From Candidatus Levyibacteriota bacterium (GTDB lineage: Bacteria; Patescibacteriota; Microgenomatia; Levybacterales; UBA12049), in assembly GCA_003173895.1 (NCBI GenBank), contig PJMG01000002.1, positions 26,974-90,973 on the forward strand: a stretch of DNA of 64,000 nt, given 5' to 3'. This document shows positions 1 to 64,000 of the stretch, one piece after another; position 1 is the first letter of the stretch; each line of letters starts with the position of its first letter. A model generated the notes under the pieces. It did not search any database. It was not told where the DNA came from and saw nothing but the letters and a program-made list of their open reading frames with translations. The position numbers were made by a program, and so were the translations under genes.

Positions 1-148
1 AAATTTCTGTATAAGGCTCCGGCTCCGGAATTAACTCCCACTTTTTAAGATTATCAATAATATTTGCTCTAAAATAAAAAAGTAAGGCACTAGCAATAAC
101 TAAAACTAAGGTAATTATTAATACCGTAATTATTAACTTTTTATTCAT
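1..148 (-). CDS. Partial CDS running off the window start. It encodes the N-terminal roughly 49 aa of a protein with one hydrophobic anchor helix, MNKKLIITVLIITLVLVIASALLFYF...
   Basis: ATG is the reverse complement of 146-148. The reading frame stays open to position 1. The N-terminus is hydrophobic. No Shine-Dalgarno sequence was seen. Confidence 0.3.
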   Translation of the reverse strand, partial: MNKKLIITVLIITLVLVIASALLFYFRANIIDNLKKWELIPEPEPYTEI

Positions 149-196
149 ATTCTTTTGTAAAATTTTACTTGCTATATGTAAGAACTGTGTAAATTT

Positions 197-1342
197 TCAT
201 AATAATGTGGATATAAGTTTATAAGTTTTTTCAACTTGTTTATCCCACGTGAAATTTTCTATAACTTTTTTGTATCCTTCTTCTCCCAATTTTTTAGCTA
301 ACTTAGAATTTTTTATAAGTTTTTCAATGGCAGTTGCTAAAGCTTCTGAGTTTTTAGGAGGGACTAAAATACCAGTTTTATTATTATCTACCACAAACGG
401 AATTCCACCAACTTTAGTAGCTATTACTGGTTTCTTTGATATCCCAGCTTCTATTAAAACAATCCCAAATCCTTCGGAATTATTTATGGTAGGAAGGACA
501 ACCAAAGAAGCATTTTTGTAGTATAAAGGCAACATTTTATCTGTTACGTTTTCTGCAAACACAATGTCTTTATTGATATTTAATTTAGTAGCAAGTCCCT
601 CAAAATAATTTTTATTATTGCCTTTACCAACAATGACTAATTTCAATATCGTATTTCTTTTTTTTAAAATACAAATGGCTGATAACAAATAATCTAATCC
701 TTTATGACTATGAGTTTTATCTAATTGCCCTACAAATAATATATAACCTGAAGAAATGGAAAATTTAATATTTCTTATTTTTTCAAACCTGTCTTTATAA
801 ACACCAGGCGGCACAATAGAAATTTTGTTTAAATATTTTTTAAGATATGGTGAATTATTTGCATAATATGCAGAAGAGCAAATAATTTTTTTGGAATTTT
901 TAAAGATAAAATTCCCAACTGTTTTGTAATAAAATTTAAGAATATTATTTATTAAGTTGGAATTTTTAAATAAATCATTTTGGTAAGTTAAAACAAAAGG
1001 AATTTTATTTACTTTAGCCAGAAATCCTCCTAAATCTGCCATAAATGGTACTGGAGTGTGTCCATTAATTAGATCCGGCTTTTCTTTATTAATAATTTTT
1101 TGAACGTAAAAAAACCATAAAATATTAATTGGTGTATTGGATAGTTTAAACCAAGTTGGTAAGCGATAAATTTTTATTCTACCTAAATTATCTTCTTCAT
1201 ATTTGTTGTTTATATGGTTAGAAGTAATAACTACCACATCAATCTTATATCGTTCATTTAACCCTCTTAAAATAGCTAAAGCATAATTTTCTAGGCCGCC
1301 AATTTTAGGATAAAAGTATGGAATAGTAACTAATATTTTCAT
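197..1342 (-). CDS. Glycosyltransferase, GT4 family (GT-B fold)
   Basis: 381-aa ORF. Its C-terminal block EGFGIVLIEAGISKKPVIATKVGGIPFVV is typical of Glycos_transf_1. Confidence 0.7.
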   Translation of the reverse strand: MKILVTIPYFYPKIGGLENYALAILRGLNERYKIDVVVITSNHINNKYEEDNLGRIKIYRLPTWFKLSNTPINILWFFYVQKIINKEKPDLINGHTPVPFMADLGGFLAKVNKIPFVLTYQNDLFKNSNLINNILKFYYKTVGNFIFKNSKKIICSSAYYANNSPYLKKYLNKISIVPPGVYKDRFEKIRNIKFSISSGYILFVGQLDKTHSHKGLDYLLSAICILKKRNTILKLVIVGKGNNKNYFEGLATKLNINKDIVFAENVTDKMLPLYYKNASLVVLPTINNSEGFGIVLIEAGISKKPVIATKVGGIPFVVDNNKTGILVPPKNSEALATAIEKLIKNSKLAKKLGEEGYKKVIENFTWDKQVEKTYKLISTLL

Positions 1343-2496
1343 AATTTATAAGCATCAATAATTTGATTAACTATTAAATTCCAATCATATTTTTTAGCAA
1401 TTGCTACTATTTTTTCTTTATTAAGTGAATGTTTTAATAAATAAGTGGCTTTTTTTGCAAATATTTTTGGATTCAAGTTAATGCTATATCCATTTACTCC
1501 ATTACTAATTAAATCTTTAGCGGCATTTGATGGATCATTGGTAGTGATAACAGGAATACCTAAAGCATTAGCTTCCAAAACTACTAATCCAAAGCCTTCT
1601 CTAGTAGATGGAAAAACAAAAATTTTGGATGATTTAATTAATTGAAATAATTTCTTGTGATCATCAAAAAAACTATATACTTTTATATTATTATTTAAAT
1701 TGTTTAATTCAATTTGTTTAATTAATACTGCTTTTTCAGGTCCATCACCAATAATTAAACATAAAATATTAGGAAATTCTTTTTTTAAAATTTTTACACT
1801 ATCAATTAAAACATTTACATTCTTATGACTTAAAAGTCTGCCTGCGAAAATTAAATCCGAAGATTCCTTATCCTTTTTAATATTTAGAAATTCATTAAAA
1901 TTTATACCACATGGAACAGTAATAACTTTTACATTTTTATTCAATAAAATTTTAAATAAATTTGTAGTATGCGAAGAAATGGAGATGATTTTATCCGGTA
2001 AATAAGAACTAATTTTTTCTATAAATGCTCCTAAAACTCCCATTTTACCCATATAAGAAATCCAATAATCTTTTCCCCACACTTCATTCCATGATGCAAG
2101 AAACTTTTTTCTTTTAAATACGCAAACAATTTTTAGAGGAAATAACACTAAGTGAGGCATGTGATCAGCATCTAAAATATCAAAATCTTCTGAAATTAGC
2201 TTGAAACAGTTTAATCCAAAAAAAATTGCTTCTTTTATAGATCTTCTTTCCCCTGAATATAGTGGATATAAAGGACTAATAGCCTTTAATATTAATCCAT
2301 TTTCTCGCTTAGTCGCCTCACCTTCCCACCATTTCATGGTATAAACAATTACTTGGTAACCCCTTTTAGCCAGTCGGGTAGAAATTTCATAGATACGTTT
2401 TTCTTTACCTCCCTTGTTATATGGATAAATAGCATCACTTACTATTGCTATTTTTTTTATTTTATTAGACAAGGGCTGCAGCATATCAATAGTCAA
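1339..2496 (-). CDS. Glycosyltransferase, GT4 family
   Basis: 385-aa ORF with block PSTREGFGLVVLEANALGIPVITT. It overlaps the downstream GT4 gene by 4 nt. Confidence 0.7.
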   Translation of the reverse strand: MTIDMLQPLSNKIKKIAIVSDAIYPYNKGGKEKRIYEISTRLAKRGYQVIVYTMKWWEGEATKRENGLILKAISPLYPLYSGERRSIKEAIFFGLNCFKLISEDFDILDADHMPHLVLFPLKIVCVFKRKKFLASWNEVWGKDYWISYMGKMGVLGAFIEKISSYLPDKIISISSHTTNLFKILLNKNVKVITVPCGINFNEFLNIKKDKESSDLIFAGRLLSHKNVNVLIDSVKILKKEFPNILCLIIGDGPEKAVLIKQIELNNLNNNIKVYSFFDDHKKLFQLIKSSKIFVFPSTREGFGLVVLEANALGIPVITTNDPSNAAKDLISNGVNGYSINLNPKIFAKKATYLLKHSLNKEKIVAIAKKYDWNLIVNQIIDAYKL

Positions 2497-3262
2497 GATC
2501 AGAACTTATAAAAAAAGGAGCGGATTTTTTACTATAGTCCGTTTGTAATCTATGTGGTTTCCAGAAAATATTTTTAAAAAACATATTTAAAATTATTAAA
2601 CCATCTCTTATAGCTTCCACTTTAGTCTCACCTTCGCGTTTGTCATAAGTTATAGGCACAGAACATATTTCATAACCTAGACGAACCATTTTAGTAATCA
2701 TTTCCATTTCAATAGAAAATCCATCAGATTCTAGATATGGTTTTAGTTCATCAATTACATTTTTTTTCCATGCAAAATATCCACTTAATACATCCGTAGT
2801 ATTTGCGTTATAAAAATGTCTAACTAAAAATGTATATCCCCAATTAGCAATTCTATTTTTTAAAAACAATGAATTCTCCTTTAATTTACCCCCTAATCTA
2901 GATCCTATTACTACATCAGCAAAATCACTTTCTAAAGGTTCTATCATGCGAATGATTTCACTCCCTTTATAAGTATTATCACCATCCAACATGACTATAA
3001 AATCAGTATCCTGACTTAAATAACTAAATCCGGTTCGTAAAGCATTACCTTTACCCTTTTTAGTTTCATTAATAACATAAGCTCCTTTTTCTCTAGCAAT
3101 AGCTTCAGTACCATCAGTAGAATTATTATTTATTACAATAATTTCTATTAAATATCCCAATTGTTTAAGCTTTGATTTTGGAAGATTATCAATGACCTTT
3201 CCTATTCCATCTTCTTCATTATGACATGGGATTAAAACTGTTAACTTTTTATTCATTTTCAT
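2486..3262 (-). CDS. GT2 polyprenyl-phosphate sugar transferase (DPM1/GtrB-like)
   Basis: N-terminal block LTVLIPCHNEEDGIGKVI with a DGD motif in MLDGDNTY. The length of 258 aa fits the DPM1/GtrB type. Confidence 0.7.
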   Translation of the reverse strand: MKMNKKLTVLIPCHNEEDGIGKVIDNLPKSKLKQLGYLIEIIVINNNSTDGTEAIAREKGAYVINETKKGKGNALRTGFSYLSQDTDFIVMLDGDNTYKGSEIIRMIEPLESDFADVVIGSRLGGKLKENSLFLKNRIANWGYTFLVRHFYNANTTDVLSGYFAWKKNVIDELKPYLESDGFSIEMEMITKMVRLGYEICSVPITYDKREGETKVEAIRDGLIILNMFFKNIFWKPHRLQTDYSKKSAPFFISSDLDY

Positions 3263-3415
3263 ACTATTATTTTATGTTTATTAAAAAACATATCAACTAA
3301 CTTAGCAATTACAATGTAAGAAATTGTCGTAATTCTTTTATAGAAAATGTGTAAGAAGATTGTAAAAGTATACTAGCGTCTGGAATTAAAAAGGGTAAAA
3401 TGTTACTATTTCTTT

Positions 3416-4213
3416 ATGAATCAATTATCAATTGATGTAAGAAATGTTTCTAAAATATTTAAAGGATTTACTGCGGTAAATAATATTTCATTCTCAGTAA
3501 AAAAAGGAGAAATTTTTGCCTTTCTAGGTCCAAATGGAGCTGGAAAAAGTACTACTATAAAGATGTTAACCACTCTTCTTAGTCCAACTAAAGGTGAAAT
3601 TTTGGTAAATGGTTTTAATACTCAAAATCAGAAAAATGAAGTTAGAAAATCTTTTGGAATAGTTTTCCAAGATCCTAGCATTGATGACCAATTAACTGCT
3701 AATGAAAATATGAGAATTCATGCTGCTTTATATAATGTTCCAAAGGAAATGGTAAAAGTACGAATAGAAGAACTTTTAAAATTTGTAGATTTATATGATA
3801 AAAGAAATGAGTTAGTAAAGACCTTTTCAGGAGGAATGAGAAGAAGGTTAGAAATAGCCCGTGGTTTACTTCACACACCAGCAGTTCTATTTTTAGATGA
3901 ACCTACTTCAGGATTGGATCCTCAAACTAGAAATAGTATGTGGGAATATATTGAAGCTATTAATAAAGAGAATAATATGACTATATTTTTTACTACACAC
4001 TATTTAGAAGAAGCAGAAAAAAATGCTCAAAAAATCGCTATTATAGATCATGGAAAAATTATTGCTCAAGGAACTTCAAAAGAGCTAGAAAAGCAAACAA
4101 AAACTAAAACATTAGAAGAAGCTTTCTTAAAAATGACTGGCAAAAAAATCAGAGAAGATGAAACTGGAAATGAAATAGCCAAATTAAGAATGGTTATGCG
4201 TCATAGACAATAA
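3416..4213 (+). CDS. ABC transporter ATP-binding protein (ABC-2/Wzt/TagH-like, short form)
   Basis: Walker A is GPNGAGKST. The ABC signature is FSGGMRRRLEIARGL. Walker B is LFLDEPTSGLD. Confidence 0.85.
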   Translation: MNQLSIDVRNVSKIFKGFTAVNNISFSVKKGEIFAFLGPNGAGKSTTIKMLTTLLSPTKGEILVNGFNTQNQKNEVRKSFGIVFQDPSIDDQLTANENMRIHAALYNVPKEMVKVRIEELLKFVDLYDKRNELVKTFSGGMRRRLEIARGLLHTPAVLFLDEPTSGLDPQTRNSMWEYIEAINKENNMTIFFTTHYLEEAEKNAQKIAIIDHGKIIAQGTSKELEKQTKTKTLEEAFLKMTGKKIREDETGNEIAKLRMVMRHRQ

Positions 4214-4219
4214 TTTATT

Positions 4220-4963
4220 ATGAAAGCAATTTATATTTTATGGCTTAGACAAGTTATTAGATATTTTAGAACTAGATCCAGAATAATTGGTGCTTTAGGT
4301 CAACCACTATTATTCTTGTTTGCACTAGGGTATGGATTAGGTCCAATTTTTGCTAAAGCAGGCAATGGAAATTATATAGAATTTTTAGTGCCGGGAGTTG
4401 TAGCACAAAGCATACTCTTTACTTCACTTTTTTCTGGTATTGACGTAATTTGGGATAAGCAATTCGGATTTTTAAAAGAAACTTTAGCTGCTCCTGTATC
4501 TAGACTCGAAATAATGTTAGGAAGATCATTGGGAGGAGCAACTGTAGCTGTTTTTCAAGGAATTATAGTTTTTCTTTTGTCATTTTTAGCAGGATTTAAA
4601 CCCAAAAATTGGGAATCTATTTTTATCATTTTTATTATGTTTTTAATGGCATTATTTTTCACAAGTCTGGGTACAGCTATAGCTTCTCTTTTAGATGATT
4701 TACAGGGTTTTCAACTTATAATGAATTTTTTAGTTATGCCACTTTTTTTCTTATCTGGTTCTCTTTTTCCACTTAATAATGCACCATATGTTTTAAAAAT
4801 TATAGCGTCCTTTGATCCTTTAAGTTTCGGCGTAGATGCTATAAGATTTTTATTAACCGGTACAACTCAATTTGGATTACCAATTGATATAACTGTGTTA
4901 TCTATTTGTACCGTAGTAATGGTAACGATGGGCGCTTGGTTATTTTCCAAAATAGAAATATAA
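4220..4963 (+). CDS. ABC-2 type transporter permease (Wzm/TagG-like)
   Basis: 247-aa protein with 6 predicted TM segments. It sits immediately downstream of the ATPase gene. Confidence 0.7.
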   Translation: MKAIYILWLRQVIRYFRTRSRIIGALGQPLLFLFALGYGLGPIFAKAGNGNYIEFLVPGVVAQSILFTSLFSGIDVIWDKQFGFLKETLAAPVSRLEIMLGRSLGGATVAVFQGIIVFLLSFLAGFKPKNWESIFIIFIMFLMALFFTSLGTAIASLLDDLQGFQLIMNFLVMPLFFLSGSLFPLNNAPYVLKIIASFDPLSFGVDAIRFLLTGTTQFGLPIDITVLSICTVVMVTMGAWLFSKIEI

Positions 4964-4999
4964 AATTATGTGTAAAGATGAATAATTAGAAAGTTAATT

Positions 5000-6082
5000 T
5001 TATTTAAAATATTTATCTCTAACTTTAAGTATAGGTTTTTCTATAAATAAATAAGTTATAGTTGAAGTCAAAAATGTAGATATCAAGGCAAAAGGAATCA
5101 AAACTACATTTGAAAAATGTTTACCTAAAATTACAATTATTAGTGTAAAAATTTCTAAATGAATTAAGTATAAAGAATATGAAATCAAACTAGTCCAAGT
5201 AATAAATTTTCCTAGATATTTAAATCTTTTAAAGAAATTTTCAATCGCTTGGCTATTTTCTATAAAAGGAATTAAAAGAGCTATAATAAAACTGATTATA
5301 CTAAAACCAAAAGTTCGAAGAAAAAAAGACTTATCTAATCCTGATTGCATAAAAACATACGTATAATAGATTCCACTTAATAATAAAAACACAAAGGATA
5401 TCAAGAACACTTTCCCTTTTTGTAATACTTTATAAAAATTATTAAAATTTAACTTTATAAAAGCTAAAAGTACACCAAAAAGTAGTGAATCAAAACGGAA
5501 AGGAATAAAAACTCTAACCACTTCAAACGCTGGATTAAATATTAAGATATAGAGAAAACGCAAAATTATTATGAGAAATATGACAAATATTAATTGAAGA
5601 AATAATTTTCTAGTAGAGTTTTTTAATAAAAATGAAATATAGAAAAATACTGGTAGTAAAAAGTAAAACCATTCTTCTATAGATAAACTCCAAGCTATAC
5701 TAAAAAAGAATCTTTCATTAAGATTGAAATTTTGTAAAAACAAAAAGTGCCATAAATGAAAATTATTATTTTTATAAACTATTTCACTACCGATTATAAA
5801 TAAAATTAAAATTCCATAATATAAGGGTAGTGTTCTTAACCATCTTTTTGCATAAAATTTTTTAACTTTTTCCCAAGAAAAATCTTTATCTAGTGATCTA
5901 AGTCCAATCTGACCAATTAAAAATCCACTTAAAACAAAGAAAATCTCTACACCATAAAAACCTAGAACCTCTAATGGATTGAGATTCACGAGAGCAGGGA
6001 AGAAATAACCTACATGATCAATTAAAACCAATATTATGGCACTGGCTCGAATAAGATCTAATCCGAAGTTTCTTGATTTCAT
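5000..6082 (-). CDS. Acyltransferase family 3 (OafA-like) integral membrane O-acyltransferase
   Basis: N-terminal block FGLDLIRASAIILVLIDHVGYFF is characteristic of Acyl_transf_3. The protein is multi-pass. Confidence 0.65.
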   Translation of the reverse strand: MKSRNFGLDLIRASAIILVLIDHVGYFFPALVNLNPLEVLGFYGVEIFFVLSGFLIGQIGLRSLDKDFSWEKVKKFYAKRWLRTLPLYYGILILFIIGSEIVYKNNNFHLWHFLFLQNFNLNERFFFSIAWSLSIEEWFYFLLPVFFYISFLLKNSTRKLFLQLIFVIFLIIILRFLYILIFNPAFEVVRVFIPFRFDSLLFGVLLAFIKLNFNNFYKVLQKGKVFLISFVFLLLSGIYYTYVFMQSGLDKSFFLRTFGFSIISFIIALLIPFIENSQAIENFFKRFKYLGKFITWTSLISYSLYLIHLEIFTLIIVILGKHFSNVVLIPFALISTFLTSTITYLFIEKPILKVRDKYFK

Positions 6083-6086
6083 AAAT

Positions 6087-6563
6087 TTATCGCATTTTTA
6101 TTTTCTTAGCAGGAATTCCACCAACTATGCACATTGAAGGAACATCTTTAGTAACTACTGCTCCTGCAGCTATTATGGCCCCTTTACCAATGTGTACCCC
6201 TGGAAGTATAAGCACATTTGCCCCAATCCAAACATTATCTTCAATTACTATCCTATTAAATGGGCCAAAACCTTGATCTATAATAGCCTTTTTTTTGTCG
6301 GAAAAATTATGATTGGCCGTAGTGATAAGCGTATTCTGACCAATTAAAACATTATTTCCAATCTTAATTAGACCGTTATATGAGTCTAATTCTACATCGT
6401 GGTTAATGTATAAATTTGATCCTAAATCAATATTTTCACCTCTTTTGAATCTAAAATTACCTAAAATAACCACATCTTTACCCACTGATTTTAGGAAAAA
6501 AGAATTAATAAAAACTCTTATTTTTACAATAGAGTAAAATAGTTTAATACGAAAAAAATACAT
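6087..6563 (-). CDS. Hexapeptide-repeat (left-handed beta-helix) acetyltransferase
   Basis: Tandem [LIV]G hexapeptide repeats are present, for example [41 protein letters not shown]. Confidence 0.7.
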
Positions 6564-6774
6564 AGGCGTATTTTATACTTATAGCAAGCTTTTTACAATA
6601 GACTAAATATTGACTTTGTTTAATTCCAGCAAGCTAATTGCTTATTGCAATCAAGCGTCATTATGCTAAAATATATCTCATAATATGTATTCCAGTAAAT
6701 AAGAAGATACCTGAATTCATTTTTGCTCTGCCCTACGTTTTCTTCGCGTAAGTATTCTGGATAACTTATATGAT

Positions 6775-9700
6775 ATGAGAAAAATATCTGTTGTTATTCC
6801 AGTGTGGAACGAGGAGCAAAATATAGCTTCTTTGGTAAAACGTGTCCATGATAGTCTGTCTAAAGAAAAAATAACTTACGAAATTGTCTTCATTGATGAC
6901 CACTCTACAGATGATACTAAAAAAATACTAAAAACACTTGCTAAGAAATATAATATATCAATTTTTGATAAAGAGGGTAAAAAAGGTAAATCATTTTCTT
7001 TAATAGAAGGTTTTGAAAAAGCTCAAAATGACATTGTAGCTATGATTGACGCTGATCTTCAATATCCACCCGAAGCACTTCCAAAAATGTTAGAAAAAAT
7101 TGAAAAGGGAGAAGCAGATATCGTAGTAGCAAATCGCGTTAAAGTTAATACTTCAAAAATCAGAAAATTTATTAGTCGTAGCTTCCGTTTTATTTTTGGA
7201 AAAGTTTTATTTGGTTTAGAAAATGATATACAAGCAGGATTAAAAGTTTTAAGAAAAGAGTTAATTTATGAAGCTAATATTAACCCAAGTTCTAGCTGGA
7301 CTTTAGACTTAGAGTTGCTTCATAAAGCTAAAAATTTAGGATATGTCATTCAAAATTATGATATATTTTTTGAAAAAAGAAAAAATGGGAAATCTAAGGT
7401 TTCTTTAGTTAAAGCGAGCTTGGAGATAGGACTAAATGCTTTATCTGTAAGACTTAAACCTCTTACACCGACTCATTTACGACCTTCTAGTAGACAATCT
7501 ATGTTAGGTGCAGGAATAAAGCACAGTGGAAGAACTTTTGTCACTCATACTACTCTTCATTATTCTCAATCTGCACTTCAAACATTTATTTTTAAACAGA
7601 AAATTTTTATTTTTATAGCAATAATAGCCACTTTAACCGGCCTTATTTTAAATCCGATTTTAACACTTCAAATAATTATTGGTATTTTAAGTTTTATTTA
7701 TTTTATCGATGTTTGTTTTAATTTTTACCTCATTATAAAAAGTCTTCATCAACCTCAGGAAATAACTACTAGCGAAGAAGAATTAGCCCAAATTAATGAA
7801 TCCAAGCTACCAATTTATTCTATACTCTGTCCACTTTATAAAGAAGCTCATATCATACCACAGTTTTTAGAATCTATTGATAAGCTGGATTATCCGAAAA
7901 ATAAACTTGATGTTATGCTTCTTTTAGAGGAAGATGATCAAACTTCTATTGATACTGTAAAACAAATGCCTCTCCCTTCTTATGTTAGAATGTTAGTAGT
8001 ACCTAATTCTCAACCTAAAACTAAACCAAAAGCGTGTAACTATGGACTAGCATATGCTAAAGGAGAATATTTAGTTATTTATGATGCAGAAGATATCCCT
8101 GATTCTATGCAACTAAAAAAAGCATATTTAGCATTTAAAAAAGTCGATTCTAAGGTTTTTTGTTTACAAGCTAAACTTAATTATTATAATCCTCATCAGA
8201 ATTTATTAACTAGATTTTTTACTGCTGAGTATTCTTTATGGTTTGATATCACTTTAACTGGACTTCAATCAATCAATACAAGTATTCCTTTGGGTGGAAC
8301 TAGTAATCATTTTAAAACCATAAATTTAAAAAAACTAGAAGGTTGGGATCCATTTAATGTTACGGAAGATGCTGATTTAGGAATAAGACTTTTTAAGCAG
8401 GGTTATAAGACTGCTATAATTGATTCTGTAACTTTAGAAGAAGCCAATAGTAAATGGGGAAATTGGTTAAGACAAAGATCTAGATGGATCAAGGGTTACA
8501 TGCAAACTTATTTGGTCCACACCAGAAATAATCTTAGATTTGCTAAGGAAACTGGTTGGCATTCTTTAATTTTTCAGCTTGTAGTAGGAGGAAAAATAGC
8601 TTTTATTCTTATTAATCCGTTCCTTTGGATAACCACGATTGCTTACTTTAGTTTAAATGCTATTGTAGGACCAACTATTGAATCTTTATATCCTCCATTT
8701 GTATTTTATATGGCAGCTTTTTCTTTAGTAGTTGGTAATTTTCTCTTTTTATATTATTTTATGATTGGAGCAGCTAAGCGTGAACAATGGAGTCTTATTA
8801 AATATATTTTTTTAACTCCCTTTTATTGGTTGATGATAAGTATTGCTGGATGCATTGCTTTATATCAGTTACTATTCAAGCCTCATTATTGGGAAAAAAC
8901 CATTCATGGCTTTTATAAAAATAAAAAGAAAGATGATGATTTAGTAGCCCGTGCTGTAGTAGAAACTAGTGCTATAGAAAATATATCATTCCCTAAAAAA
9001 GTTTGGAAGCAATTTACGTCTAAAATTTTAGAGAAATATTTTGGACAAGGTTTTATTTTGATAATTTCCACAATAATTTCCAATATAGTTAATTATTTTT
9101 ATATCGCATATTTAGGGAGAACTATAAGTTTTCAAGATTTAGCATTAGTCGGTTTAATAAATAGTTTTTATTATATTACTAGTATTCCATTTGGAGCACT
9201 ATTCTCGACAGTTTCATATAAAGGAGCATTTATAGAAGGTAAATACGGGAAAAATTCAGCGAGTACATTTTTTACTCATGCTAAAAAACAGGCTAAAATT
9301 TTCACCATTATCTTTGTAGGCATTTGGATTATTTTTTCTCCTTTTATGGCCAGTTTTTTTAACTTATCTAATATTTTACCTATTTTACTTTTTACATTCG
9401 TTTGGATTGGCGGCTCAGCATATTTTATAAATAGAGGATTTATATTTGGAACATTTGGGTTTATTTCTTTATCACTTATTTATATTTTTGAACCAATAAT
9501 AAAATTCATTTTATCTATTATTTTAGTTCATTATAACTTAGCATATTTTACATACGGTAGTATTCCAATATCATTTTTCTTAGGTTTTCTTCTTAGTGAA
9601 TTTTTAGTAAGAAAAAATAAAAAATTAACTAAAGTCGATTTAGGAAATGATAGTAAATTTCCTTATAAATTCTTTTTTATTTCTACTCTATCGGGTCTTT

Positions 9701-11469
9701 CTACCTTAACATTTTTAAGTTTCGATGTTATGCTTGCTAATCATTATTTATCTCCTATAAATGCAGGTAAATATGCTTTAGTATCAACTATTGGTAAAAC
9801 TATTTATTTGGTAGGCGGATTAGTCGCACAGTTTTTAGGCGCATATGTAAGCAGAACTGAAGGTGAAGGTAAAAACTCAAAAAGAGTTTTCTATGATTTT
9901 TTGCTTTTAACTGGGAGTTTAACAATTTTAGCATTCATATTGATAGGACTCTTGGGACACATTACTCTACCAATTCTTTTTGGTAGTAAAGTTTTAGCTA
10001 TTTTACCTTTTATTCCTGTTTTTTGTTTTGCAATTGCTTGTTTTACTATAGCCACACTTTTTTCTTATTATCACTTAAACAAGCGCATTTATTTAACTCC
10101 AATTATTTCATTTTTAATTGGAATTGTACAAATTCTTTTAATAATTAAATTTCACCAAACAATCGGCAATATCGTAGATGTTATGGCTTTGGTAGGAATT
10201 ATCAATGTATCTATTATGATCATTCTTCATATTTTTGAATCTAGAGTTAAAATTCTTGAGAGTAACATTTCAGATTTTTTTGGTCTGTTTTTAACACAAA
10301 AATTTAAATCATCTGGTAAGAAAAATTTAAATATTCTCATTTTTAACTGGAGAGACACTAAGCATAAATGGGCGGGAGGAGCAGAAGCATATTTACAAGA
10401 AATAGCAAAGCGCTGGGTAAAAGCTGGAAATTCTGTTACAATTTTTTGCGGAAACAGTGTAAATAGGCCTAAAAATGATACTATAGATGGAGTTAAAATT
10501 ATTAGGCGTGGTGGTTTTTATACTGTTTATGTTTGGGCAATCCTCTATTATATTTTTAAATTTAGGCATAAATTTGATGTAATCATAGATAGTGAAAATG
10601 GAATACCATTTTTTACTCCACTCTATTCTAGAGTAAGCAAATTTTTATTAATTCATCATGTACACCAAGAAATACATAGAAGCCAGTTAAAATTCCCTCT
10701 TTCACAAATAGCCTTATTTTTAGAGGGCAAACTAATGCCTTTTGTTTATCGCAATCAAATAGTTATTACTGTTTCACAGTCATCAAAAAAAGAGTTAGAA
10801 CAAATAGGAGTAAATAAAGATAATATTCATATTGTTCATCCCGGAGTAACTACAACTTTATTGAAAAAGAGTAAAAAAACTGCGTATCCCTCTATAGTTT
10901 ATTTAGGAAGACTAAAAGCGTATAAAAATGTGGATATCGCGCTTAAAGCATTTGCCCAGATCTTAAAAGAATATCCAAATGCTAAGTTTACTATAGCTGG
11001 AACAGGTGAAATGGGAGGAATTTTACAATATCTAACTGGCAAATTAGGGATTAAAGATAATGTAGAATTTTTAGGGGCTGTAACAGAAGAACAAAAGGCT
11101 GAAGTTTTAGCTAAAAGTTGGGTAAGCATACAACCCTCTATGATAGAAGGTTGGGGAATAACTGTTATTGAAGCCAATGCTAGTGGTACGCCAGTGATCG
11201 CTTCTAACGTAAATGGTCTAAGAGATTCAATAGTACATAATAGAACAGGTGTCTTAGTAAGAGTTAAAAATATTCAAGAATTTTCCGATGCTATTAAAAA
11301 ATGTTTCAGTGATAAGAAATTTTTAAAGACATTATCAGAGGAAGCGTATTTATGGTCAAATAATTTTTCTTGGGATATTAGCGCAGATATATTTTATAAA
11401 ACCATACTTAATGAATTAAATAAAAATGTTGAAAATATTAATTTTTATACTAAAGAAAAAGATAAATAG
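6775..11469 (+). CDS. Giant 1564-aa multi-domain glycan-assembly protein. Domains in order: DPM1-like GT2, processive GT2 synthase (D, DxD, TED, QxxRW), Wzx-like flippase of about 12 TM, and a GT4 domain.
   Basis: Domain 1 spans aa 1-235 with VVIPVWNEEQNI and DADLQYP. Two TM helices follow. Domain 2 spans aa 335-600 with DAEDIPD, TEDADLG and RQRSRW, followed by C-terminal TM helices. Residues 745-1150 hold about 12 hydrophobic helices. Residues 1175-1564 carry EGWGITVIEANASGTPVIASNVNGL. Confidence 0.8.
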   Translation: MRKISVVIPVWNEEQNIASLVKRVHDSLSKEKITYEIVFIDDHSTDDTKKILKTLAKKYNISIFDKEGKKGKSFSLIEGFEKAQNDIVAMIDADLQYPPEALPKMLEKIEKGEADIVVANRVKVNTSKIRKFISRSFRFIFGKVLFGLENDIQAGLKVLRKELIYEANINPSSSWTLDLELLHKAKNLGYVIQNYDIFFEKRKNGKSKVSLVKASLEIGLNALSVRLKPLTPTHLRPSSRQSMLGAGIKHSGRTFVTHTTLHYSQSALQTFIFKQKIFIFIAIIATLTGLILNPILTLQIIIGILSFIYFIDVCFNFYLIIKSLHQPQEITTSEEELAQINESKLPIYSILCPLYKEAHIIPQFLESIDKLDYPKNKLDVMLLLEEDDQTSIDTVKQMPLPSYVRMLVVPNSQPKTKPKACNYGLAYAKGEYLVIYDAEDIPDSMQLKKAYLAFKKVDSKVFCLQAKLNYYNPHQNLLTRFFTAEYSLWFDITLTGLQSINTSIPLGGTSNHFKTINLKKLEGWDPFNVTEDADLGIRLFKQGYKTAIIDSVTLEEANSKWGNWLRQRSRWIKGYMQTYLVHTRNNLRFAKETGWHSLIFQLVVGGKIAFILINPFLWITTIAYFSLNAIVGPTIESLYPPFVFYMAAFSLVVGNFLFLYYFMIGAAKREQWSLIKYIFLTPFYWLMISIAGCIALYQLLFKPHYWEKTIHGFYKNKKKDDDLVARAVVETSAIENISFPKKVWKQFTSKILEKYFGQGFILIISTIISNIVNYFYIAYLGRTISFQDLALVGLINSFYYITSIPFGALFSTVSYKGAFIEGKYGKNSASTFFTHAKKQAKIFTIIFVGIWIIFSPFMASFFNLSNILPILLFTFVWIGGSAYFINRGFIFGTFGFISLSLIYIFEPIIKFILSIILVHYNLAYFTYGSIPISFFLGFLLSEFLVRKNKKLTKVDLGNDSKFPYKFFFISTLSGLSTLTFLSFDVMLANHYLSPINAGKYALVSTIGKTIYLVGGLVAQFLGAYVSRTEGEGKNSKRVFYDFLLLTGSLTILAFILIGLLGHITLPILFGSKVLAILPFIPVFCFAIACFTIATLFSYYHLNKRIYLTPIISFLIGIVQILLIIKFHQTIGNIVDVMALVGIINVSIMIILHIFESRVKILESNISDFFGLFLTQKFKSSGKKNLNILIFNWRDTKHKWAGGAEAYLQEIAKRWVKAGNSVTIFCGNSVNRPKNDTIDGVKIIRRGGFYTVYVWAILYYIFKFRHKFDVIIDSENGIPFFTPLYSRVSKFLLIHHVHQEIHRSQLKFPLSQIALFLEGKLMPFVYRNQIVITVSQSSKKELEQIGVNKDNIHIVHPGVTTTLLKKSKKTAYPSIVYLGRLKAYKNVDIALKAFAQILKEYPNAKFTIAGTGEMGGILQYLTGKLGIKDNVEFLGAVTEEQKAEVLAKSWVSIQPSMIEGWGITVIEANASGTPVIASNVNGLRDSIVHNRTGVLVRVKNIQEFSDAIKKCFSDKKFLKTLSEEAYLWSNNFSWDISADIFYKTILNELNKNVENINFYTKEKDK

Positions 11470-12336
11470 ATGAAGTTAAAAAAAACATTAACAGTTACTA
11501 TTGGAATACCTGCTTACAATGAGGAAGACCACATTAAGAGTCTTCTTCTTTCTATTCTATCACAGAAACAAATAGGATTTCTTATAAAGAAAATAATTGT
11601 AGTTTCAGACGGTTCTACCGACAAGACTGTTATAAGAGCAAAATTAATTAAAGATAAAAGAATAGAAATAATTAATAGTAAAGTTAATTTAGGCCGAATA
11701 AAAAGACGAAAACAAATTATTAATTTATCTAAAACTGATATTTTAGTTTTTCTGGATGGTGATGGAATTTTAGAAAATGAAAAATCATTATTTGAACTTA
11801 TTAAAATATTTAATTCTAATGATAAAATCGCTCTGGTAGGAGGGAATCCTTATTCATTAGAAGAAGACACTTTTTTATCACATTGTTTAGCTCGACCCCG
11901 TGACATTTATACCAGAGTTAGATATCAAATTAAAAACGGAAATAATGTATTCAGTTGTATGGGAGGAATGTTAGCAATTAAAAATAATTTGTACAAAAAG
12001 TTAAAACTACCAAATGATATTTTTGCCGATGATACTTTTATTTATTTCTCTTGTTTAAAAAGCGGTTTTATATTTAGAAATTCTAAATTAGCGAAAGTTT
12101 TACATCAATTCCCACAAAGTTGGAAATCTCAGATTAATCGTAATAAAAGACATAACAAATCAAATGATGAACTTAAAAAACATTTTGATAAAAATTTAAT
12201 TAACCAAGAGTTTTATATTCCTGATAATTTATTAAATAAAGAAAGATTTAAAGAAGTGATTAAATATCCATTTTATACTTTAGTTTCATTAACAATTAAT
12301 TTTTATATTAAATTACTCTCAAAATATGAAAAATAA
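11470..12336 (+). CDS. GT2 glycosyltransferase, paralog 1 of a tandem triplet
   Basis: LTVTIGIPAYNEEDHI and VVSDGSTDKT. The start codon directly abuts the stop of the giant gene. Confidence 0.65.
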   Translation: MKLKKTLTVTIGIPAYNEEDHIKSLLLSILSQKQIGFLIKKIIVVSDGSTDKTVIRAKLIKDKRIEIINSKVNLGRIKRRKQIINLSKTDILVFLDGDGILENEKSLFELIKIFNSNDKIALVGGNPYSLEEDTFLSHCLARPRDIYTRVRYQIKNGNNVFSCMGGMLAIKNNLYKKLKLPNDIFADDTFIYFSCLKSGFIFRNSKLAKVLHQFPQSWKSQINRNKRHNKSNDELKKHFDKNLINQEFYIPDNLLNKERFKEVIKYPFYTLVSLTINFYIKLLSKYEK

Positions 12337-13234
12337 AATTACTTTAACTATTGGTATTGCTGCATATAATGAAGAAAATAATATTGGTAATTTAATTAGT
12401 TCATTGGTAAAGCAGAATTCTAAAAACTTTAAATTAGAAAAAATAATTATTCTATCCGATGGGTCTACTGATAAAACAGATCAAATAGTTAAAAATTTAG
12501 CTAAGAAAAATAGAAAAATTTTTTTAATTAACGATTATAAAAGAAAAGGTAAACCAAATAGACTAAATTATCTTTTTAAAATAAATAAAAGTGATGTGGT
12601 TGTTTGTTTAGACGCTGATATAGAGTTAAGTAGTAAAAATGTTTTAGATGAAATAATAATGTCTTTTATTAAAAATTCAAAAATTTCTTTAGTTGGAGGT
12701 AATGATATACCAAAACAACCTAGAACTTTTTTTGAATCCATTAATGATACATGGATTAATTACTGGCAGTATACCAGACGTCCTTTAAACCATTGGAATA
12801 ATCCATTAAATTGCCCAGGAAGATTGTATGCCTTGAGAAAAAATTTAGCTAAACAAATAAAAATACCATTAAATATTACAGTAGATGAAGGTTTTGTTTT
12901 TTATAAAAATAAACAATTAGGATATGACTTTCAATTCTGCCCTAACGCTATCGTTTATTTTAAAGCACCAGATAATTTTTCTGATTTCTTAAAGCAATCT
13001 CATAGATTTGGTAAAACTGGAAATCAATTAGCTAGATATTTTAATATTAAAAATAATAGACATAATGATATATCAAAATATAAAGAACTTATTTTTTATA
13101 TTCAATATTTCTTTAAATCACCTATAAAATTCCCTTTAGCGCTTTTACTCCAGATGATTGTGAAAACATATAGTACAAAGGCAAAGGAAAAATATAATAA
13201 AGGCCTATGGACTCCGATTAAATCGTCAAAATAA
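12326..13234 (+). CDS. GT2 glycosyltransferase, paralog 2
   Basis: ITLTIGIAAYNEENNI and ILSDGSTDKT. It overlaps paralog 1 by 11 nt. Confidence 0.65.
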   Translation: MKNKITLTIGIAAYNEENNIGNLISSLVKQNSKNFKLEKIIILSDGSTDKTDQIVKNLAKKNRKIFLINDYKRKGKPNRLNYLFKINKSDVVVCLDADIELSSKNVLDEIIMSFIKNSKISLVGGNDIPKQPRTFFESINDTWINYWQYTRRPLNHWNNPLNCPGRLYALRKNLAKQIKIPLNITVDEGFVFYKNKQLGYDFQFCPNAIVYFKAPDNFSDFLKQSHRFGKTGNQLARYFNIKNNRHNDISKYKELIFYIQYFFKSPIKFPLALLLQMIVKTYSTKAKEKYNKGLWTPIKSSK

Positions 13235-13235
13235 T

Positions 13236-14153
13236 ATGAAAAAAAATTTAACCATTACTATTGGTATACCAGCATATAATGAAGAAGCAAATATAAGTAA
13301 TTTATTACATGATTTGTTTATGCAAAAATTTGACAATTTTGTACTAAGTCAAATAATTATTTCATCTGATGGATCCACTGATAGAACTAATAAAATTATA
13401 AAAAATTTAAAAAACCGAAATGTAAAATTAATTGTAAATAAAACTAGAATAGGGATAGCACGTGGACTTAATCAAATAATCAAAGCAAGTAATACAGATA
13501 TTTTAATACTATTAGATGCTGATATAAGGATTATTGATAAATATTTTATAAAAAAACTTATAGAACCTATTGTTAAAACCCAAGCAGATTTAACATCTTC
13601 TAAGATTAAACCATTAGACCCTAAGAATTTTTTCTCCAAAATTCTAGCAGTCAGTATGCTTTATAAATCAATTATTTTTATTAACGTAAATAATGGCAAT
13701 AATGTTTATACCTGTTATGGACTAGCACGGGGTTTATCAAAAAGATTTTATAAAAAACTTAAATTTCCAGTATCTATTGGAAATGATATGTATTCTTATT
13801 TAGCATGCAAAAAGAAAAATTTTAATTTTATAAATGTTTCAAGTGCAATTGCTTATTATAGATTACCTGATAATTTTAATGATCATAAAAAACAAAGCCA
13901 AAGATTTTATTTTACTGAAAATGAACAAGAGAAATTATTTGATAAAAATTTTGTTAAATCCCAGACTCATATCCCATTTAGCGCCTATTTAGACAGTATT
14001 GGCAATCTAAGCCAAATTTTGATAAAATATCCTATATTAACTTTTGCCTATTTATCTATTCTTTTTTACATTAAATTAAGTAAAAAACCTGAAAATGCTA
14101 AAAATCAAAAATGGGATATAGCTAAAAGTTCTAAAAATTTATCGATAATATGA
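13236..14153 (+). CDS. GT2 glycosyltransferase, paralog 3
   Basis: LTITIGIPAYNEEANI and ISSDGSTDRT. It starts 2 nt after the end of paralog 2. Confidence 0.65.
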   Translation: MKKNLTITIGIPAYNEEANISNLLHDLFMQKFDNFVLSQIIISSDGSTDRTNKIIKNLKNRNVKLIVNKTRIGIARGLNQIIKASNTDILILLDADIRIIDKYFIKKLIEPIVKTQADLTSSKIKPLDPKNFFSKILAVSMLYKSIIFINVNNGNNVYTCYGLARGLSKRFYKKLKFPVSIGNDMYSYLACKKKNFNFINVSSAIAYYRLPDNFNDHKKQSQRFYFTENEQEKLFDKNFVKSQTHIPFSAYLDSIGNLSQILIKYPILTFAYLSILFYIKLSKKPENAKNQKWDIAKSSKNLSII

Positions 14154-14950
14154 GCGCACTATATATACCAATGAGACGAACTATGTATTTAACTTTAGGC
14201 ATGGTTAATAATATAGTTAAGTTAAAAAATAAAAATATATTTATACTTTGCTATCATAGTATTAGTAATGATGGATGGGCTTTTGCTGTTAGTTTACAAA
14301 ATTTTAAAAAACAAATTAATTATTTAAAAGATAAATACCAATTTATAACTCTTTCAGATTTATTAGATTATATTAATGGTAAAAAGAATATTGATAAACC
14401 TTCAGTAGTACTGACTTTTGATGATGGTTATAAAGACGTATTACAAACAGTTAGTTTTTTAAAAAATAAAAAAATAAAACCAACTATGTTTCTTCTTTCC
14501 GATATTAAGCATGCTAATAGGAAAGAATTAGCTACAAATCGTGCATTTTTAAATAAAGGAGAACTAAAATCATTAATTAAAAATGGTTGGGAACTAGGTT
14601 CTCATACTGCTACTCACGCTAATATGAATACCTTAAATAATAAAGAAATAATAGATGAAATTATTAATTCTAAAAAAACACTTGAAAAAGAATTAAATAT
14701 TTCAATCCAATATTTAGCTTATCCTAAAGGTAAATATAATGAAAAAATTTTATCTGCTGTAAAAAAAGCAAAATATAAAATGGCTCTAACTATGGATGAT
14801 GGAAACATTCAAAAAGGAATAAATATTTATAGAATCCCTAGAATTGGAGTGGATGGAACTCATTCATTTAGTGAATTTAAAAATCTTTTTTTACCATTAA
14901 ATATAAAAGCAAGAGAGATAATTAAATCAGTATTTTATAAACAAAAATAA
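14150..14950 (+). CDS. Polysaccharide deacetylase, CE4 / NodB homology domain
   Basis: VVLTFDDGYKDV matches the Asp-Asp motif. SHTATHANM matches the metal-binding His motif. Confidence 0.75.
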   Translation: MSALYIPMRRTMYLTLGMVNNIVKLKNKNIFILCYHSISNDGWAFAVSLQNFKKQINYLKDKYQFITLSDLLDYINGKKNIDKPSVVLTFDDGYKDVLQTVSFLKNKKIKPTMFLLSDIKHANRKELATNRAFLNKGELKSLIKNGWELGSHTATHANMNTLNNKEIIDEIINSKKTLEKELNISIQYLAYPKGKYNEKILSAVKKAKYKMALTMDDGNIQKGINIYRIPRIGVDGTHSFSEFKNLFLPLNIKAREIIKSVFYKQK

Positions 14951-14965
14951 TACGATAATAAAATT

Positions 14966-16150
14966 ATGAAAAATAAAAAGATATCAATAATAGTTAAATA
15001 CTTTTATCCAGTTACTGCTGGGATAGAAACTAATATCGCTGAAACCTACAGTGTATTGACAAAAAAGGGGTGGAATATTGATATCCATACTTCTAAAGAT
15101 ACACTTACAGAAAAAAATGTATTACCAAATAAAGATATAATTCAAGACCTAAATGTTAAGAGATATCCTTTTAGTAAATTTGGTTACTGGCCAAAAATAA
15201 ATTGGGCCCAAACAGATCTTATTTGTCTCCATAATTTTGATATTTTCCCTCATTTTCAGATACTAGTTTATTTAATGATTCGCAAATGGTTTAAAATAAA
15301 AACTGGCAAAATAGTGCTTACTCCTCATGGAGGTTTTACGCCAGAATGGTCTACATTTTCTTTTATACAAAGAACTATCAAAAAAACTTATCATAAAACA
15401 CTAGGAGCTTGGTTAATCAATAATACTGTGGATGTTACGAGAGCAGTATCTGAATGGGAGAGAGATGAGATCATAAAATATGGAGTTAAAAAAGAATTAG
15501 TAGTCATGATCCCGAATGGAGTAGAAAATGAAGCTTACAAAAATCTAGAAAAATTAGCATCTACTGATATTAAAAGAAAAGTAAAATCATTTAGAAACTA
15601 TATTATACAAATTGGTAGAATTTATAAAATAAAGAATTATGAAACTACTATCCGAGCATTAGCAAAAACTCCAAAAAATTTAAAATATGTAATAGCTGGC
15701 CCTATCCAAAAGGATAAAACCTATCAACAGTTTTTAGAAAAATTAATAGACAAATTAGCTTTAACAAATAGAGTCATTTTTTTAGGTGTAGTTAAAGGTG
15801 TAGATAAATATTATTTAATTAAGCATGCCCAAATGATGGTTCATATGGCACTTTGGGAAAGTTTTTGTAATGTGGTTCATGAAGGACTTAGCCAGGGACT
15901 GGTATGTATAGTCGCTAATAATACTGCACTTCCCTATTTAATCAAAAATGGAATTAATGGCTATTGTTTAGAAACTACAAATGAAAATAAAGTCGCAGAA
16001 AAAATAAATTTTGTTTTAAAAAATAAGAACAGTAAATTTATAATAGATATGGAAAAAAGAAATAGAAAGTATGGTTTAGAAAATTCGTGGGAGAATGTCG
16101 CGTATAAGATAAATGATTTATATAAAAATTTATTAGAGAATAATTTATGA
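14966..16150 (+). CDS. Glycosyltransferase, GT4 family
   Basis: ALWESFCNVVHEGLSQGLVCIVANNTALPYLIKNGINGY is a Glycos_transf_1-like block. Confidence 0.6.
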   Translation: MKNKKISIIVKYFYPVTAGIETNIAETYSVLTKKGWNIDIHTSKDTLTEKNVLPNKDIIQDLNVKRYPFSKFGYWPKINWAQTDLICLHNFDIFPHFQILVYLMIRKWFKIKTGKIVLTPHGGFTPEWSTFSFIQRTIKKTYHKTLGAWLINNTVDVTRAVSEWERDEIIKYGVKKELVVMIPNGVENEAYKNLEKLASTDIKRKVKSFRNYIIQIGRIYKIKNYETTIRALAKTPKNLKYVIAGPIQKDKTYQQFLEKLIDKLALTNRVIFLGVVKGVDKYYLIKHAQMMVHMALWESFCNVVHEGLSQGLVCIVANNTALPYLIKNGINGYCLETTNENKVAEKINFVLKNKNSKFIIDMEKRNRKYGLENSWENVAYKINDLYKNLLENNL

Positions 16151-16911
16151 TAGTAGAAACCATAAAAAAACTTATTAGTTCATTTTTTATTGAAACAACC
16201 GTCGTTATACCAGAGACTAATATGCTCCAAAAAAAAGTTGTTATTATCACTGGAGCAAGTGGCGGTGTTGGCAGAGCTGTGGGATTAACATTACTAAAAG
16301 AAAAGGCAATTGTGATTGCTGCTGGACGCAATATGCAGAGATTACAAAAAATATATAGTAAAAATAATGGTCACGTATTTCTTTTTTGTGCTGATGTAAC
16401 CAAAGAAAAAGATGTTAAAGAATTAGTACGCACAGTAATTAAAAAATACGGCAGAATTGATGCGCTGATTAACTGTGCAGGAGTATTTTTAGAAAAATCG
16501 ATAGAAAATACAACAGAAAAAGAATTCAGCAATATTGTAAATGTTAATATGAAAGGATTATTTTTGATGACGCGTGAAGTAGTACCATATATGAAGAAAA
16601 GAAACCAAGGGTTAATTATAAATATAGGTTCAAAAATCAGTCATAACTCTGGTGTTGCTCCTAAAAAAACGCTTTATGCAATGACCAAGTACGCTGTTGA
16701 AGGATTAAGTATTGCGTTATCGAATGAACTTCATAAATGGGGTATTAAAGTAACCTGTCTTATGCCGGGAACAATTAATACGTTTGTTTCTTTTAAATCG
16801 AAAAAATATCTTTCACCTTACTCTGTAGGTTATATTATTCTTATGATGCTACAACTTGAACAGGTTACATTTGAAAGTATCATTTTTAAATCAAAAAAAC
16901 AATATATATGA
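16147..16911 (+). CDS. Short-chain dehydrogenase/reductase (SDR)
   Basis: TGASGGVGRA matches TGxxxGxG. YAMTK matches YxxxK. The start overlaps the upstream stop as ATGA; an internal Met at 16222 is an alternative start. Confidence 0.8.
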   Translation: MIVETIKKLISSFFIETTVVIPETNMLQKKVVIITGASGGVGRAVGLTLLKEKAIVIAAGRNMQRLQKIYSKNNGHVFLFCADVTKEKDVKELVRTVIKKYGRIDALINCAGVFLEKSIENTTEKEFSNIVNVNMKGLFLMTREVVPYMKKRNQGLIINIGSKISHNSGVAPKKTLYAMTKYAVEGLSIALSNELHKWGIKVTCLMPGTINTFVSFKSKKYLSPYSVGYIILMMLQLEQVTFESIIFKSKKQYI

Positions 16912-18713
16912 AAAGCTTTAAATTAAAAATAAATAAAAAAATATTTAGCAATATAAACCTATCTATACATACTTTTATAAATAAAGTTATTTCCAAAATA
17001 AAAACAAAAGTGACTGTTTTTAAAAATTCGCCATTTTTCTTAGAAAATAAATTTATTTTAGATTATATCTCTAAATTATTTAAAGGTGTAATAAAATTTT
17101 TCCCTAAAAATAAAAGTACATTTATTACTATTTTTACACTGCTAATTTCAATTTTATTTTTCTCGACTATTATTAAAGGTGGCAAAGGAAATCCTATCTA
17201 TTATCAAGTGGAACATAATAAACAAATAGGGGGACCTTTTGAAGATTCTATAAGTTCCGCCAGATATGCTTTAACAGAATCTATTGTTCTAAATCAATCA
17301 CTTTTCCTTTCACCTAGTTTAGCAGAATTTGCAGCACCAGACGTAGTTTATTACAAAGGTAAATTTACTTCGGTTTTTACACCAGGAATTTCATTTTTAG
17401 GTGTACCTTTTTATTTTATTGGAAGTTTGCTTGGATTACCTCAATTATTTACTTATTTTGCTACTATACTTTTTGCTATATTAGATATTTTCCTTATAGC
17501 TAGAATTGCAGTAAAAGTTGGTTCTTCATATTTAGCTGGTATAATTGGCGGATGTATTTTTATATTTTGTACAAACGCTTTAACATATGGAATAAATTTT
17601 ACACAGCATGATGTAACTGCTGCAGTAGTTTTACTGGCTTTACTTAACGCATTCTCTAAAAGAAATTGGATAAATAATACTTTATTTGGTGTTCTAGTTG
17701 GAGCTAGTTTATTAATAGATATTCCAAATATTATTTTTTTGGCTCCTATTGGTTTATATATTTTGGCAAAAAGTTTTAGCTTTAAACAAATCAGAACACG
17801 TACTCAATTAATTTTTAATACTACTATTTTTGGTTTTATAGTTGGATTTATTCCCTTAATAATGCTTTTTGGTTGGTATAATTATCAGACTACTGGCTCA
17901 TATACTAAATTAGCCCAAAGTATAGGTATAACTAGTATGTTTTCTAAAAATGTCCCTCCTCAATTTGCGCCTAATAAACCATCTACGGCTCAACCAGTAT
18001 CTTTTAACTTTAATTTACATATCCCATTTGAAACACGTATTCAAGTAGAGGGTTTATACATTTTACTATTAAGTAACGAAAGATCTTGGATATTTTATTC
18101 TCCAATAGTTTTTGTTGGATTAATAGGCTTTATTTTACTTTATACAAAGATTGAAACACGATCTAAATCGCTGCTTATTTTAAGCATTATTATCGTAAAC
18201 ATACTTTTATATTCTATGTTTGATGATCCTTGGGGAGGATGGGCTTTTGGACCTAGATATTTGATACCTTCAGCAGCACTTTTAACAACTATGATTCCAG
18301 CTGCTATTGATCGTTTTAGGAAAAATATTATATTTATACTGCTATTTGTAATATTACTATATTATAGTATTTGGGTTAATGTTTTAGGAGCTTTAACCAC
18401 GTCTGCTATACCCCCTAAAGTAGAAGCGGTAGCATTACCTACACACATTCCATGGACATATAAATATAATGAACAGCTTATTAGTACTGGATTATTAACT
18501 TCTCTTATATATAATCTTTTTTTAACTAATTTAATTAGTCCCAACTTTTATTGGAATATACTTACAATTTCTATTTTTGTTTTCTTTATCATTTTATATA
18601 TTTTGCAATTTACTAAAACTGATAGAGTGGAATTTTTTCAGTCAATTTCACATGGATTTTATATTAAAAATAAATTTAAGTCAGTTTTTAATAGATTATT
18701 TAAATCACACTAA
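16908..18713 (+). CDS. GT-C fold membrane glycosyltransferase (PMT/ArnT-like), paralog A
   Basis: 601-aa multi-pass protein. Loop motif DDPWGGWAFGPRYLIP is shared with the ORF at 21620. The N-terminal loop is also similar. Confidence 0.5.
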   Translation: MKSFKLKINKKIFSNINLSIHTFINKVISKIKTKVTVFKNSPFFLENKFILDYISKLFKGVIKFFPKNKSTFITIFTLLISILFFSTIIKGGKGNPIYYQVEHNKQIGGPFEDSISSARYALTESIVLNQSLFLSPSLAEFAAPDVVYYKGKFTSVFTPGISFLGVPFYFIGSLLGLPQLFTYFATILFAILDIFLIARIAVKVGSSYLAGIIGGCIFIFCTNALTYGINFTQHDVTAAVVLLALLNAFSKRNWINNTLFGVLVGASLLIDIPNIIFLAPIGLYILAKSFSFKQIRTRTQLIFNTTIFGFIVGFIPLIMLFGWYNYQTTGSYTKLAQSIGITSMFSKNVPPQFAPNKPSTAQPVSFNFNLHIPFETRIQVEGLYILLLSNERSWIFYSPIVFVGLIGFILLYTKIETRSKSLLILSIIIVNILLYSMFDDPWGGWAFGPRYLIPSAALLTTMIPAAIDRFRKNIIFILLFVILLYYSIWVNVLGALTTSAIPPKVEAVALPTHIPWTYKYNEQLISTGLLTSLIYNLFLTNLISPNFYWNILTISIFVFFIILYILQFTKTDRVEFFQSISHGFYIKNKFKSVFNRLFKSH

Positions 18714-18715
18714 AT

Positions 18716-20341
18716 ATGATAAATATTAATCAAATCACTTTAAACGTACCAAACGGCTTATTTAAAAATACGGTTTCTAATTTTTTTAAAAAATATGCAA
18801 TTGTGTTTCTATCCATTATTTTATCTATTATTTCAATTGGTTCTTTTATACTTTTTTATAAAAATGGATTAGGGCTAGCCTACAATGATGCTAGATCACA
18901 TTTAGATATCGGCCGCCGCGTGGTAGAAGGTCTTAAACCAGGATTAGCTCAATTAGGTTCTGTTTGGCTACCTTTACCTCATATGCTCATGATTCCTACT
19001 ATTTGGAATGATTTTATGTGGCATTCTGGTCTTTCAGGTGCTTTACAATCCATGATTTCATTTGTAGGTACAGGTATTATTATTTACGTTTTCCTTAAAA
19101 AACTTAATGTTAACTTTATTGGAAGAATAATTGGTTTATTAGTTTTCGTGGCCAATTGGAACGTTTTATATCTTCAATCAACTGCTATGACTGAATTATT
19201 ACTTATTGGAACTATGACTGCTGGTGTTTATTATTTACTAATTTGGCAAGATTCAGAGAAAATTTTAGATTTAATTAAAGCCTCATTTTGGATAATGCTT
19301 TCTACTTTAAATCGTTATGATGGTTGGTTTTTATTAGTCATGGCAACTATTTTAGTAGGAATTATTACTTTAAGAAAACGCGGATATAAAGTAACTGAAG
19401 GTGTTATATTATTATTTTTAACATTAGCAGGAATTGGAATTGCATTATGGGTTTTATGGAATCTTCTTATTTTTAAAGATCCTTTATACTTTATCTTAGG
19501 CCCCTATTCTGCACATGCTCAGCAACAACAATTATCCCAAGCTGGTAACTTACCAACTAAGCATAATTTATGGCTTTCAACTTTTATATATTATTATGCA
19601 TTGGCTTTTAATGTAGGTATAGTAACACTTATCATAGGATCTATAGGAACTTTATTATTTTATTTTGATAAAAAAATTAGCTCAAACGTAAAGATTATTT
19701 GTTTAGCATTATTTGCGCCACTTATTTTTAATATTATTGCTTTATACTTTGGTTTTTCAGTTCTTTTTATTCAAGGTATTTCTGGAAATACTTGGTTTAA
19801 TGTTCGTTATGGAGTTATGATGGTCCCAACTATTGCTATTTTTATTGGCTATTTAGTAAGTAAACTTAAAAATTTTAGACCTGTACTTATAGGAGTTATT
19901 CTTATGATACTTTTCTTTTCCATGTCTAGTGCTGATGCTGTAACCGTAGATGATGCTAGAGTAGGTTCAAGCCAAGTAAATGTTAGTGCCGCTGGTAATT
20001 GGTTAAATCAAAATGCTAAAAATAAACCAGGATTTGTACTTATTTCTGCAGCTTCTCATGATGCTATAATTTTCTCATCAGGACTTCCAATGAGTAAATT
20101 TATTCATGAAGGAACTGGAGCTTATTGGTTATCTGCTACTAAAAGCCCAGATAGATGGGCTAGATGGATAGTTATGAGAACAAATGATAATACAGATCAG
20201 ACTTGGAAACTGGTTAGTAAATCTCCTGGTTTTAAACGTTTTAAGCTAGTTGGGCACTTCCCATTTGCAGATATTTATGAACTTAAGCCTCAATATCTAA
20301 ATCAACTGGAAACAAAACCTGTTTTCGGAAAACAAAAGTAA
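18716..20341 (+). CDS. Multi-pass membrane protein, possibly a GT-C-like glycosyltransferase
   Basis: 541 aa with about 11 TM helices. An extracytoplasmic loop after TM1 reads YNDARSHLDIGRRVVEG. Confidence 0.3.
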   Translation: MININQITLNVPNGLFKNTVSNFFKKYAIVFLSIILSIISIGSFILFYKNGLGLAYNDARSHLDIGRRVVEGLKPGLAQLGSVWLPLPHMLMIPTIWNDFMWHSGLSGALQSMISFVGTGIIIYVFLKKLNVNFIGRIIGLLVFVANWNVLYLQSTAMTELLLIGTMTAGVYYLLIWQDSEKILDLIKASFWIMLSTLNRYDGWFLLVMATILVGIITLRKRGYKVTEGVILLFLTLAGIGIALWVLWNLLIFKDPLYFILGPYSAHAQQQQLSQAGNLPTKHNLWLSTFIYYYALAFNVGIVTLIIGSIGTLLFYFDKKISSNVKIICLALFAPLIFNIIALYFGFSVLFIQGISGNTWFNVRYGVMMVPTIAIFIGYLVSKLKNFRPVLIGVILMILFFSMSSADAVTVDDARVGSSQVNVSAAGNWLNQNAKNKPGFVLISAASHDAIIFSSGLPMSKFIHEGTGAYWLSATKSPDRWARWIVMRTNDNTDQTWKLVSKSPGFKRFKLVGHFPFADIYELKPQYLNQLETKPVFGKQK

Positions 20342-20342
20342 G

Positions 20343-21614
20343 ATGAAAAAATATGCCCTTACAATTTCTGCATCTATTCTCTTAATGTTTTTTATTTTTA
20401 CATTAGTTTCACATAGTGTAAAATCTAATGTAACTAATAAAACTTTTTGGCCGATTCAATCAATAGATACTATGAAATATTCTAGAGATGATTCTGCTGA
20501 TTCTTCTATTTATCAAAAAATACCAATAATTGTAAGTGAAGTGGCAAACCTTCATGCGAATTATATTTCGATAGATACTCCTTATGATGATCAATTTTAT
20601 CCTGTCCTTAAAGCATGGGTAGATGAAGCCAGACAAGAACATTTAAAAATCTGGTTTAGAGGAAATTTTTCTGCTTGGGAAGGATGGTTCGGATATCAAA
20701 AGTTTAGTAATCCAAATGAAGATCACGCTTTAGTTCATGACTTTATTATTAAACATCCAGATCTTTTTCAAAATGGAGATATTTTTACTTCTGTCCCTGA
20801 GGCAGAAAATGGTGTAATAGGTGATCCACGCGGTTCTGATGAAAAAACTCAACAGTTTAATCAATTTTTAATAACTTCATATAATAACTGTGTTAGTAGT
20901 TTTGAAATTATTCATAAGCAAGTTTCATGTGGTTACTTTAGTGTAAACGGCGATGTAGCAAAAGAGGTTTTAACACCAGAGACAATTAAGCAAATTGGTA
21001 ATGTAGTAGTTATAGACCACTATGTAGATAGTTCTGCTCAAATGGATGTGGATTTGCATTTTTTAACTAATAAATTCCCTAATGCAGAAATAATTCTGGG
21101 GGAATTTGGTGCACCTATTCCGGATATTAATGGAGACATGAATGAAACTCAGCAAGCAGAATTTTTAAATCAATTACTTAATGTTTTTTATGAAAATAAA
21201 AATGTAATTGGTGGAATTAATTATTGGGTAGGTTCAGGTGGATCAACCGCTCTTTATAGAGATGATAATACTGAGAAACCAGCGGTTAAAATAATGCAAA
21301 AGTATTACGACCCTTCAGTAGTAAGTGGAATCGTAACTAATACTGATGGTACTCCATTATCTAATATCTCTATATACGGTATAAATAATTTGCTCTTAGC
21401 CACTACTGATTCCAATGGTAATTATAGTTTTCCGGCTTTTTCAGATTCTCCTATGGAGTTAAGTATTAGTGATCCACATTATCAAAAAATTGATCAGATT
21501 ATTGTACCTAAAAATAGGCAAATGACATACAATATTATACTCTCTCCTAAGAAAACTAATATTATTTATAAAATACGTCTCTTTATAAATAGTTTATTTA
21601 ATTTGTCAAAATAG
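20343..21614 (+). CDS. Secreted protein with a putative clan GH-A-like hydrolase domain and a C-terminal carboxypeptidase-regulatory-like beta-sandwich
   Basis: An N-terminal signal/anchor is present. IILGEFGAP is a candidate nucleophile motif. The C-terminal segment SGIVTNTDGTPLSNISIYG...TTDSNGNYSF resembles CarboxypepD_reg. Confidence 0.35.
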   Translation: MKKYALTISASILLMFFIFTLVSHSVKSNVTNKTFWPIQSIDTMKYSRDDSADSSIYQKIPIIVSEVANLHANYISIDTPYDDQFYPVLKAWVDEARQEHLKIWFRGNFSAWEGWFGYQKFSNPNEDHALVHDFIIKHPDLFQNGDIFTSVPEAENGVIGDPRGSDEKTQQFNQFLITSYNNCVSSFEIIHKQVSCGYFSVNGDVAKEVLTPETIKQIGNVVVIDHYVDSSAQMDVDLHFLTNKFPNAEIILGEFGAPIPDINGDMNETQQAEFLNQLLNVFYENKNVIGGINYWVGSGGSTALYRDDNTEKPAVKIMQKYYDPSVVSGIVTNTDGTPLSNISIYGINNLLLATTDSNGNYSFPAFSDSPMELSISDPHYQKIDQIIVPKNRQMTYNIILSPKKTNIIYKIRLFINSLFNLSK

Positions 21615-21619
21615 ACTGT

Positions 21620-23152
21620 ATGTTTTTAAAAATTAAAAATAATTTTGGTCTAATTTTATTAATTTTCTTTATTAGTTTTATTTATTTTCTTACATTAAGA
21701 GGAGTTAATGGAAATTTATACCCTAATGGAAAAGGTAATGAAAAAATTATATCAAACACTCCTCCTTTTGAGACATCCCTAGAAAGAGGCAGATATGCTC
21801 AAACTATAGCAATTGCTGAGAATCATACATTCATTCTAGATAAATTTAGAAATTTTATAAAACCTGATTTAGCCTGGTATAATGGTCATTATTTTTCTCC
21901 ATTCCCTCCTGGAGTTTCAGTTTTAGCTACACCCTTTTATTTAATTGGTAAGAAGACGCAGTTAAATCAACTTTTTACTTTTTCTACTTCTGCAATTTTC
22001 TCTATTCTTACGGGCATTATACTTATTTTTATTGGTAAAAAAATTAATTTTTCTAATAGATCTATTGCTCTCATGCTTTTAGTTTATTTAGTAGCATCCA
22101 ACGGTTGGGCATATGGAGTAACTTTTTCTGCTCATCCTATTTCTGCTTTTATTATTTCCACTTTTTTTTTACTAGGTCTTAATATTAAACCTGGTAAGAA
22201 TAATATTTTAAATTTTATTTTACTAGGCTTTCTTTATGGATTAAATTTTTATATTGATTATCCTAACCTTTTTATTTTAATTCCCTTATTAATTTGGGCC
22301 GTGTTTAAAAGCTTTTCTAGTCATAATGAGAAGGAAAATTATGAAATTTCTATACCTTCCAGTTTATTATTTATAATTTTGTCATTTTTGGTTTCTCTTA
22401 TACCCTTTTTTATATTTAATTTTCATTATTATCATAAATGGATTGCTCTCACTAATAGTTATAATCTAAAAGCATTGGAAGAAAGAGGAGTAACTTTTTC
22501 TTATAACCATCTTTCTAATAGCCTATTTAATAAAAAATCATATTCTACCAGATTTGATTTTATGAGTATCCCACGTGGAATTTTTACGCTAATTTTTAGT
22601 AGTGATCGAGGATTATTATTTTTCTTTCCTATTTATATCTTTGGATTTTTAGGATTTATAATGGGGCTCTTTAAGAAAAATAAATTTATAATTCCTCTTT
22701 TTCTCACTTTTTTATTTGATTTGCTTTTATATGGTTCGTTTAATGATCCTTGGGGAGGATGGGCTTTTGGACCTAGATATTTAATCCCAGTTTTACCACT
22801 TTTCGCTATATTTATAGGCTTAGCATTTGAATACTTAGAAAAGAGAACAATTTTTAAAATTATTTTTAGTTTCTTATTTATATTTAGTTCTATAGTTGCT
22901 TTAGCAGGCGCACTTACTACTAATGCTGTACCTCCTATTATAGAAAATATTCCAAATACTCCTACTAATTTCATGCTTAATTTTCAATTTTTAATGAATA
23001 ATATGACGAGCTCTTTTTTCTATAATACATTTCTTAGACATATTTTATCTCCTTTCTCTTATTACTTAGCTCTATTATCAGTGACTATTTTAGTGATTCT
23101 ATTTATAATCTGGCTCCCATTATTACATATTGCAAAAAATACGAAAATGTGA
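21620..23152 (+). CDS. GT-C fold membrane glycosyltransferase (PMT/ArnT-like), paralog B
   Basis: Shares NDPWGGWAFGPRYLIP and N-terminal loop similarity with the ORF at 16908. Confidence 0.5.
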   Translation: MFLKIKNNFGLILLIFFISFIYFLTLRGVNGNLYPNGKGNEKIISNTPPFETSLERGRYAQTIAIAENHTFILDKFRNFIKPDLAWYNGHYFSPFPPGVSVLATPFYLIGKKTQLNQLFTFSTSAIFSILTGIILIFIGKKINFSNRSIALMLLVYLVASNGWAYGVTFSAHPISAFIISTFFLLGLNIKPGKNNILNFILLGFLYGLNFYIDYPNLFILIPLLIWAVFKSFSSHNEKENYEISIPSSLLFIILSFLVSLIPFFIFNFHYYHKWIALTNSYNLKALEERGVTFSYNHLSNSLFNKKSYSTRFDFMSIPRGIFTLIFSSDRGLLFFFPIYIFGFLGFIMGLFKKNKFIIPLFLTFLFDLLLYGSFNDPWGGWAFGPRYLIPVLPLFAIFIGLAFEYLEKRTIFKIIFSFLFIFSSIVALAGALTTNAVPPIIENIPNTPTNFMLNFQFLMNNMTSSFFYNTFLRHILSPFSYYLALLSVTILVILFIIWLPLLHIAKNTKM

Positions 23153-24386
23153 TAATATAGGCTTTACTTTTACAAAAAGTATCCTGCCTTATGATATGAA
23201 AGGCGGGATTTTTTTTAACCAAAAATTAGCTTCTATTTTTAAATTTTTAGCAGTAATTCTAGTTACTTTTGTATTTGGCAGTTTTACGCTTTTTAATCAG
23301 ACTTTTGCTTCTGAGACACCAATTTTTCCATCATGTAATGCTCCTGAAGGTTCAGTAATCGCTCCTCTTACTAATGGTGATCATGGAATAGTAGGAGATT
23401 CTTCCAGTCATACAGGTTCAGACATCGTTTATTCTGTGGATTCTAGTAGAGTTCTACAATGCTTTTGTAATGGATCAAGCGGAATTCAAACTAATTGGTG
23501 GGCCATTTCTGATTATAGTCAAATAGACTCTCTAGAAGCTCAAGGTTGGATTTACGTTCCTACAGGTGAATCCTGGGGACTTTCTAATCAAGCATATCTA
23601 GCACAAAATCTAAGCTACACCTGTGGAGGTAGCAGTAATAATTCAAACAGCTCAAATGACCCAGGCGGTAACGGTGGAAATGGATCAGTTTCAGCACCAG
23701 TCTGCAATGATCCTGTACCTGGAAGCACTCCTACCATTACCAGTATCTCTCAAGGAACAAATAGTCTAACTATTACCTGGACTCCAGCTTCAAATCCTGT
23801 CAGTTACTATTTAGTTGCTTACGGTACACAACCTGGTGACTATACCTTTGGTGACCCAAATGTAGGCAATGTAACCAGTTTTACCATTCAAGGCTTATCA
23901 GGTGGAACTACATATTATGTAGTGGTTAGAGCTGTAAATGGATGTAAACCAGGTGATTTGTCTAATGAAGTAAGTGCTACTCCAGATGGAGGAATTATAA
24001 ATACTCCAGCTTTAGGTTTTAATCCTTTAGTTTTAGGGGCTACATCTTCTGCTAGCTTAGCAAAAGATATTACAGCAGGAATTCAAGCATGTGGTCAATG
24101 TTTATGGTGGCCTATTATTTTAGCTGATATAGCAGCCCTTTTACTTTATTATCTTCTCGTTAGAAAACAACCATTTAAGATAAGCAGATTATTTGTGGGC
24201 GCTGCGATTAGTATAGTTGCATATATAGTTTTCTTAATTTTAAATAAAGGTAAAGTTTGTCCTGATGGAAGTATTTACTTATTCTTCTTAAGTATTCCAT
24301 GTAGATACTTCTGGGCACTGGACGGAGTAGTTTATATATTAATCAGCTGGTTTACCAGAGGTGTTAGTTCTTCAAAAAAATCTTAA
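23130..24386 (+). CDS. Cell-surface protein with a signal peptide, Ser/Asn/Gly-rich linker, fibronectin type III domain and C-terminal TM anchor. The track ORF starts at TTG 23130; ATG 23196 (MKGGIFF...) is the more likely start.
   Basis: Signal-like segment MKGGIFFNQKLASIFKFLAVILVTFVFGSFTLFNQTFA. FN3 block TITSISQGTNSLTITWTPASNPVSYYLVAYGTQPGDYT. Hydrophobic C-terminus. Confidence 0.5.
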   Translation: MQKIRKCDNIGFTFTKSILPYDMKGGIFFNQKLASIFKFLAVILVTFVFGSFTLFNQTFASETPIFPSCNAPEGSVIAPLTNGDHGIVGDSSSHTGSDIVYSVDSSRVLQCFCNGSSGIQTNWWAISDYSQIDSLEAQGWIYVPTGESWGLSNQAYLAQNLSYTCGGSSNNSNSSNDPGGNGGNGSVSAPVCNDPVPGSTPTITSISQGTNSLTITWTPASNPVSYYLVAYGTQPGDYTFGDPNVGNVTSFTIQGLSGGTTYYVVVRAVNGCKPGDLSNEVSATPDGGIINTPALGFNPLVLGATSSASLAKDITAGIQACGQCLWWPIILADIAALLLYYLLVRKQPFKISRLFVGAAISIVAYIVFLILNKGKVCPDGSIYLFFLSIPCRYFWALDGVVYILISWFTRGVSSSKKS

Positions 24387-24417
24387 TTCAATCTAATAAA
24401 TTTGGTATAGTTAACCT

Positions 24418-24984
24418 ATGAACATCATTTTTTTTAATATTCAATGGATGGGATTTAATATTTTTTTAGCACTTTGTGCTTTGGTTTTTGCTAAGCTTAC
24501 TTTTTCTATTAAAAATAAATTTCTTAAAGCTAGTTTTGGAATTCTTTGGATCGCTTTTCTTCCTAATACTATTTATTTATTAACCGATATAATTCATTTT
24601 AAAAGTAGTTTCCTTCAAGCAGATATAATTTCAAAAATTATAGTATCAATACAATATTTAATGCTTGAATTAACTGGTGTTATAACTTTTTTCTACGCTC
24701 TATCACCTTTTGAGCACGCGCTTTATAAGAAATTTAGAACCAAAAAAAATATTCTTAACACCACCATAGTTTTAGTTAATTTTATTATTGCCTTTGGTAT
24801 AGTATTAGGCAGAATACAAAGGATAAATTCTTGGGACTTATTTACTAATTTACAAAGAGTACTAATTATTAGTTTACAAACTTTATTATCTGTAAAATTA
24901 ATGTTTTATACTATTTTGTTTGGAATATTATTAAACTTAATATATTTCAGTTATAAAAAGCTTTTATATAGTAGAAAAAAATAA
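24418..24984 (+). CDS. Small multi-pass membrane protein of unknown function
   Basis: 188 aa with 5-6 hydrophobic helices. No recognisable motif. Confidence 0.3.
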   Translation: MNIIFFNIQWMGFNIFLALCALVFAKLTFSIKNKFLKASFGILWIAFLPNTIYLLTDIIHFKSSFLQADIISKIIVSIQYLMLELTGVITFFYALSPFEHALYKKFRTKKNILNTTIVLVNFIIAFGIVLGRIQRINSWDLFTNLQRVLIISLQTLLSVKLMFYTILFGILLNLIYFSYKKLLYSRKK

Positions 24985-24985
24985 G

Positions 24986-25504
24986 CTATTTAACTTGGTA
25001 TGGATTTGGTTCACCTTCTGAAACAGCAATAGGTTGGATATTACTTTTATTAGAAACAGCTTCAATGATAGTTTGAGCAGTTTTATTATCAATACTTTCC
25101 CAAATATAAGTTTCTGGATCCTGATCTATAATTACGTTACCAACTCCATAGAGTCTTTGGATAAAATTTTGAGTAAAAGATGCATTTCTAATTTTTTGAT
25201 ATGGAATAGTTTCTGTATCTACATTGAAAACTCCTTGTTTTAACAGTATTGCATTATCTTCAATTAAATATTTTAAATTACTATATTCTAAGTAGGCTGT
25301 AAGATACACTATAAGTCCAAATAATGCAAAAAACCCTATGCTAATAGCAAAGGAAATCAAAAGATAATTTGGTACTTTTAGAAAACTGAATGAAATAAAA
25401 GAAACAGCGAATAAGAGTATGGAAAAAAATAAAAGTACTAAAATTCTAGGTAAAAGCCTGTAACTTAATGAAGCACTCCCTACTCCTATAAAATTATTCA
25501 TCAA
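24986..25504 (-). CDS. Membrane protein with a bacterial PH (bPH_2/YdbS-like) domain
   Basis: Two N-terminal TM helices followed by YQKIRNASFTQNFIQRLYGVGNVIID, typical of bPH_2. Confidence 0.45.
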   Translation of the reverse strand: MMNNFIGVGSASLSYRLLPRILVLLFFSILLFAVSFISFSFLKVPNYLLISFAISIGFFALFGLIVYLTAYLEYSNLKYLIEDNAILLKQGVFNVDTETIPYQKIRNASFTQNFIQRLYGVGNVIIDQDPETYIWESIDNKTAQTIIEAVSNKSNIQPIAVSEGEPNPYQVK

Positions 25505-25585
25505 TTAAATCAAAACATAAATTATTGTATTTTTCAATATATCAACAAACCGCTGTATAATTTTGATAAAATTAGAGTAGTATTT

Positions 25586-26758
25586 ATGAAATTAAAAATC
25601 TTTAAATTATTAAATTTTATTTTTATTATAGTATTTTTATTTCTTTACGCTTTACCCTTTATGCTCTACCCTTCAAAGGATTATGCTATTTATAATCCAA
25701 CAACTGTACCGAATAATAAAGTTGGTGCACATATTCTATTTCCTACAGAAATAGATGCTGCTGCTAATTTAGTGAATTCTAATGGTGGAGATTGGGGATA
25801 TGTAACTATACCAATCGCAATTACTGATTTAAATCTTCAGAAATGGCAAACTTTTATGGATAAAGCTAAACAGGATCACATAATTCCTATTTTACGACTG
25901 GCTACTGATGATGATTATTTTTCTACTGTCAATTGGAATAAACCAAAAGATTTAGACATTTTAGAATTTGCTAACTTTTTAGATTCACTTTCATGGCCCA
26001 CTAAAAATAGATATGTAGTCATTTTTAATGAACCAAATCGAAATGATGAATGGGGAGGACAATTAGATTCTGGTGAGTATGCCCAAATTTTAAGTTATGC
26101 TGTCACTGTTTTTAAATCTAAAAACTCTGATTTTTTTATTATTTCTGCTGGAATGGATAATGCTGCTGCTAATTCTTCTACTTCTGAGAATGAATATAAC
26201 TATTTATATGATATGAACCAAGCTGTACCCGGAATTTTTAATCAGATTGATGGATTAGGCAGTCATTCTTATCCAAATCCAGCATTTAGTGGAGCTCCAA
26301 ATGACACTTCTTATGAAAGTATTGATAGTTTTTCACATGAAGAAAATGAAATTAGTCAATTTACTAATAAGAAATTACCGGTTTTTATTACTGAAACTGG
26401 GTGGGATCAAAGTAAATTACCGTCTAGTGTAGTTTCTCAATATTTTCCTTATGCTTTTAAGAATGTTTGGAATGACTCAAATGTCATAGCTGTAACGCCG
26501 TTTTTACTTGAAGCAGGAGCACCTTTTAGTCAATTCTCTATCTTAACTTCTACCGGAGGTACGACAGATATTTCTCAAGCAATTACAGCAATTACTAAAA
26601 CAAAGGGACAACCTCAACTAAACCCAGATGTATTATCTGCCAGCATAGAAAATCCTAAAAGTTTACCTATTATCAAATTTAAAGCTACCAGTGTGGATAA
26701 TTTATCTAAGTATTTATCAGTAACTAAACAAATAGCCAAGTACTTATTGCATATATGA
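25586..26758 (+). CDS. Secreted GH5-like (clan GH-A) glycoside hydrolase
   Basis: An N-terminal anchor is present. VVIFNEPNRNDEW has the NEP acid/base motif. VFITETGWD has the TE(T)G nucleophile motif. Confidence 0.5.
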   Translation: MKLKIFKLLNFIFIIVFLFLYALPFMLYPSKDYAIYNPTTVPNNKVGAHILFPTEIDAAANLVNSNGGDWGYVTIPIAITDLNLQKWQTFMDKAKQDHIIPILRLATDDDYFSTVNWNKPKDLDILEFANFLDSLSWPTKNRYVVIFNEPNRNDEWGGQLDSGEYAQILSYAVTVFKSKNSDFFIISAGMDNAAANSSTSENEYNYLYDMNQAVPGIFNQIDGLGSHSYPNPAFSGAPNDTSYESIDSFSHEENEISQFTNKKLPVFITETGWDQSKLPSSVVSQYFPYAFKNVWNDSNVIAVTPFLLEAGAPFSQFSILTSTGGTTDISQAITAITKTKGQPQLNPDVLSASIENPKSLPIIKFKATSVDNLSKYLSVTKQIAKYLLHI

Positions 26759-27441
26759 TTACTATTATTCACGGAGAAAATATAAAGGAAAGTAGAAATT
26801 ATTTTTGGAATTTAAAACAAAAATCTCAAAATCCTATTTTTTATACTTCAGAAAATATAAATGCTTTAGATTTATTACAAAATTTAGCAAGTACTGGGCT
26901 ATTTGAAGACTCTAAAGATGTTTTTATAGAAAATCTTTTTTCATTAAAAAAACTTTCGGAAAAAGAAAAAATTATTAAAATTGTTTTAGAAAACGAAAAA
27001 AATAATCAAATAGTTATTTGGGAAAATAAAATTTTAACTCCCTCCATTTTAAAATCATTTAAAACTGCAGAAATTAAAAAATTTGATATTCCTCAGAAAA
27101 TATTCGCATTTTTAGATACTATTGGCATTGATAAAAAAAAATCTATTCAACTTTTTCACGAGATTTTAGAGAACGAAGAACCAGAATATATTTTTTTTAT
27201 GATAATTAGACATTTTAGAATTATGCTATCCTTAACTCCATCTCATACAACCACAATTGATGAAGTGAAGCGTTTAGCTCCTTGGCAAAAATCAAAATAT
27301 GAAAAGCAATTAAAAAGTATTGGTTTTGAGAGATTAAAAAATTTTTATTCTGATCTTTTTCTTACAGATTTTAAACAAAAAACTGGACAAAACCCGTTAA
27401 GCTTAATGCAAGCAATTGACATTCTTTTGCTTAAAATTTAA
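26755..27441 (+). CDS. Hypothetical protein, possibly a short DNA polymerase III delta subunit (HolA-like)
   Basis: N-terminal ITIIHGENIKESRNY and LFEDSKDVFIEN resemble the delta N-terminal domain. The similarity is weak. Confidence 0.3.
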   Translation: MITIIHGENIKESRNYFWNLKQKSQNPIFYTSENINALDLLQNLASTGLFEDSKDVFIENLFSLKKLSEKEKIIKIVLENEKNNQIVIWENKILTPSILKSFKTAEIKKFDIPQKIFAFLDTIGIDKKKSIQLFHEILENEEPEYIFFMIIRHFRIMLSLTPSHTTTIDEVKRLAPWQKSKYEKQLKSIGFERLKNFYSDLFLTDFKQKTGQNPLSLMQAIDILLLKI

Positions 27442-27459
27442 AATTAGATCTATCTAATT

Positions 27460-28818
27460 ATGACTATTGATCCTAAAATTTTTAAAGCTTATGATATCAG
27501 AGCTGTTTATCCTACAGACTTAGATGAAGAAAAAACTTATGCTATAGTTCAAGCATATATAAAGTTATTTAAACCAAAAAAAGTAGTTTTAGGTAAAGAC
27601 GTTCGAGAATCGGGACCTTCACTTTTTGATGCAGCACTTCGTGCCTTTCTAGAGGCAGGCGTCAATGTTATTGATATTGGAACTGTTTCTACCGATGAAT
27701 ATTATTTCGCTGTCGGTTCTATAGATTGTGATGGTGGCATTACCATTTCTGCTTCTCATAACCCTCGGGAATATAATGGATTAAATTTTTGTCTAAGAGA
27801 TGCTGTCCCTTTATCTTCAGAGAATGGTCTTTTAGAAATCCGAGATTTAGTTCTTAAAGATACTACTCCTCTAGTATCTCAAACCAAAGGCACCGTAGAA
27901 AAGCAGGATATAACGGAAGCTTTTCTAAAAAAAGCTATTAGTTTTATAGACCCAACTAAACTTAAACCAATGAAAATTGTAGCTAATGGAAATTTTGGTG
28001 TAGACGTAATGCTATTAAAAAAAGCAATTGAAATGTTTAATTTACCTTTAACTATATTTCCAATTAATGAAAATCCTGATGGGACATTTCCTAAAGGTCC
28101 ACCTAATCCGTTACTTCCTGAAAATAGAACTGAAACATTAGAAATGATTAGAAAAACAGGTGCAGATTTAGCTGTTTCATGGGATGCTGATGGAGATAGA
28201 TGTTTTTTCGCCGATGAAACTGCTAATTTTATAGAAGGTTATTTCATCACAGCAGTTATAGCTCAGGAATTACTTCAAAAATATCCAGGAAGTAAAATAA
28301 TAATAGACCCAAGACTTACTTGGGCTACAACAGAAGCTATTACTAAAAACGGTGGAATCCCTATAGTTTGTAAACCTGGTATGACTATTATTGCGGCTCG
28401 TATGAAATCTGAAGATGCTTTGTTTGGTGGTGAAATGTCATCTCACTTTTATTTTAGAGATAATTATTATCGTGATAATGGTATTATTCCACTTCTTTTA
28501 ATTTTAGAAATTTTATCAGAAAAAAATACTACACTTTCTCAAATAGTAGCTCCATTTATTAACAAATATTTTATAACTGGCGAATTAAATTTCGAAACAG
28601 AGAAAAAAGATGAAATTATCGAAGCAACTAAAGAAAAATATTCTGATGGGAAACAAGAATTTATAGATGGACTTTCTGTAGAATATTCTGATTGGAGATT
28701 TAATTTAAGAAAATCTAATACAGAACCACTTCTTCGTTTAAACTTAGAAGCTTTATCTAAAGATAAAATGGAAGAAAAAAGAGACGAAATAGTTAACTTC
28801 ATAAAGTCTTTTAATTAA
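27460..28818 (+). CDS. Phosphomannomutase/phosphoglucomutase (alpha-D-phosphohexomutase)
   Basis: Active-site serine loop ISASHNPREYNG. Metal-binding loop DADGDRCF. Confidence 0.85.
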   Translation: MTIDPKIFKAYDIRAVYPTDLDEEKTYAIVQAYIKLFKPKKVVLGKDVRESGPSLFDAALRAFLEAGVNVIDIGTVSTDEYYFAVGSIDCDGGITISASHNPREYNGLNFCLRDAVPLSSENGLLEIRDLVLKDTTPLVSQTKGTVEKQDITEAFLKKAISFIDPTKLKPMKIVANGNFGVDVMLLKKAIEMFNLPLTIFPINENPDGTFPKGPPNPLLPENRTETLEMIRKTGADLAVSWDADGDRCFFADETANFIEGYFITAVIAQELLQKYPGSKIIIDPRLTWATTEAITKNGGIPIVCKPGMTIIAARMKSEDALFGGEMSSHFYFRDNYYRDNGIIPLLLILEILSEKNTTLSQIVAPFINKYFITGELNFETEKKDEIIEATKEKYSDGKQEFIDGLSVEYSDWRFNLRKSNTEPLLRLNLEALSKDKMEEKRDEIVNFIKSFN

Positions 28819-28819
28819 T

Positions 28820-29695
28820 ATGCACCAAATTTCTTGGGAAGATTCTATTTGGTTTTTCGATATTGATGACACCCTTATTACTACTACGACATCTGAGATT
28901 ACTCTTTTAGGTTCAAATGCTGTAAAAGATATGTTACTCAAACAATTTTCTGAGAAAGATGCAGAAAAATTAAGAAAAGATTTTGTTAATATTTTTAATA
29001 TTTTACTTGCGGGTCATAGGGGAAATCATACTCCTGAGTATCAGAATTTAATAAATAAAATTGATGCATATCAAGTGGATATAAAAAATGAATTTGGGGC
29101 TACTAAAAGATGGAGTCGAGAAATATTTCTAAAAATAGCTGCTGATAAAAATAATTTACAGATTCCTTCTGATTTATTAAATAAAACAATTAATTATTAT
29201 TGGAAATCTATTTCTGAAAATGCGGTAGTATTACCTCATGTAAAAGAGTTTATGGATTTATTAATTAAACATAATAAAAGAATTTATTTAGTTACAGGTA
29301 GTGATGCTAGGTTAGTTTTAAAAGATAATAATCAATTTTCTTATAATCCTATTTCTTCTGAGCAATTTAAACAAAGTCGCTTATTGCCCTTAAAAAATAA
29401 AGGTATTCCTTACACTTTTGCCTGTATTGGCGACCCAATCGATAAACCTCACAAAGTTTTATTTCAAAAGGCATTTCAAATGGCGCAGAAAGATTTAGGA
29501 CATAAAATTAATCCAAAGAGTGCCATTATAGTCGGGGATTCTTACTCCGCTGATTTAGCCACACCTCTGGAACAATTAAGCTTTGGCTTAGGAATACTAT
29601 ATAAAAACGGGCTAAAGAAAACAGAAGTTATAAGTGACAATCAAATAAATCTGGGAAACCTATTAGATATTACACAATTTTTAAAAACTCAGTGA
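28820..29695 (+). CDS. HAD-superfamily hydrolase
   Basis: Motif I is FFDIDDTLIT (DxDxT). Motif IV is IVGDSYSADL. Confidence 0.5.
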   Translation: MHQISWEDSIWFFDIDDTLITTTTSEITLLGSNAVKDMLLKQFSEKDAEKLRKDFVNIFNILLAGHRGNHTPEYQNLINKIDAYQVDIKNEFGATKRWSREIFLKIAADKNNLQIPSDLLNKTINYYWKSISENAVVLPHVKEFMDLLIKHNKRIYLVTGSDARLVLKDNNQFSYNPISSEQFKQSRLLPLKNKGIPYTFACIGDPIDKPHKVLFQKAFQMAQKDLGHKINPKSAIIVGDSYSADLATPLEQLSFGLGILYKNGLKKTEVISDNQINLGNLLDITQFLKTQ

Positions 29696-29743
29696 TCAAC
29701 TATTGCCTCTAAATACTAAATCCTTTATACTTAATACTAACTT

Positions 29744-30181
29744 ATGATTGATTTATCTAAGTTTAATAAAGCTACTTTTTCTACTCAACCTTACATAAAA
29801 AAAGTTGAAAAACCATGGGGATATGAACTTCACTGGGTACCAGAAGGCATGCCATATATGGGTAAAATACTCCATATTAATGCAGGTTGCAGACTTTCTC
29901 TTCAGGTTCATGATATCAAACAGGAATCCTACTGGCTTTTAAATGGGGATTGCGATCTCTTAATGGAAAATTCTCAAGGCGAAATGGAAGTAATTCATAT
30001 GCAAAAAGGCTTTGGTTATACTACTCATACAGGCCAAAAGCACCGCCACCAAGCAGTAACTGATTGTGACATAGTAGAAGTTTCCACTGCTGAGGCTGGA
30101 ACTACTGATAGATTAGAAGATGATTATGGTAGACCTGATGAAACTCCAGAGCAAAGAAAAATAGAACGTGGCGAAGTTTAA
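29744..30181 (+). CDS. Stand-alone cupin of the mannose-6-phosphate isomerase type II (ManC C-terminal domain) family
   Basis: KPWGYE...LSLQVHDIKQESYWLLNGDC matches the MannoseP_isomer signature RPWG...LSLQxHxxRxEHWxVVxG. Confidence 0.6.
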   Translation: MIDLSKFNKATFSTQPYIKKVEKPWGYELHWVPEGMPYMGKILHINAGCRLSLQVHDIKQESYWLLNGDCDLLMENSQGEMEVIHMQKGFGYTTHTGQKHRHQAVTDCDIVEVSTAEAGTTDRLEDDYGRPDETPEQRKIERGEV

Positions 30182-30183
30182 TT

Positions 30184-30999
30184 ATGAATTATTCACCTGA
30201 AGCAAATTTTTTTAAAACAATTGCTCCTCAAATCATTAATTATGTATCTTCAGAGCTAAAAAATGTCTCGATAGTTAAGCAAAAAAGTGAAAATTTAGGA
30301 GAAATGAATTTTGTTACTCAAATTGATATTGAAGTAGAAAAAATGATAGTTGCTAAAATAAAAAAAGATTTTTCTACAGATCTAATACTCGCTGAAGAAG
30401 AATATACTGATACTAAAATTCCGGAAAAAGGACGAATTTGGGTTATAGATCCTATTTGCGGGACTGGAAATCTAGGTCGACAAATCTTACTTTTTGCTAC
30501 CAATATTGCATTAATTGAAGATAATCAATTAGTTGCAGCATGTGTAGTAGATCACCAGCAAAAAACTTATTATTGGAGCACAAGAGATAACAAAATTTAT
30601 AAAGAAAATGAACTTTATGATACTTCTAAAAAAGCTACTGGCACTATAATTGAAGTTGATTTATTCGCAGCGCAAACCAGATATGATAAGAATCTAAAAA
30701 TAGAATACGCTAATTTTATTAAAGAGCTTTATACTCAAACAGATTATGCTCTAATCACCTATAATTCTTCTTTTGGGTTTACTTATGCAGCTATTGGAAA
30801 AATTGATGGTTATGTTAGTCCAGATCATAATTTATGGGATGTAGCAGCACCTAATTTTCTTATGCTACAGGCAGGTGGAACTCTAACAGATATAAATGGA
30901 AATCCATGGAATTTTAATGCTAGATCAGTAATCGCTGCTAAGGATCCAGAGATTCATAAAAAGTTATTAAAAATATATTTAGAAAGTAAAAAAAATTAG
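30184..30999 (+). CDS. Inositol monophosphatase family protein (IMPase/FBPase-like)
   Basis: WVIDPICGTGNL matches the IMPase W(I/V)DP(I/L)DGT motif. LAEEE is an upstream metal-binding motif. Confidence 0.7.
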   Translation: MNYSPEANFFKTIAPQIINYVSSELKNVSIVKQKSENLGEMNFVTQIDIEVEKMIVAKIKKDFSTDLILAEEEYTDTKIPEKGRIWVIDPICGTGNLGRQILLFATNIALIEDNQLVAACVVDHQQKTYYWSTRDNKIYKENELYDTSKKATGTIIEVDLFAAQTRYDKNLKIEYANFIKELYTQTDYALITYNSSFGFTYAAIGKIDGYVSPDHNLWDVAAPNFLMLQAGGTLTDINGNPWNFNARSVIAAKDPEIHKKLLKIYLESKKN

Positions 31000-31002
31000 C
31001 GC

Positions 31003-31251
31003 TTGCCCATTTTTTTAAATTGTTATAAATTATTAATTACTATGTTAACGAAAAAAAATTTAGAACAAATTAGAAATATCATTTCACAAGAGGTTGAAAC
31101 AAAGCTTAAAAATGAATTAAAACCAATTAAGAAAAAATTAAATAATGTTTCTCAAGATTTATCTTACGTCATAAAATCGTTTGATGAAAGGATTTCACAT
31201 AGTGAAAGAGATATCAACATTATTAAACATCACATAGGAGTAATTCACTAA
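31003..31251 (+). CDS. Small hypothetical protein (82 aa, helical)
   Basis: ORF only. Tight spacing with neighbouring genes. Confidence 0.25.
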   Translation: MPIFLNCYKLLITMLTKKNLEQIRNIISQEVETKLKNELKPIKKKLNNVSQDLSYVIKSFDERISHSERDINIIKHHIGVIH

Positions 31252-31256
31252 AAATC

Positions 31257-32177
31257 ATGAACATACCCGATTTAGATGAAATTGTTTTAGAAACTTTAGA
31301 TTTTTTTAGTAAAAATCCACCACCTTCATTTAATCCTAAAGATTATGATCTTCCCTTTGTAGTAGGTTCAGGTAATGCATATAATACTGGCCTTATTATC
31401 TTTTCTGAGCAAGCAGCTATATTTGCAGATGAAAGCAATTTTAGAACTATTCTTCCTGCATTTGAAAAAGCAGTAACTAACAAACTCATAACTCAAGCCG
31501 TAATTATTTCTGCTTCTGGAGGAAAAGATTCTGTATGGGAAATTGAATTAGCTAAAAAATATGGTTTACAAACTACTCTTATTACTACTAAAGCTGAATC
31601 TCAAGCAGCTAAAATAGCAGATAAAATATTTGCCTTTAAATCAATTGATGAACCTTATACATATAATACTTCCACATATATGGGAATGATTTTAGGCGCT
31701 ACTCATGAAAATATCACTAATATTCAAGGAGCGATAAAATCTCTCAAATTCCCAGAGAATTTTAATGAGTATAAAAGTTATTCATTTGTATTACCAGATA
31801 AATTTTCAGCTATTTGTCCCATGCTAGATATTAAACGTCATGAATTATTCGGACCACAGGTATCTTTACGTGCCTTCCCTGAAGGACATGCCAGACATGC
31901 CAAATTCGTAATTAGAACTAAAAACGAATTAGTAATCTCAATTAATGAAAAGAATGAATTTTTTGGTGATCCAGAAAGTCGTTGGAATATTAGCTTAGAT
32001 CAAAATGTTAACTTCGCTATGATAATGGCAGTTACTTACTATATAGTAGGTAAAATACAAAAATCTAAACCACCTTATTTTAAAGAAAATATAGGTAATT
32101 ACGTTTCTGATTATGGACCTAAAGCTTACGGGCCTACCACTGCTCCATTTGATTTAATCGTTCCAGGATCTAAGTAA
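31257..32177 (+). CDS. SIS-domain sugar-phosphate isomerase-like protein. It may be a bifunctional PGI/PMI-type enzyme.
   Basis: FVVGSGNAYNTG and AVIISASGGKDSVWEIELAKKYGLQTTLITT resemble the SIS fold. The length of about 300 aa fits. Confidence 0.45.
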   Translation: MNIPDLDEIVLETLDFFSKNPPPSFNPKDYDLPFVVGSGNAYNTGLIIFSEQAAIFADESNFRTILPAFEKAVTNKLITQAVIISASGGKDSVWEIELAKKYGLQTTLITTKAESQAAKIADKIFAFKSIDEPYTYNTSTYMGMILGATHENITNIQGAIKSLKFPENFNEYKSYSFVLPDKFSAICPMLDIKRHELFGPQVSLRAFPEGHARHAKFVIRTKNELVISINEKNEFFGDPESRWNISLDQNVNFAMIMAVTYYIVGKIQKSKPPYFKENIGNYVSDYGPKAYGPTTAPFDLIVPGSK

Positions 32178-32234
32178 TATTAGATGCCAATTAACCTCCT
32201 TGTAAAAAATAATTTAAACTTGTAATCTAATATT

Positions 32235-34064
32235 ATGGATGATTTTATACTCACATTTAATCACATTTCCAATATTGATAAGAACTATTTAGGAAAAGAA
32301 ATTATAGAACAATCTACATTAGAACATGAAGGAATTATTATCAGTCCATCTATTATTTTAACTAACTCTGCACTTCTCTATTTTTTAAAGCAACAAAATA
32401 TTTTAGAGACACTAAATAATGAAAAAAATATTAAAAAAATAAAAACCATTTTTCATGATGCTAAATTTCCTGAAAATTTAGCCAAAAGAATTTTGGCACA
32501 TTATCATAAATTAGCAGGAGCTATAAAGGAATCTGAACTTAAACTTACTCCTTTTATTATTTATGGAGATCATGAAAAAGAATTAAATTCCACAGTAACT
32601 AAAGGAGAAGCTAATTTAGTTTTAGAAATTAAAGAAGTTTGGAGAGAATTTTTAGAAAATAATTATGTTACATTTGAAAATAATTTTACAGATAATAGAC
32701 CTAAAATTGTTATATTAATACAGAAAAAACCTAAGTTGGATTTAAAAGGTGAAATTTATACATCTAAATTCTTTAGGAACAGAAAAGTTATTGAAATAAT
32801 ATTAACTATTAAAGGTAAAAATAAAAAAATCATTCTTGATAAGCAAAATGAAGAAATAATAGAAGGAGAACAACTTAAAATATATAAGAAATATTTAAAT
32901 CAAATTTTTAATACTGCTAATAAAATAGATAAGCTTTTATATTTACCTAAAAAATGTGACTTTTATATTGAAAAGAATAAATTATTTATTACTCAGATTC
33001 TAGATGATTCTAGCTTTAGTAAAACAGTCGTAGAATCTGAAAAAGAAGATAGATTAATTTTAAGTGGTGAAAATATAAAACCAGGTTTGGTAAGTGGGAA
33101 AGCAGTTGTTTTTAATCATAAAATAAATCAAGCTAAAAATATTTTAATTTTAGATTTTTTTGGTCGCGAGGATTTAAAATACTTTAAAAACGCACTGGGT
33201 TTAGTTTTAACTAAAAAAGAAAATATTAGTTTACTTGAGAATTTACAGTTACCAATCATTTTTAGTAAAGAAGCAAAAAATAAAATAAAAAATGAAGATT
33301 TAATTACTATAAATGGGACTACTGGTGAAATTTTTAAAGGTGGATATATTCATCCTAAAATAATTGCTACAAATAATTATAAAACTGCAACTAAAATTTT
33401 AGTTAATTTAAATGATGAAAATATTAGTGATCTTATAAGGAATTTTTCAGATGGGATTTTTTATGAATCTACTTTTCAACCAGTTTCTCATTTTGAAAAT
33501 TTATCAAATAATGTTAATAAAAAAATTATTTATAGTCTTATTTCTGATGATACAAATTTAGAAAAAGAGTTAAAGATAATAAAATTATTAAGAAATAAAA
33601 ACAGATTAAATAATATTTCCATCTCTATATCTAACGCAAATACTATTGATGAAATTATAAATAATAAAAAAATAATTGCAGCAAATGGACTTTATAGAAG
33701 TCATACATTTGAAGAATTTTTAAAAATAAAAACTATTTCCGAATGCGAATCTTTTACAGAAATTTTAAATTTAAACTTTGATGGAATAATTTTTGATTTA
33801 AAAACTTTAACAAATTATTATTTTGGTGAAGACTTAGAAATATTAAAAGATAATCCTGAATTTGAAAATTTTATTTTAGAAACTATAAAACACTTTTCCA
33901 AAGATAATTTAAAACTTTTTATAGACTTAACAAAAGTAAGTATTTCTCATTATTTTTTAAATAAACTTATAACTATTGGCTTAACTGGATTTTTAGTTAA
34001 TAAGAGTGACTTTATAGATAAAAAAACTAAAATAAGAACTATAGAAAAGAAATTACTAGAATAA
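32235..34064 (+). CDS. PEP-utilising enzyme / pyruvate-phosphate dikinase-like protein. It appears to lack the phospho-His.
   Basis: N-terminal NYLGKE...GIIISPSIILTNSA resembles PPDK_N. INGTTGEIFKGG resembles the PEP-utilisers mobile domain. The expected GGRTSHAAI box instead reads GREDLKYFKNAL. Confidence 0.4.
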   Translation: MDDFILTFNHISNIDKNYLGKEIIEQSTLEHEGIIISPSIILTNSALLYFLKQQNILETLNNEKNIKKIKTIFHDAKFPENLAKRILAHYHKLAGAIKESELKLTPFIIYGDHEKELNSTVTKGEANLVLEIKEVWREFLENNYVTFENNFTDNRPKIVILIQKKPKLDLKGEIYTSKFFRNRKVIEIILTIKGKNKKIILDKQNEEIIEGEQLKIYKKYLNQIFNTANKIDKLLYLPKKCDFYIEKNKLFITQILDDSSFSKTVVESEKEDRLILSGENIKPGLVSGKAVVFNHKINQAKNILILDFFGREDLKYFKNALGLVLTKKENISLLENLQLPIIFSKEAKNKIKNEDLITINGTTGEIFKGGYIHPKIIATNNYKTATKILVNLNDENISDLIRNFSDGIFYESTFQPVSHFENLSNNVNKKIIYSLISDDTNLEKELKIIKLLRNKNRLNNISISISNANTIDEIINNKKIIAANGLYRSHTFEEFLKIKTISECESFTEILNLNFDGIIFDLKTLTNYYFGEDLEILKDNPEFENFILETIKHFSKDNLKLFIDLTKVSISHYFLNKLITIGLTGFLVNKSDFIDKKTKIRTIEKKLLE

Positions 34065-34075
34065 TTTAAAGAATT

Positions 34076-35329
34076 ATGGCAAAAATTAAAAATATACAAG
34101 CTAGAGAAATTCTGGCTGCAGATACTAAACCTACTATAGAAGTTTTCGTAGAGTTAAATGACGGAACTATTGCTAAATCATCTTGCCCTATAGGCTATAA
34201 AGCAGGCGAATATGAATCTTTTTCTATGTTTGAAAGAGATGATAATGGAGAAATCTTAAGTGTTAAAAAAGTAATTGAAAATATTACTAATATTATCGCT
34301 CCCAAATTAATAGGCCAAGAAGCTTCTAAACAACAGCAAATTGATCACATGCTTATAGAATTGGATGGTACTCAAAATAAAATTAAGCTTGGGGCAAATG
34401 CTATGCTAGCTACTTCTCAAGCTATAGCTAAAGCCAGCGCTAAAGTAGCTAAATTACCTTTATTTTTATATTTAAGAGAATTTATATCTAAAAATCCTCA
34501 GATTAGAATTCCAACGACTATTTTTTCTGCTATCGCGGGTAGTAAAAAAGTAAATTCTAACATAGATTTTGAGGAAATTTTAGTTTTACCTACTAGCAGT
34601 TCTTCTTTAGAAAATTCTATTAAATTATATAAAAAAATTAATCAAAAAATTTTAGATTATCTAAAATCAAAAAATGAAAAATTTCTCATTTCGCCTAGAG
34701 GAGCTTATTCTCCTAATGCACAAACCAATGAAGAAAGTTTATCTATTTTAAAAGAAATTATTTCAGATTGTGGATATCAATTAGGTTTTGATTTATTTTT
34801 GGGTGTAGATGCTGCAGCGGATAATTTTTATGAAGCTAAAAAATATAAATTGGCTGATAGAGAATCTTCATTAGATGCTAAAAGTTTAATCTCCTTTTAT
34901 GAAAGTTTGGTAACTGATTATCATATTCTTTATTTAGAAGATCCTATTTATGAACAGGACTTAGAGAGCTGGCAAAATCTAACTAATTCTATTTCTAGAA
35001 GCACAATAGTAGTTTCTGATCGCATGACGGCTACAAATTTATATCGTCTTCAAATGGCTTTAGACAAAAAATCTATCACAGGTATGTCTATAAAACCCAT
35101 TCAAACTGGTACTGTTATAGAAGCTTTAGCGACAGCCGAAGTGGCTAAAGCAGCGGGTATTAAAATCGTAGTTTCTTCTAGAACTTTTGAAACTGATGAT
35201 GATTTTATAGCAGACTTCGCAGTAGCAGTAGGTGCAGATTATATAAAATTTGGAGCTCCCACCCGTGGGGAACATATAGCTAAATATAATAGGCTTTCTA
35301 AAATTGAAGAACAAATTAAGATGCTATAA
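34076..35329 (+). CDS. Enolase-family protein (divergent enolase homolog)
   Basis: Clear enolase blocks are present: MLIELDGTQNKIKLGANAMLA, LGVDAAADNFY, ILYLEDP, SIKPIQTGTV, TDDDFIADFAV and IKFGAPTRGEHIAKYNRLSKIEE. Several catalytic positions appear substituted, as detailed in the findings. Confidence 0.6.
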   Translation: MAKIKNIQAREILAADTKPTIEVFVELNDGTIAKSSCPIGYKAGEYESFSMFERDDNGEILSVKKVIENITNIIAPKLIGQEASKQQQIDHMLIELDGTQNKIKLGANAMLATSQAIAKASAKVAKLPLFLYLREFISKNPQIRIPTTIFSAIAGSKKVNSNIDFEEILVLPTSSSSLENSIKLYKKINQKILDYLKSKNEKFLISPRGAYSPNAQTNEESLSILKEIISDCGYQLGFDLFLGVDAAADNFYEAKKYKLADRESSLDAKSLISFYESLVTDYHILYLEDPIYEQDLESWQNLTNSISRSTIVVSDRMTATNLYRLQMALDKKSITGMSIKPIQTGTVIEALATAEVAKAAGIKIVVSSRTFETDDDFIADFAVAVGADYIKFGAPTRGEHIAKYNRLSKIEEQIKML

Positions 35330-35432
35330 GATTTTATAATTTTAATTCTTACTACAAGAAATTTAATCCCACAAAGCAAATTTATTTCATGTTGTCCTTT
35401 ACAGAACAATCCTATAATGTTATAATTGTCTC

Positions 35433-36716
35433 ATGCCAGAAGTCACTAGAAGAAAACTCATAACAGGAACTGCTCTTTCTATTATAGCAGCAGAAACAGG
35501 CGTTATTTTAGGACAAAATCTAGAAAGTAATGCAAATTTTATCTTACCTCGTGAAACTATTGAGACTAACTTTAAAGATGGTTTGGAGCCTTGGTTAGAC
35601 ACATTTAATAGTGTCTCTACTCTAAGACGAAAATTAGGTGCTACTCCATCCTACTTTTACTTACGAAACGGTTCAAATATTTATAATGGAGAAGCATTAT
35701 TAGCAAAGATTGCTAGAGGAATTGCATCTACTCAGGAAAAAAATCTTTTGGCAGATGGATGGTTTAAAGAAGATATTATTAAGGTTAAAAAGGGAGATAT
35801 AATGGTCGAAACAGATAATTATGACCCTTTACTGGATAATATACGTGAACAACAGATTGAAAGAGTTCGGAACACAATTCAAATTATAATACCACCTGAA
35901 ACTAAAAACCCAATAGAGTATGAAAAGCAAATCAGAGATGCTTTAGCAGATTTTGCTTATATTGCTCCACAAATGATAGAAATGCTACCTAATACCATTA
36001 AAATTAGAAATGATATGGGAGGTTTAACTTACTATGATCAGGAATTAGTAGAACTTCCTTCATTTGAGAATAAAGAAGATTTCTGGGTAGCTCTTATTCA
36101 TGAAGCTAGACACCGAATAGAGTTTGTTTTATTAGAACATAAAAATATACTAGTAAAAGAACGTGTGGCTCAATATTTTAATACTAAATTACATGCTATC
36201 GACAGAATAGCAGAAACTTATTTACGGGCTACATGGTCAGCAGCAGAATGGTTTAAATTTGGATTTAATGATTTTATTCCTTATGACTCAAATATAGTTA
36301 ATAGTAGATATATATCAAACTTAGAAAATTACTTTAAACAAAAATATAATATTAAGTTACTTCCTAAGTATGATGGTGAAAGCGATGGAAATAGATATAA
36401 TCAATTAATTCATGCTGTAGGACAATTAGCTCTTAAAAAACCTGAAATTTTAGCAGATGATAAAATTACTAGTTTAATGCAAGTATTAGTAGACGAAATT
36501 TTCCACTTCTTAGTAGGCCCTGTACAAGGATCCAAATCTATTGGATTACCTTCTGATAAGAATCCTATCTCGAATCCTATGCATCCATATAACACTGCTA
36601 ATTTAGAAACTCAGTGGGAAGCATGGAATACATTTGGAGGAATTGATCTAGGAGGATTAGATGATGATTTCTTTAGTTTGATAAGGAGACTTCTTAAACT
36701 GGATCCTTGGTCATAA
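35433..36716 (+). CDS. Putative Tat-secreted HExxH metallopeptidase-like protein
   Basis: N-terminal MPEVTRRKLITGTALSIIAAETG has a twin-arginine motif plus a hydrophobic region. An internal ALIHEARHRIEF segment carries HExxH. Confidence 0.4.
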   Translation: MPEVTRRKLITGTALSIIAAETGVILGQNLESNANFILPRETIETNFKDGLEPWLDTFNSVSTLRRKLGATPSYFYLRNGSNIYNGEALLAKIARGIASTQEKNLLADGWFKEDIIKVKKGDIMVETDNYDPLLDNIREQQIERVRNTIQIIIPPETKNPIEYEKQIRDALADFAYIAPQMIEMLPNTIKIRNDMGGLTYYDQELVELPSFENKEDFWVALIHEARHRIEFVLLEHKNILVKERVAQYFNTKLHAIDRIAETYLRATWSAAEWFKFGFNDFIPYDSNIVNSRYISNLENYFKQKYNIKLLPKYDGESDGNRYNQLIHAVGQLALKKPEILADDKITSLMQVLVDEIFHFLVGPVQGSKSIGLPSDKNPISNPMHPYNTANLETQWEAWNTFGGIDLGGLDDDFFSLIRRLLKLDPWS

Positions 36717-36733
36717 TTGACTACTGGAAAAAG

Positions 36734-37492
36734 TTAATTATTAAATAAAATTACAAACTCTCCTTTTGGTTTTTTATTTTTATAAGCAATTAACAACTCA
36801 GATATTTTTTCTTTCTTTACTTCTTCATAAACTTTAGTTAATTCACGAGCTATAACAATCTCAATATCTCCAAATATTTCCAGTAATGCTTCCAGGTTAC
36901 CAATAATTTTATAAGGCGAGGCAAAAAATATATTTGTAGTTTTTATTAATTTTTCAGATTCTTTTATATTTTCTAGCAGTTTTAATGCATGCGATTTTTT
37001 CTCTGGTAAAAATCCATAAAAAGAAAATTTATCAGTTGGCAATCCAGACACTGAGAGTGCTGAGATTACAGAAGATGGACCTGGAACGCTAACTACTTTT
37101 ATATTATTTATTAAACATTCTCGAACTAATTTAAATCCGGGATCAGAAATAAGAGGAGTACCTGCATCGGAAACTAAAGCCACATTTTTATCATTTAAAA
37201 GTAAATTTAACATCTCTGGAATTTTTCGCATTTCTACTTCATCATAAAAAGAAATCAAAGTAGGATTACTATCTGAAACGTTTTCGTCATTGCGAGCTTC
37301 GCCAGAGGCGGGCGTGGCAATCTTTTTTTTCAAATCAAACAACCAATTTTTTCTGATGTAATCTAATAGTAATCCTGTTTTTCTAGTATCTTCACAAGCA
37401 ATAACATTCACTGAAAATAAAGTTTGGACTGCTCTTAAAGTTAAATCACCCATATTGCCGATAGGAGTTGAAACAATATATAATATTCCCAT
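36734..37492 (-). CDS. rsmI: 16S rRNA (cytidine1402-2'-O)-methyltransferase RsmI
   Basis: GILYIVSTPIGNMGDLTLRAVQTL...CEDTRKTGLLL. A low-complexity insertion of about 25 aa (KKKIATPASGEARNDENVSDSNPT) is present. Confidence 0.75.
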   Translation of the reverse strand: MGILYIVSTPIGNMGDLTLRAVQTLFSVNVIACEDTRKTGLLLDYIRKNWLFDLKKKIATPASGEARNDENVSDSNPTLISFYDEVEMRKIPEMLNLLLNDKNVALVSDAGTPLISDPGFKLVRECLINNIKVVSVPGPSSVISALSVSGLPTDKFSFYGFLPEKKSHALKLLENIKESEKLIKTTNIFFASPYKIIGNLEALLEIFGDIEIVIARELTKVYEEVKKEKISELLIAYKNKKPKGEFVILFNN

Positions 37493-37493
37493 A

Positions 37494-38102
37494 ATGAACT
37501 TTATTATACAGTTTATTTCTCATTTCGGATACTTTGCCGTATTTATTTTCATGACTATGGAATCTGCATTGATTCCTATTCCTTCAGAAGTTACACTTCC
37601 CTTCGCTGGTTTTTTAGCTCAAAATGGTCATCTTAATTTATTTGTAGTTATGATTGTGGCTATTTTAGGCGATTTAGTAGGAACTTCTATTCTTTATGCT
37701 ATAGGAGTTTTTTTAGAAGAAGAAGTAATTATTAGACTTATAGATAAATATGGCAAATTTATTTTAATATCCAAACATGAATATACGAAACTCATGGAAT
37801 GGATTAATAAACGGGGATCAATCATAATTACAGTCGGAAAACTTTTACCTGGATTTAGGAGTATCATTGGTTTACCAGCTGGCCTTTCAGAAGTATCTTA
37901 TGTTAAAACTTTAATTTTTACACTTATAGGTTCTGTTATTTGGTGTGTATCTTTCGTATTATTAGGTCTTATTTTAGGTAAAAACTGGGAAATTTTAGAT
38001 CCAATATTTAAAAAATTTGAATTAGTAATAATCTTAGCAGTAGTTTTAGCAGCACTCTGGTATATCAACCACAAATTAAAAATAATAAAGTTTAAAAAAT
38101 AA
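37494..38102 (+). CDS. DedA/SNARE-associated family membrane protein. The track ORF begins at 37455; ATG 37494 is preferred.
   Basis: YFAVFIFMTMESALIPIPSEV matches the DedA motif. There are 4-5 TM helices. Confidence 0.6.
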   Translation: MNFIIQFISHFGYFAVFIFMTMESALIPIPSEVTLPFAGFLAQNGHLNLFVVMIVAILGDLVGTSILYAIGVFLEEEVIIRLIDKYGKFILISKHEYTKLMEWINKRGSIIITVGKLLPGFRSIIGLPAGLSEVSYVKTLIFTLIGSVIWCVSFVLLGLILGKNWEILDPIFKKFELVIILAVVLAALWYINHKLKIIKFKK

Positions 38103-38143
38103 TCACTTTACATCTACTTAAATTTTCATATATAATTCCTTCC

Positions 38144-39121
38144 ATGAGTAAAGACAAAGAGAAAAATAGAGGTAAAAAAGAAATGAGTACATTACATGGA
38201 TTTGAGGAATTAGCAGCTAGTTTTAACGTAGAATTACCTAAAGAAGAAGTAGTAGAAAATCCTTGGATACAGTTTATTAATTTAAGTCCTTTAGAAAAAT
38301 GTAAAGAAGTGCTAAATTTACGTTATGAACGAGGAACTAAAAGTGGTTTAATAAGAGAAATTTCTTTTGCAATTAAAAGTGTTATGGATATGAGTACGGA
38401 AGAGCGTAAGAACCAGGGTTTGGAATTAATTGTAAATGGTCCAAGTGACGAGAGAGGTAAATTAAAACCAGATCTACCTTTAGATATTTTTGCATATTTT
38501 GTTTATGTAAAACTTAATTTGGCTAGCGGCAAAACCCATTACATTAGTAATAGTTGTGCTCCAGTTGCAGATAATATTAAAGAGGAGAATGAATCTAATG
38601 GAGATGCATTAATAAAGTTTACAAATAACATTATCGAACTAGCAGAATGTTATCCAGAAACTCCTGAACAGCAATATATGAGGTATATAAGTACTCTTAG
38701 ATATTTAGATTATCTTATTTCTAAAGAAAAACACTTCAGAGAAGTAGGCTCAGAAACTGGACTAATTGCTGGTAAAAATCGAGAGATAAGTTTTAGACGT
38801 ACAACTGGAAGAAGCAATGAATTAAATCAATGGAAAACTATAGTATTAGCTAGGTATTTGGACCTTGCTAAAACATTACAAAGTAAGTTTGGAGAGCTTT
38901 TTAAAACAAGTGAAAGTTATGATAATGTTCATACTAATCTTAGTATGGTTAATATACCTGAAGGGTTAAATAAGAATGAACCAACTAAAAGTGATAAGAG
39001 TAAGTCTATAGTAGTAGGATTAGAACCAATAAAAATGAATGCCAGATTCTTTAGAGAAGGTAAATTAATAAATGAATATACAGAAGCTTGTAATAATATT
39101 TGTAATATTTTGGGACTATAA
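38144..39121 (+). CDS. Hypothetical protein (325 aa)
   Basis: ORF with moderate-complexity sequence. No recognisable motif. Confidence 0.3.
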   Translation: MSKDKEKNRGKKEMSTLHGFEELAASFNVELPKEEVVENPWIQFINLSPLEKCKEVLNLRYERGTKSGLIREISFAIKSVMDMSTEERKNQGLELIVNGPSDERGKLKPDLPLDIFAYFVYVKLNLASGKTHYISNSCAPVADNIKEENESNGDALIKFTNNIIELAECYPETPEQQYMRYISTLRYLDYLISKEKHFREVGSETGLIAGKNREISFRRTTGRSNELNQWKTIVLARYLDLAKTLQSKFGELFKTSESYDNVHTNLSMVNIPEGLNKNEPTKSDKSKSIVVGLEPIKMNARFFREGKLINEYTEACNNICNILGL

Positions 39122-39135
39122 GTTTTAATGAAATC

Positions 39136-39765
39136 TTAAGTAAATTTCCTTATTACCGCCACGCATTTACCTTGAATAGTCAGTTGGGTTGGATAAATGG
39201 GGCGCATTTCAGAATTAGCAGGACGAAGCACTACTCGATCATTTTCTTTATAATATTTTTTAAGAGTAGCGAGATTATCATCTACTATCGCTACTATTAT
39301 ATCTCCCATTTTAATCTCACGTTCTTTCTCAATAACCACATAATCGCCATCTAAAATTCCATCCTCTATCAATGAATCACCTTTTACCTGTAAAACATAT
39401 GCTGCATATTTACTAGAGAGCAGAGACGCTGAAACTGAAAAAGTCGCATAAGGATCACTATGAGGCTCTAATGGTTTTCCTGCTGCTATAAAACCCATTA
39501 GTGGCAGTTCCACAGAGGGACCTACACGGCTCATTTTATATGAAACAGTAGGATCGATAATTTTAAGAACACGACTGTTCCCTTCTACTTTTTGAACATA
39601 ACCTTTATCTACTAGTGTTTTTATAATTTGATGGATAGTAGAAACTGCTCTATGACCTGTTGCATTCGCAATCTCAGTTAAGGTAGGTGAATAACCATAT
39701 CTATTTTGATATTGGATTAAAAATTCGAGTACTTCTCTTTCTCGTCTATATAGAACTCCAGCCAT
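39136..39765 (-). CDS. lexA: LexA repressor (S24 peptidase). The start is taken at MAGVLYRRE, and the 40-aa upstream extension of the track ORF is rejected.
   Basis: wHTH segment SPTLTEIANATGHRAVSTIHQIIKTLVDKGYV. Ala-Gly cleavage site in GFIAAGKPLE. Catalytic segment VKGDSLIEDG with Ser, and a downstream Lys. Confidence 0.85.
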   Translation of the reverse strand: MAGVLYRREREVLEFLIQYQNRYGYSPTLTEIANATGHRAVSTIHQIIKTLVDKGYVQKVEGNSRVLKIIDPTVSYKMSRVGPSVELPLMGFIAAGKPLEPHSDPYATFSVSASLLSSKYAAYVLQVKGDSLIEDGILDGDYVVIEKEREIKMGDIIVAIVDDNLATLKKYYKENDRVVLRPANSEMRPIYPTQLTIQGKCVAVIRKFT

Positions 39766-39774
39766 ACTAAATTT

Positions 39775-39791
39775 TATACGAAATTCGTATA
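39775..39791. promoter_or_regulatory. Candidate LexA operator. This is a 17-bp perfect palindrome, TATACGAA-A-TTCGTATA, in the lexA-uvrB divergent intergenic region.
   Basis: Read directly from the sequence. It lies between a minus-strand -35 (TTGACA, reverse complement of 39796-39801) and a -10 (TATAAA, reverse complement of 39772-39777). It is 20 bp upstream of the uvrB extended -10, TGGTACAAT, at 39812-39820. Confidence 0.4.
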
Positions 39792-39834
39792 TTTTTGTCA
39801 ATAGGACAATGTGGTACAATCTAATATATAATCT

Positions 39835-41826
39835 ATGAAATTTAAAGTTGTTTCTAATTTTAACCCTAGTGGTGATCAACCTCAAGCCATAAAACAGTTA
39901 AGCACCAACATTAAAAATAATGCTAAACATCAAGTGCTTTTAGGTGTTACAGGCAGTGGGAAAACCTTTACCATGTCTAAAATTATAGAAGAAGTTCAAA
40001 AACCAACTTTAGTAATAGCACATAATAAAACTTTGGCTGGACAACTTTATCAAGAATTTCGCGAGTTTTTTCCTCATAACGCAGTATCATATTTTGTTTC
40101 TTATTATGACTATTATCAACCGGAAGCTTATGTTCCCCAATCAGATACTTATATCGAAAAAGAATCTGAAATTAATGAAGAGATCGATAAACTTAGACTG
40201 GCTGCCACTGCGAATTTACTAACTAGGAAAGACGTTATCGTAGTAGCTTCTGTCTCCTGTATTTATTCTCTGGGCTCACCAGTTGAATATGGAAAGTTTG
40301 TTTTGGAAATAAAAGCTGGCATGAAAATAAATCAAAAAGATATTTTAATCCGACTCACTGATCTTCAATATGACAGAAATGATTTTGGTTTTCATAGAGG
40401 TTCATTTAGAGTCAGAGGAGAAGATATAGAACTGCTTCCAGCATATATGGATACAGGTCTTAGAATAATTATTAAAGAAAATTTTTTAAGGAAAATAGAA
40501 GAATTTGATCCTTTGACTGGAGATACTATTTCAAATATTGATGCAACAATAGTCTACCCCGCTAAACATTATATGACTGATCCGAAAACTTATGAAAATG
40601 TTTTTAAAGAAATTAGAACAGATTTAGGTAAACAAATCGAAATATTTAAAAAACAAAATAAATTACTTGAAGCTCAGAGAATCCAGCAAAGAACTAATTT
40701 TGATTTACAAATGATTCAGGAAGTAGGCTACGTAAATGGAATTGAAAATTATTCCAGATATTTTGAAGGTAGAAATCCTGGAAGTGCTCCTTATACACTC
40801 CTGGATTATATGAAAGCTTGCTCTGAAGATTGGCTTTTATTCGTGGATGAATCTCACATGAGTTTACCTCAGGTCCGTGGAATGTATAATGGCGATCGAG
40901 CGCGAAAAGAAGTCTTAATAGACTATGGATTTAGACTACCTAGCGCTTTAGATAATAGACCGCTTAAGTTTGAAGAATTTATGTCTCGAGTTAATCAAGC
41001 TGTGTATGTAAGCGCTACTCCATCAGATTTTGAAATGTCACTAGCTACTGAAACACCTAATGGGGTGGCAGAACAATTAATAAGACCTACTGGCATAGTC
41101 GATCCTATAGTCGAAGTTAGACCAACTAAAGGCCAAATTCCAGATTTAATGCAGGAGATTTTAAAACGAATTGAGAAACATGAGCGCGTTCTAGTTACTA
41201 CTTTAACCAAAAGAATGTCGGAGGAATTAACTTTTTACCTTCAAGAACGAAATATTAAAGTTCTTTATCTTCATTCAGATATAGAGACTTTAGAACGCCA
41301 GGAAATATTAGACAAACTTCGCCGCGGAGATGTAGATGTAGTTGTAGGAATTAATTTACTTCGAGAGGGTTTAGACTTACCAGAAGTTACTTTAGTGGCA
41401 ATTTTAGACGCGGATAAAGAGGGCTTTTTAAGAAGTAAAACCTCGCTGATTCAAACTATGGGCCGCGCTGCTCGAAATATAAACTCCAGAGTTATTCTTT
41501 ATGCAGATAAACAAACAGACTCTATGAAATTTGCTATTTCTGAGGTAGAAAGACGACGAAAAATCCAATTAGAATATAATAAAAAACATCACATTACTCC
41601 TAAAAATATCCAGAAATCTATAAGAGAAAGATTAGTGGAATATGAAGAAGACATTCCTGCTGAAGATGTAGTTTTTAAAGATTTAGAGAATAAAGAAATT
41701 TTACTTCCTGATGATAAAAAGAAAATGAAAAAGCTTCTTAAAGAACGAATGACTCAAGCAGCGAAAAATCTCGACTTCGAATCCGCAGCAATGTTAAGGG
41801 ATAAGATAAAAAGTTTAGATAAATAA
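39835..41826 (+). CDS. uvrB: Excinuclease ABC subunit B (UvrB)
   Basis: Walker A is GVTGSGKTFT. There are helicase motifs, a beta-hairpin region and a C-terminal UVR domain. Similarity is full length. Confidence 0.95.
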   Translation: MKFKVVSNFNPSGDQPQAIKQLSTNIKNNAKHQVLLGVTGSGKTFTMSKIIEEVQKPTLVIAHNKTLAGQLYQEFREFFPHNAVSYFVSYYDYYQPEAYVPQSDTYIEKESEINEEIDKLRLAATANLLTRKDVIVVASVSCIYSLGSPVEYGKFVLEIKAGMKINQKDILIRLTDLQYDRNDFGFHRGSFRVRGEDIELLPAYMDTGLRIIIKENFLRKIEEFDPLTGDTISNIDATIVYPAKHYMTDPKTYENVFKEIRTDLGKQIEIFKKQNKLLEAQRIQQRTNFDLQMIQEVGYVNGIENYSRYFEGRNPGSAPYTLLDYMKACSEDWLLFVDESHMSLPQVRGMYNGDRARKEVLIDYGFRLPSALDNRPLKFEEFMSRVNQAVYVSATPSDFEMSLATETPNGVAEQLIRPTGIVDPIVEVRPTKGQIPDLMQEILKRIEKHERVLVTTLTKRMSEELTFYLQERNIKVLYLHSDIETLERQEILDKLRRGDVDVVVGINLLREGLDLPEVTLVAILDADKEGFLRSKTSLIQTMGRAARNINSRVILYADKQTDSMKFAISEVERRRKIQLEYNKKHHITPKNIQKSIRERLVEYEEDIPAEDVVFKDLENKEILLPDDKKKMKKLLKERMTQAAKNLDFESAAMLRDKIKSLDK

Positions 41827-41827
41827 A

Positions 41828-42154
41828 CTAAACTGTAGCAATGTGTGATTTTCCTATTTTTTTAATTCTTTCTTCATGATTATCAAAATTTTCTTTGGTG
41901 TGATAATCACCTATTAATTTATACTCTCTACTTTTTTCCAATTCTCTTACAATATAATCCATCTTATTTAATATTTCATCTCGATAGCCCCGGGCCTTTT
42001 CGTCCATTTCCTCAAATCTTCTATCAATTTGATCAAATTTATCATCATGTTCATCTAGTTTTTTATTATTTCTCGCAATCTTTGTCTCTAAATTGTCAAA
42101 TTTTTTATCGTGTTCATCTAACTTAGAAGTTATTTTAACAAATATTTTGTCAAT
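41828..42154 (-). CDS. Unannotated small ORF encoding an acidic helical repeat protein. It has no canonical start; the first ATG gives only 59 aa.
   Basis: The minus-strand frame is open from 42202 to stop 41828-41830. It encodes the tandem peptide repeat LDEHDKKFDNL...LDEHDDKFDQI. Confidence 0.25.
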   Translation of the reverse strand: MDKIFVKITSKLDEHDKKFDNLETKIARNNKKLDEHDDKFDQIDRRFEEMDEKARGYRDEILNKMDYIVRELEKSREYKLIGDYHTKENFDNHEERIKKIGKSHIATV

Positions 42155-42159
42155 GACTG

Positions 42160-42525
42160 TTATCCACTTATATTTTCCATATGTTCTATATTGGTAACTA
42201 TATTATTCTTTACTTCAATAGACACTGCATCAATTCTTAGAGCTTGGGGTAATCTAGGATGAGTTATGGCATAGAACTGCGCCGCTTTAAAAAGATTTTT
42301 TAATTTAAAATAGTTTATAGCCTCTATCGGTGTACCAAAAGAATTGGAAGTTCTACTTTTCACTTCAAAAAAAACCATAGTGGATTCAAATGGATCTAAA
42401 GCGATAATATCAATTTCCGCGTATTTAGGTCTGTAATTCCGTTCTAAAATCTTATAACCTTTCTCAAACAAGTATTTAGCAGCAGCATCTTCACCTAATT
42501 TCCCTACAGGGTTGGAAATTTTCAT
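42160..42525 (-). CDS. yraN: YraN/UPF0102 family putative endonuclease
   Basis: GKLGEDAAAKYLFEKGYKILERNYR...AEIDIIA. Confidence 0.6.
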   Translation of the reverse strand: MKISNPVGKLGEDAAAKYLFEKGYKILERNYRPKYAEIDIIALDPFESTMVFFEVKSRTSNSFGTPIEAINYFKLKNLFKAAQFYAITHPRLPQALRIDAVSIEVKNNIVTNIEHMENISG

Positions 42526-42588
42526 ACTAATTAAAGTTTAACAAAGAAAAATAATCTTTGCGAGCTTAATCAAATTAATAACAAAAAC

Positions 42589-42867
42589 TTATTTTACTTT
42601 TCGAAGATATAAGAGGTTGGCTTGACGAACTTTAGCTTTAATATGCCCAACAACCTCTACTTTTTCTGCTAAAGGAGAAGCAAAAGGAATCACTTTTTCT
42701 ACAGCTACATTCCCTACTAATTTACGCACAGTAAAGCTTTTATTATCGCCAGATCCACGAATATCTAAAACCGTACCTTCAAAAACTTGAATTCTGGTTT
42801 TATCTCCTTCCTGAATTTTTTGGTGGACACGTATAATGTCACCTGGCCTAAACGTCGTTGTAATCAT
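42589..42867 (-). CDS. rplS: 50S ribosomal protein L19
   Basis: FRPGDIIRVHQKIQEGDKTRIQVFEGTVL...FTVRK...NLLYLRK. Confidence 0.85.
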   Translation of the reverse strand: MITTTFRPGDIIRVHQKIQEGDKTRIQVFEGTVLDIRGSGDNKSFTVRKLVGNVAVEKVIPFASPLAEKVEVVGHIKAKVRQANLLYLRKVK

Positions 42868-42916
42868 GAACTATATTATACCAAAATTATCTATACTTTC
42901 TCAAGTAATAATAGCT

Positions 42917-43906
42917 TTATGGGTGTGGACGTAATCTTCTTTTATTTTCGAGCTCAGCAGCAGCTTCGTTTTTAACTTCTGAATTAAGGATATCTACTAC
43001 AAAGTTAGTTTTATATAAATCAGCAAAGCTACCTAACATAGTAGTAGGAAGTTCACGAGAACTTTGATTTATTTCTAAATATTTTTTGGTAAAAAAAGCT
43101 CGAATTTCAAGTGATGGTCTTCTACCTGCAGGACACCCATCTGCTTCACCTAATCCAAATTCTAATAATTTATTTCTATCTAATCCCGTAGATGTAATTA
43201 CTTCACCTTCATGAGCTTTTATTTCTTTACCCTTATTTACCTGTTTTGCTACTTCTCCACTCTCTACGCCTATTCCTACTTGAAGAGAAGGCAATTCTGA
43301 AAGACTAATTTGTGAAGCCATAATTGCTAATCTTGAAACAAAATCCTCCTGAAAAATACCCAATAATTGGGCTACTACTTTATTTCCTGTACCAGCGCCC
43401 GATCTAAATAGATTTTCAGTATCAGAGTATAAAGTTCGAGCTAAACCGTTGGCTGCGGCTGAATTAATATTATTTATTAAATTTCCTAAATATGATCTCA
43501 CTTCAGAATCGCCGAGAAATTTCTTCCAAGGCTCAGAAATCGCAACATCTTTTAAAACACCACTATAATTACCTATTCCTAATTCGCCTAAAAATTGTCT
43601 GAATGATTCATAATAACCATCGAAGACATAAGTTTGATAATCCAGCAATATACTAGCAGAACCTGTTTTAAAAACTGAATTGACTTCTTTATCTAACTTA
43701 GGAGAATATGCTTGAATCTGACCTTTGTCATTTGTAACTAAATGTCTACCTGATTTGTCTGTTTGTAATTGAGGAGCAAATGGAAGCTGATTATTATTTA
43801 TTCTATCTTCATGAAAAATAGCAAAAACTGCGCCTAGATCAGCAAAGCTTTGATAGAATTTTTCGAATTCAGGATTTTGGGAAGTATACTTTTCTTCTAT
43901 CGGCAT
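42917..43906 (-). CDS. Hypothetical protein (329 aa) lying between rplS and pyrG
   Basis: Intact ORF with ordinary amino-acid composition and no recognisable motif. Confidence 0.3.
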   Translation of the reverse strand: MPIEEKYTSQNPEFEKFYQSFADLGAVFAIFHEDRINNNQLPFAPQLQTDKSGRHLVTNDKGQIQAYSPKLDKEVNSVFKTGSASILLDYQTYVFDGYYESFRQFLGELGIGNYSGVLKDVAISEPWKKFLGDSEVRSYLGNLINNINSAAANGLARTLYSDTENLFRSGAGTGNKVVAQLLGIFQEDFVSRLAIMASQISLSELPSLQVGIGVESGEVAKQVNKGKEIKAHEGEVITSTGLDRNKLLEFGLGEADGCPAGRRPSLEIRAFFTKKYLEINQSSRELPTTMLGSFADLYKTNFVVDILNSEVKNEAAAELENKRRLRPHP

Positions 43907-43949
43907 ATTGATGTCTATATTTTAACATTTTTTGTATAATTATCAAGGT

Positions 43950-45611
43950 TTAGTCTTTTACACAGGCTTTTATGAACTCCATGAAGAGTGGATGAGGTTT
44001 TAGAGGCCTACTTTTATACTCAGGGTGACCTTGGGTGCCTAAATAGAAAGGATGAACTGATTTTGGTAACTCAATTATCTCAGCTAGATTTTCTACTACT
44101 GAACGGGCTGAAATGATAAGTCCTGATTTTTCAAAATCTTTAGCAAATTCATCATTAAATTCGTATCTATGTCTGTGTCTTTCACTGGTTAAACCTTTTT
44201 CCTCATTAATAAATCCTTTATATTTTTTATAGGCATCATAAGCAATAGTTCCCTTTTTAACCTTAGCTTCCCAAGAACCTAGTCTCATAGTTCCACCATA
44301 GGCACGTCGCTCCATATGAATCTTTTGAGCTGGCATGAGATGAATAACATTATGTTTACCTTTAGGATCGTTTTCCTCAGTATTTGCGTCCTTCCAACCA
44401 ATAACATACCTAGCAAAGGCTACTGCGGCTAATTGCATACCATAACAAAGACCTAAATAAGGAATTTTTTTAATTCGTGCATAATTTGCAGCTTTTATCA
44501 TACCTTCAGCTCCTCTTTCTCCCCAACCAATTGGAACTATAATACCATCAGGATTACCGATTAATTTCTCTAAATCTTCTGTTTCTGCTTTTTGAGCGCT
44601 AATCCAGCGAGTTTTAACATTTACGTTATTTCCCCATCCAGCATGATCCAAGGCATCAAAAAGAGCTGCATAAGAATCACGGAGTTGGTAGTCTCCAGTA
44701 CCAAAATATTTACCGACAATGGCAATTTCCACAGTTTTTTTAGTTTCTTCTATAGTTTTACAAAGTTTATTCCAGTCGGTTATATTAGCAGATTTTATAG
44801 GAAGACCTAATTTTTTAAGAATTTTTTTATCTAGGTCCTGTTGCTTTAAAACTAAAGGAATTTCATAAGCTGAGGATAAGTCTGGATTAGAAATAACATT
44901 TTCTTTATCTACACTACAGAAAAGCGCAAATCTATCTTTTCGCCTCTCATCCAACATTTTTTCACTACGAGCAACTATGAAATCTGGCTGAATCCCCATA
45001 GAATTTAAAGCTTTCACAGAAAGTTGAGTAGGCTTAGTTTTTGGCTCTCCTAAATGTTTAGGGGTAGGAACATAGCTAACATGAACATGTATTACATCCC
45101 CTGGGTTTTTCCAGGCTAAAATTCTAGATGCTTCATAATATAAAATATTTTGATATTCTCCTGCTGTTCCACCTAATTCTATAGTAATAACATCTGCGTC
45201 AGTCTTTTTAGCGAGATCTTTAATTCTTTTTATAATTTCATCTGTAATATGTGGAATAGCTTCTACGTCTTCACCATTATATTCAAATCTTCTTTCTCTA
45301 TCTATAACAGTCTGATAGATTCTTCCCATAGTGACAAAACTATCTTTTCCCATGTCATGGCCTAGAAACTTTTCATAAGTTCCAATATCCATGTCTGCTT
45401 CCGTACCATCTTCACAGAGGAATGGATCACCATGCTCTATAGGATTTATGGTACCCGCATCTACATTTAGATAATTTTCAAATTTTATGGGTACTACTTT
45501 AAGACCTGTGTTTTGGAGAAGAAGTGCCATAGAGGCTGCTGTAGTGCCTTTTCCTATTCCTGAGATTAGACCCCCAGAAACAAAAATAAATTTAGTTTTC
45601 TTAGTGTGCAC
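43950..45611 (-). CDS. pyrG: CTP synthase
   Basis: N-terminal synthetase block FVSGGLISGIGKGTTAASMALLL. GATase block with the LGLCYGMQLA cysteine. Confidence 0.95.
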   Translation of the reverse strand: MHTKKTKFIFVSGGLISGIGKGTTAASMALLLQNTGLKVVPIKFENYLNVDAGTINPIEHGDPFLCEDGTEADMDIGTYEKFLGHDMGKDSFVTMGRIYQTVIDRERRFEYNGEDVEAIPHITDEIIKRIKDLAKKTDADVITIELGGTAGEYQNILYYEASRILAWKNPGDVIHVHVSYVPTPKHLGEPKTKPTQLSVKALNSMGIQPDFIVARSEKMLDERRKDRFALFCSVDKENVISNPDLSSAYEIPLVLKQQDLDKKILKKLGLPIKSANITDWNKLCKTIEETKKTVEIAIVGKYFGTGDYQLRDSYAALFDALDHAGWGNNVNVKTRWISAQKAETEDLEKLIGNPDGIIVPIGWGERGAEGMIKAANYARIKKIPYLGLCYGMQLAAVAFARYVIGWKDANTEENDPKGKHNVIHLMPAQKIHMERRAYGGTMRLGSWEAKVKKGTIAYDAYKKYKGFINEEKGLTSERHRHRYEFNDEFAKDFEKSGLIISARSVVENLAEIIELPKSVHPFYLGTQGHPEYKSRPLKPHPLFMEFIKACVKD

Positions 45612-45675
45612 GATTTATGTTAATAAAAAAATGGGCTTATGTCAATAGAATTTACTATAACAAAATATGCTTGGT

Positions 45676-46266
45676 TCACTTCCAAAAATCCTCAATGTTT
45701 ACTCCAAACTTAGAAAGAGTCTTTAAAACTGCGGGAATGGGAAGACCTACCACATTAGAATAATCGCCATTTACCTCTTCCACTAAAACTAATCCTTTTT
45801 CTTGAATTCCATATGCACCAGCTTTATCTAATGGCTCACCAGTTTTCACATAAGCTTCAATTTCTTCAGAAGATAATTTTTTAAATAGAACTTTAGATGA
45901 AACATGAGAAGTCATGGTTTTTTTAGTTTTAGTATCAATTATGGTAAAACCAGTTATAATTTCATGCCAATCTCCAGAAAATTCTTTAAGCATCTTTATA
46001 GCATTTTTTTTAGTGTGTGGTTTACCATAAATTTTATTTTTAAAATAAACTACCGTATCTGCTGCGATAATGATGGCATTTTTATATTTTTTAGCCACCA
46101 TTTTAGCTTTCTCTGAAGAATACCTTTCTGTTAATTCAATCGGAGAAAGAGTTATATTTTCCATGTCTTCGTCATAATTTGAGACATCAACTTTAAAAGT
46201 AAGACCAATTTGTTTTAAAAGCGCTTTTCTTCTGGGAGAACTAGAAGCTAAAATAATTTCTCGCAT
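45676..46266 (-). CDS. maf: Maf-like nucleoside-triphosphate pyrophosphatase
   Basis: REIILASSSPRRKALLKQIGLTFKV and a C-terminal NVVGLPI block. Confidence 0.85.
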   Translation of the reverse strand: MREIILASSSPRRKALLKQIGLTFKVDVSNYDEDMENITLSPIELTERYSSEKAKMVAKKYKNAIIIAADTVVYFKNKIYGKPHTKKNAIKMLKEFSGDWHEIITGFTIIDTKTKKTMTSHVSSKVLFKKLSSEEIEAYVKTGEPLDKAGAYGIQEKGLVLVEEVNGDYSNVVGLPIPAVLKTLSKFGVNIEDFWK

Positions 46267-46341
46267 ACCTACTTTATGATCTTATCATAAATTTCAGATT
46301 CAATTGCGTAGCAAGATAAAATTAACTAAAATTAGCTTACG

Positions 46342-46413
46342 GCCGAAGTAACTCAGTGGAAGAGTAGCTCTTTCGTAAAGAGCAAGTCGTGGGTTCAAGT
46401 CCCACCTTCGGCT
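46342..46413 (+). tRNA. tRNA-Thr, anticodon CGU
   Basis: Manual cloverleaf fold. Acceptor GCCGAAG/CTTCGGC. D-stem ACTC/GAGT. Anticodon stem GCTCT/AGAGC with loop TTCGTAA. T-stem GTGGG/CCCAC with loop TTCAAGT. Discriminator U. The 3' CCA is not encoded. Confidence 0.85.
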
Positions 46414-46447
46414 CACTTAAATTTTTAAATTTTGATACAATGCATTT

Positions 46448-47161
46448 ATGAGATCACGTATTTCTGAAAATACTGAAAAGAAAGTTAAAACCCGATTAGT
46501 TTTGACAGTATTGGGAACAATTATTATATTATTTTTAATTTTTAGATATGGAGTAAACGCTTTAATAAATTTTAGCCTATTCTTAAGTAATAGAAATTCT
46601 GCTGTACAAAATGGAAATTCTGGTCAAACAAATAATCAATTTATTTCTGCTCCCATTTTAGATGTTTCTCAAACAGCTACTAATAGTGCTTCTATTGAAA
46701 TAAAAGGAAGTGCGCAAGCAAATATTAAAATTTTACTTTTCAAAAATAATTCTCAAGTCGATCAGACTACTTCAGATAATAATGGAAGTTTTACTTTTAA
46801 AAATGAAAATTTAGATAAGGGTACTAATAATTTTACTGCTCAAGCACAAGTTAATAATTCAAAAAGTTCTTTTTCAGATCCTGCTACTGTTACCTATTCT
46901 GATTCTGCACCAAATCTAACTATTTCTAATCCATCGGACAATGCTACTTTTTCTCATGACCAAAATCCAATACAAGTTACAGGAAAAACTGATTCAAATG
47001 TAAATGTAACAGTTAATGGTTTTATAGCTCAAACAGATTTAAATGGTAACTTTTCTTATACTTTAAATTTAAATAATGGAAATAATGGAATCACTGTAGA
47101 TGCTGTAGATCAAGCAGGTAATAAAACTGAAAAAACTATTCACGTGAATTATAATCAATAA
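46448..47161 (+). CDS. Membrane-anchored surface protein with two Ig-like (Big-type) repeats
   Basis: N-terminal TM segment LVLTVLGTIIILFLIF. Two Ser/Thr/Asn-rich beta-rich repeats of about 80 aa follow (IEIKGSAQANIKILLF... and IQVTGKTDSNVNVTVNGF...). Confidence 0.4.
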   Translation: MRSRISENTEKKVKTRLVLTVLGTIIILFLIFRYGVNALINFSLFLSNRNSAVQNGNSGQTNNQFISAPILDVSQTATNSASIEIKGSAQANIKILLFKNNSQVDQTTSDNNGSFTFKNENLDKGTNNFTAQAQVNNSKSSFSDPATVTYSDSAPNLTISNPSDNATFSHDQNPIQVTGKTDSNVNVTVNGFIAQTDLNGNFSYTLNLNNGNNGITVDAVDQAGNKTEKTIHVNYNQ

Positions 47162-48353
47162 TCACTACTAAACTCCAGGTCCACACCATAATGGGGGGAT
47201 AAAAAAGAGCATTTACAAAAAGGCTTCCAATAAAAACAGTTAATATACTACAGAAAATAAACTTGTTGTCATTGTGATAATTTGACTGTTTTGAGTTTAT
47301 TGTCAAGGAACTTTTCCAGAATTTTTGCAATAACTTCTTGAACAAAAGTAAATAAAAAAACAATCCAATAACTCCAGTCGTTGCTAGTATAAAAATAAAA
47401 CTATTATCTGTCCCTGCTCCAGCATGAGAAATATCAGAGTTATTTTTTAAAAATCCTAATTTTTCTTGTTCATATCTATAAGTATTAAAACCAATACCCC
47501 AAATCGGACTTTTAGAAAATATAGTAAAAGCATGATTCAAGGAAATAAATCTTTGACTAATAGAATAAGTTCTTAATAAGTTTATTGGTTCTAGTTTAGA
47601 ATTAGTAAAAAATGCAGCAAATAATATAAAAAATAATATGAAAATTCCAAGTAAATATTTATAAATTTTATTTTTCGATATAAAAACTAAAATTATTAAA
47701 CTAATAAAAAATGCTATAAATGCTCCTCTGGAATAGGTTAAAAGTAATGATATAAATGAGATAATAATACTAATAGGAATAATTATATTTATTTTTTTAT
47801 TTCTCTTTTTAAAAAATGTAAATAAATAAATAATAAACGAAGCGATAAAAACTCCTGCAAAATCTGGATCTAAAAATGTAGAAAACAATCTGTATAAATG
47901 ATCATCCCAACCTAAATAATAAAGATTTCTTAAATTTGGATATAAAATATATTGTAAAAATCCTAATACTATAAAACTTATTCCCCAGATGAACAAAGAA
48001 TTAATTAAGAGTTTTTTATTTTTAATCCATAATTTTTTGGCTAAAAAATAAATGCTGAAATATGAAATAAAACGCCATAAATAAAGTGACGAAATTAAAA
48101 TTTGATTTACAGTAAAATTTCTAAGATTTAAGAGTAATGATAAAAAGCAAATACCTATAAAAAATAAAAAATATTTTAAATTAGAGAAAATTTGATCATT
48201 TTTGTTTTTAACATACAAAAATATCACATAAATTAATGAAAAAAAAGAAACTATATCTAAAAGGGATATTCCGATAGAATTACCTAAATAAATTCTGGTT
48301 AATTCGCCTAAAATCGACGAAACAATAATTGATAAAAAAATAACTTTCCTCAT
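47136..48353 (-). CDS. O-antigen ligase/polymerase-like (Wzy_C domain) membrane protein
   Basis: About 11 TM helices. TYSRGAFIAFFISL resembles the Wzy_C core. Confidence 0.45.
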   Translation of the reverse strand: MRKVIFLSIIVSSILGELTRIYLGNSIGISLLDIVSFFSLIYVIFLYVKNKNDQIFSNLKYFLFFIGICFLSLLLNLRNFTVNQILISSLYLWRFISYFSIYFLAKKLWIKNKKLLINSLFIWGISFIVLGFLQYILYPNLRNLYYLGWDDHLYRLFSTFLDPDFAGVFIASFIIYLFTFFKKRNKKINIIIPISIIISFISLLLTYSRGAFIAFFISLIILVFISKNKIYKYLLGIFILFFILFAAFFTNSKLEPINLLRTYSISQRFISLNHAFTIFSKSPIWGIGFNTYRYEQEKLGFLKNNSDISHAGAGTDNSFIFILATTGVIGLFFYLLLFKKLLQKFWKSSLTINSKQSNYHNDNKFIFCSILTVFIGSLFVNALFYPPIMVWTWSLVVIIDYNSRE

Positions 48354-48380
48354 AACTTTCTGTGAATCGTCAACTATACA

Positions 48381-49967
48381 CTATTTCTTATATAGTTTAA
48401 CATGAGTGACATTATTTTGATAAATTATTCTCCAATTTTTATATTTATTAGGTAAATTAGAATTCTGTGTTGCTATATAATTAAATTTATCCGAAGGCTT
48501 TAAAAATGATTGGTCAATAAATGGAAAATCCACATAATATTCGTTATGAAAACCAATTAATAACACTTTATCTTTAACTTTTATATGATTTTTAAAAAAA
48601 TTAGCGCAATCATAAAAATCACCAAAATTTAAATTTAAATTTTTGCATAAAAATTCTACTTTAGTCTCCTTAGCTAAAATCACGGGTAAATATTTATAAT
48701 TAGCGCCAAATCTAAAAATAATTGAAATAATAATAGCTAAAATAACAACAGTGATTAAAACTGTAGTTTCAAATTTCTGTTTCTTATAGAAATCAATTAA
48801 AATAGCACAAACTATAGAAAAAATTCCAGTAAATGGTAATATGAAACGTCCCCCACCAGTAAGTGGTGTAAAATACCAAGAAAAATAAATTATTATTGAT
48901 AATAATAACAAATAGAATTTCCCTTCTTTAAATTTTTTAATATTAATAAAAACAAGTGGAATAAATATTAAAAATATTGGAGACAAAGGGTCGGGGCTAG
49001 CGGTAAAAATTTTCCAAGTGATTTCTATAAAAAATAAAGGATTAAAAATACTCCAAGAATAGCCGCTGGGATAAAGCTTAGTTAGGAATGGATACATGGG
49101 ATTTCCTGTGGAAATATACGAAAAAATAAACCAAGGTAGTGGAATTAGAAAAACTACAAGGTTATAAAGTAATAAATTTTTAGTTACAAATTTACTCTGG
49201 TAAGAATTTTTTACATAAAATATTATTAAAAAAATATTTATTCCTACTAAATCAAATACAGAAATTAATTTAGTACTAATTGCTAAGCCAGTCAAAATAG
49301 ATGATTTCATTAAATCAATAACATTTCTATTTTTAGCAAAATGCAATAAATAATAAAAACTTAGAACTTCAAAAAAAGTTCTTATTAAATCTACATATGC
49401 TGTTATTTGTAACCAATCAAATGCTAGGGAGGATGAAAAAATAATACAAGCTATAATCGATAATTTTTTGGGTAAATATAATCTGCCAATTTTATAAATT
49501 ACTAAAATCGTCAATAGTCCAAATATAAAATGGAATAGTTTAGCATATATCTCTGAACCAAATGATATAAATGCAGCATATATCATTTCTGTAAATTTAG
49601 GCATTACAGAATAATAAAAAAGTCCTCCAGGAATAAAAAATATTTTATGGTTTAGAAGATAAATTTTAGGTAAAGTTAAATGGTACCATAATGCGTCAAA
49701 AGAAAGTTCTGGACCAAGCGCACCAATTAAATTAACCAATTGCTGTAATATCAGTAAACTCAAACTTAATATTATTACTTTGTCATTCTGAACTAAATGA
49801 AGAATCTCGTTCTTATTATTTAATAAATTTTTAATCAAAATTCCAACTGACAATATAATATAAATTAAAGATAAAATAATTAAAATTTGTTTATATAAAA
49901 ATCCAAAAATTCCTAGAGAAAAAATTATGTAGGAGAATATACCAGTAAGAATAGCAAATGTAAACAT
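48381..49967 (-). CDS. GT-C fold membrane glycosyltransferase (PMT_2/ArnT-like)
   Basis: 528 aa with 12+ TM helices. The N-terminal periplasmic loop GPELSFDALWYHLTLPKIY is like PMT_2. Confidence 0.45.
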   Translation of the reverse strand: MFTFAILTGIFSYIIFSLGIFGFLYKQILIILSLIYIILSVGILIKNLLNNKNEILHLVQNDKVIILSLSLLILQQLVNLIGALGPELSFDALWYHLTLPKIYLLNHKIFFIPGGLFYYSVMPKFTEMIYAAFISFGSEIYAKLFHFIFGLLTILVIYKIGRLYLPKKLSIIACIIFSSSLAFDWLQITAYVDLIRTFFEVLSFYYLLHFAKNRNVIDLMKSSILTGLAISTKLISVFDLVGINIFLIIFYVKNSYQSKFVTKNLLLYNLVVFLIPLPWFIFSYISTGNPMYPFLTKLYPSGYSWSIFNPLFFIEITWKIFTASPDPLSPIFLIFIPLVFINIKKFKEGKFYLLLLSIIIYFSWYFTPLTGGGRFILPFTGIFSIVCAILIDFYKKQKFETTVLITVVILAIIISIIFRFGANYKYLPVILAKETKVEFLCKNLNLNFGDFYDCANFFKNHIKVKDKVLLIGFHNEYYVDFPFIDQSFLKPSDKFNYIATQNSNLPNKYKNWRIIYQNNVTHVKLYKK

Positions 49968-50074
49968 TATTTAACTCTTTGAAGCAATTGATAAAAATAA
50001 TTTATAAAAACAAAAATTATCCAAATTGTTAACAATACTTTAAGATTTACCTTTCTTAATTCTTGATTCATACT

Positions 50075-50824
50075 TCATGATTCCGAATTTAGTTGCCAAA
50101 GTTTACCTCGTACTAAAAATGAATGAAAACTCATCATAATTGCAAAAACTAAACCGATCTCTCCATCTTTATATCCTTCCTTTATGAAAAAATTCTGAAA
50201 AAATTTTCCGACAGGATAAGCTATTATTTCAAAAACATTAGTTTTTTTATTTGAATCAAAAAGTTCTTGTGCTCTAATAGAACTATAAAAATTTACTGCT
50301 GATAAAAATTCTGAGACTGTTGGGTGAGGGTAGTGGTAAATAGGATTTTTTAACTCCCCTACTTCTCCATCTACTAACATTTTTTCATGTACATTACCAA
50401 TCCATGATGCTTTGTTTTTACGAGCTAAACGCAATAATTTTAAATCTTTAATTTCTCCATGTGATATTTCTCCTCCCCAAATAAAATCTACCCTCTTAAA
50501 GTAAAATCCATTAAAATTGGTATATTTAATCTTTTCTAATATTTCATCTTTTAACCGCATAGAAATTTCTTCATCAGCATCTAGAAATAAAACATAATCC
50601 ATAGTAGCTTTAGAAATAGCGAAATTTCTTTGAAGGGAAAAATTTTTTTCTAGTTTCCTTTTATATATTTTCTTGGTAAACTTTTTAGCTATCTCTATAG
50701 TTCTATCTTCTGAATAATCGTCGATAATAATTATTTCATCGCAGAAAGCTAAACTATTCAGACATTTTTCTACATTTTTTTCTTCATTTTTAGTTATAAC
50801 AATTCCCGAAATACTTGACCTCAT
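50075..50824 (-). CDS. GT2 glycosyltransferase
   Basis: ISGIVITKNEEKNVEKCLNSL...IIIDDYSEDRT and a DADE motif. Confidence 0.65.
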   Translation of the reverse strand: MRSSISGIVITKNEEKNVEKCLNSLAFCDEIIIIDDYSEDRTIEIAKKFTKKIYKRKLEKNFSLQRNFAISKATMDYVLFLDADEEISMRLKDEILEKIKYTNFNGFYFKRVDFIWGGEISHGEIKDLKLLRLARKNKASWIGNVHEKMLVDGEVGELKNPIYHYPHPTVSEFLSAVNFYSSIRAQELFDSNKKTNVFEIIAYPVGKFFQNFFIKEGYKDGEIGLVFAIMMSFHSFLVRGKLWQLNSES

Positions 50825-51016
50825 AAAATGATTTTAACATATTCCATACTAATTTCTTATCTGAATTTTTGCTGATTTTAATATTAGAGGTCTATTATAA
50901 ATTTATTATGACTACAAGAACATATTTTTCACAGAGTATTAAATATATTTTTAAAGAAGTTGAAATGATTTTTCAAGCGTGGTTTTTCGTTTTGACAGTT
51001 AAAATTTGATGAAAAT

Positions 51017-51421
51017 TTACCTTTTATATTTTTGAGCAATTTTTATCTGTAATAATGATCGACGTAGTTCTCCTTCAATTTCAGCTATTTCTTCCGCAGA
51101 AAGATTTTGTTTTAATTTTTCCTCTGCTCTTCTTTTAGCTTCTTCCGCCGCGGCTACACTAATATCTTTACCATGAACAGCGAAATCTGCCAATATAGTA
51201 GTAGATTTCTGAGAAACGTCTAAAAAACCACCTTCTACTGCGAAGTGTTCTGTTTTACCATTTATATTTAAAATAATTTCTCCTCCCTGGAGCTGTGTAA
51301 AAACAGGAACATGATTAGGTAAAATAGTTACTTCCCCACCAATAGTAGGGATGGTAGCTTCGGAAACTTCGTTATCAAAAATAGTTTTTTCTGGAGTAAT
51401 TATGCTTAAATGAAAAGTCAT
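51017..51421 (-). CDS. atpC: F1 ATP synthase epsilon subunit
   Basis: LSIITPEKTIFDNEVSEATIPTIGGEVTILPNHVP. Sits at the operon end. Confidence 0.8.
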   Translation of the reverse strand: MTFHLSIITPEKTIFDNEVSEATIPTIGGEVTILPNHVPVFTQLQGGEIILNINGKTEHFAVEGGFLDVSQKSTTILADFAVHGKDISVAAAEEAKRRAEEKLKQNLSAEEIAEIEGELRRSLLQIKIAQKYKR

Positions 51422-51430
51422 ACCAAAGAA

Positions 51431-53723
<2,293 letters not shown>

Positions 53724-53732
53724 ACGATTTTA

Positions 53733-55280
53733 TCAACTAAACGTTTTCTTAAATTGTTCTGTTGCTTTTTTAAGCAGTTCATTAACTTCTGGTGTTAATT
53801 TTTTACCAGTTTCTATTTCTGCTATTATTTTTTTGTTATGAGATCTCATAAAATTATGATATTTTTCTTCAAAAGCTGAAATTCTCTCTACTGCTATATC
53901 ATCTAGATGACCATTCGTAGCAGCCCAAATAGAAAGTACTTCATCAACTTCATCAAGAGGCTGATACTGTGGTTGAATTAAAATTTGAGATAATCTTTTA
54001 CCACGATCTAACTGTTTTTGTGTTGCTGCATCTAAATCTGACCCAAATTGTGCGAAAGCTGCTAATTCTCGATATTGTGCTAAATCTAATTTAATTCTAC
54101 CTGCTACAGATTTCATCGCACCAGTTTGAGCTGCTCCACCTACACGAGAGACTGAATTTCCTACATCCACTGCTGGTCTAGTTCCACTATTAAATAAATC
54201 ACTCTTTAAGAAAATTTGACCATCTGTAATAGAAATAACATTAGTCGGAATGTATGCAGAGATATCATCAGCTTGAGTTTCTATAACAGGAAGTGCAGTG
54301 ATAGAACCTCCACCATGTTCATCATTTAATTTAACAGCTCTTTCTAACAATCTACTATGAATATAAAAAATATCACCAGGATAAGCCTCACGGCCTGCTG
54401 GACGTTTAAGCGTTAAAGAAATTTGTCTATAAGCCCAAGCATGTTTAGTTAAATCATCATAAATAATTAATACATCCTCACCTTGTTCCATGAAATATTC
54501 TGCCACAGCTACTCCTGCATAAGGAGCTAAATATAAAAGTGCTGCTGGATCTGATGCTGTAGCACTAACGATTACTGTATAATCCAATGCTCCTGTTTCA
54601 GAAAGTTTATTAACTATTTGAGCTACACTACTTTGTTTCTGACCAATGGCTACATAAATACAAATTACTCTTTTTAACTTTTTTCCGCCGGCTGGCGGAT
54701 TTTTAGCTGTATCGTTTTGAGTTTTTTGATTAATAATAGTATCTATAGCTATAGCTGTTTTACCTAAGCCTCTATCACCGATAATTAACTCTCTTTGTCC
54801 TCGACCAATTGGGATCAATGAGTCAATGGCTTTAATTCCAGTTTTAAGTGGAGTATCTACACTTTTTCGTTCTACTATTCCTGGAGCAATTTTTTCCAGT
54901 AACATATCTTTACCTTTTTTCGGTGCTGGTTTACCATCTAAAGCATCACCAATAGGATTTACTACACGACCTAATAAATCATTTGAAGCATTAATCTTTA
55001 AAATATTTCCTGTAGTTTTAACTGTTTGTCCTTCTCTAATATTTGTAGATTTTCCCAAAAGAATAATACCTACACTATCTTCATCCAAATTAATAATAAA
55101 TCCTTTAGTTTTATCCTCGAAAATAACCTCCTCACCCATGAGGGCTTTAGACAGTCCTGAAGCGCTAATCACATCATCAGTTACCTTTTCAACTGTTCCT
55201 ATATTTTCTACTTTAGGATCTGTAGATAAACGTGATAACTTATTTTCTAGTTTTTTTATAATTTCATCAGAATTAATCAT
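53733..55280 (-). CDS. atpA: F1 ATP synthase alpha subunit
   Basis: P-loop GDRGLGKTAIAIDTI. Conserved over the full length. Confidence 0.95.
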   Translation of the reverse strand: MINSDEIIKKLENKLSRLSTDPKVENIGTVEKVTDDVISASGLSKALMGEEVIFEDKTKGFIINLDEDSVGIILLGKSTNIREGQTVKTTGNILKINASNDLLGRVVNPIGDALDGKPAPKKGKDMLLEKIAPGIVERKSVDTPLKTGIKAIDSLIPIGRGQRELIIGDRGLGKTAIAIDTIINQKTQNDTAKNPPAGGKKLKRVICIYVAIGQKQSSVAQIVNKLSETGALDYTVIVSATASDPAALLYLAPYAGVAVAEYFMEQGEDVLIIYDDLTKHAWAYRQISLTLKRPAGREAYPGDIFYIHSRLLERAVKLNDEHGGGSITALPVIETQADDISAYIPTNVISITDGQIFLKSDLFNSGTRPAVDVGNSVSRVGGAAQTGAMKSVAGRIKLDLAQYRELAAFAQFGSDLDAATQKQLDRGKRLSQILIQPQYQPLDEVDEVLSIWAATNGHLDDIAVERISAFEEKYHNFMRSHNKKIIAEIETGKKLTPEVNELLKKATEQFKKTFS

Positions 55281-55632
55281 AATTTTCGTCTATAAAATCT
55301 AAAAAATCATCTAATTTGCGCTCCAAAGAAAAATCATAGACCATGTCGGCATATTTTATCTTCGCACCTAACATTAAAAGCTTATTTTCCTCTATATGAA
55401 TATCCTTGTCTGGAAAAATATCTAAAAATAGTTGTTTGGACTTATTATAAATTGAAGCTCGAGGGATCGCAATATGTACTTTCTTTTTATCTTCCTGCAT
55501 TTTTAATTCTTTAATATATTTTTTTAGTTCACTTCGAGGTAAAAGTGAAGCAATTTTATTCACCTTTTTATCATCTAAGTTTTTTTTAGTATAACTAGCT
55601 TGTACTAAATCTTTTATATCTTTCTTTGTCAT
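55273..55632 (-). CDS. atpH: Very short (119 aa) delta/OSCP-like subunit
   Basis: Sits between atpF and atpA. C-terminal LGAKIKYADMVYDFSLERKL resembles the OSCP C-terminal motif. It appears to lack the N-terminal helical domain. Confidence 0.45.
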   Translation of the reverse strand: MTKKDIKDLVQASYTKKNLDDKKVNKIASLLPRSELKKYIKELKMQEDKKKVHIAIPRASIYNKSKQLFLDIFPDKDIHIEENKLLMLGAKIKYADMVYDFSLERKLDDFLDFIDENYD

Positions 55633-55636
55633 AGAT

Positions 55637-56140
55637 TCAATTCTTAATTTTATTCTCTTTTAAGAATTTATCGATAGCATTTTTTTGTAATTCTTCTGAG
55701 ATAGTGCTGGTAAGAGCTTTTTTTAATACTTCTACAGCTAAAGCATAAGTTTTAGCAGCTAATCTTTTTTCTGTTTCTCTATACTCTACTTGGATCTGAG
55801 CTTTCGCATCGATAATTAATTTTTCAGCGTCTGCCTTAGCATCAGCTTTAGCTTTTTCTATCATCATTAATGCTTCTTTCTTAGCATCACTTAAAATAGA
55901 ATCAGCATTTTTCTCTGCAGCTTTTAATATGTCTTTTTCCTTAACTAGAGCATTATCTAAAATTTTTTGTCCTGCTTTAGCATTTTCTAATCCTTCAGCG
56001 ATAGTTTTTCTTCTATCTTCTAACATTTTTAGGATAGGTTTATATGCAAACCTTTTTAAAAGATAAAAAAGTATTAAAAAATTAATTATTTGTGCGACTA
56101 GTAAATATGGATTTATTCCAAAACTTTTTATTATTTCCAT
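55637..56140 (-). CDS. atpF: Fo ATP synthase subunit b
   Basis: Single N-terminal TM helix followed by a long charged Ala/Lys/Glu-rich helix. Confidence 0.6.
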   Translation of the reverse strand: MEIIKSFGINPYLLVAQIINFLILFYLLKRFAYKPILKMLEDRRKTIAEGLENAKAGQKILDNALVKEKDILKAAEKNADSILSDAKKEALMMIEKAKADAKADAEKLIIDAKAQIQVEYRETEKRLAAKTYALAVEVLKKALTSTISEELQKNAIDKFLKENKIKN

Positions 56141-56258
56141 AATATTTTAATTTAAAATGCAAAATGCAAAAGTCACTTTATCATCCTGAGTGAAACGAAG
56201 GATCCTTTCGCTTTACTAATTCCGATGGGATTCTTCGCTCTGCTCAGAATGACATATG

Positions 56259-56468
<210 letters not shown>

Positions 56469-56494
56469 TTATAAATTCACCTCCTTTAATTTAA

Positions 56495-57214
56495 TCAATG
56501 TGCTTCTTCTTTATGACTAGTCATAAGAATAGACATAAAAGCCATGGTTAACATAGAAAAAACAAGCGCTTGAACTACTCCCACTATAACTTCTAGAGCT
56601 AAAAAAGGCAAGGGGGCTATAAATGCAAAAATGCTAGAAATAGTTGATATAACTATCTCTCCTGCAAATACATTTCCAAAAAGTCGGAAAGATAAAGAAA
56701 CTACTTTAGTAAATTCACCAACTAATTCTAAAAATCCTACAAATAAATATAATGGATTAAATGAAAAATAACGTGATAAATATTCTTTTATTCCTACCGT
56801 TTGAATTGCTAAAATATGAGTAGCCACTGCCGAAACTAGAGCTAATCCCAAAGTCGTATTTATATCACTGGTAGTTGCTCTAAGAAGTGGCGTAAATTCT
56901 TTGCCATGAAAAAATCCTATCGTGGCAAATCCAGGTAAGAGTCCACTTAAATTAGCTAGAATTATAACTAAGAAAAATGAAGCGAAATATGGAAAAATTT
57001 TATTTACATTTTTAGGTGAAATACTAGCAGTTAAAGAATAAAACCCATCGATAATATACTCAACCATATTTTGGAAAAATCCTGGCGTTTTTTTCAGATG
57101 TCTTAACCCAAAGAGTCCTGCAATAATTAACAAATCAACAATTAGAGTATCCAACAATGTATTAGTAAATGGGAATGCACCTATGTAAAATAGTGGTTCT
57201 CCTGCGAAATTCAT
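56495..57214 (-). CDS. atpB: Fo ATP synthase subunit a
   Basis: Conserved Arg in LSFRLFGNVFAGE. 5-6 TM helices. Confidence 0.8.
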   Translation of the reverse strand: MNFAGEPLFYIGAFPFTNTLLDTLIVDLLIIAGLFGLRHLKKTPGFFQNMVEYIIDGFYSLTASISPKNVNKIFPYFASFFLVIILANLSGLLPGFATIGFFHGKEFTPLLRATTSDINTTLGLALVSAVATHILAIQTVGIKEYLSRYFSFNPLYLFVGFLELVGEFTKVVSLSFRLFGNVFAGEIVISTISSIFAFIAPLPFLALEVIVGVVQALVFSMLTMAFMSILMTSHKEEAH

Positions 57215-57247
57215 TAAGCTTATTTTACTTGAAATTATATTTTTCCG

Positions 57248-58573
57248 TCAATGGAGAAGTTGTTTAATTACTTTTATTTTCTCTCTAACTTCTGCTAATT
57301 TCTTCTCATCCTCACGTAAAAGTTGAACTACTTCTGCTGCTAGTACAGCTTCTTTTTCATCAATATAGATCATAGGAGATGTACCTATTTGAAGACCAAA
57401 ATGAATTTGTACATTATTATCTTTATTTAAAAATGGTAAATATGACGCTACTGCTCCATTTAATTCGTAATGACCTTTATTAGGAATATCCGTATCCTCA
57501 TCTTTATTTTTGGCTAATTGAAAGTGTAAATGTCCATAAATAATTTGAGAAATTTCTAAATTAGACTCTGTTAATAGTTTTATTAGGTATTGAGTTCCAT
57601 AGATTACTTTTTGATGCTCACTAGCTTTATTAAAATCAAAATTTTCATCAGGATTTGCTTGATTATGCATTTTTCCATCTGGTTCAGCGTGAGTTATAAT
57701 TTGAATTTTTTTACCTTTTTCCCTTGCCACTTTTGCTTTATTTAAAAGATTGATAATTTTTTCGTCCTTAGCTAATTCTTCATCAGATGATCTAGCTAAT
57801 CTTACTTGTTCAGAATATGGAAGATAAATATTAAAATAATTTTCATCTTTCTCACCTTTTAAGTCATCTATAACATCTGCACCTGCCGGAGATAAAAAAT
57901 TTTTAATATTAATTCTCACATCAGCTGGTAATAAAACGGCACTATTTAATCTTTCATTATCACTGTCTGGTTTAAGTTCTGTAGGGATTCCACCTTCTTT
58001 ACCTTCCCAATTTCCTAAAATTACTTTTACATTATTACCATTTGCTATTAAATCTGTAAGTAATTGACCAAATTTATTTGCATTATAAATAACTTCGTCT
58101 TTAAATTTAACTTTTATATCTTCAGGTAAATTAGAAAGCCAATGGCCGTAATTTTGTCTAGAAAGAGCATCTATAACATAATCTGTAGCAGTTTCTATAT
58201 TAAATTCTTCTGGTTTATCCAGAAGTACCTGCATTGCTGATTGGAGATTATCATATGCTGTTCTGACTTTAGAGTCTGTTTTAGAAAGTTCTTCTTTAAG
58301 AGTTTCTAAACTAGTCGATGGATTTATACCTGATCTTTTAGTAAGAGTGTAATAGAGATCTTGCATTTGTATTAATCTAGCTGAGCCTAAAATATCACCT
58401 ATAAAAGTTATTTGCGTATCATGTAATTTAAGAAGTGGAGATAATTGATCTATCTGTCCATGCACGTCACTCACGAAAACTCTAACTTGTCCTTTTGGAA
58501 TTTGTAGTTTTTCTGCCTTTGGATCTAATCCAATAGTATCTGCAGAAGTAGGTGTAAATAGTTTTTCCGTCAT
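57248..58573 (-). CDS. Calcineurin-like metallophosphoesterase family protein
   Basis: Motif I VSDVHG. Motif II IGDILG. Motif III variant LGNWEG. Motif V IYGHLHF. Confidence 0.5.
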   Translation of the reverse strand: MTEKLFTPTSADTIGLDPKAEKLQIPKGQVRVFVSDVHGQIDQLSPLLKLHDTQITFIGDILGSARLIQMQDLYYTLTKRSGINPSTSLETLKEELSKTDSKVRTAYDNLQSAMQVLLDKPEEFNIETATDYVIDALSRQNYGHWLSNLPEDIKVKFKDEVIYNANKFGQLLTDLIANGNNVKVILGNWEGKEGGIPTELKPDSDNERLNSAVLLPADVRINIKNFLSPAGADVIDDLKGEKDENYFNIYLPYSEQVRLARSSDEELAKDEKIINLLNKAKVAREKGKKIQIITHAEPDGKMHNQANPDENFDFNKASEHQKVIYGTQYLIKLLTESNLEISQIIYGHLHFQLAKNKDEDTDIPNKGHYELNGAVASYLPFLNKDNNVQIHFGLQIGTSPMIYIDEKEAVLAAEVVQLLREDEKKLAEVREKIKVIKQLLH

Positions 58574-58634
58574 TAGAATATTATAAGATGATTTATGACA
58601 ATTAACAACTCAGAATAAAATAGAAAATTAGAAG

Positions 58635-58904
58635 TTATTTATCGTGGAAAACTGGTAAACCTCTATCACTTTTTGCTTGTTCTTTATTCATACGCTCCCA
58701 TCCTTTATCACTAATTTTATTTTCTCTTTTTAGTAATCTTAGGGTGCGTCTGCCACCATTGACCAAAGATAATGCTCTTTCTATTCCTTCAAGAATTGCT
58801 AAATTAAATTTTTCTGCTGGAGAAAGGTAATCATATGCACCACGAATTGGTTTTACTTCTGGTGTAGCTGCTGGTTGTGCGTTATCAAACTCTATAGCTG
58901 CCAT
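58635..58904 (-). CDS. Hypothetical small protein (89 aa)
   Basis: ORF with non-low-complexity sequence and higher GC than the glycan loci. Confidence 0.25.
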   Translation of the reverse strand: MAAIEFDNAQPAATPEVKPIRGAYDYLSPAEKFNLAILEGIERALSLVNGGRRTLRLLKRENKISDKGWERMNKEQAKSDRGLPVFHDK

Positions 58905-58987
58905 ATATTGTGTTTATACAGTAACACATCTTATAATAAATGTCAAGATAACTATCTTTTTTTTATATTTTTTGTTATCATCAATTT

Positions 58988-60124
58988 ATGCCCGAACAAG
59001 AAGGCCACCAACCAATTCCCGAAGCTCCCACCGATGCAGAAATTAACCAATTTAATACTATATCTCGTAAAATCACTGCATATATGGAATACCAAATGTC
59101 TCAAGGACAAACACCACATTTACCATCTGGATTAGATCCTGTAGTGGTTAGGCATTTAGTTGAAATGTGGGCTCCAACCGGCGCCCCAGCAGTGGCTTTC
59201 GCTGATGTAGTAAGGGATTTAACAGAAAAAGAAGAACATAGATTTCAGCTTATTAATGATAGTAAAGAAATTTTTGATAGAATAGCTCGTGGTGTTGAGG
59301 CAATTGTTTTAAGTCATGGTACATCTTTAGAAGCAGTTCAGGGTATTAATACAGATGAAATAGATACATCTAGAGGACCAGCTCCCAGAAAGATAGCTGG
59401 TTTTTCTTTACCGGGTCAAAAAGCTAGAGAGCGTGAAGCAGAGAATTATAGATTATTAAGATGGGAAATAGCTCCATTTCATACAGATGGACGTGAATTA
59501 CCTCAATTACAACGTATTCACTATATACGTGATGCGTCTGCTAAAGAATTTGATATTACAGAATATGAATTCCAATTAATAGATCAGGTAACTTCTGAAG
59601 GTGGTAAAAAAGCAAAGGAAGAAATTCAAGATGGGCCAATTTTTGCACTAGAATTTGATCCAGCAACCCATGAAATCAACGGAATTAAAATTTCTTGGAA
59701 ACAGATAACTCGAAATTTAGCTCTGAGTTCTCCTGATCTTTTTCTATCTATAATAAAAGCTAAAAGCCCTGCTCTATCTAATCTTATTGATCGTACTATG
59801 ATAAAACCAGAGCTACTTGCAGGAGTAACAGATGTAGACTACACTTTACAAATTGATTTAGGAAACAGTGCTTTAGGAAGATCACCATCTATTAATTTTG
59901 TAACAAAATATTTACAGATAAGCGGTAGCCCCCAAACTGAGATAACAAGGCATAATGTAGAAAATAAAAATCAGTATACTTATACTTCTGACTCTGGAAA
60001 AGAAGGATCATTCCAATTGAGAGGAAAAGGACCAGAAGAAAGTATCTCTGAGGCTGAATATATAAATATACTTAGAGGAGTAAGAGATATGATGCCTGTA
60101 GATAAAATTCGTCAAGCTAGTTAA
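58988..60124 (+). CDS. Hypothetical protein (378 aa)
   Basis: Intact ORF with no recognisable motif. It is convergent with the NTase gene at 60128-60769. Confidence 0.3.
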   Translation: MPEQEGHQPIPEAPTDAEINQFNTISRKITAYMEYQMSQGQTPHLPSGLDPVVVRHLVEMWAPTGAPAVAFADVVRDLTEKEEHRFQLINDSKEIFDRIARGVEAIVLSHGTSLEAVQGINTDEIDTSRGPAPRKIAGFSLPGQKAREREAENYRLLRWEIAPFHTDGRELPQLQRIHYIRDASAKEFDITEYEFQLIDQVTSEGGKKAKEEIQDGPIFALEFDPATHEINGIKISWKQITRNLALSSPDLFLSIIKAKSPALSNLIDRTMIKPELLAGVTDVDYTLQIDLGNSALGRSPSINFVTKYLQISGSPQTEITRHNVENKNQYTYTSDSGKEGSFQLRGKGPEESISEAEYINILRGVRDMMPVDKIRQAS

Positions 60125-60127
60125 AAA

Positions 60128-60769
60128 TTACTTAGAAACCATTAGAGAACCCATTTCATGATCTGGTATAACATATTTTGGAGCATTACCATTTCTATAG
60201 ATTCCATAATCATCATATGGAACTGTTCCTCTTATTAGAGTACCCGTTTGCATCATATGCTTACTAACATCATCTCTAATATCTCGATTAAAAATACCTC
60301 TTTGCCCATGGAAAAAATGTACCTCTATACCTGGACCATTACCGTAATTATCTTTCAACAAATCAAAAAAACCTAGCTGTTTTGCTTGTCCCCAGATATA
60401 GTCTGAAAGATCAGCAGGATGATGAGCAGGAATATCGTGCTTACCTATTTTAGTAATAGCGTTATGTACAAATAATAAATCTATATCCGAAGCTAATTGT
60501 CCGTCTTCTTTAAATCTTGGCATTTTACCTTCATAAGATAGTGAACCACCAAGAATAACACCTCCAATACCTTCCGGTAATGACATCATTTGAACAAATT
60601 CATTTAACCTATTTAGTGTATTTATACAAACCTGTCTTTCTTGTTCTTTTCCCTCAAATCTAGGGTCAGTTCTGTATCTTTCTATTAAAGTTTGGAAATC
60701 AGGGTGCATTTGTATTTCTGGCTTAGGAGAATTTTCCGTTTGTAATTCCGCAGACATAAAAGAATCCAT
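60128..60769 (-). CDS. Polymerase-beta-fold nucleotidyltransferase (NTP_transf_2-like) protein
   Basis: GGVILGGSLSYEGKMPRFKEDGQLASDIDLLFV fits the hG[GS]...[DE]h[DE]h NTase signature, with an insertion. Confidence 0.5.
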   Translation of the reverse strand: MDSFMSAELQTENSPKPEIQMHPDFQTLIERYRTDPRFEGKEQERQVCINTLNRLNEFVQMMSLPEGIGGVILGGSLSYEGKMPRFKEDGQLASDIDLLFVHNAITKIGKHDIPAHHPADLSDYIWGQAKQLGFFDLLKDNYGNGPGIEVHFFHGQRGIFNRDIRDDVSKHMMQTGTLIRGTVPYDDYGIYRNGNAPKYVIPDHEMGSLMVSK

Positions 60770-60832
60770 AATTTTAAATTAATAAATTCAATTTTAATTG
60801 TCAAGCTAGTTAAGTTTTTATATGAAATAATT

Positions 60833-62668
60833 TTACGCGGCAACTAAAAGTTTTGGTCTATAATGCTGAACTATTTCTTTAACATTTTCATATCCACCTT
60901 GATCTAAAACCGCAGCATACATCAGCTTATCTAACCAACCTTCATCTTCTTGTCCTAAAACACCAATTAATTGTTCTGTTTGCGTATGTATATTTTCTTC
61001 TCGATTATTATCTGAATGAGATTCCATATATTCATTTAACATTTGTATTACTTCATCTCTAGTTCTTAGTTTCCCTGACATAAATAAAGCTTCTGCCCAA
61101 ATTCCTGCTACTCTACGGGATTTATCATCGAGAGCATTTAACTCTAAGTTATGTTTAAACCATCTTATGTCATTTATTAACTGTAATGCCTTTTCTTCAC
61201 TATATTCATGCTTTATATCTTCGATGTACTTATTAAACCTTTGTGTATGTGTAAGACCAAAATGTCCTTCCACGAGTCCTAGATTTATATCAATATCTAT
61301 ATGACCTGCTTTAAAGAATAGCACTATTTCTTCGCCTGAACATTTTAAATAATTAAATTGAACATTTTTAAATTTAGTTTCTAAAGCTTGAGTACAAGCT
61401 TCTATAGTAATAGCTACTTTAGGATCCATTTTCTTAATATCGTCAATATTTTTTATTTCATTTAATTTTCCTACTACTATACCTTCTGGAACTCCTTTGC
61501 GGTTACCGGCTTCATCAATGCGCATATATGTATCCACATTTTTCCAATCTAAGCCAGTTTCTGATAATGAGGGAATATTAGTTACTATAACATCACAATC
61601 TGCGACATTAGTATTATTATCTTTTCCATTATCGACAGCTACATTGGTACCACGATTAAATGAACCCATATCGTGAGCTTGGCCTGATGAAGTGGGATAT
61701 GCTTCAGCTATCTTAGGGCCTAAAAGATCAGTTATAGTTTTACTTAAGTCTTGTTGTCTTTTTATTTGCTCCCACGTCATTGCTACAATTCTATCTCTTC
61801 CTAAATCTAATAAAGATCTACCCTCCCTAGTTTTACAGCTTTTTATCATATTAAAAGCATCTAATACGCGGGCTTGTTTAGGGGAAACACGTGCATCCTT
61901 AGGAGTAGGAAGCATTTCATTATAAAAGTCCTTTATAGAATTGGGATATACATCTAAACTTTCGGGATTGAATATATCGGGATGAGCTACATCATTAAGT
62001 ATAGATAATGAGTAAGTAGCATCTGATAATTGTAGTAATATTTCTATAAATTTACTCTCATCTGCTGTTAATGGTTCTTTATTTTTAGGTAAAGTATCAA
62101 GCTTTCTAACTAAATATTCGAAAGTGTCATCTGGTCGCATATCTTTTAACTGTATAGTCTGTAAAATAGCTTGAGTTTCTAATAAGCTAGGATCGAACTC
62201 ATTAGCTAGTTTAGGAATATATTTATTTAAAATAGGAAACATATCTCTTATATCTACTCTTTCTAATAAATCAGCCATATTTATATTTTGAAGGCCTACA
62301 ATATCAGCAATTCTTTTTATATGATTTAAAACAGCCACTTCAGTATAACTTCGAGCAATTTCAAAATCTCTTTTTATGAAATTTTCTGAAGCTTCTTGCA
62401 TTATAGTTTCTGCTATATCTTTTATAGTTTCTACCTTATCTGGTTGATCTACTGTAAGCGCTATAGTATGGGCTATTGTATTAGCTAGCGCATGATCTAA
62501 AATAGTATTTTTTTCATTAAAATTATTAGTACTTTGTGCTTCTTTTCCTGATTGAATTAATTTATCTCTTAAATTTTGGAGTTGAGTTTCTTTAGAAACA
62601 GGAGTTACAGACTCAAGTGTAGCTGGAGAATTTAAAGCTTCTGCTGCTTCTGGCGTCATTGTGTCCAT
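60833..62668 (-). CDS. Large hypothetical protein (611 aa) with a C-terminal nucleotidyltransferase-fold domain (OAS/CD-NTase-like signature)
   Basis: GSFNRGTNV-(12-aa insert)-ADCDVIV resembles GSxxxGTxx...SDxDhhV. A later HIDIDINL segment is a candidate third acidic strand. The N-terminal 330 aa are helical and of unknown function. Confidence 0.4.
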   Translation of the reverse strand: MDTMTPEAAEALNSPATLESVTPVSKETQLQNLRDKLIQSGKEAQSTNNFNEKNTILDHALANTIAHTIALTVDQPDKVETIKDIAETIMQEASENFIKRDFEIARSYTEVAVLNHIKRIADIVGLQNINMADLLERVDIRDMFPILNKYIPKLANEFDPSLLETQAILQTIQLKDMRPDDTFEYLVRKLDTLPKNKEPLTADESKFIEILLQLSDATYSLSILNDVAHPDIFNPESLDVYPNSIKDFYNEMLPTPKDARVSPKQARVLDAFNMIKSCKTREGRSLLDLGRDRIVAMTWEQIKRQQDLSKTITDLLGPKIAEAYPTSSGQAHDMGSFNRGTNVAVDNGKDNNTNVADCDVIVTNIPSLSETGLDWKNVDTYMRIDEAGNRKGVPEGIVVGKLNEIKNIDDIKKMDPKVAITIEACTQALETKFKNVQFNYLKCSGEEIVLFFKAGHIDIDINLGLVEGHFGLTHTQRFNKYIEDIKHEYSEEKALQLINDIRWFKHNLELNALDDKSRRVAGIWAEALFMSGKLRTRDEVIQMLNEYMESHSDNNREENIHTQTEQLIGVLGQEDEGWLDKLMYAAVLDQGGYENVKEIVQHYRPKLLVAA

Positions 62669-62746
62669 ATATTAACACGACCTATAAGAATAGTCAAATA
62701 ACATAAATAGGCTCATTTTTAACAATATACTAAGCAAATATATATG

Positions 62747-63271
62747 TCAATCTAGCATTCCCTGAGCCTTACGCCTAGTACGATCTTTTTGGTAATATTC
62801 ATTAATATCCTGTACTAAATGTTTTAAACCAAGTTTATCTAAAGCATCTTCTTTTTTCATTCCTTTAGATTTTAACAACATATTTTTAATAGTTTCTATT
62901 TGAGTTATGTCTTGAATTAGCCCCATATTAATACATGTCTGGATTAAAAAATTAAAAATTGGAGAATCTGGTGTAATGTTTCTTACATCGGAGGAAACAA
63001 AATAATCTATACCGTCAACAGTAGTTGGTATTTCTCTATCTTTATTACTTTTCAAAGTTCTTACATGATATTTATAAGGTTCAAAAATTTTATCTGCGAA
63101 GAAAGTAGTGGGTAAAGGTGCTTCTTCATAAAGCATAATTTGATTTGAGCTTATTATGATCAAAGTATGATCTCCACTCATTAAAGTGGGTAATTCTTCT
63201 AAAGCTGATTCAGGAGAAACTGGTTTAGGCTCTTGGATTATTCGAGTACCTCTTTCCAATCTATTAATCAT
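62747..63271 (-). CDS. Hypothetical protein (174 aa) lying 4 bp downstream of dnaE
   Basis: ORF only. Tightly linked to dnaE. Confidence 0.25.
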   Translation of the reverse strand: MINRLERGTRIIQEPKPVSPESALEELPTLMSGDHTLIIISSNQIMLYEEAPLPTTFFADKIFEPYKYHVRTLKSNKDREIPTTVDGIDYFVSSDVRNITPDSPIFNFLIQTCINMGLIQDITQIETIKNMLLKSKGMKKEDALDKLGLKHLVQDINEYYQKDRTRRKAQGMLD

Positions 63272-63275
63272 AATT

Positions 63276-64000
63276 TTAATTAGCCTCCATTTTTTTAATT
63301 CTAGAAACGATAATTATTGGTCTTTCATCTTTAAAATCCAGTTTCCCTTCAACAATGACTATTTTATCTTTTATTAAATCATTTTTGTTCTCAGCGAAAG
63401 TTCTAGGAAACACTATACATTCTACCGTGAGTCCTCGCTCATTACTTATAGCTAAAAACGCCATTTCCTGATTACTCTTACGTGTCATAAATTTTTTAAC
63501 GCGATCTATCATTCCACCCACGACGATTAGAGTCCCATCTTTTTCATCAGATAAAATTTCCAACTCATGCGTAATATAGTTTTTCAGCTTGGTAATATAT
63601 TGCTCCTGTGGATGAGATGTGAGATAAATCCCCAGTAATTCTTTTTCAAAAGATAATTTTTCATTTTGAGTAAAATCTTCAACCTGATCCCATTTTTTAG
63701 ATACTTTTATTTCTGTATGTTTAGATTCTTCATCACCAAAAAGTGAACCCTGACCATCTGTTTTTTGTTTCCTGATTTTAGCTACACTTTCAACTATTTC
63801 TGGAAATGTAGAAAGCATAACTACTCTTTTACCAAATTTATCCATAGCACCTGCTTTAATCAAACTTTCCAGAGTTTTTTTATTTACTGCAGCACCTTCT
63901 AAACGGTTACAAAAATCTTCCAAACTTTTAAAATCTCCTTTTTCTTTCTCGATTAAAATAGAAGAAATAGCAGCAGTTCCTACATTCTTAATCGCAGATA
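63276..64000 (-). CDS. dnaE: DNA polymerase III alpha subunit, C-terminal part. The gene continues past the window end.
   Basis: The frame stays open to the window edge (...IKNVGTAAISSIL...). FCNRLEGAAVNKKTLESLIKAGAMDKFG matches the DnaE C-terminal region, and an OB-fold segment follows. Confidence 0.6.
   Translation of the reverse strand, partial: SAIKNVGTAAISSILIEKEKGDFKSLEDFCNRLEGAAVNKKTLESLIKAGAMDKFGKRVVMLSTFPEIVESVAKIRKQKTDGQGSLFGDEESKHTEIKVSKKWDQVEDFTQNEKLSFEKELLGIYLTSHPQEQYITKLKNYITHELEILSDEKDGTLIVVGGMIDRVKKFMTRKSNQEMAFLAISNERGLTVECIVFPRTFAENKNDLIKDKIVIVEGKLDFKDERPIIIVSRIKKMEAN

Follow-up and report, generated by a model that had tools for sequence, protein, structure and literature searches.

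The nucleotidyltransferases (NTases) closest to those considered here include the CD-NTases of CBASS, the OAS enzymes, the poly(A)/poly(U) polymerases, among which the TUT7/GLD-2/Cid1-type enzymes are mainly eukaryotic families, and the minimal MNT/AbiEii/NTP_transf_2 proteins with their HEPN partners. Two kinds of phosphoesterase enter the same comparison: 2H enzymes, which act on RNA ends with a 2',3'-cyclic phosphate, and calcineurin-like metallophosphoesterases (MPEs), among which the YfcE/MJ0936 'GNC' subgroup has the GNH histidine replaced. In CBASS, MPE effectors fused to a SAVED domain exist (PMC10419184). Candidate members of several of these groups had been predicted in a run of six ORFs (hereafter the island) that spans 6.0 kb, from the dnaE stop codon to the promoter of the atp operon, on the chromosome of an uncultured, ultra-small Patescibacteria (CPR) bacterium, within a window of 64,000 nucleotides that comprises the whole stretch of DNA analyzed. 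The coordinates, strands and lengths given for these ORFs in the original prediction agree with the ORF list, and the coordinates confirm the short spacing between dnaE and the 174-aa ORF (Table 1).

Table 1. Features of the island and its boundaries, in window coordinates.
Feature	Coordinates	Strand	Remarks
dnaE 3' end (context; left boundary of the island)	63276..64000	-	68% identical to the L018 dnaE C-terminus
174-aa orphan ORF	62747..63271	-	starts 4 bp past the dnaE stop; singleton cluster
611-aa protein, N-terminal domain (~residues 1-292)	61793..62668	-	novel; one relative, P0007
611-aa protein, C-terminal predicted CD-NTase/OAS/TUTase-class nucleotidyltransferase domain (residues 293-611)	60833..61792	-	family alignments, AF2, Foldseek
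Catalytic G335-S336...G340-T341...D357-x-D359 segment of the 611-aa protein	61592..61666	-	invariant columns; ~9-aa lineage-specific insertion inside
Third carboxylate, D460, of the 611-aa protein	codon 61289-61291	-	
213-aa orphan, putative minimal NTase	60128..60769	-	GGS...SDIDLLFV motif at nt 60467-60550
378-aa convergent orphan ORF	58988..60124	+	singleton
89-aa ORF, basic orphan (least secure gene call of the island)	58635..58904	-	protein called by NCBI; singleton
441-aa predicted atypical MPE, GNW variant	57248..58573	-	Pfam PF00149; GNWE at nt 58004-58015
Promoter-like site of the atp operon, TTGACG-18-TAAAAT (right island boundary)	57222..57251	-	promoter scan

The genomic context of these genes is the new result of the analysis. 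At five loci from four lineages of the closest relatives (L014, L015/L016, L018 and L019), dnaE directly adjoins atpB with a gap of 47-84 bp, and a sixth locus (L017) carries two different Pfam-less genes between them, with no known defence genes among these. The dnaE end position is identical to that in L014, L015 and L017, and in the same three loci atpB is preceded by a TTGAC...TA(C/A)AAT element equivalent to the atp promoter-like site of the window, where the TGA stop codon of the MPE gene falls inside the -35 hexamer. Since the junction is empty at five of the relatives' loci and holds other genes at the sixth, the island represents six orphan genes that were inserted, specifically in this lineage, at a variable dnaE-atpB junction, and an accessory insertion at such a site fits an accessory or conflict role. 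The AtpB relatives carry the names Levybacteria, Saccharimonadales and Patescibacteria.

All six island proteins form singleton clusters, and word-index homolog searches returned self-matches only; an exhaustive phmmer search against 1.84 billion representatives covered the 611-aa protein, the other five being judged by the clusters and word-index searches. Third-position GC content is host-like in 6/6 genes (0.13-0.19), and hence the insertion is not recent; the long and intact ORFs, with host-like codon composition in a genome of 30% GC, argue for selection. As originally stated, no canonical partner was found among the island proteins in PADLOC, Pfam, NCBIfam or PHROGs, and no SAVED, STING, HEPN, TIR or patatin domain, nuclease or membrane segment was recognized in their sequences, a level at which an effector or sensor fold in the five proteins other than the 611-aa one could stay hidden.

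The 611-aa protein matched 20 proteins in the phmmer search, none over its full length. Its C-terminal GS-x3-GT...DCDVIV signature, at residues 335-362, had been likened to OAS/cGAS-type NTases, and in an alignment of 25 family members residues S336, G340, T341, D357, D359, D460, H474 and K505 are invariant, which identifies it as a conserved catalytic signature and not a chance occurrence. An insertion in the loop of this signature was also anticipated; it exists, but it measures about 9 aa and not 12, with 15 residues from GT to DxD vs 6 in most relatives. Family members carry in addition a conserved D-W insert between DxD and the third Asp. For residues 293-611, AF2 gave a model of high confidence (pLDDT 86, pTM 0.85), which is lowest in the GS-DxD loop that receives the insertion, and Foldseek placed CdnC (6p80; E 4e-4, TM 0.48) and TUT7 (E 9e-4) ahead of PAP, GLD-2, DwCdnB, CdnD and OAS. 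Weak matches to PADLOC oligonucleotide-cyclase models were obtained for 7/17 relatives (about ten models, best E 8.2e-5), and the 611-aa protein itself matched none of these models and no SMODS model. Searched against the PDB, the family profile returned as NTases the CD-NTases 6e0m, 6p8u and 6p82 only, at non-significant E-values of 0.4-0.8. PAP-associated and PAP_central Pfam domains occur in no family member, and no housekeeping family, neither GlnE/GlnD nor PcnB-type poly(A) polymerase, was matched in Pfam or NCBIfam. Alignment and model together thus show that the C-terminal 319 aa have the fold of a pol-beta nucleotidyltransferase with intact catalytic residues, in support of the proposed OAS/cGAS-type assignment. 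Within the OAS/TUTase/PAP class, the domain appears nearest to the cGAS/DncV-like enzymes of bacteria (CD-NTase branch), an assignment that is soft because TM-scores reach only 0.3-0.5, TUT7 nearly equals CdnC and the protein matches no cyclase model.

The N-terminal domain has no Pfam match and a single relative, P0007 (273 aa, 38% identity, phmmer E 4.5e-34), whose gene stands alone in its locus (L001) with no NTase neighbour. N-terminal fusions vary within the NTase family, and one member, P0013, carries a fused 2H-phosphoesterase-like domain, in which HxT occurs twice and the 2H match falls close to threshold. The 611-aa protein is a predicted, previously unannotated CD-NTase-like enzyme of a small undescribed family, with a novel N-terminal fusion.

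Of the two NTases initially proposed, the 213-aa protein proved the less secure. It does contain the GGS-x17-SDIDLLFV motif (residues 74-101), preceded by a hydrophobic strand and unique in the window proteome, where 0.8 occurrences per proteome are expected by chance under a loose pattern and 0.02 under a tighter, post-hoc one, both patterns having been drawn up after the sequence was seen. Beyond this motif its identity as an NTase is unsupported: no match was found in Pfam, including NTP_transf_2, even at E<=10, nor in PADLOC or the PDB, no homologs were recovered, and profile comparison revealed no relation to the 611-aa NTase. The single-sequence AF2 model has a pLDDT of 42.6, at which a fold search is meaningless, and its order of secondary-structure elements is compatible with a minimal NTase. 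We therefore list this protein as a putative minimal NTase, an unverified designation based on its motif. The 441-aa protein, in contrast, passes the Pfam Metallophos model PF00149 (E 1.2e-6; 29.6 bits vs a cutoff of 21.5), and the calcineurin-like phosphoesterase with a GNW(E) motif was correctly recognized. It presents D36-x-H38, G59-D60, G187-N188-W189-E190, H295 and G347-H348-x-H350, so that all metal ligands are kept, while GNW lacks the catalytic His and GDILG, in place of GDxxD, the Asp that partners it; a helical insert of ~95-125 aa separates GD (motif II) from GNW (motif III). By profile and motifs it is a metallophosphoesterase that retains its metal ligands and lacks the His-Asp catalytic dyad; no phage or plasmid relatives were found. 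Among the remaining orphans, the 174-aa protein (with no membrane segment) and the 378-aa protein (GC3 of 0.166, host-like) have no match in Pfam, PADLOC, NCBIfam, PHROGs, the PDB or phages, and the 89-aa protein (pI 9.4) has none in the same four profile libraries.

The original prediction had suggested that two NTases and a phosphoesterase might form a nucleotide-signal or nucleotidylation module, which the comparison of gene neighbourhoods does not support. At 14 loci with NTase relatives, in Chloroflexota and CPR, the other five island genes never recur and no MPE, second NTase, effector, SAVED or HEPN partner is present, in relatives that are 26-36% identical to the NTase and mostly belong to another phylum, such that a partnership specific to this lineage could escape the comparison. 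The relatives stand alone, and their unrelated neighbours change from locus to locus, including alaS and rpoB in one (L021) and heme-biosynthesis genes in another (L012). The homologs are hence scattered without conserved linkage, a result that bears on the NTase alone, as the sole island gene with homologs, the other five being singletons. Comparative evidence does not support one module, and a joint function of the island genes is unproven. This weighs against the reading of the island as a single undescribed CBASS-like nucleotide-signalling defence module, in which the sensor-fused CD-NTase-like enzyme would make a signal and one or more neighbours (the 213-, 378- or 174-aa protein or the MPE) would serve as receptor/effector or signal-degrading enzyme. 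The fold, the cyclase-model matches of the relatives, the variable junction as a frequent site of accessory and defence genes, the high density of defence systems per Mb in CPR genomes (PMC12259885) and the known calcineurin-like effectors of CBASS, when SAVED-fused (PMC10419184), are all in keeping with such a module, and the 2H-like fusion of one family member again combines an NTase with a phosphoesterase, in a different arrangement. We nonetheless consider it improbable, given that 0/6 proteins match PADLOC or PHROGs and, the MPE apart, none matches Pfam, that the effector domains and membrane segments sought were not recognized, that one gene is convergent, that 2.3 kb separate the NTase from the MPE, which itself adjoins the atp promoter directly, and that the 14 loci provide no conserved neighbour, MPE or effector and the equivalent junction in L017 no known defence genes.

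A role in RNA-end modification or repair, which we regard as somewhat unlikely, would make the NTase a tailing enzyme of RNA 3' ends, akin to the non-canonical poly(A)/poly(U) polymerases, with a phosphoesterase (the MPE, or the 2H domain in P0013) first healing 2',3'-cyclic or 3'-phosphate ends. Most of the Foldseek top 50 are TUT7, GLD-2, Tailor, TUT1 or poly(A) polymerase structures, with E-values near that of CdnC, the HxT motifs and 2H match of P0013 point the same way, and stand-alone relatives beside housekeeping genes (L021, L012) fit a non-defence function; against this, PAP-type domains occur in no member, no RNA-binding domain is recognizable, profile-level matches go to CBASS cyclases and not to PAP/TUTase models, and the MPE lacks its catalytic dyad and has no conserved link to the NTase. 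That the island merely gathers unrelated, fast-evolving lineage-specific genes with no notable nucleotide role, joint or individual, the NTase being regulatory or inactivated by its loop insertion, would agree with the singleton status of 6/6 proteins, with the frequency of Pfam-less genes in CPR genomes and in the window, and with an insertion located in the least confident part of the model. It is decidedly improbable, since none of the catalytic residues that are invariant across the family has been lost and the ORFs show signs of selection. Only a very remote chance is left for the 213-aa protein as a minimal MNT/AbiEii-type toxin or antitoxin within a toxin-antitoxin pair, to which its unique motif behind a hydrophobic strand, rare by chance under the tighter pattern, and the element order of its weak model would correspond, but for which profile matches, homologs and a HEPN or other partner are all absent, the model is poor and the motif patterns are post-hoc.

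The explanation that we prefer, and to which we assign an even chance as a whole, is a lineage-specific insertion of orphans that includes an N-terminally fused, self-contained CD-NTase-like enzyme together with a dyad-less MPE. In this enzyme, D357, D359 and D460 would hold two Mg2+ ions and the conserved DIRxxK helix would bind the donor triphosphate. We tentatively suggest that the domain makes a short oligonucleotide signal, linear or cyclic, from NTPs; RNA 3'-end tailing would be a more doubtful product. The variable N-terminal domain could act as a sensing or targeting module. Like its stand-alone relatives, the NTase most likely functions as a self-contained unit, and the neighbouring orphans are probably not its obligate partners.

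Compared with known systems, the 441-aa protein shares DxH, GD, GN, H and GHxH, as well as a Pfam score above threshold, with the calcineurin-like MPEs; it resembles the GNC subgroup in lacking the GNH histidine, but has Trp instead of His or Cys, and differs further by the loss of the GDxxD partner Asp and the ~100-aa helical insert between motifs II and III. It also lacks the SAVED domain of the CBASS effectors (PMC10419184). The 213-aa protein has the small size and G-G-S...S-D-I-D-L-L-F-V motif of the putatively related MNT/AbiEii/NTP_transf_2 enzymes, with a loop of 17 residues vs ~10, no HEPN neighbour and no profile match. OAS enzymes (OAS1 1px5, OAS3 4s3n) belong to the fold class of the 611-aa NTase, and the OAS1 motif closely resembles its GS..G-T..D-x-D; one NTase relative is 2H-fused, and the 2H superfamily includes 2-5A-degrading enzymes. 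OAS nevertheless ranks lower in Foldseek (E ~1e-2), and the 611-aa NTase shows no OAS1_C Pfam match and no sign of a dsRNA-binding surface. Canonical PAP and the non-canonical enzymes that add poly(A) or poly(U) (TUT7 5w0b, TUT1, Tailor, GLD-2, Cid1-type) share its two-lobe architecture and GSxxxG(T/L)...DhD at Foldseek E-values of 1e-3 to 1e-2, with TM-scores of only 0.3-0.4; the 611-aa NTase differs by the absence of PAP-associated and PAP_central domains in Pfam and of RNA-binding modules. From the CD-NTases of CBASS (CdnC 6p80, CdnE-type 6e0m, CdnD 6p8u/6p82/7ljm, DwCdnB 8ysk) it is set apart by the D-W insert, the 290-aa N-terminal fusion and the 9-aa loop insertion; no effector or Cap gene was found beside it or any relative, its sequence similarity to solved structures is not significant and no cyclase/SMODS model was passed. 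These enzymes nonetheless provide the best structural match to the NTase domain, with which they have in common the bilobed pol-beta core, the helical C-lobe and the third catalytic Asp, and the GSYRNNTNV..SDVDIV of 6e0m aligns residue for residue with the GS(Y/F)xxxT-N...D-h-D-h signature of the family.

The window is a low-GC (~30%) stretch of chromosome. Besides the 3' end of dnaE and a complete atpBEFHAGD(C) operon, it encodes glycosyltransferases and contains uvrB and pyrG. Inspection of the sequence confirmed the coordinates and lengths originally assigned to the six ORFs of the island located between dnaE and the atp operon (174, 611, 213, 378, 89 and 441 aa), as well as the start of the 174-aa ORF 4 bp past the dnaE stop. 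Only one of the six products, the 441-aa protein, matched a curated family (Pfam Metallophos). Nothing significant was returned for any of the six in PADLOC, NCBIfam or PHROGs, or in direct sequence searches of the PDB, and the PADLOC result agrees with the earlier claim that the island lacks a canonical partner. Each protein constitutes a singleton cluster, derived from one 91,952-bp NCBI contig, and a word-index search of 5.8 billion proteins with the 611- and 213-aa proteins as queries returned only the queries themselves. Elsewhere in the window (Table), three glycosyltransferase modules (GT2, GT2-like and GT4/GT1) are joined in a 1564-aa protein that has predicted membrane segments, four large ORFs have no Pfam match at E<=1e-5, and several GC minima (0.22-0.235) are present. 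The ORF in the ATP synthase delta position encodes only 119 aa; its equivalents in relatives encode 119-121 aa with no Pfam match, and this CPR lineage seems to have a delta subunit that is short or divergent.

Searched exhaustively by phmmer with the 611-aa protein as query, 1.84 billion cluster representatives yielded 20 proteins, none of them full-length. Relatives of the C-terminal module (26-36% identity) cover residues ~293-602, and a 273-aa protein, P0007 (38% identity), covers residues 25-289. Since the two sets of relatives are separate proteins, the 611-aa protein is a fusion of two modules found apart elsewhere, and its N-terminal domain is novel. P0007 is encoded by a stand-alone gene with no NTase neighbour (locus L001), and the unannotated genes around it were tested as cryptic NTases with negative results. 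When the C-terminal (NTase) family was aligned, first with 17 and later with 25 members, residues S336, G340, T341, D357, D359, W375, D415, D460, H474, I501 and K505 (full-length numbering) proved invariant and G335 nearly so, and the conservation of NTase signature residues among homologs is borne out. The family motif is of the pol-beta type: hG[GS]...DhDh is joined by a third carboxylate, after which comes a conserved DIRxLK helix. The 611-aa protein thereby displays the signature expected of a CD-NTase (the G-S loop, the [DE]h[DE]h motif and, on a later strand, a third acidic residue). The GT-to-DxD spacing is 15 residues in the window protein, 6 in 13 of 16 relatives and 7-9 in the other three; comparison of loop lengths places the insertion at ~9 aa rather than the 12 aa first estimated.

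An AlphaFold2 model of the NTase domain, computed with the family alignment as input, reached a pLDDT of 86 and a pTM of 0.85. When this model was compared with the PDB using Foldseek, solely bilobed template-independent NTases were returned, the best being the CBASS cyclase CdnC (6p80; E 4e-4, TM 0.48) and TUT7 (E 9e-4), followed by GLD-2, TUT1, Tailor, poly(A) polymerases, DwCdnB, CdnD, OAS1 and OAS3. The bilobed fold and helical C-lobe of CD-NTases are thus present in the model, and terminal uridylyltransferases (TUTases) and poly(A) polymerases (PAPs) score similarly, so the fold does not discriminate within the class. Weak PADLOC matches were obtained for 7 of 17 relatives, all seven to one and the same 'oligonucleotide-cyclase' model, with matches distributed over ~10 models of this kind (best E 8.2e-5), while the window NTase itself matched neither these models nor Pfam. 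In a search of the PDB with the family HMM, the sole NTase matches were the CD-NTases 6e0m, 6p8u and 6p82, all non-significant (E 0.4-0.8) and aligned across GSY..T-N..D-h-D-h; a deeper, 25-sequence profile did not raise their significance. Pfam recognised no family member beyond two NTP_transf_2 matches (E ~0.07), and neither the PAP-associated domain (PF03828) nor PAP_central was found in any of 17 members, which confines the likeness to PAPs and TUTases to the fold. NCBIfam and Pfam models of housekeeping NTases (GlnE/GlnD, PcnB poly(A) polymerase and the CCA-adding enzyme) gave no match either, in line with the expectation that GlnE/GlnD or poly(A) polymerase families would not account for the protein. 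The assignment of the C-terminal part as an OAS/cGAS-type NTase was therefore correct on the basis of alignment, fold and the cyclase-model matches of relatives. Together, alignment and model show a predicted, intact two-metal active site in a fold of the CD-NTase/OAS/TUTase class, within which the family appears closest to the CD-NTases, a proximity that does not amount to established membership.

The second proposed NTase fared differently. The 213-aa protein contains the motif ILGGS-x17-SDIDLLFV (residues 74-101), unique of its kind in the 21,647 aa of ORFs in the window, with a chance expectation per proteome of ~0.8 under a loose pattern and, once the pattern was tightened post hoc, of ~0.02. 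It has no Pfam match even at E<=10, PF01909 and related models included, no PDB match and no homologs, and its single-sequence AlphaFold2 model has a pLDDT of 42.6, at which fold matches are meaningless. Of the two NTases in the original prediction, the 611-aa C-terminal domain is hence verified, whereas the 213-aa protein is backed by its motif and by no profile, PDB or homolog match. Neither hhalign nor blastp showed a relation to the 611-aa NTase that would make the two paralogues, and Pfam and PADLOC revealed no HEPN or AbiEi-type partner among the neighbours of the 213-aa gene. The gene is flanked by an exact 14-nt direct repeat (Table). One copy contains the final codons of the convergent 378-aa gene, stop included; the other contributes a -35 box resembling TTGACA, upstream of the 213-aa gene itself. 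If the intervening DNA were lost, the 378- and 611-aa genes would converge on a spacer of ~22 bp. As a signature of a cassette or target-site duplication the repeat was discarded, its length not being above chance for the composition (P ~0.45).

The description of the 441-aa protein as a calcineurin-like metallophosphoesterase (MPE) is upheld by a Pfam match above the gathering score (PF00149; E 1.2e-6, 29.6 bits; cutoff 21.5) and by retention of all metal-ligand motifs (D36-x-H38, G59-D60, N188, H295 and G347-H348-x-H350). The reported GNW(E) variant is also real: the histidine of GNH[DE] is replaced by tryptophan (GNWE). In addition, the partner aspartate of GDxxD is a glycine (GDILG), so the canonical His-Asp dyad is absent as a pair, and these substitutions may change or lower the activity. 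A helical insert of ~100 aa between motifs II and III was read directly from the sequence, and Pfam detected no SAVED or other sensor domain.

The setting of the island was analyzed in relatives identified through AtpB (best identity 78%), whose source names include Candidatus Levybacteria, Saccharimonadales and Patescibacteria; the host is accordingly a CPR bacterium. In five loci, L018 (78% AtpB identity), L019 (76%), L014 (74%) and L015/L016 (70%), dnaE lies directly before atpB with a gap of 47-84 bp. The window dnaE ends at the same residue position as in relatives, and a promoter-like element upstream of atpB is common to the window, L014, L015 and L017. The TGA stop of the MPE gene sits within the -35 hexamer of this element, so the island ends exactly at the promoter. 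The six genes occupy precisely the junction at which the nearest relatives have no genes, and they therefore represent a lineage-specific insertion at a variable site; tblastn of the six against the loci of relatives gave no matches. At L017 (69% AtpB identity), the junction is occupied by two unrelated Pfam-less genes (127 aa, minus strand; 540 aa, plus strand), which points to recurrent insertion at this site; neither gene matches PADLOC. The comparison documents the dnaE-to-atp junction as a variable insertion site in one CPR lineage. The GC3 of the six genes (0.13-0.19) is at the level of host genes, and the insertion is therefore neither recent nor direct from the ~50% GC Chloroflexota that harbor most NTase relatives; recent horizontal transfer from that source is rejected for all six genes. 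A prophage or plasmid origin was likewise rejected, as no relatives were found in IMG/VR, BFVD, PHROGs or GenBank phages, nor, for the MPE, in plasmids. The island has no integrase and no boundary repeats, and the window's sole RNA gene, a tRNA, lies at a distance of 11 kb. Promoter and terminator scans yielded no more sites than in shuffled sequence, so operon structure cannot be derived from them.

Coordinates of features in the window and in loci of relatives, with the gene neighbours of NTase-family members
Sequence	Source	Position	Feature
Window		6775-11469	1564-aa glycosyltransferase fusion
Window		~12-14 kb, 32-34 kb, 48-50 kb	GC minima
Window		16908-23152, 32235-34064	Large ORFs of 601, 541, 510 and 609 aa
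Window		55273-55632	ORF in ATP synthase delta position
Window		57222-57251 (-)	Promoter-like element, TTGAC-N17/18-TA(A/C)AAT
Window		57248-63275	Six island genes
Window		60111-60124, 60800-60813	Direct repeat GTCAAGCTAGTTAA
L017		7895-9949	Two genes at the dnaE/atpB junction
L004	NCBI assembly GCA_964586845.1	2006-3559	GNAT (Acetyltransf_3) and luciferase-like monooxygenase downstream
L011	Chloroflexia MAG	11034-12582	GNAT (Acetyltransf_3) and luciferase-like monooxygenase downstream
L011	Chloroflexia MAG		Family-B DNA polymerase upstream
L012	Ktedonobacteraceae MAG		hemE, hemF, DUF1206, D-Ala-D-Ala carboxypeptidase
L013	Dictyobacter MAG		Glycosyltransferases
L020	JGI metagenome contig	8010-9698	P0013; solely Pfam-less genes around it
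L021	NCBI assembly GCA_035606255.1		alaS and rpoB

The neighbourhoods of NTase-family members were compared in 14 recovered loci, the longer of which are listed (Table); metagenome contigs retrieved with smaller family alignments spanned only 1.7-3 kb. The family swaps N-terminal domains and its members are stand-alone. One relative, P0013, carries an N-terminal 2H-phosphoesterase-like domain, with the motifs HATL (residue 92) and HITL (residue 210) and a PF13563 score of 24.8 bits against a cutoff of 27, and the combination of NTase and phosphoesterase thus recurs in another guise. The other called genes of its 10-kb contig, excluding the cut genes at the ends, lack Pfam matches. The only recurring neighbourhood seen for the family is the GNAT/monooxygenase pair downstream of the homologue in two loci (Table), a recurrence that may reflect only the close relatedness of the two genomes.

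These comparisons bear on whether the island forms a true multi-gene module, as the original prediction suggested. Its position at a variable site and the P0013 fusion hint weakly in that direction, as does the known role of SAVED-fused MPE domains as effectors in CBASS (PMC10419184). Against this, the NTase homologs are scattered: their loci contain no relative of the other five window genes, no metallophosphoesterase, no second NTase and no recognisable CBASS effector, and the conserved linkage sought across relatives, for which one gene was testable, did not emerge. Profile searches of the five island neighbours likewise identified neither the sensor (SAVED, STING or similar) nor the killing domain of an adjacent Cap effector, and the neighbours have no membrane segment. 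An undescribed multi-gene module is consequently unsupported, and we consider it improbable. The proposed nucleotide-signalling interpretation survives in its enzyme class, which alignment and fold support, but not in its module part. A still bolder reading would make the island a new type of CPR-specific nucleotide-signalling immune or conflict system. In it, a sensor-fused CD-NTase-like synthase would produce a signal, and partners of novel structure would read or degrade that signal: an MPE with neither SAVED nor the His-Asp dyad, a minimal NTase in cryptic form, and the orphans of 378 and 174 aa. This reading appears very doubtful.

As for the NTase itself, the C-terminal domain would transfer nucleotides from NTPs via D357, D359 and D460, and the N-terminal domain would provide sensing or targeting. 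The GS-loop region is the activation loop in cGAS and OAS, and the lineage-specific insertion in this loop may alter regulation. Synthesis of an oligonucleotide signal is a possible role, though less likely than not, and tailing of RNA 3' ends is rather unlikely; the remaining weight falls on other acceptors or inactivity.

The 611-aa NTase, encoded in a CPR orphan-gene island, represents a known enzyme class in a divergent, unannotated form whose domain architecture is new. At present its practical value is as a candidate to be modelled and studied biochemically, not as a discovery. The solid outcome is a small NTase family unrecognised by Pfam, PADLOC or NCBIfam, comprising ~20 clusters at 50% identity among the 1.84 billion representatives. 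Should the signalling-system reading be true, this family, distributed in Chloroflexota and CPR with swappable N-termini that include a 2H phosphoesterase, would form a so far unrecognised clade of cGAS-like signalling enzymes that lack effectors or are self-contained. Structurally, it belongs to the cGAS/OAS/TUTase class, nearest the CBASS cyclases, and occurs without effectors and with interchangeable N-terminal domains. Production of nucleotide signals by its members would take cGAS-like signalling into effector-less contexts and into the CPR bacteria, about whose immune repertoire little is known, and an RNA-tailing activity would make them a rare counterpart of TUTases in bacteria.
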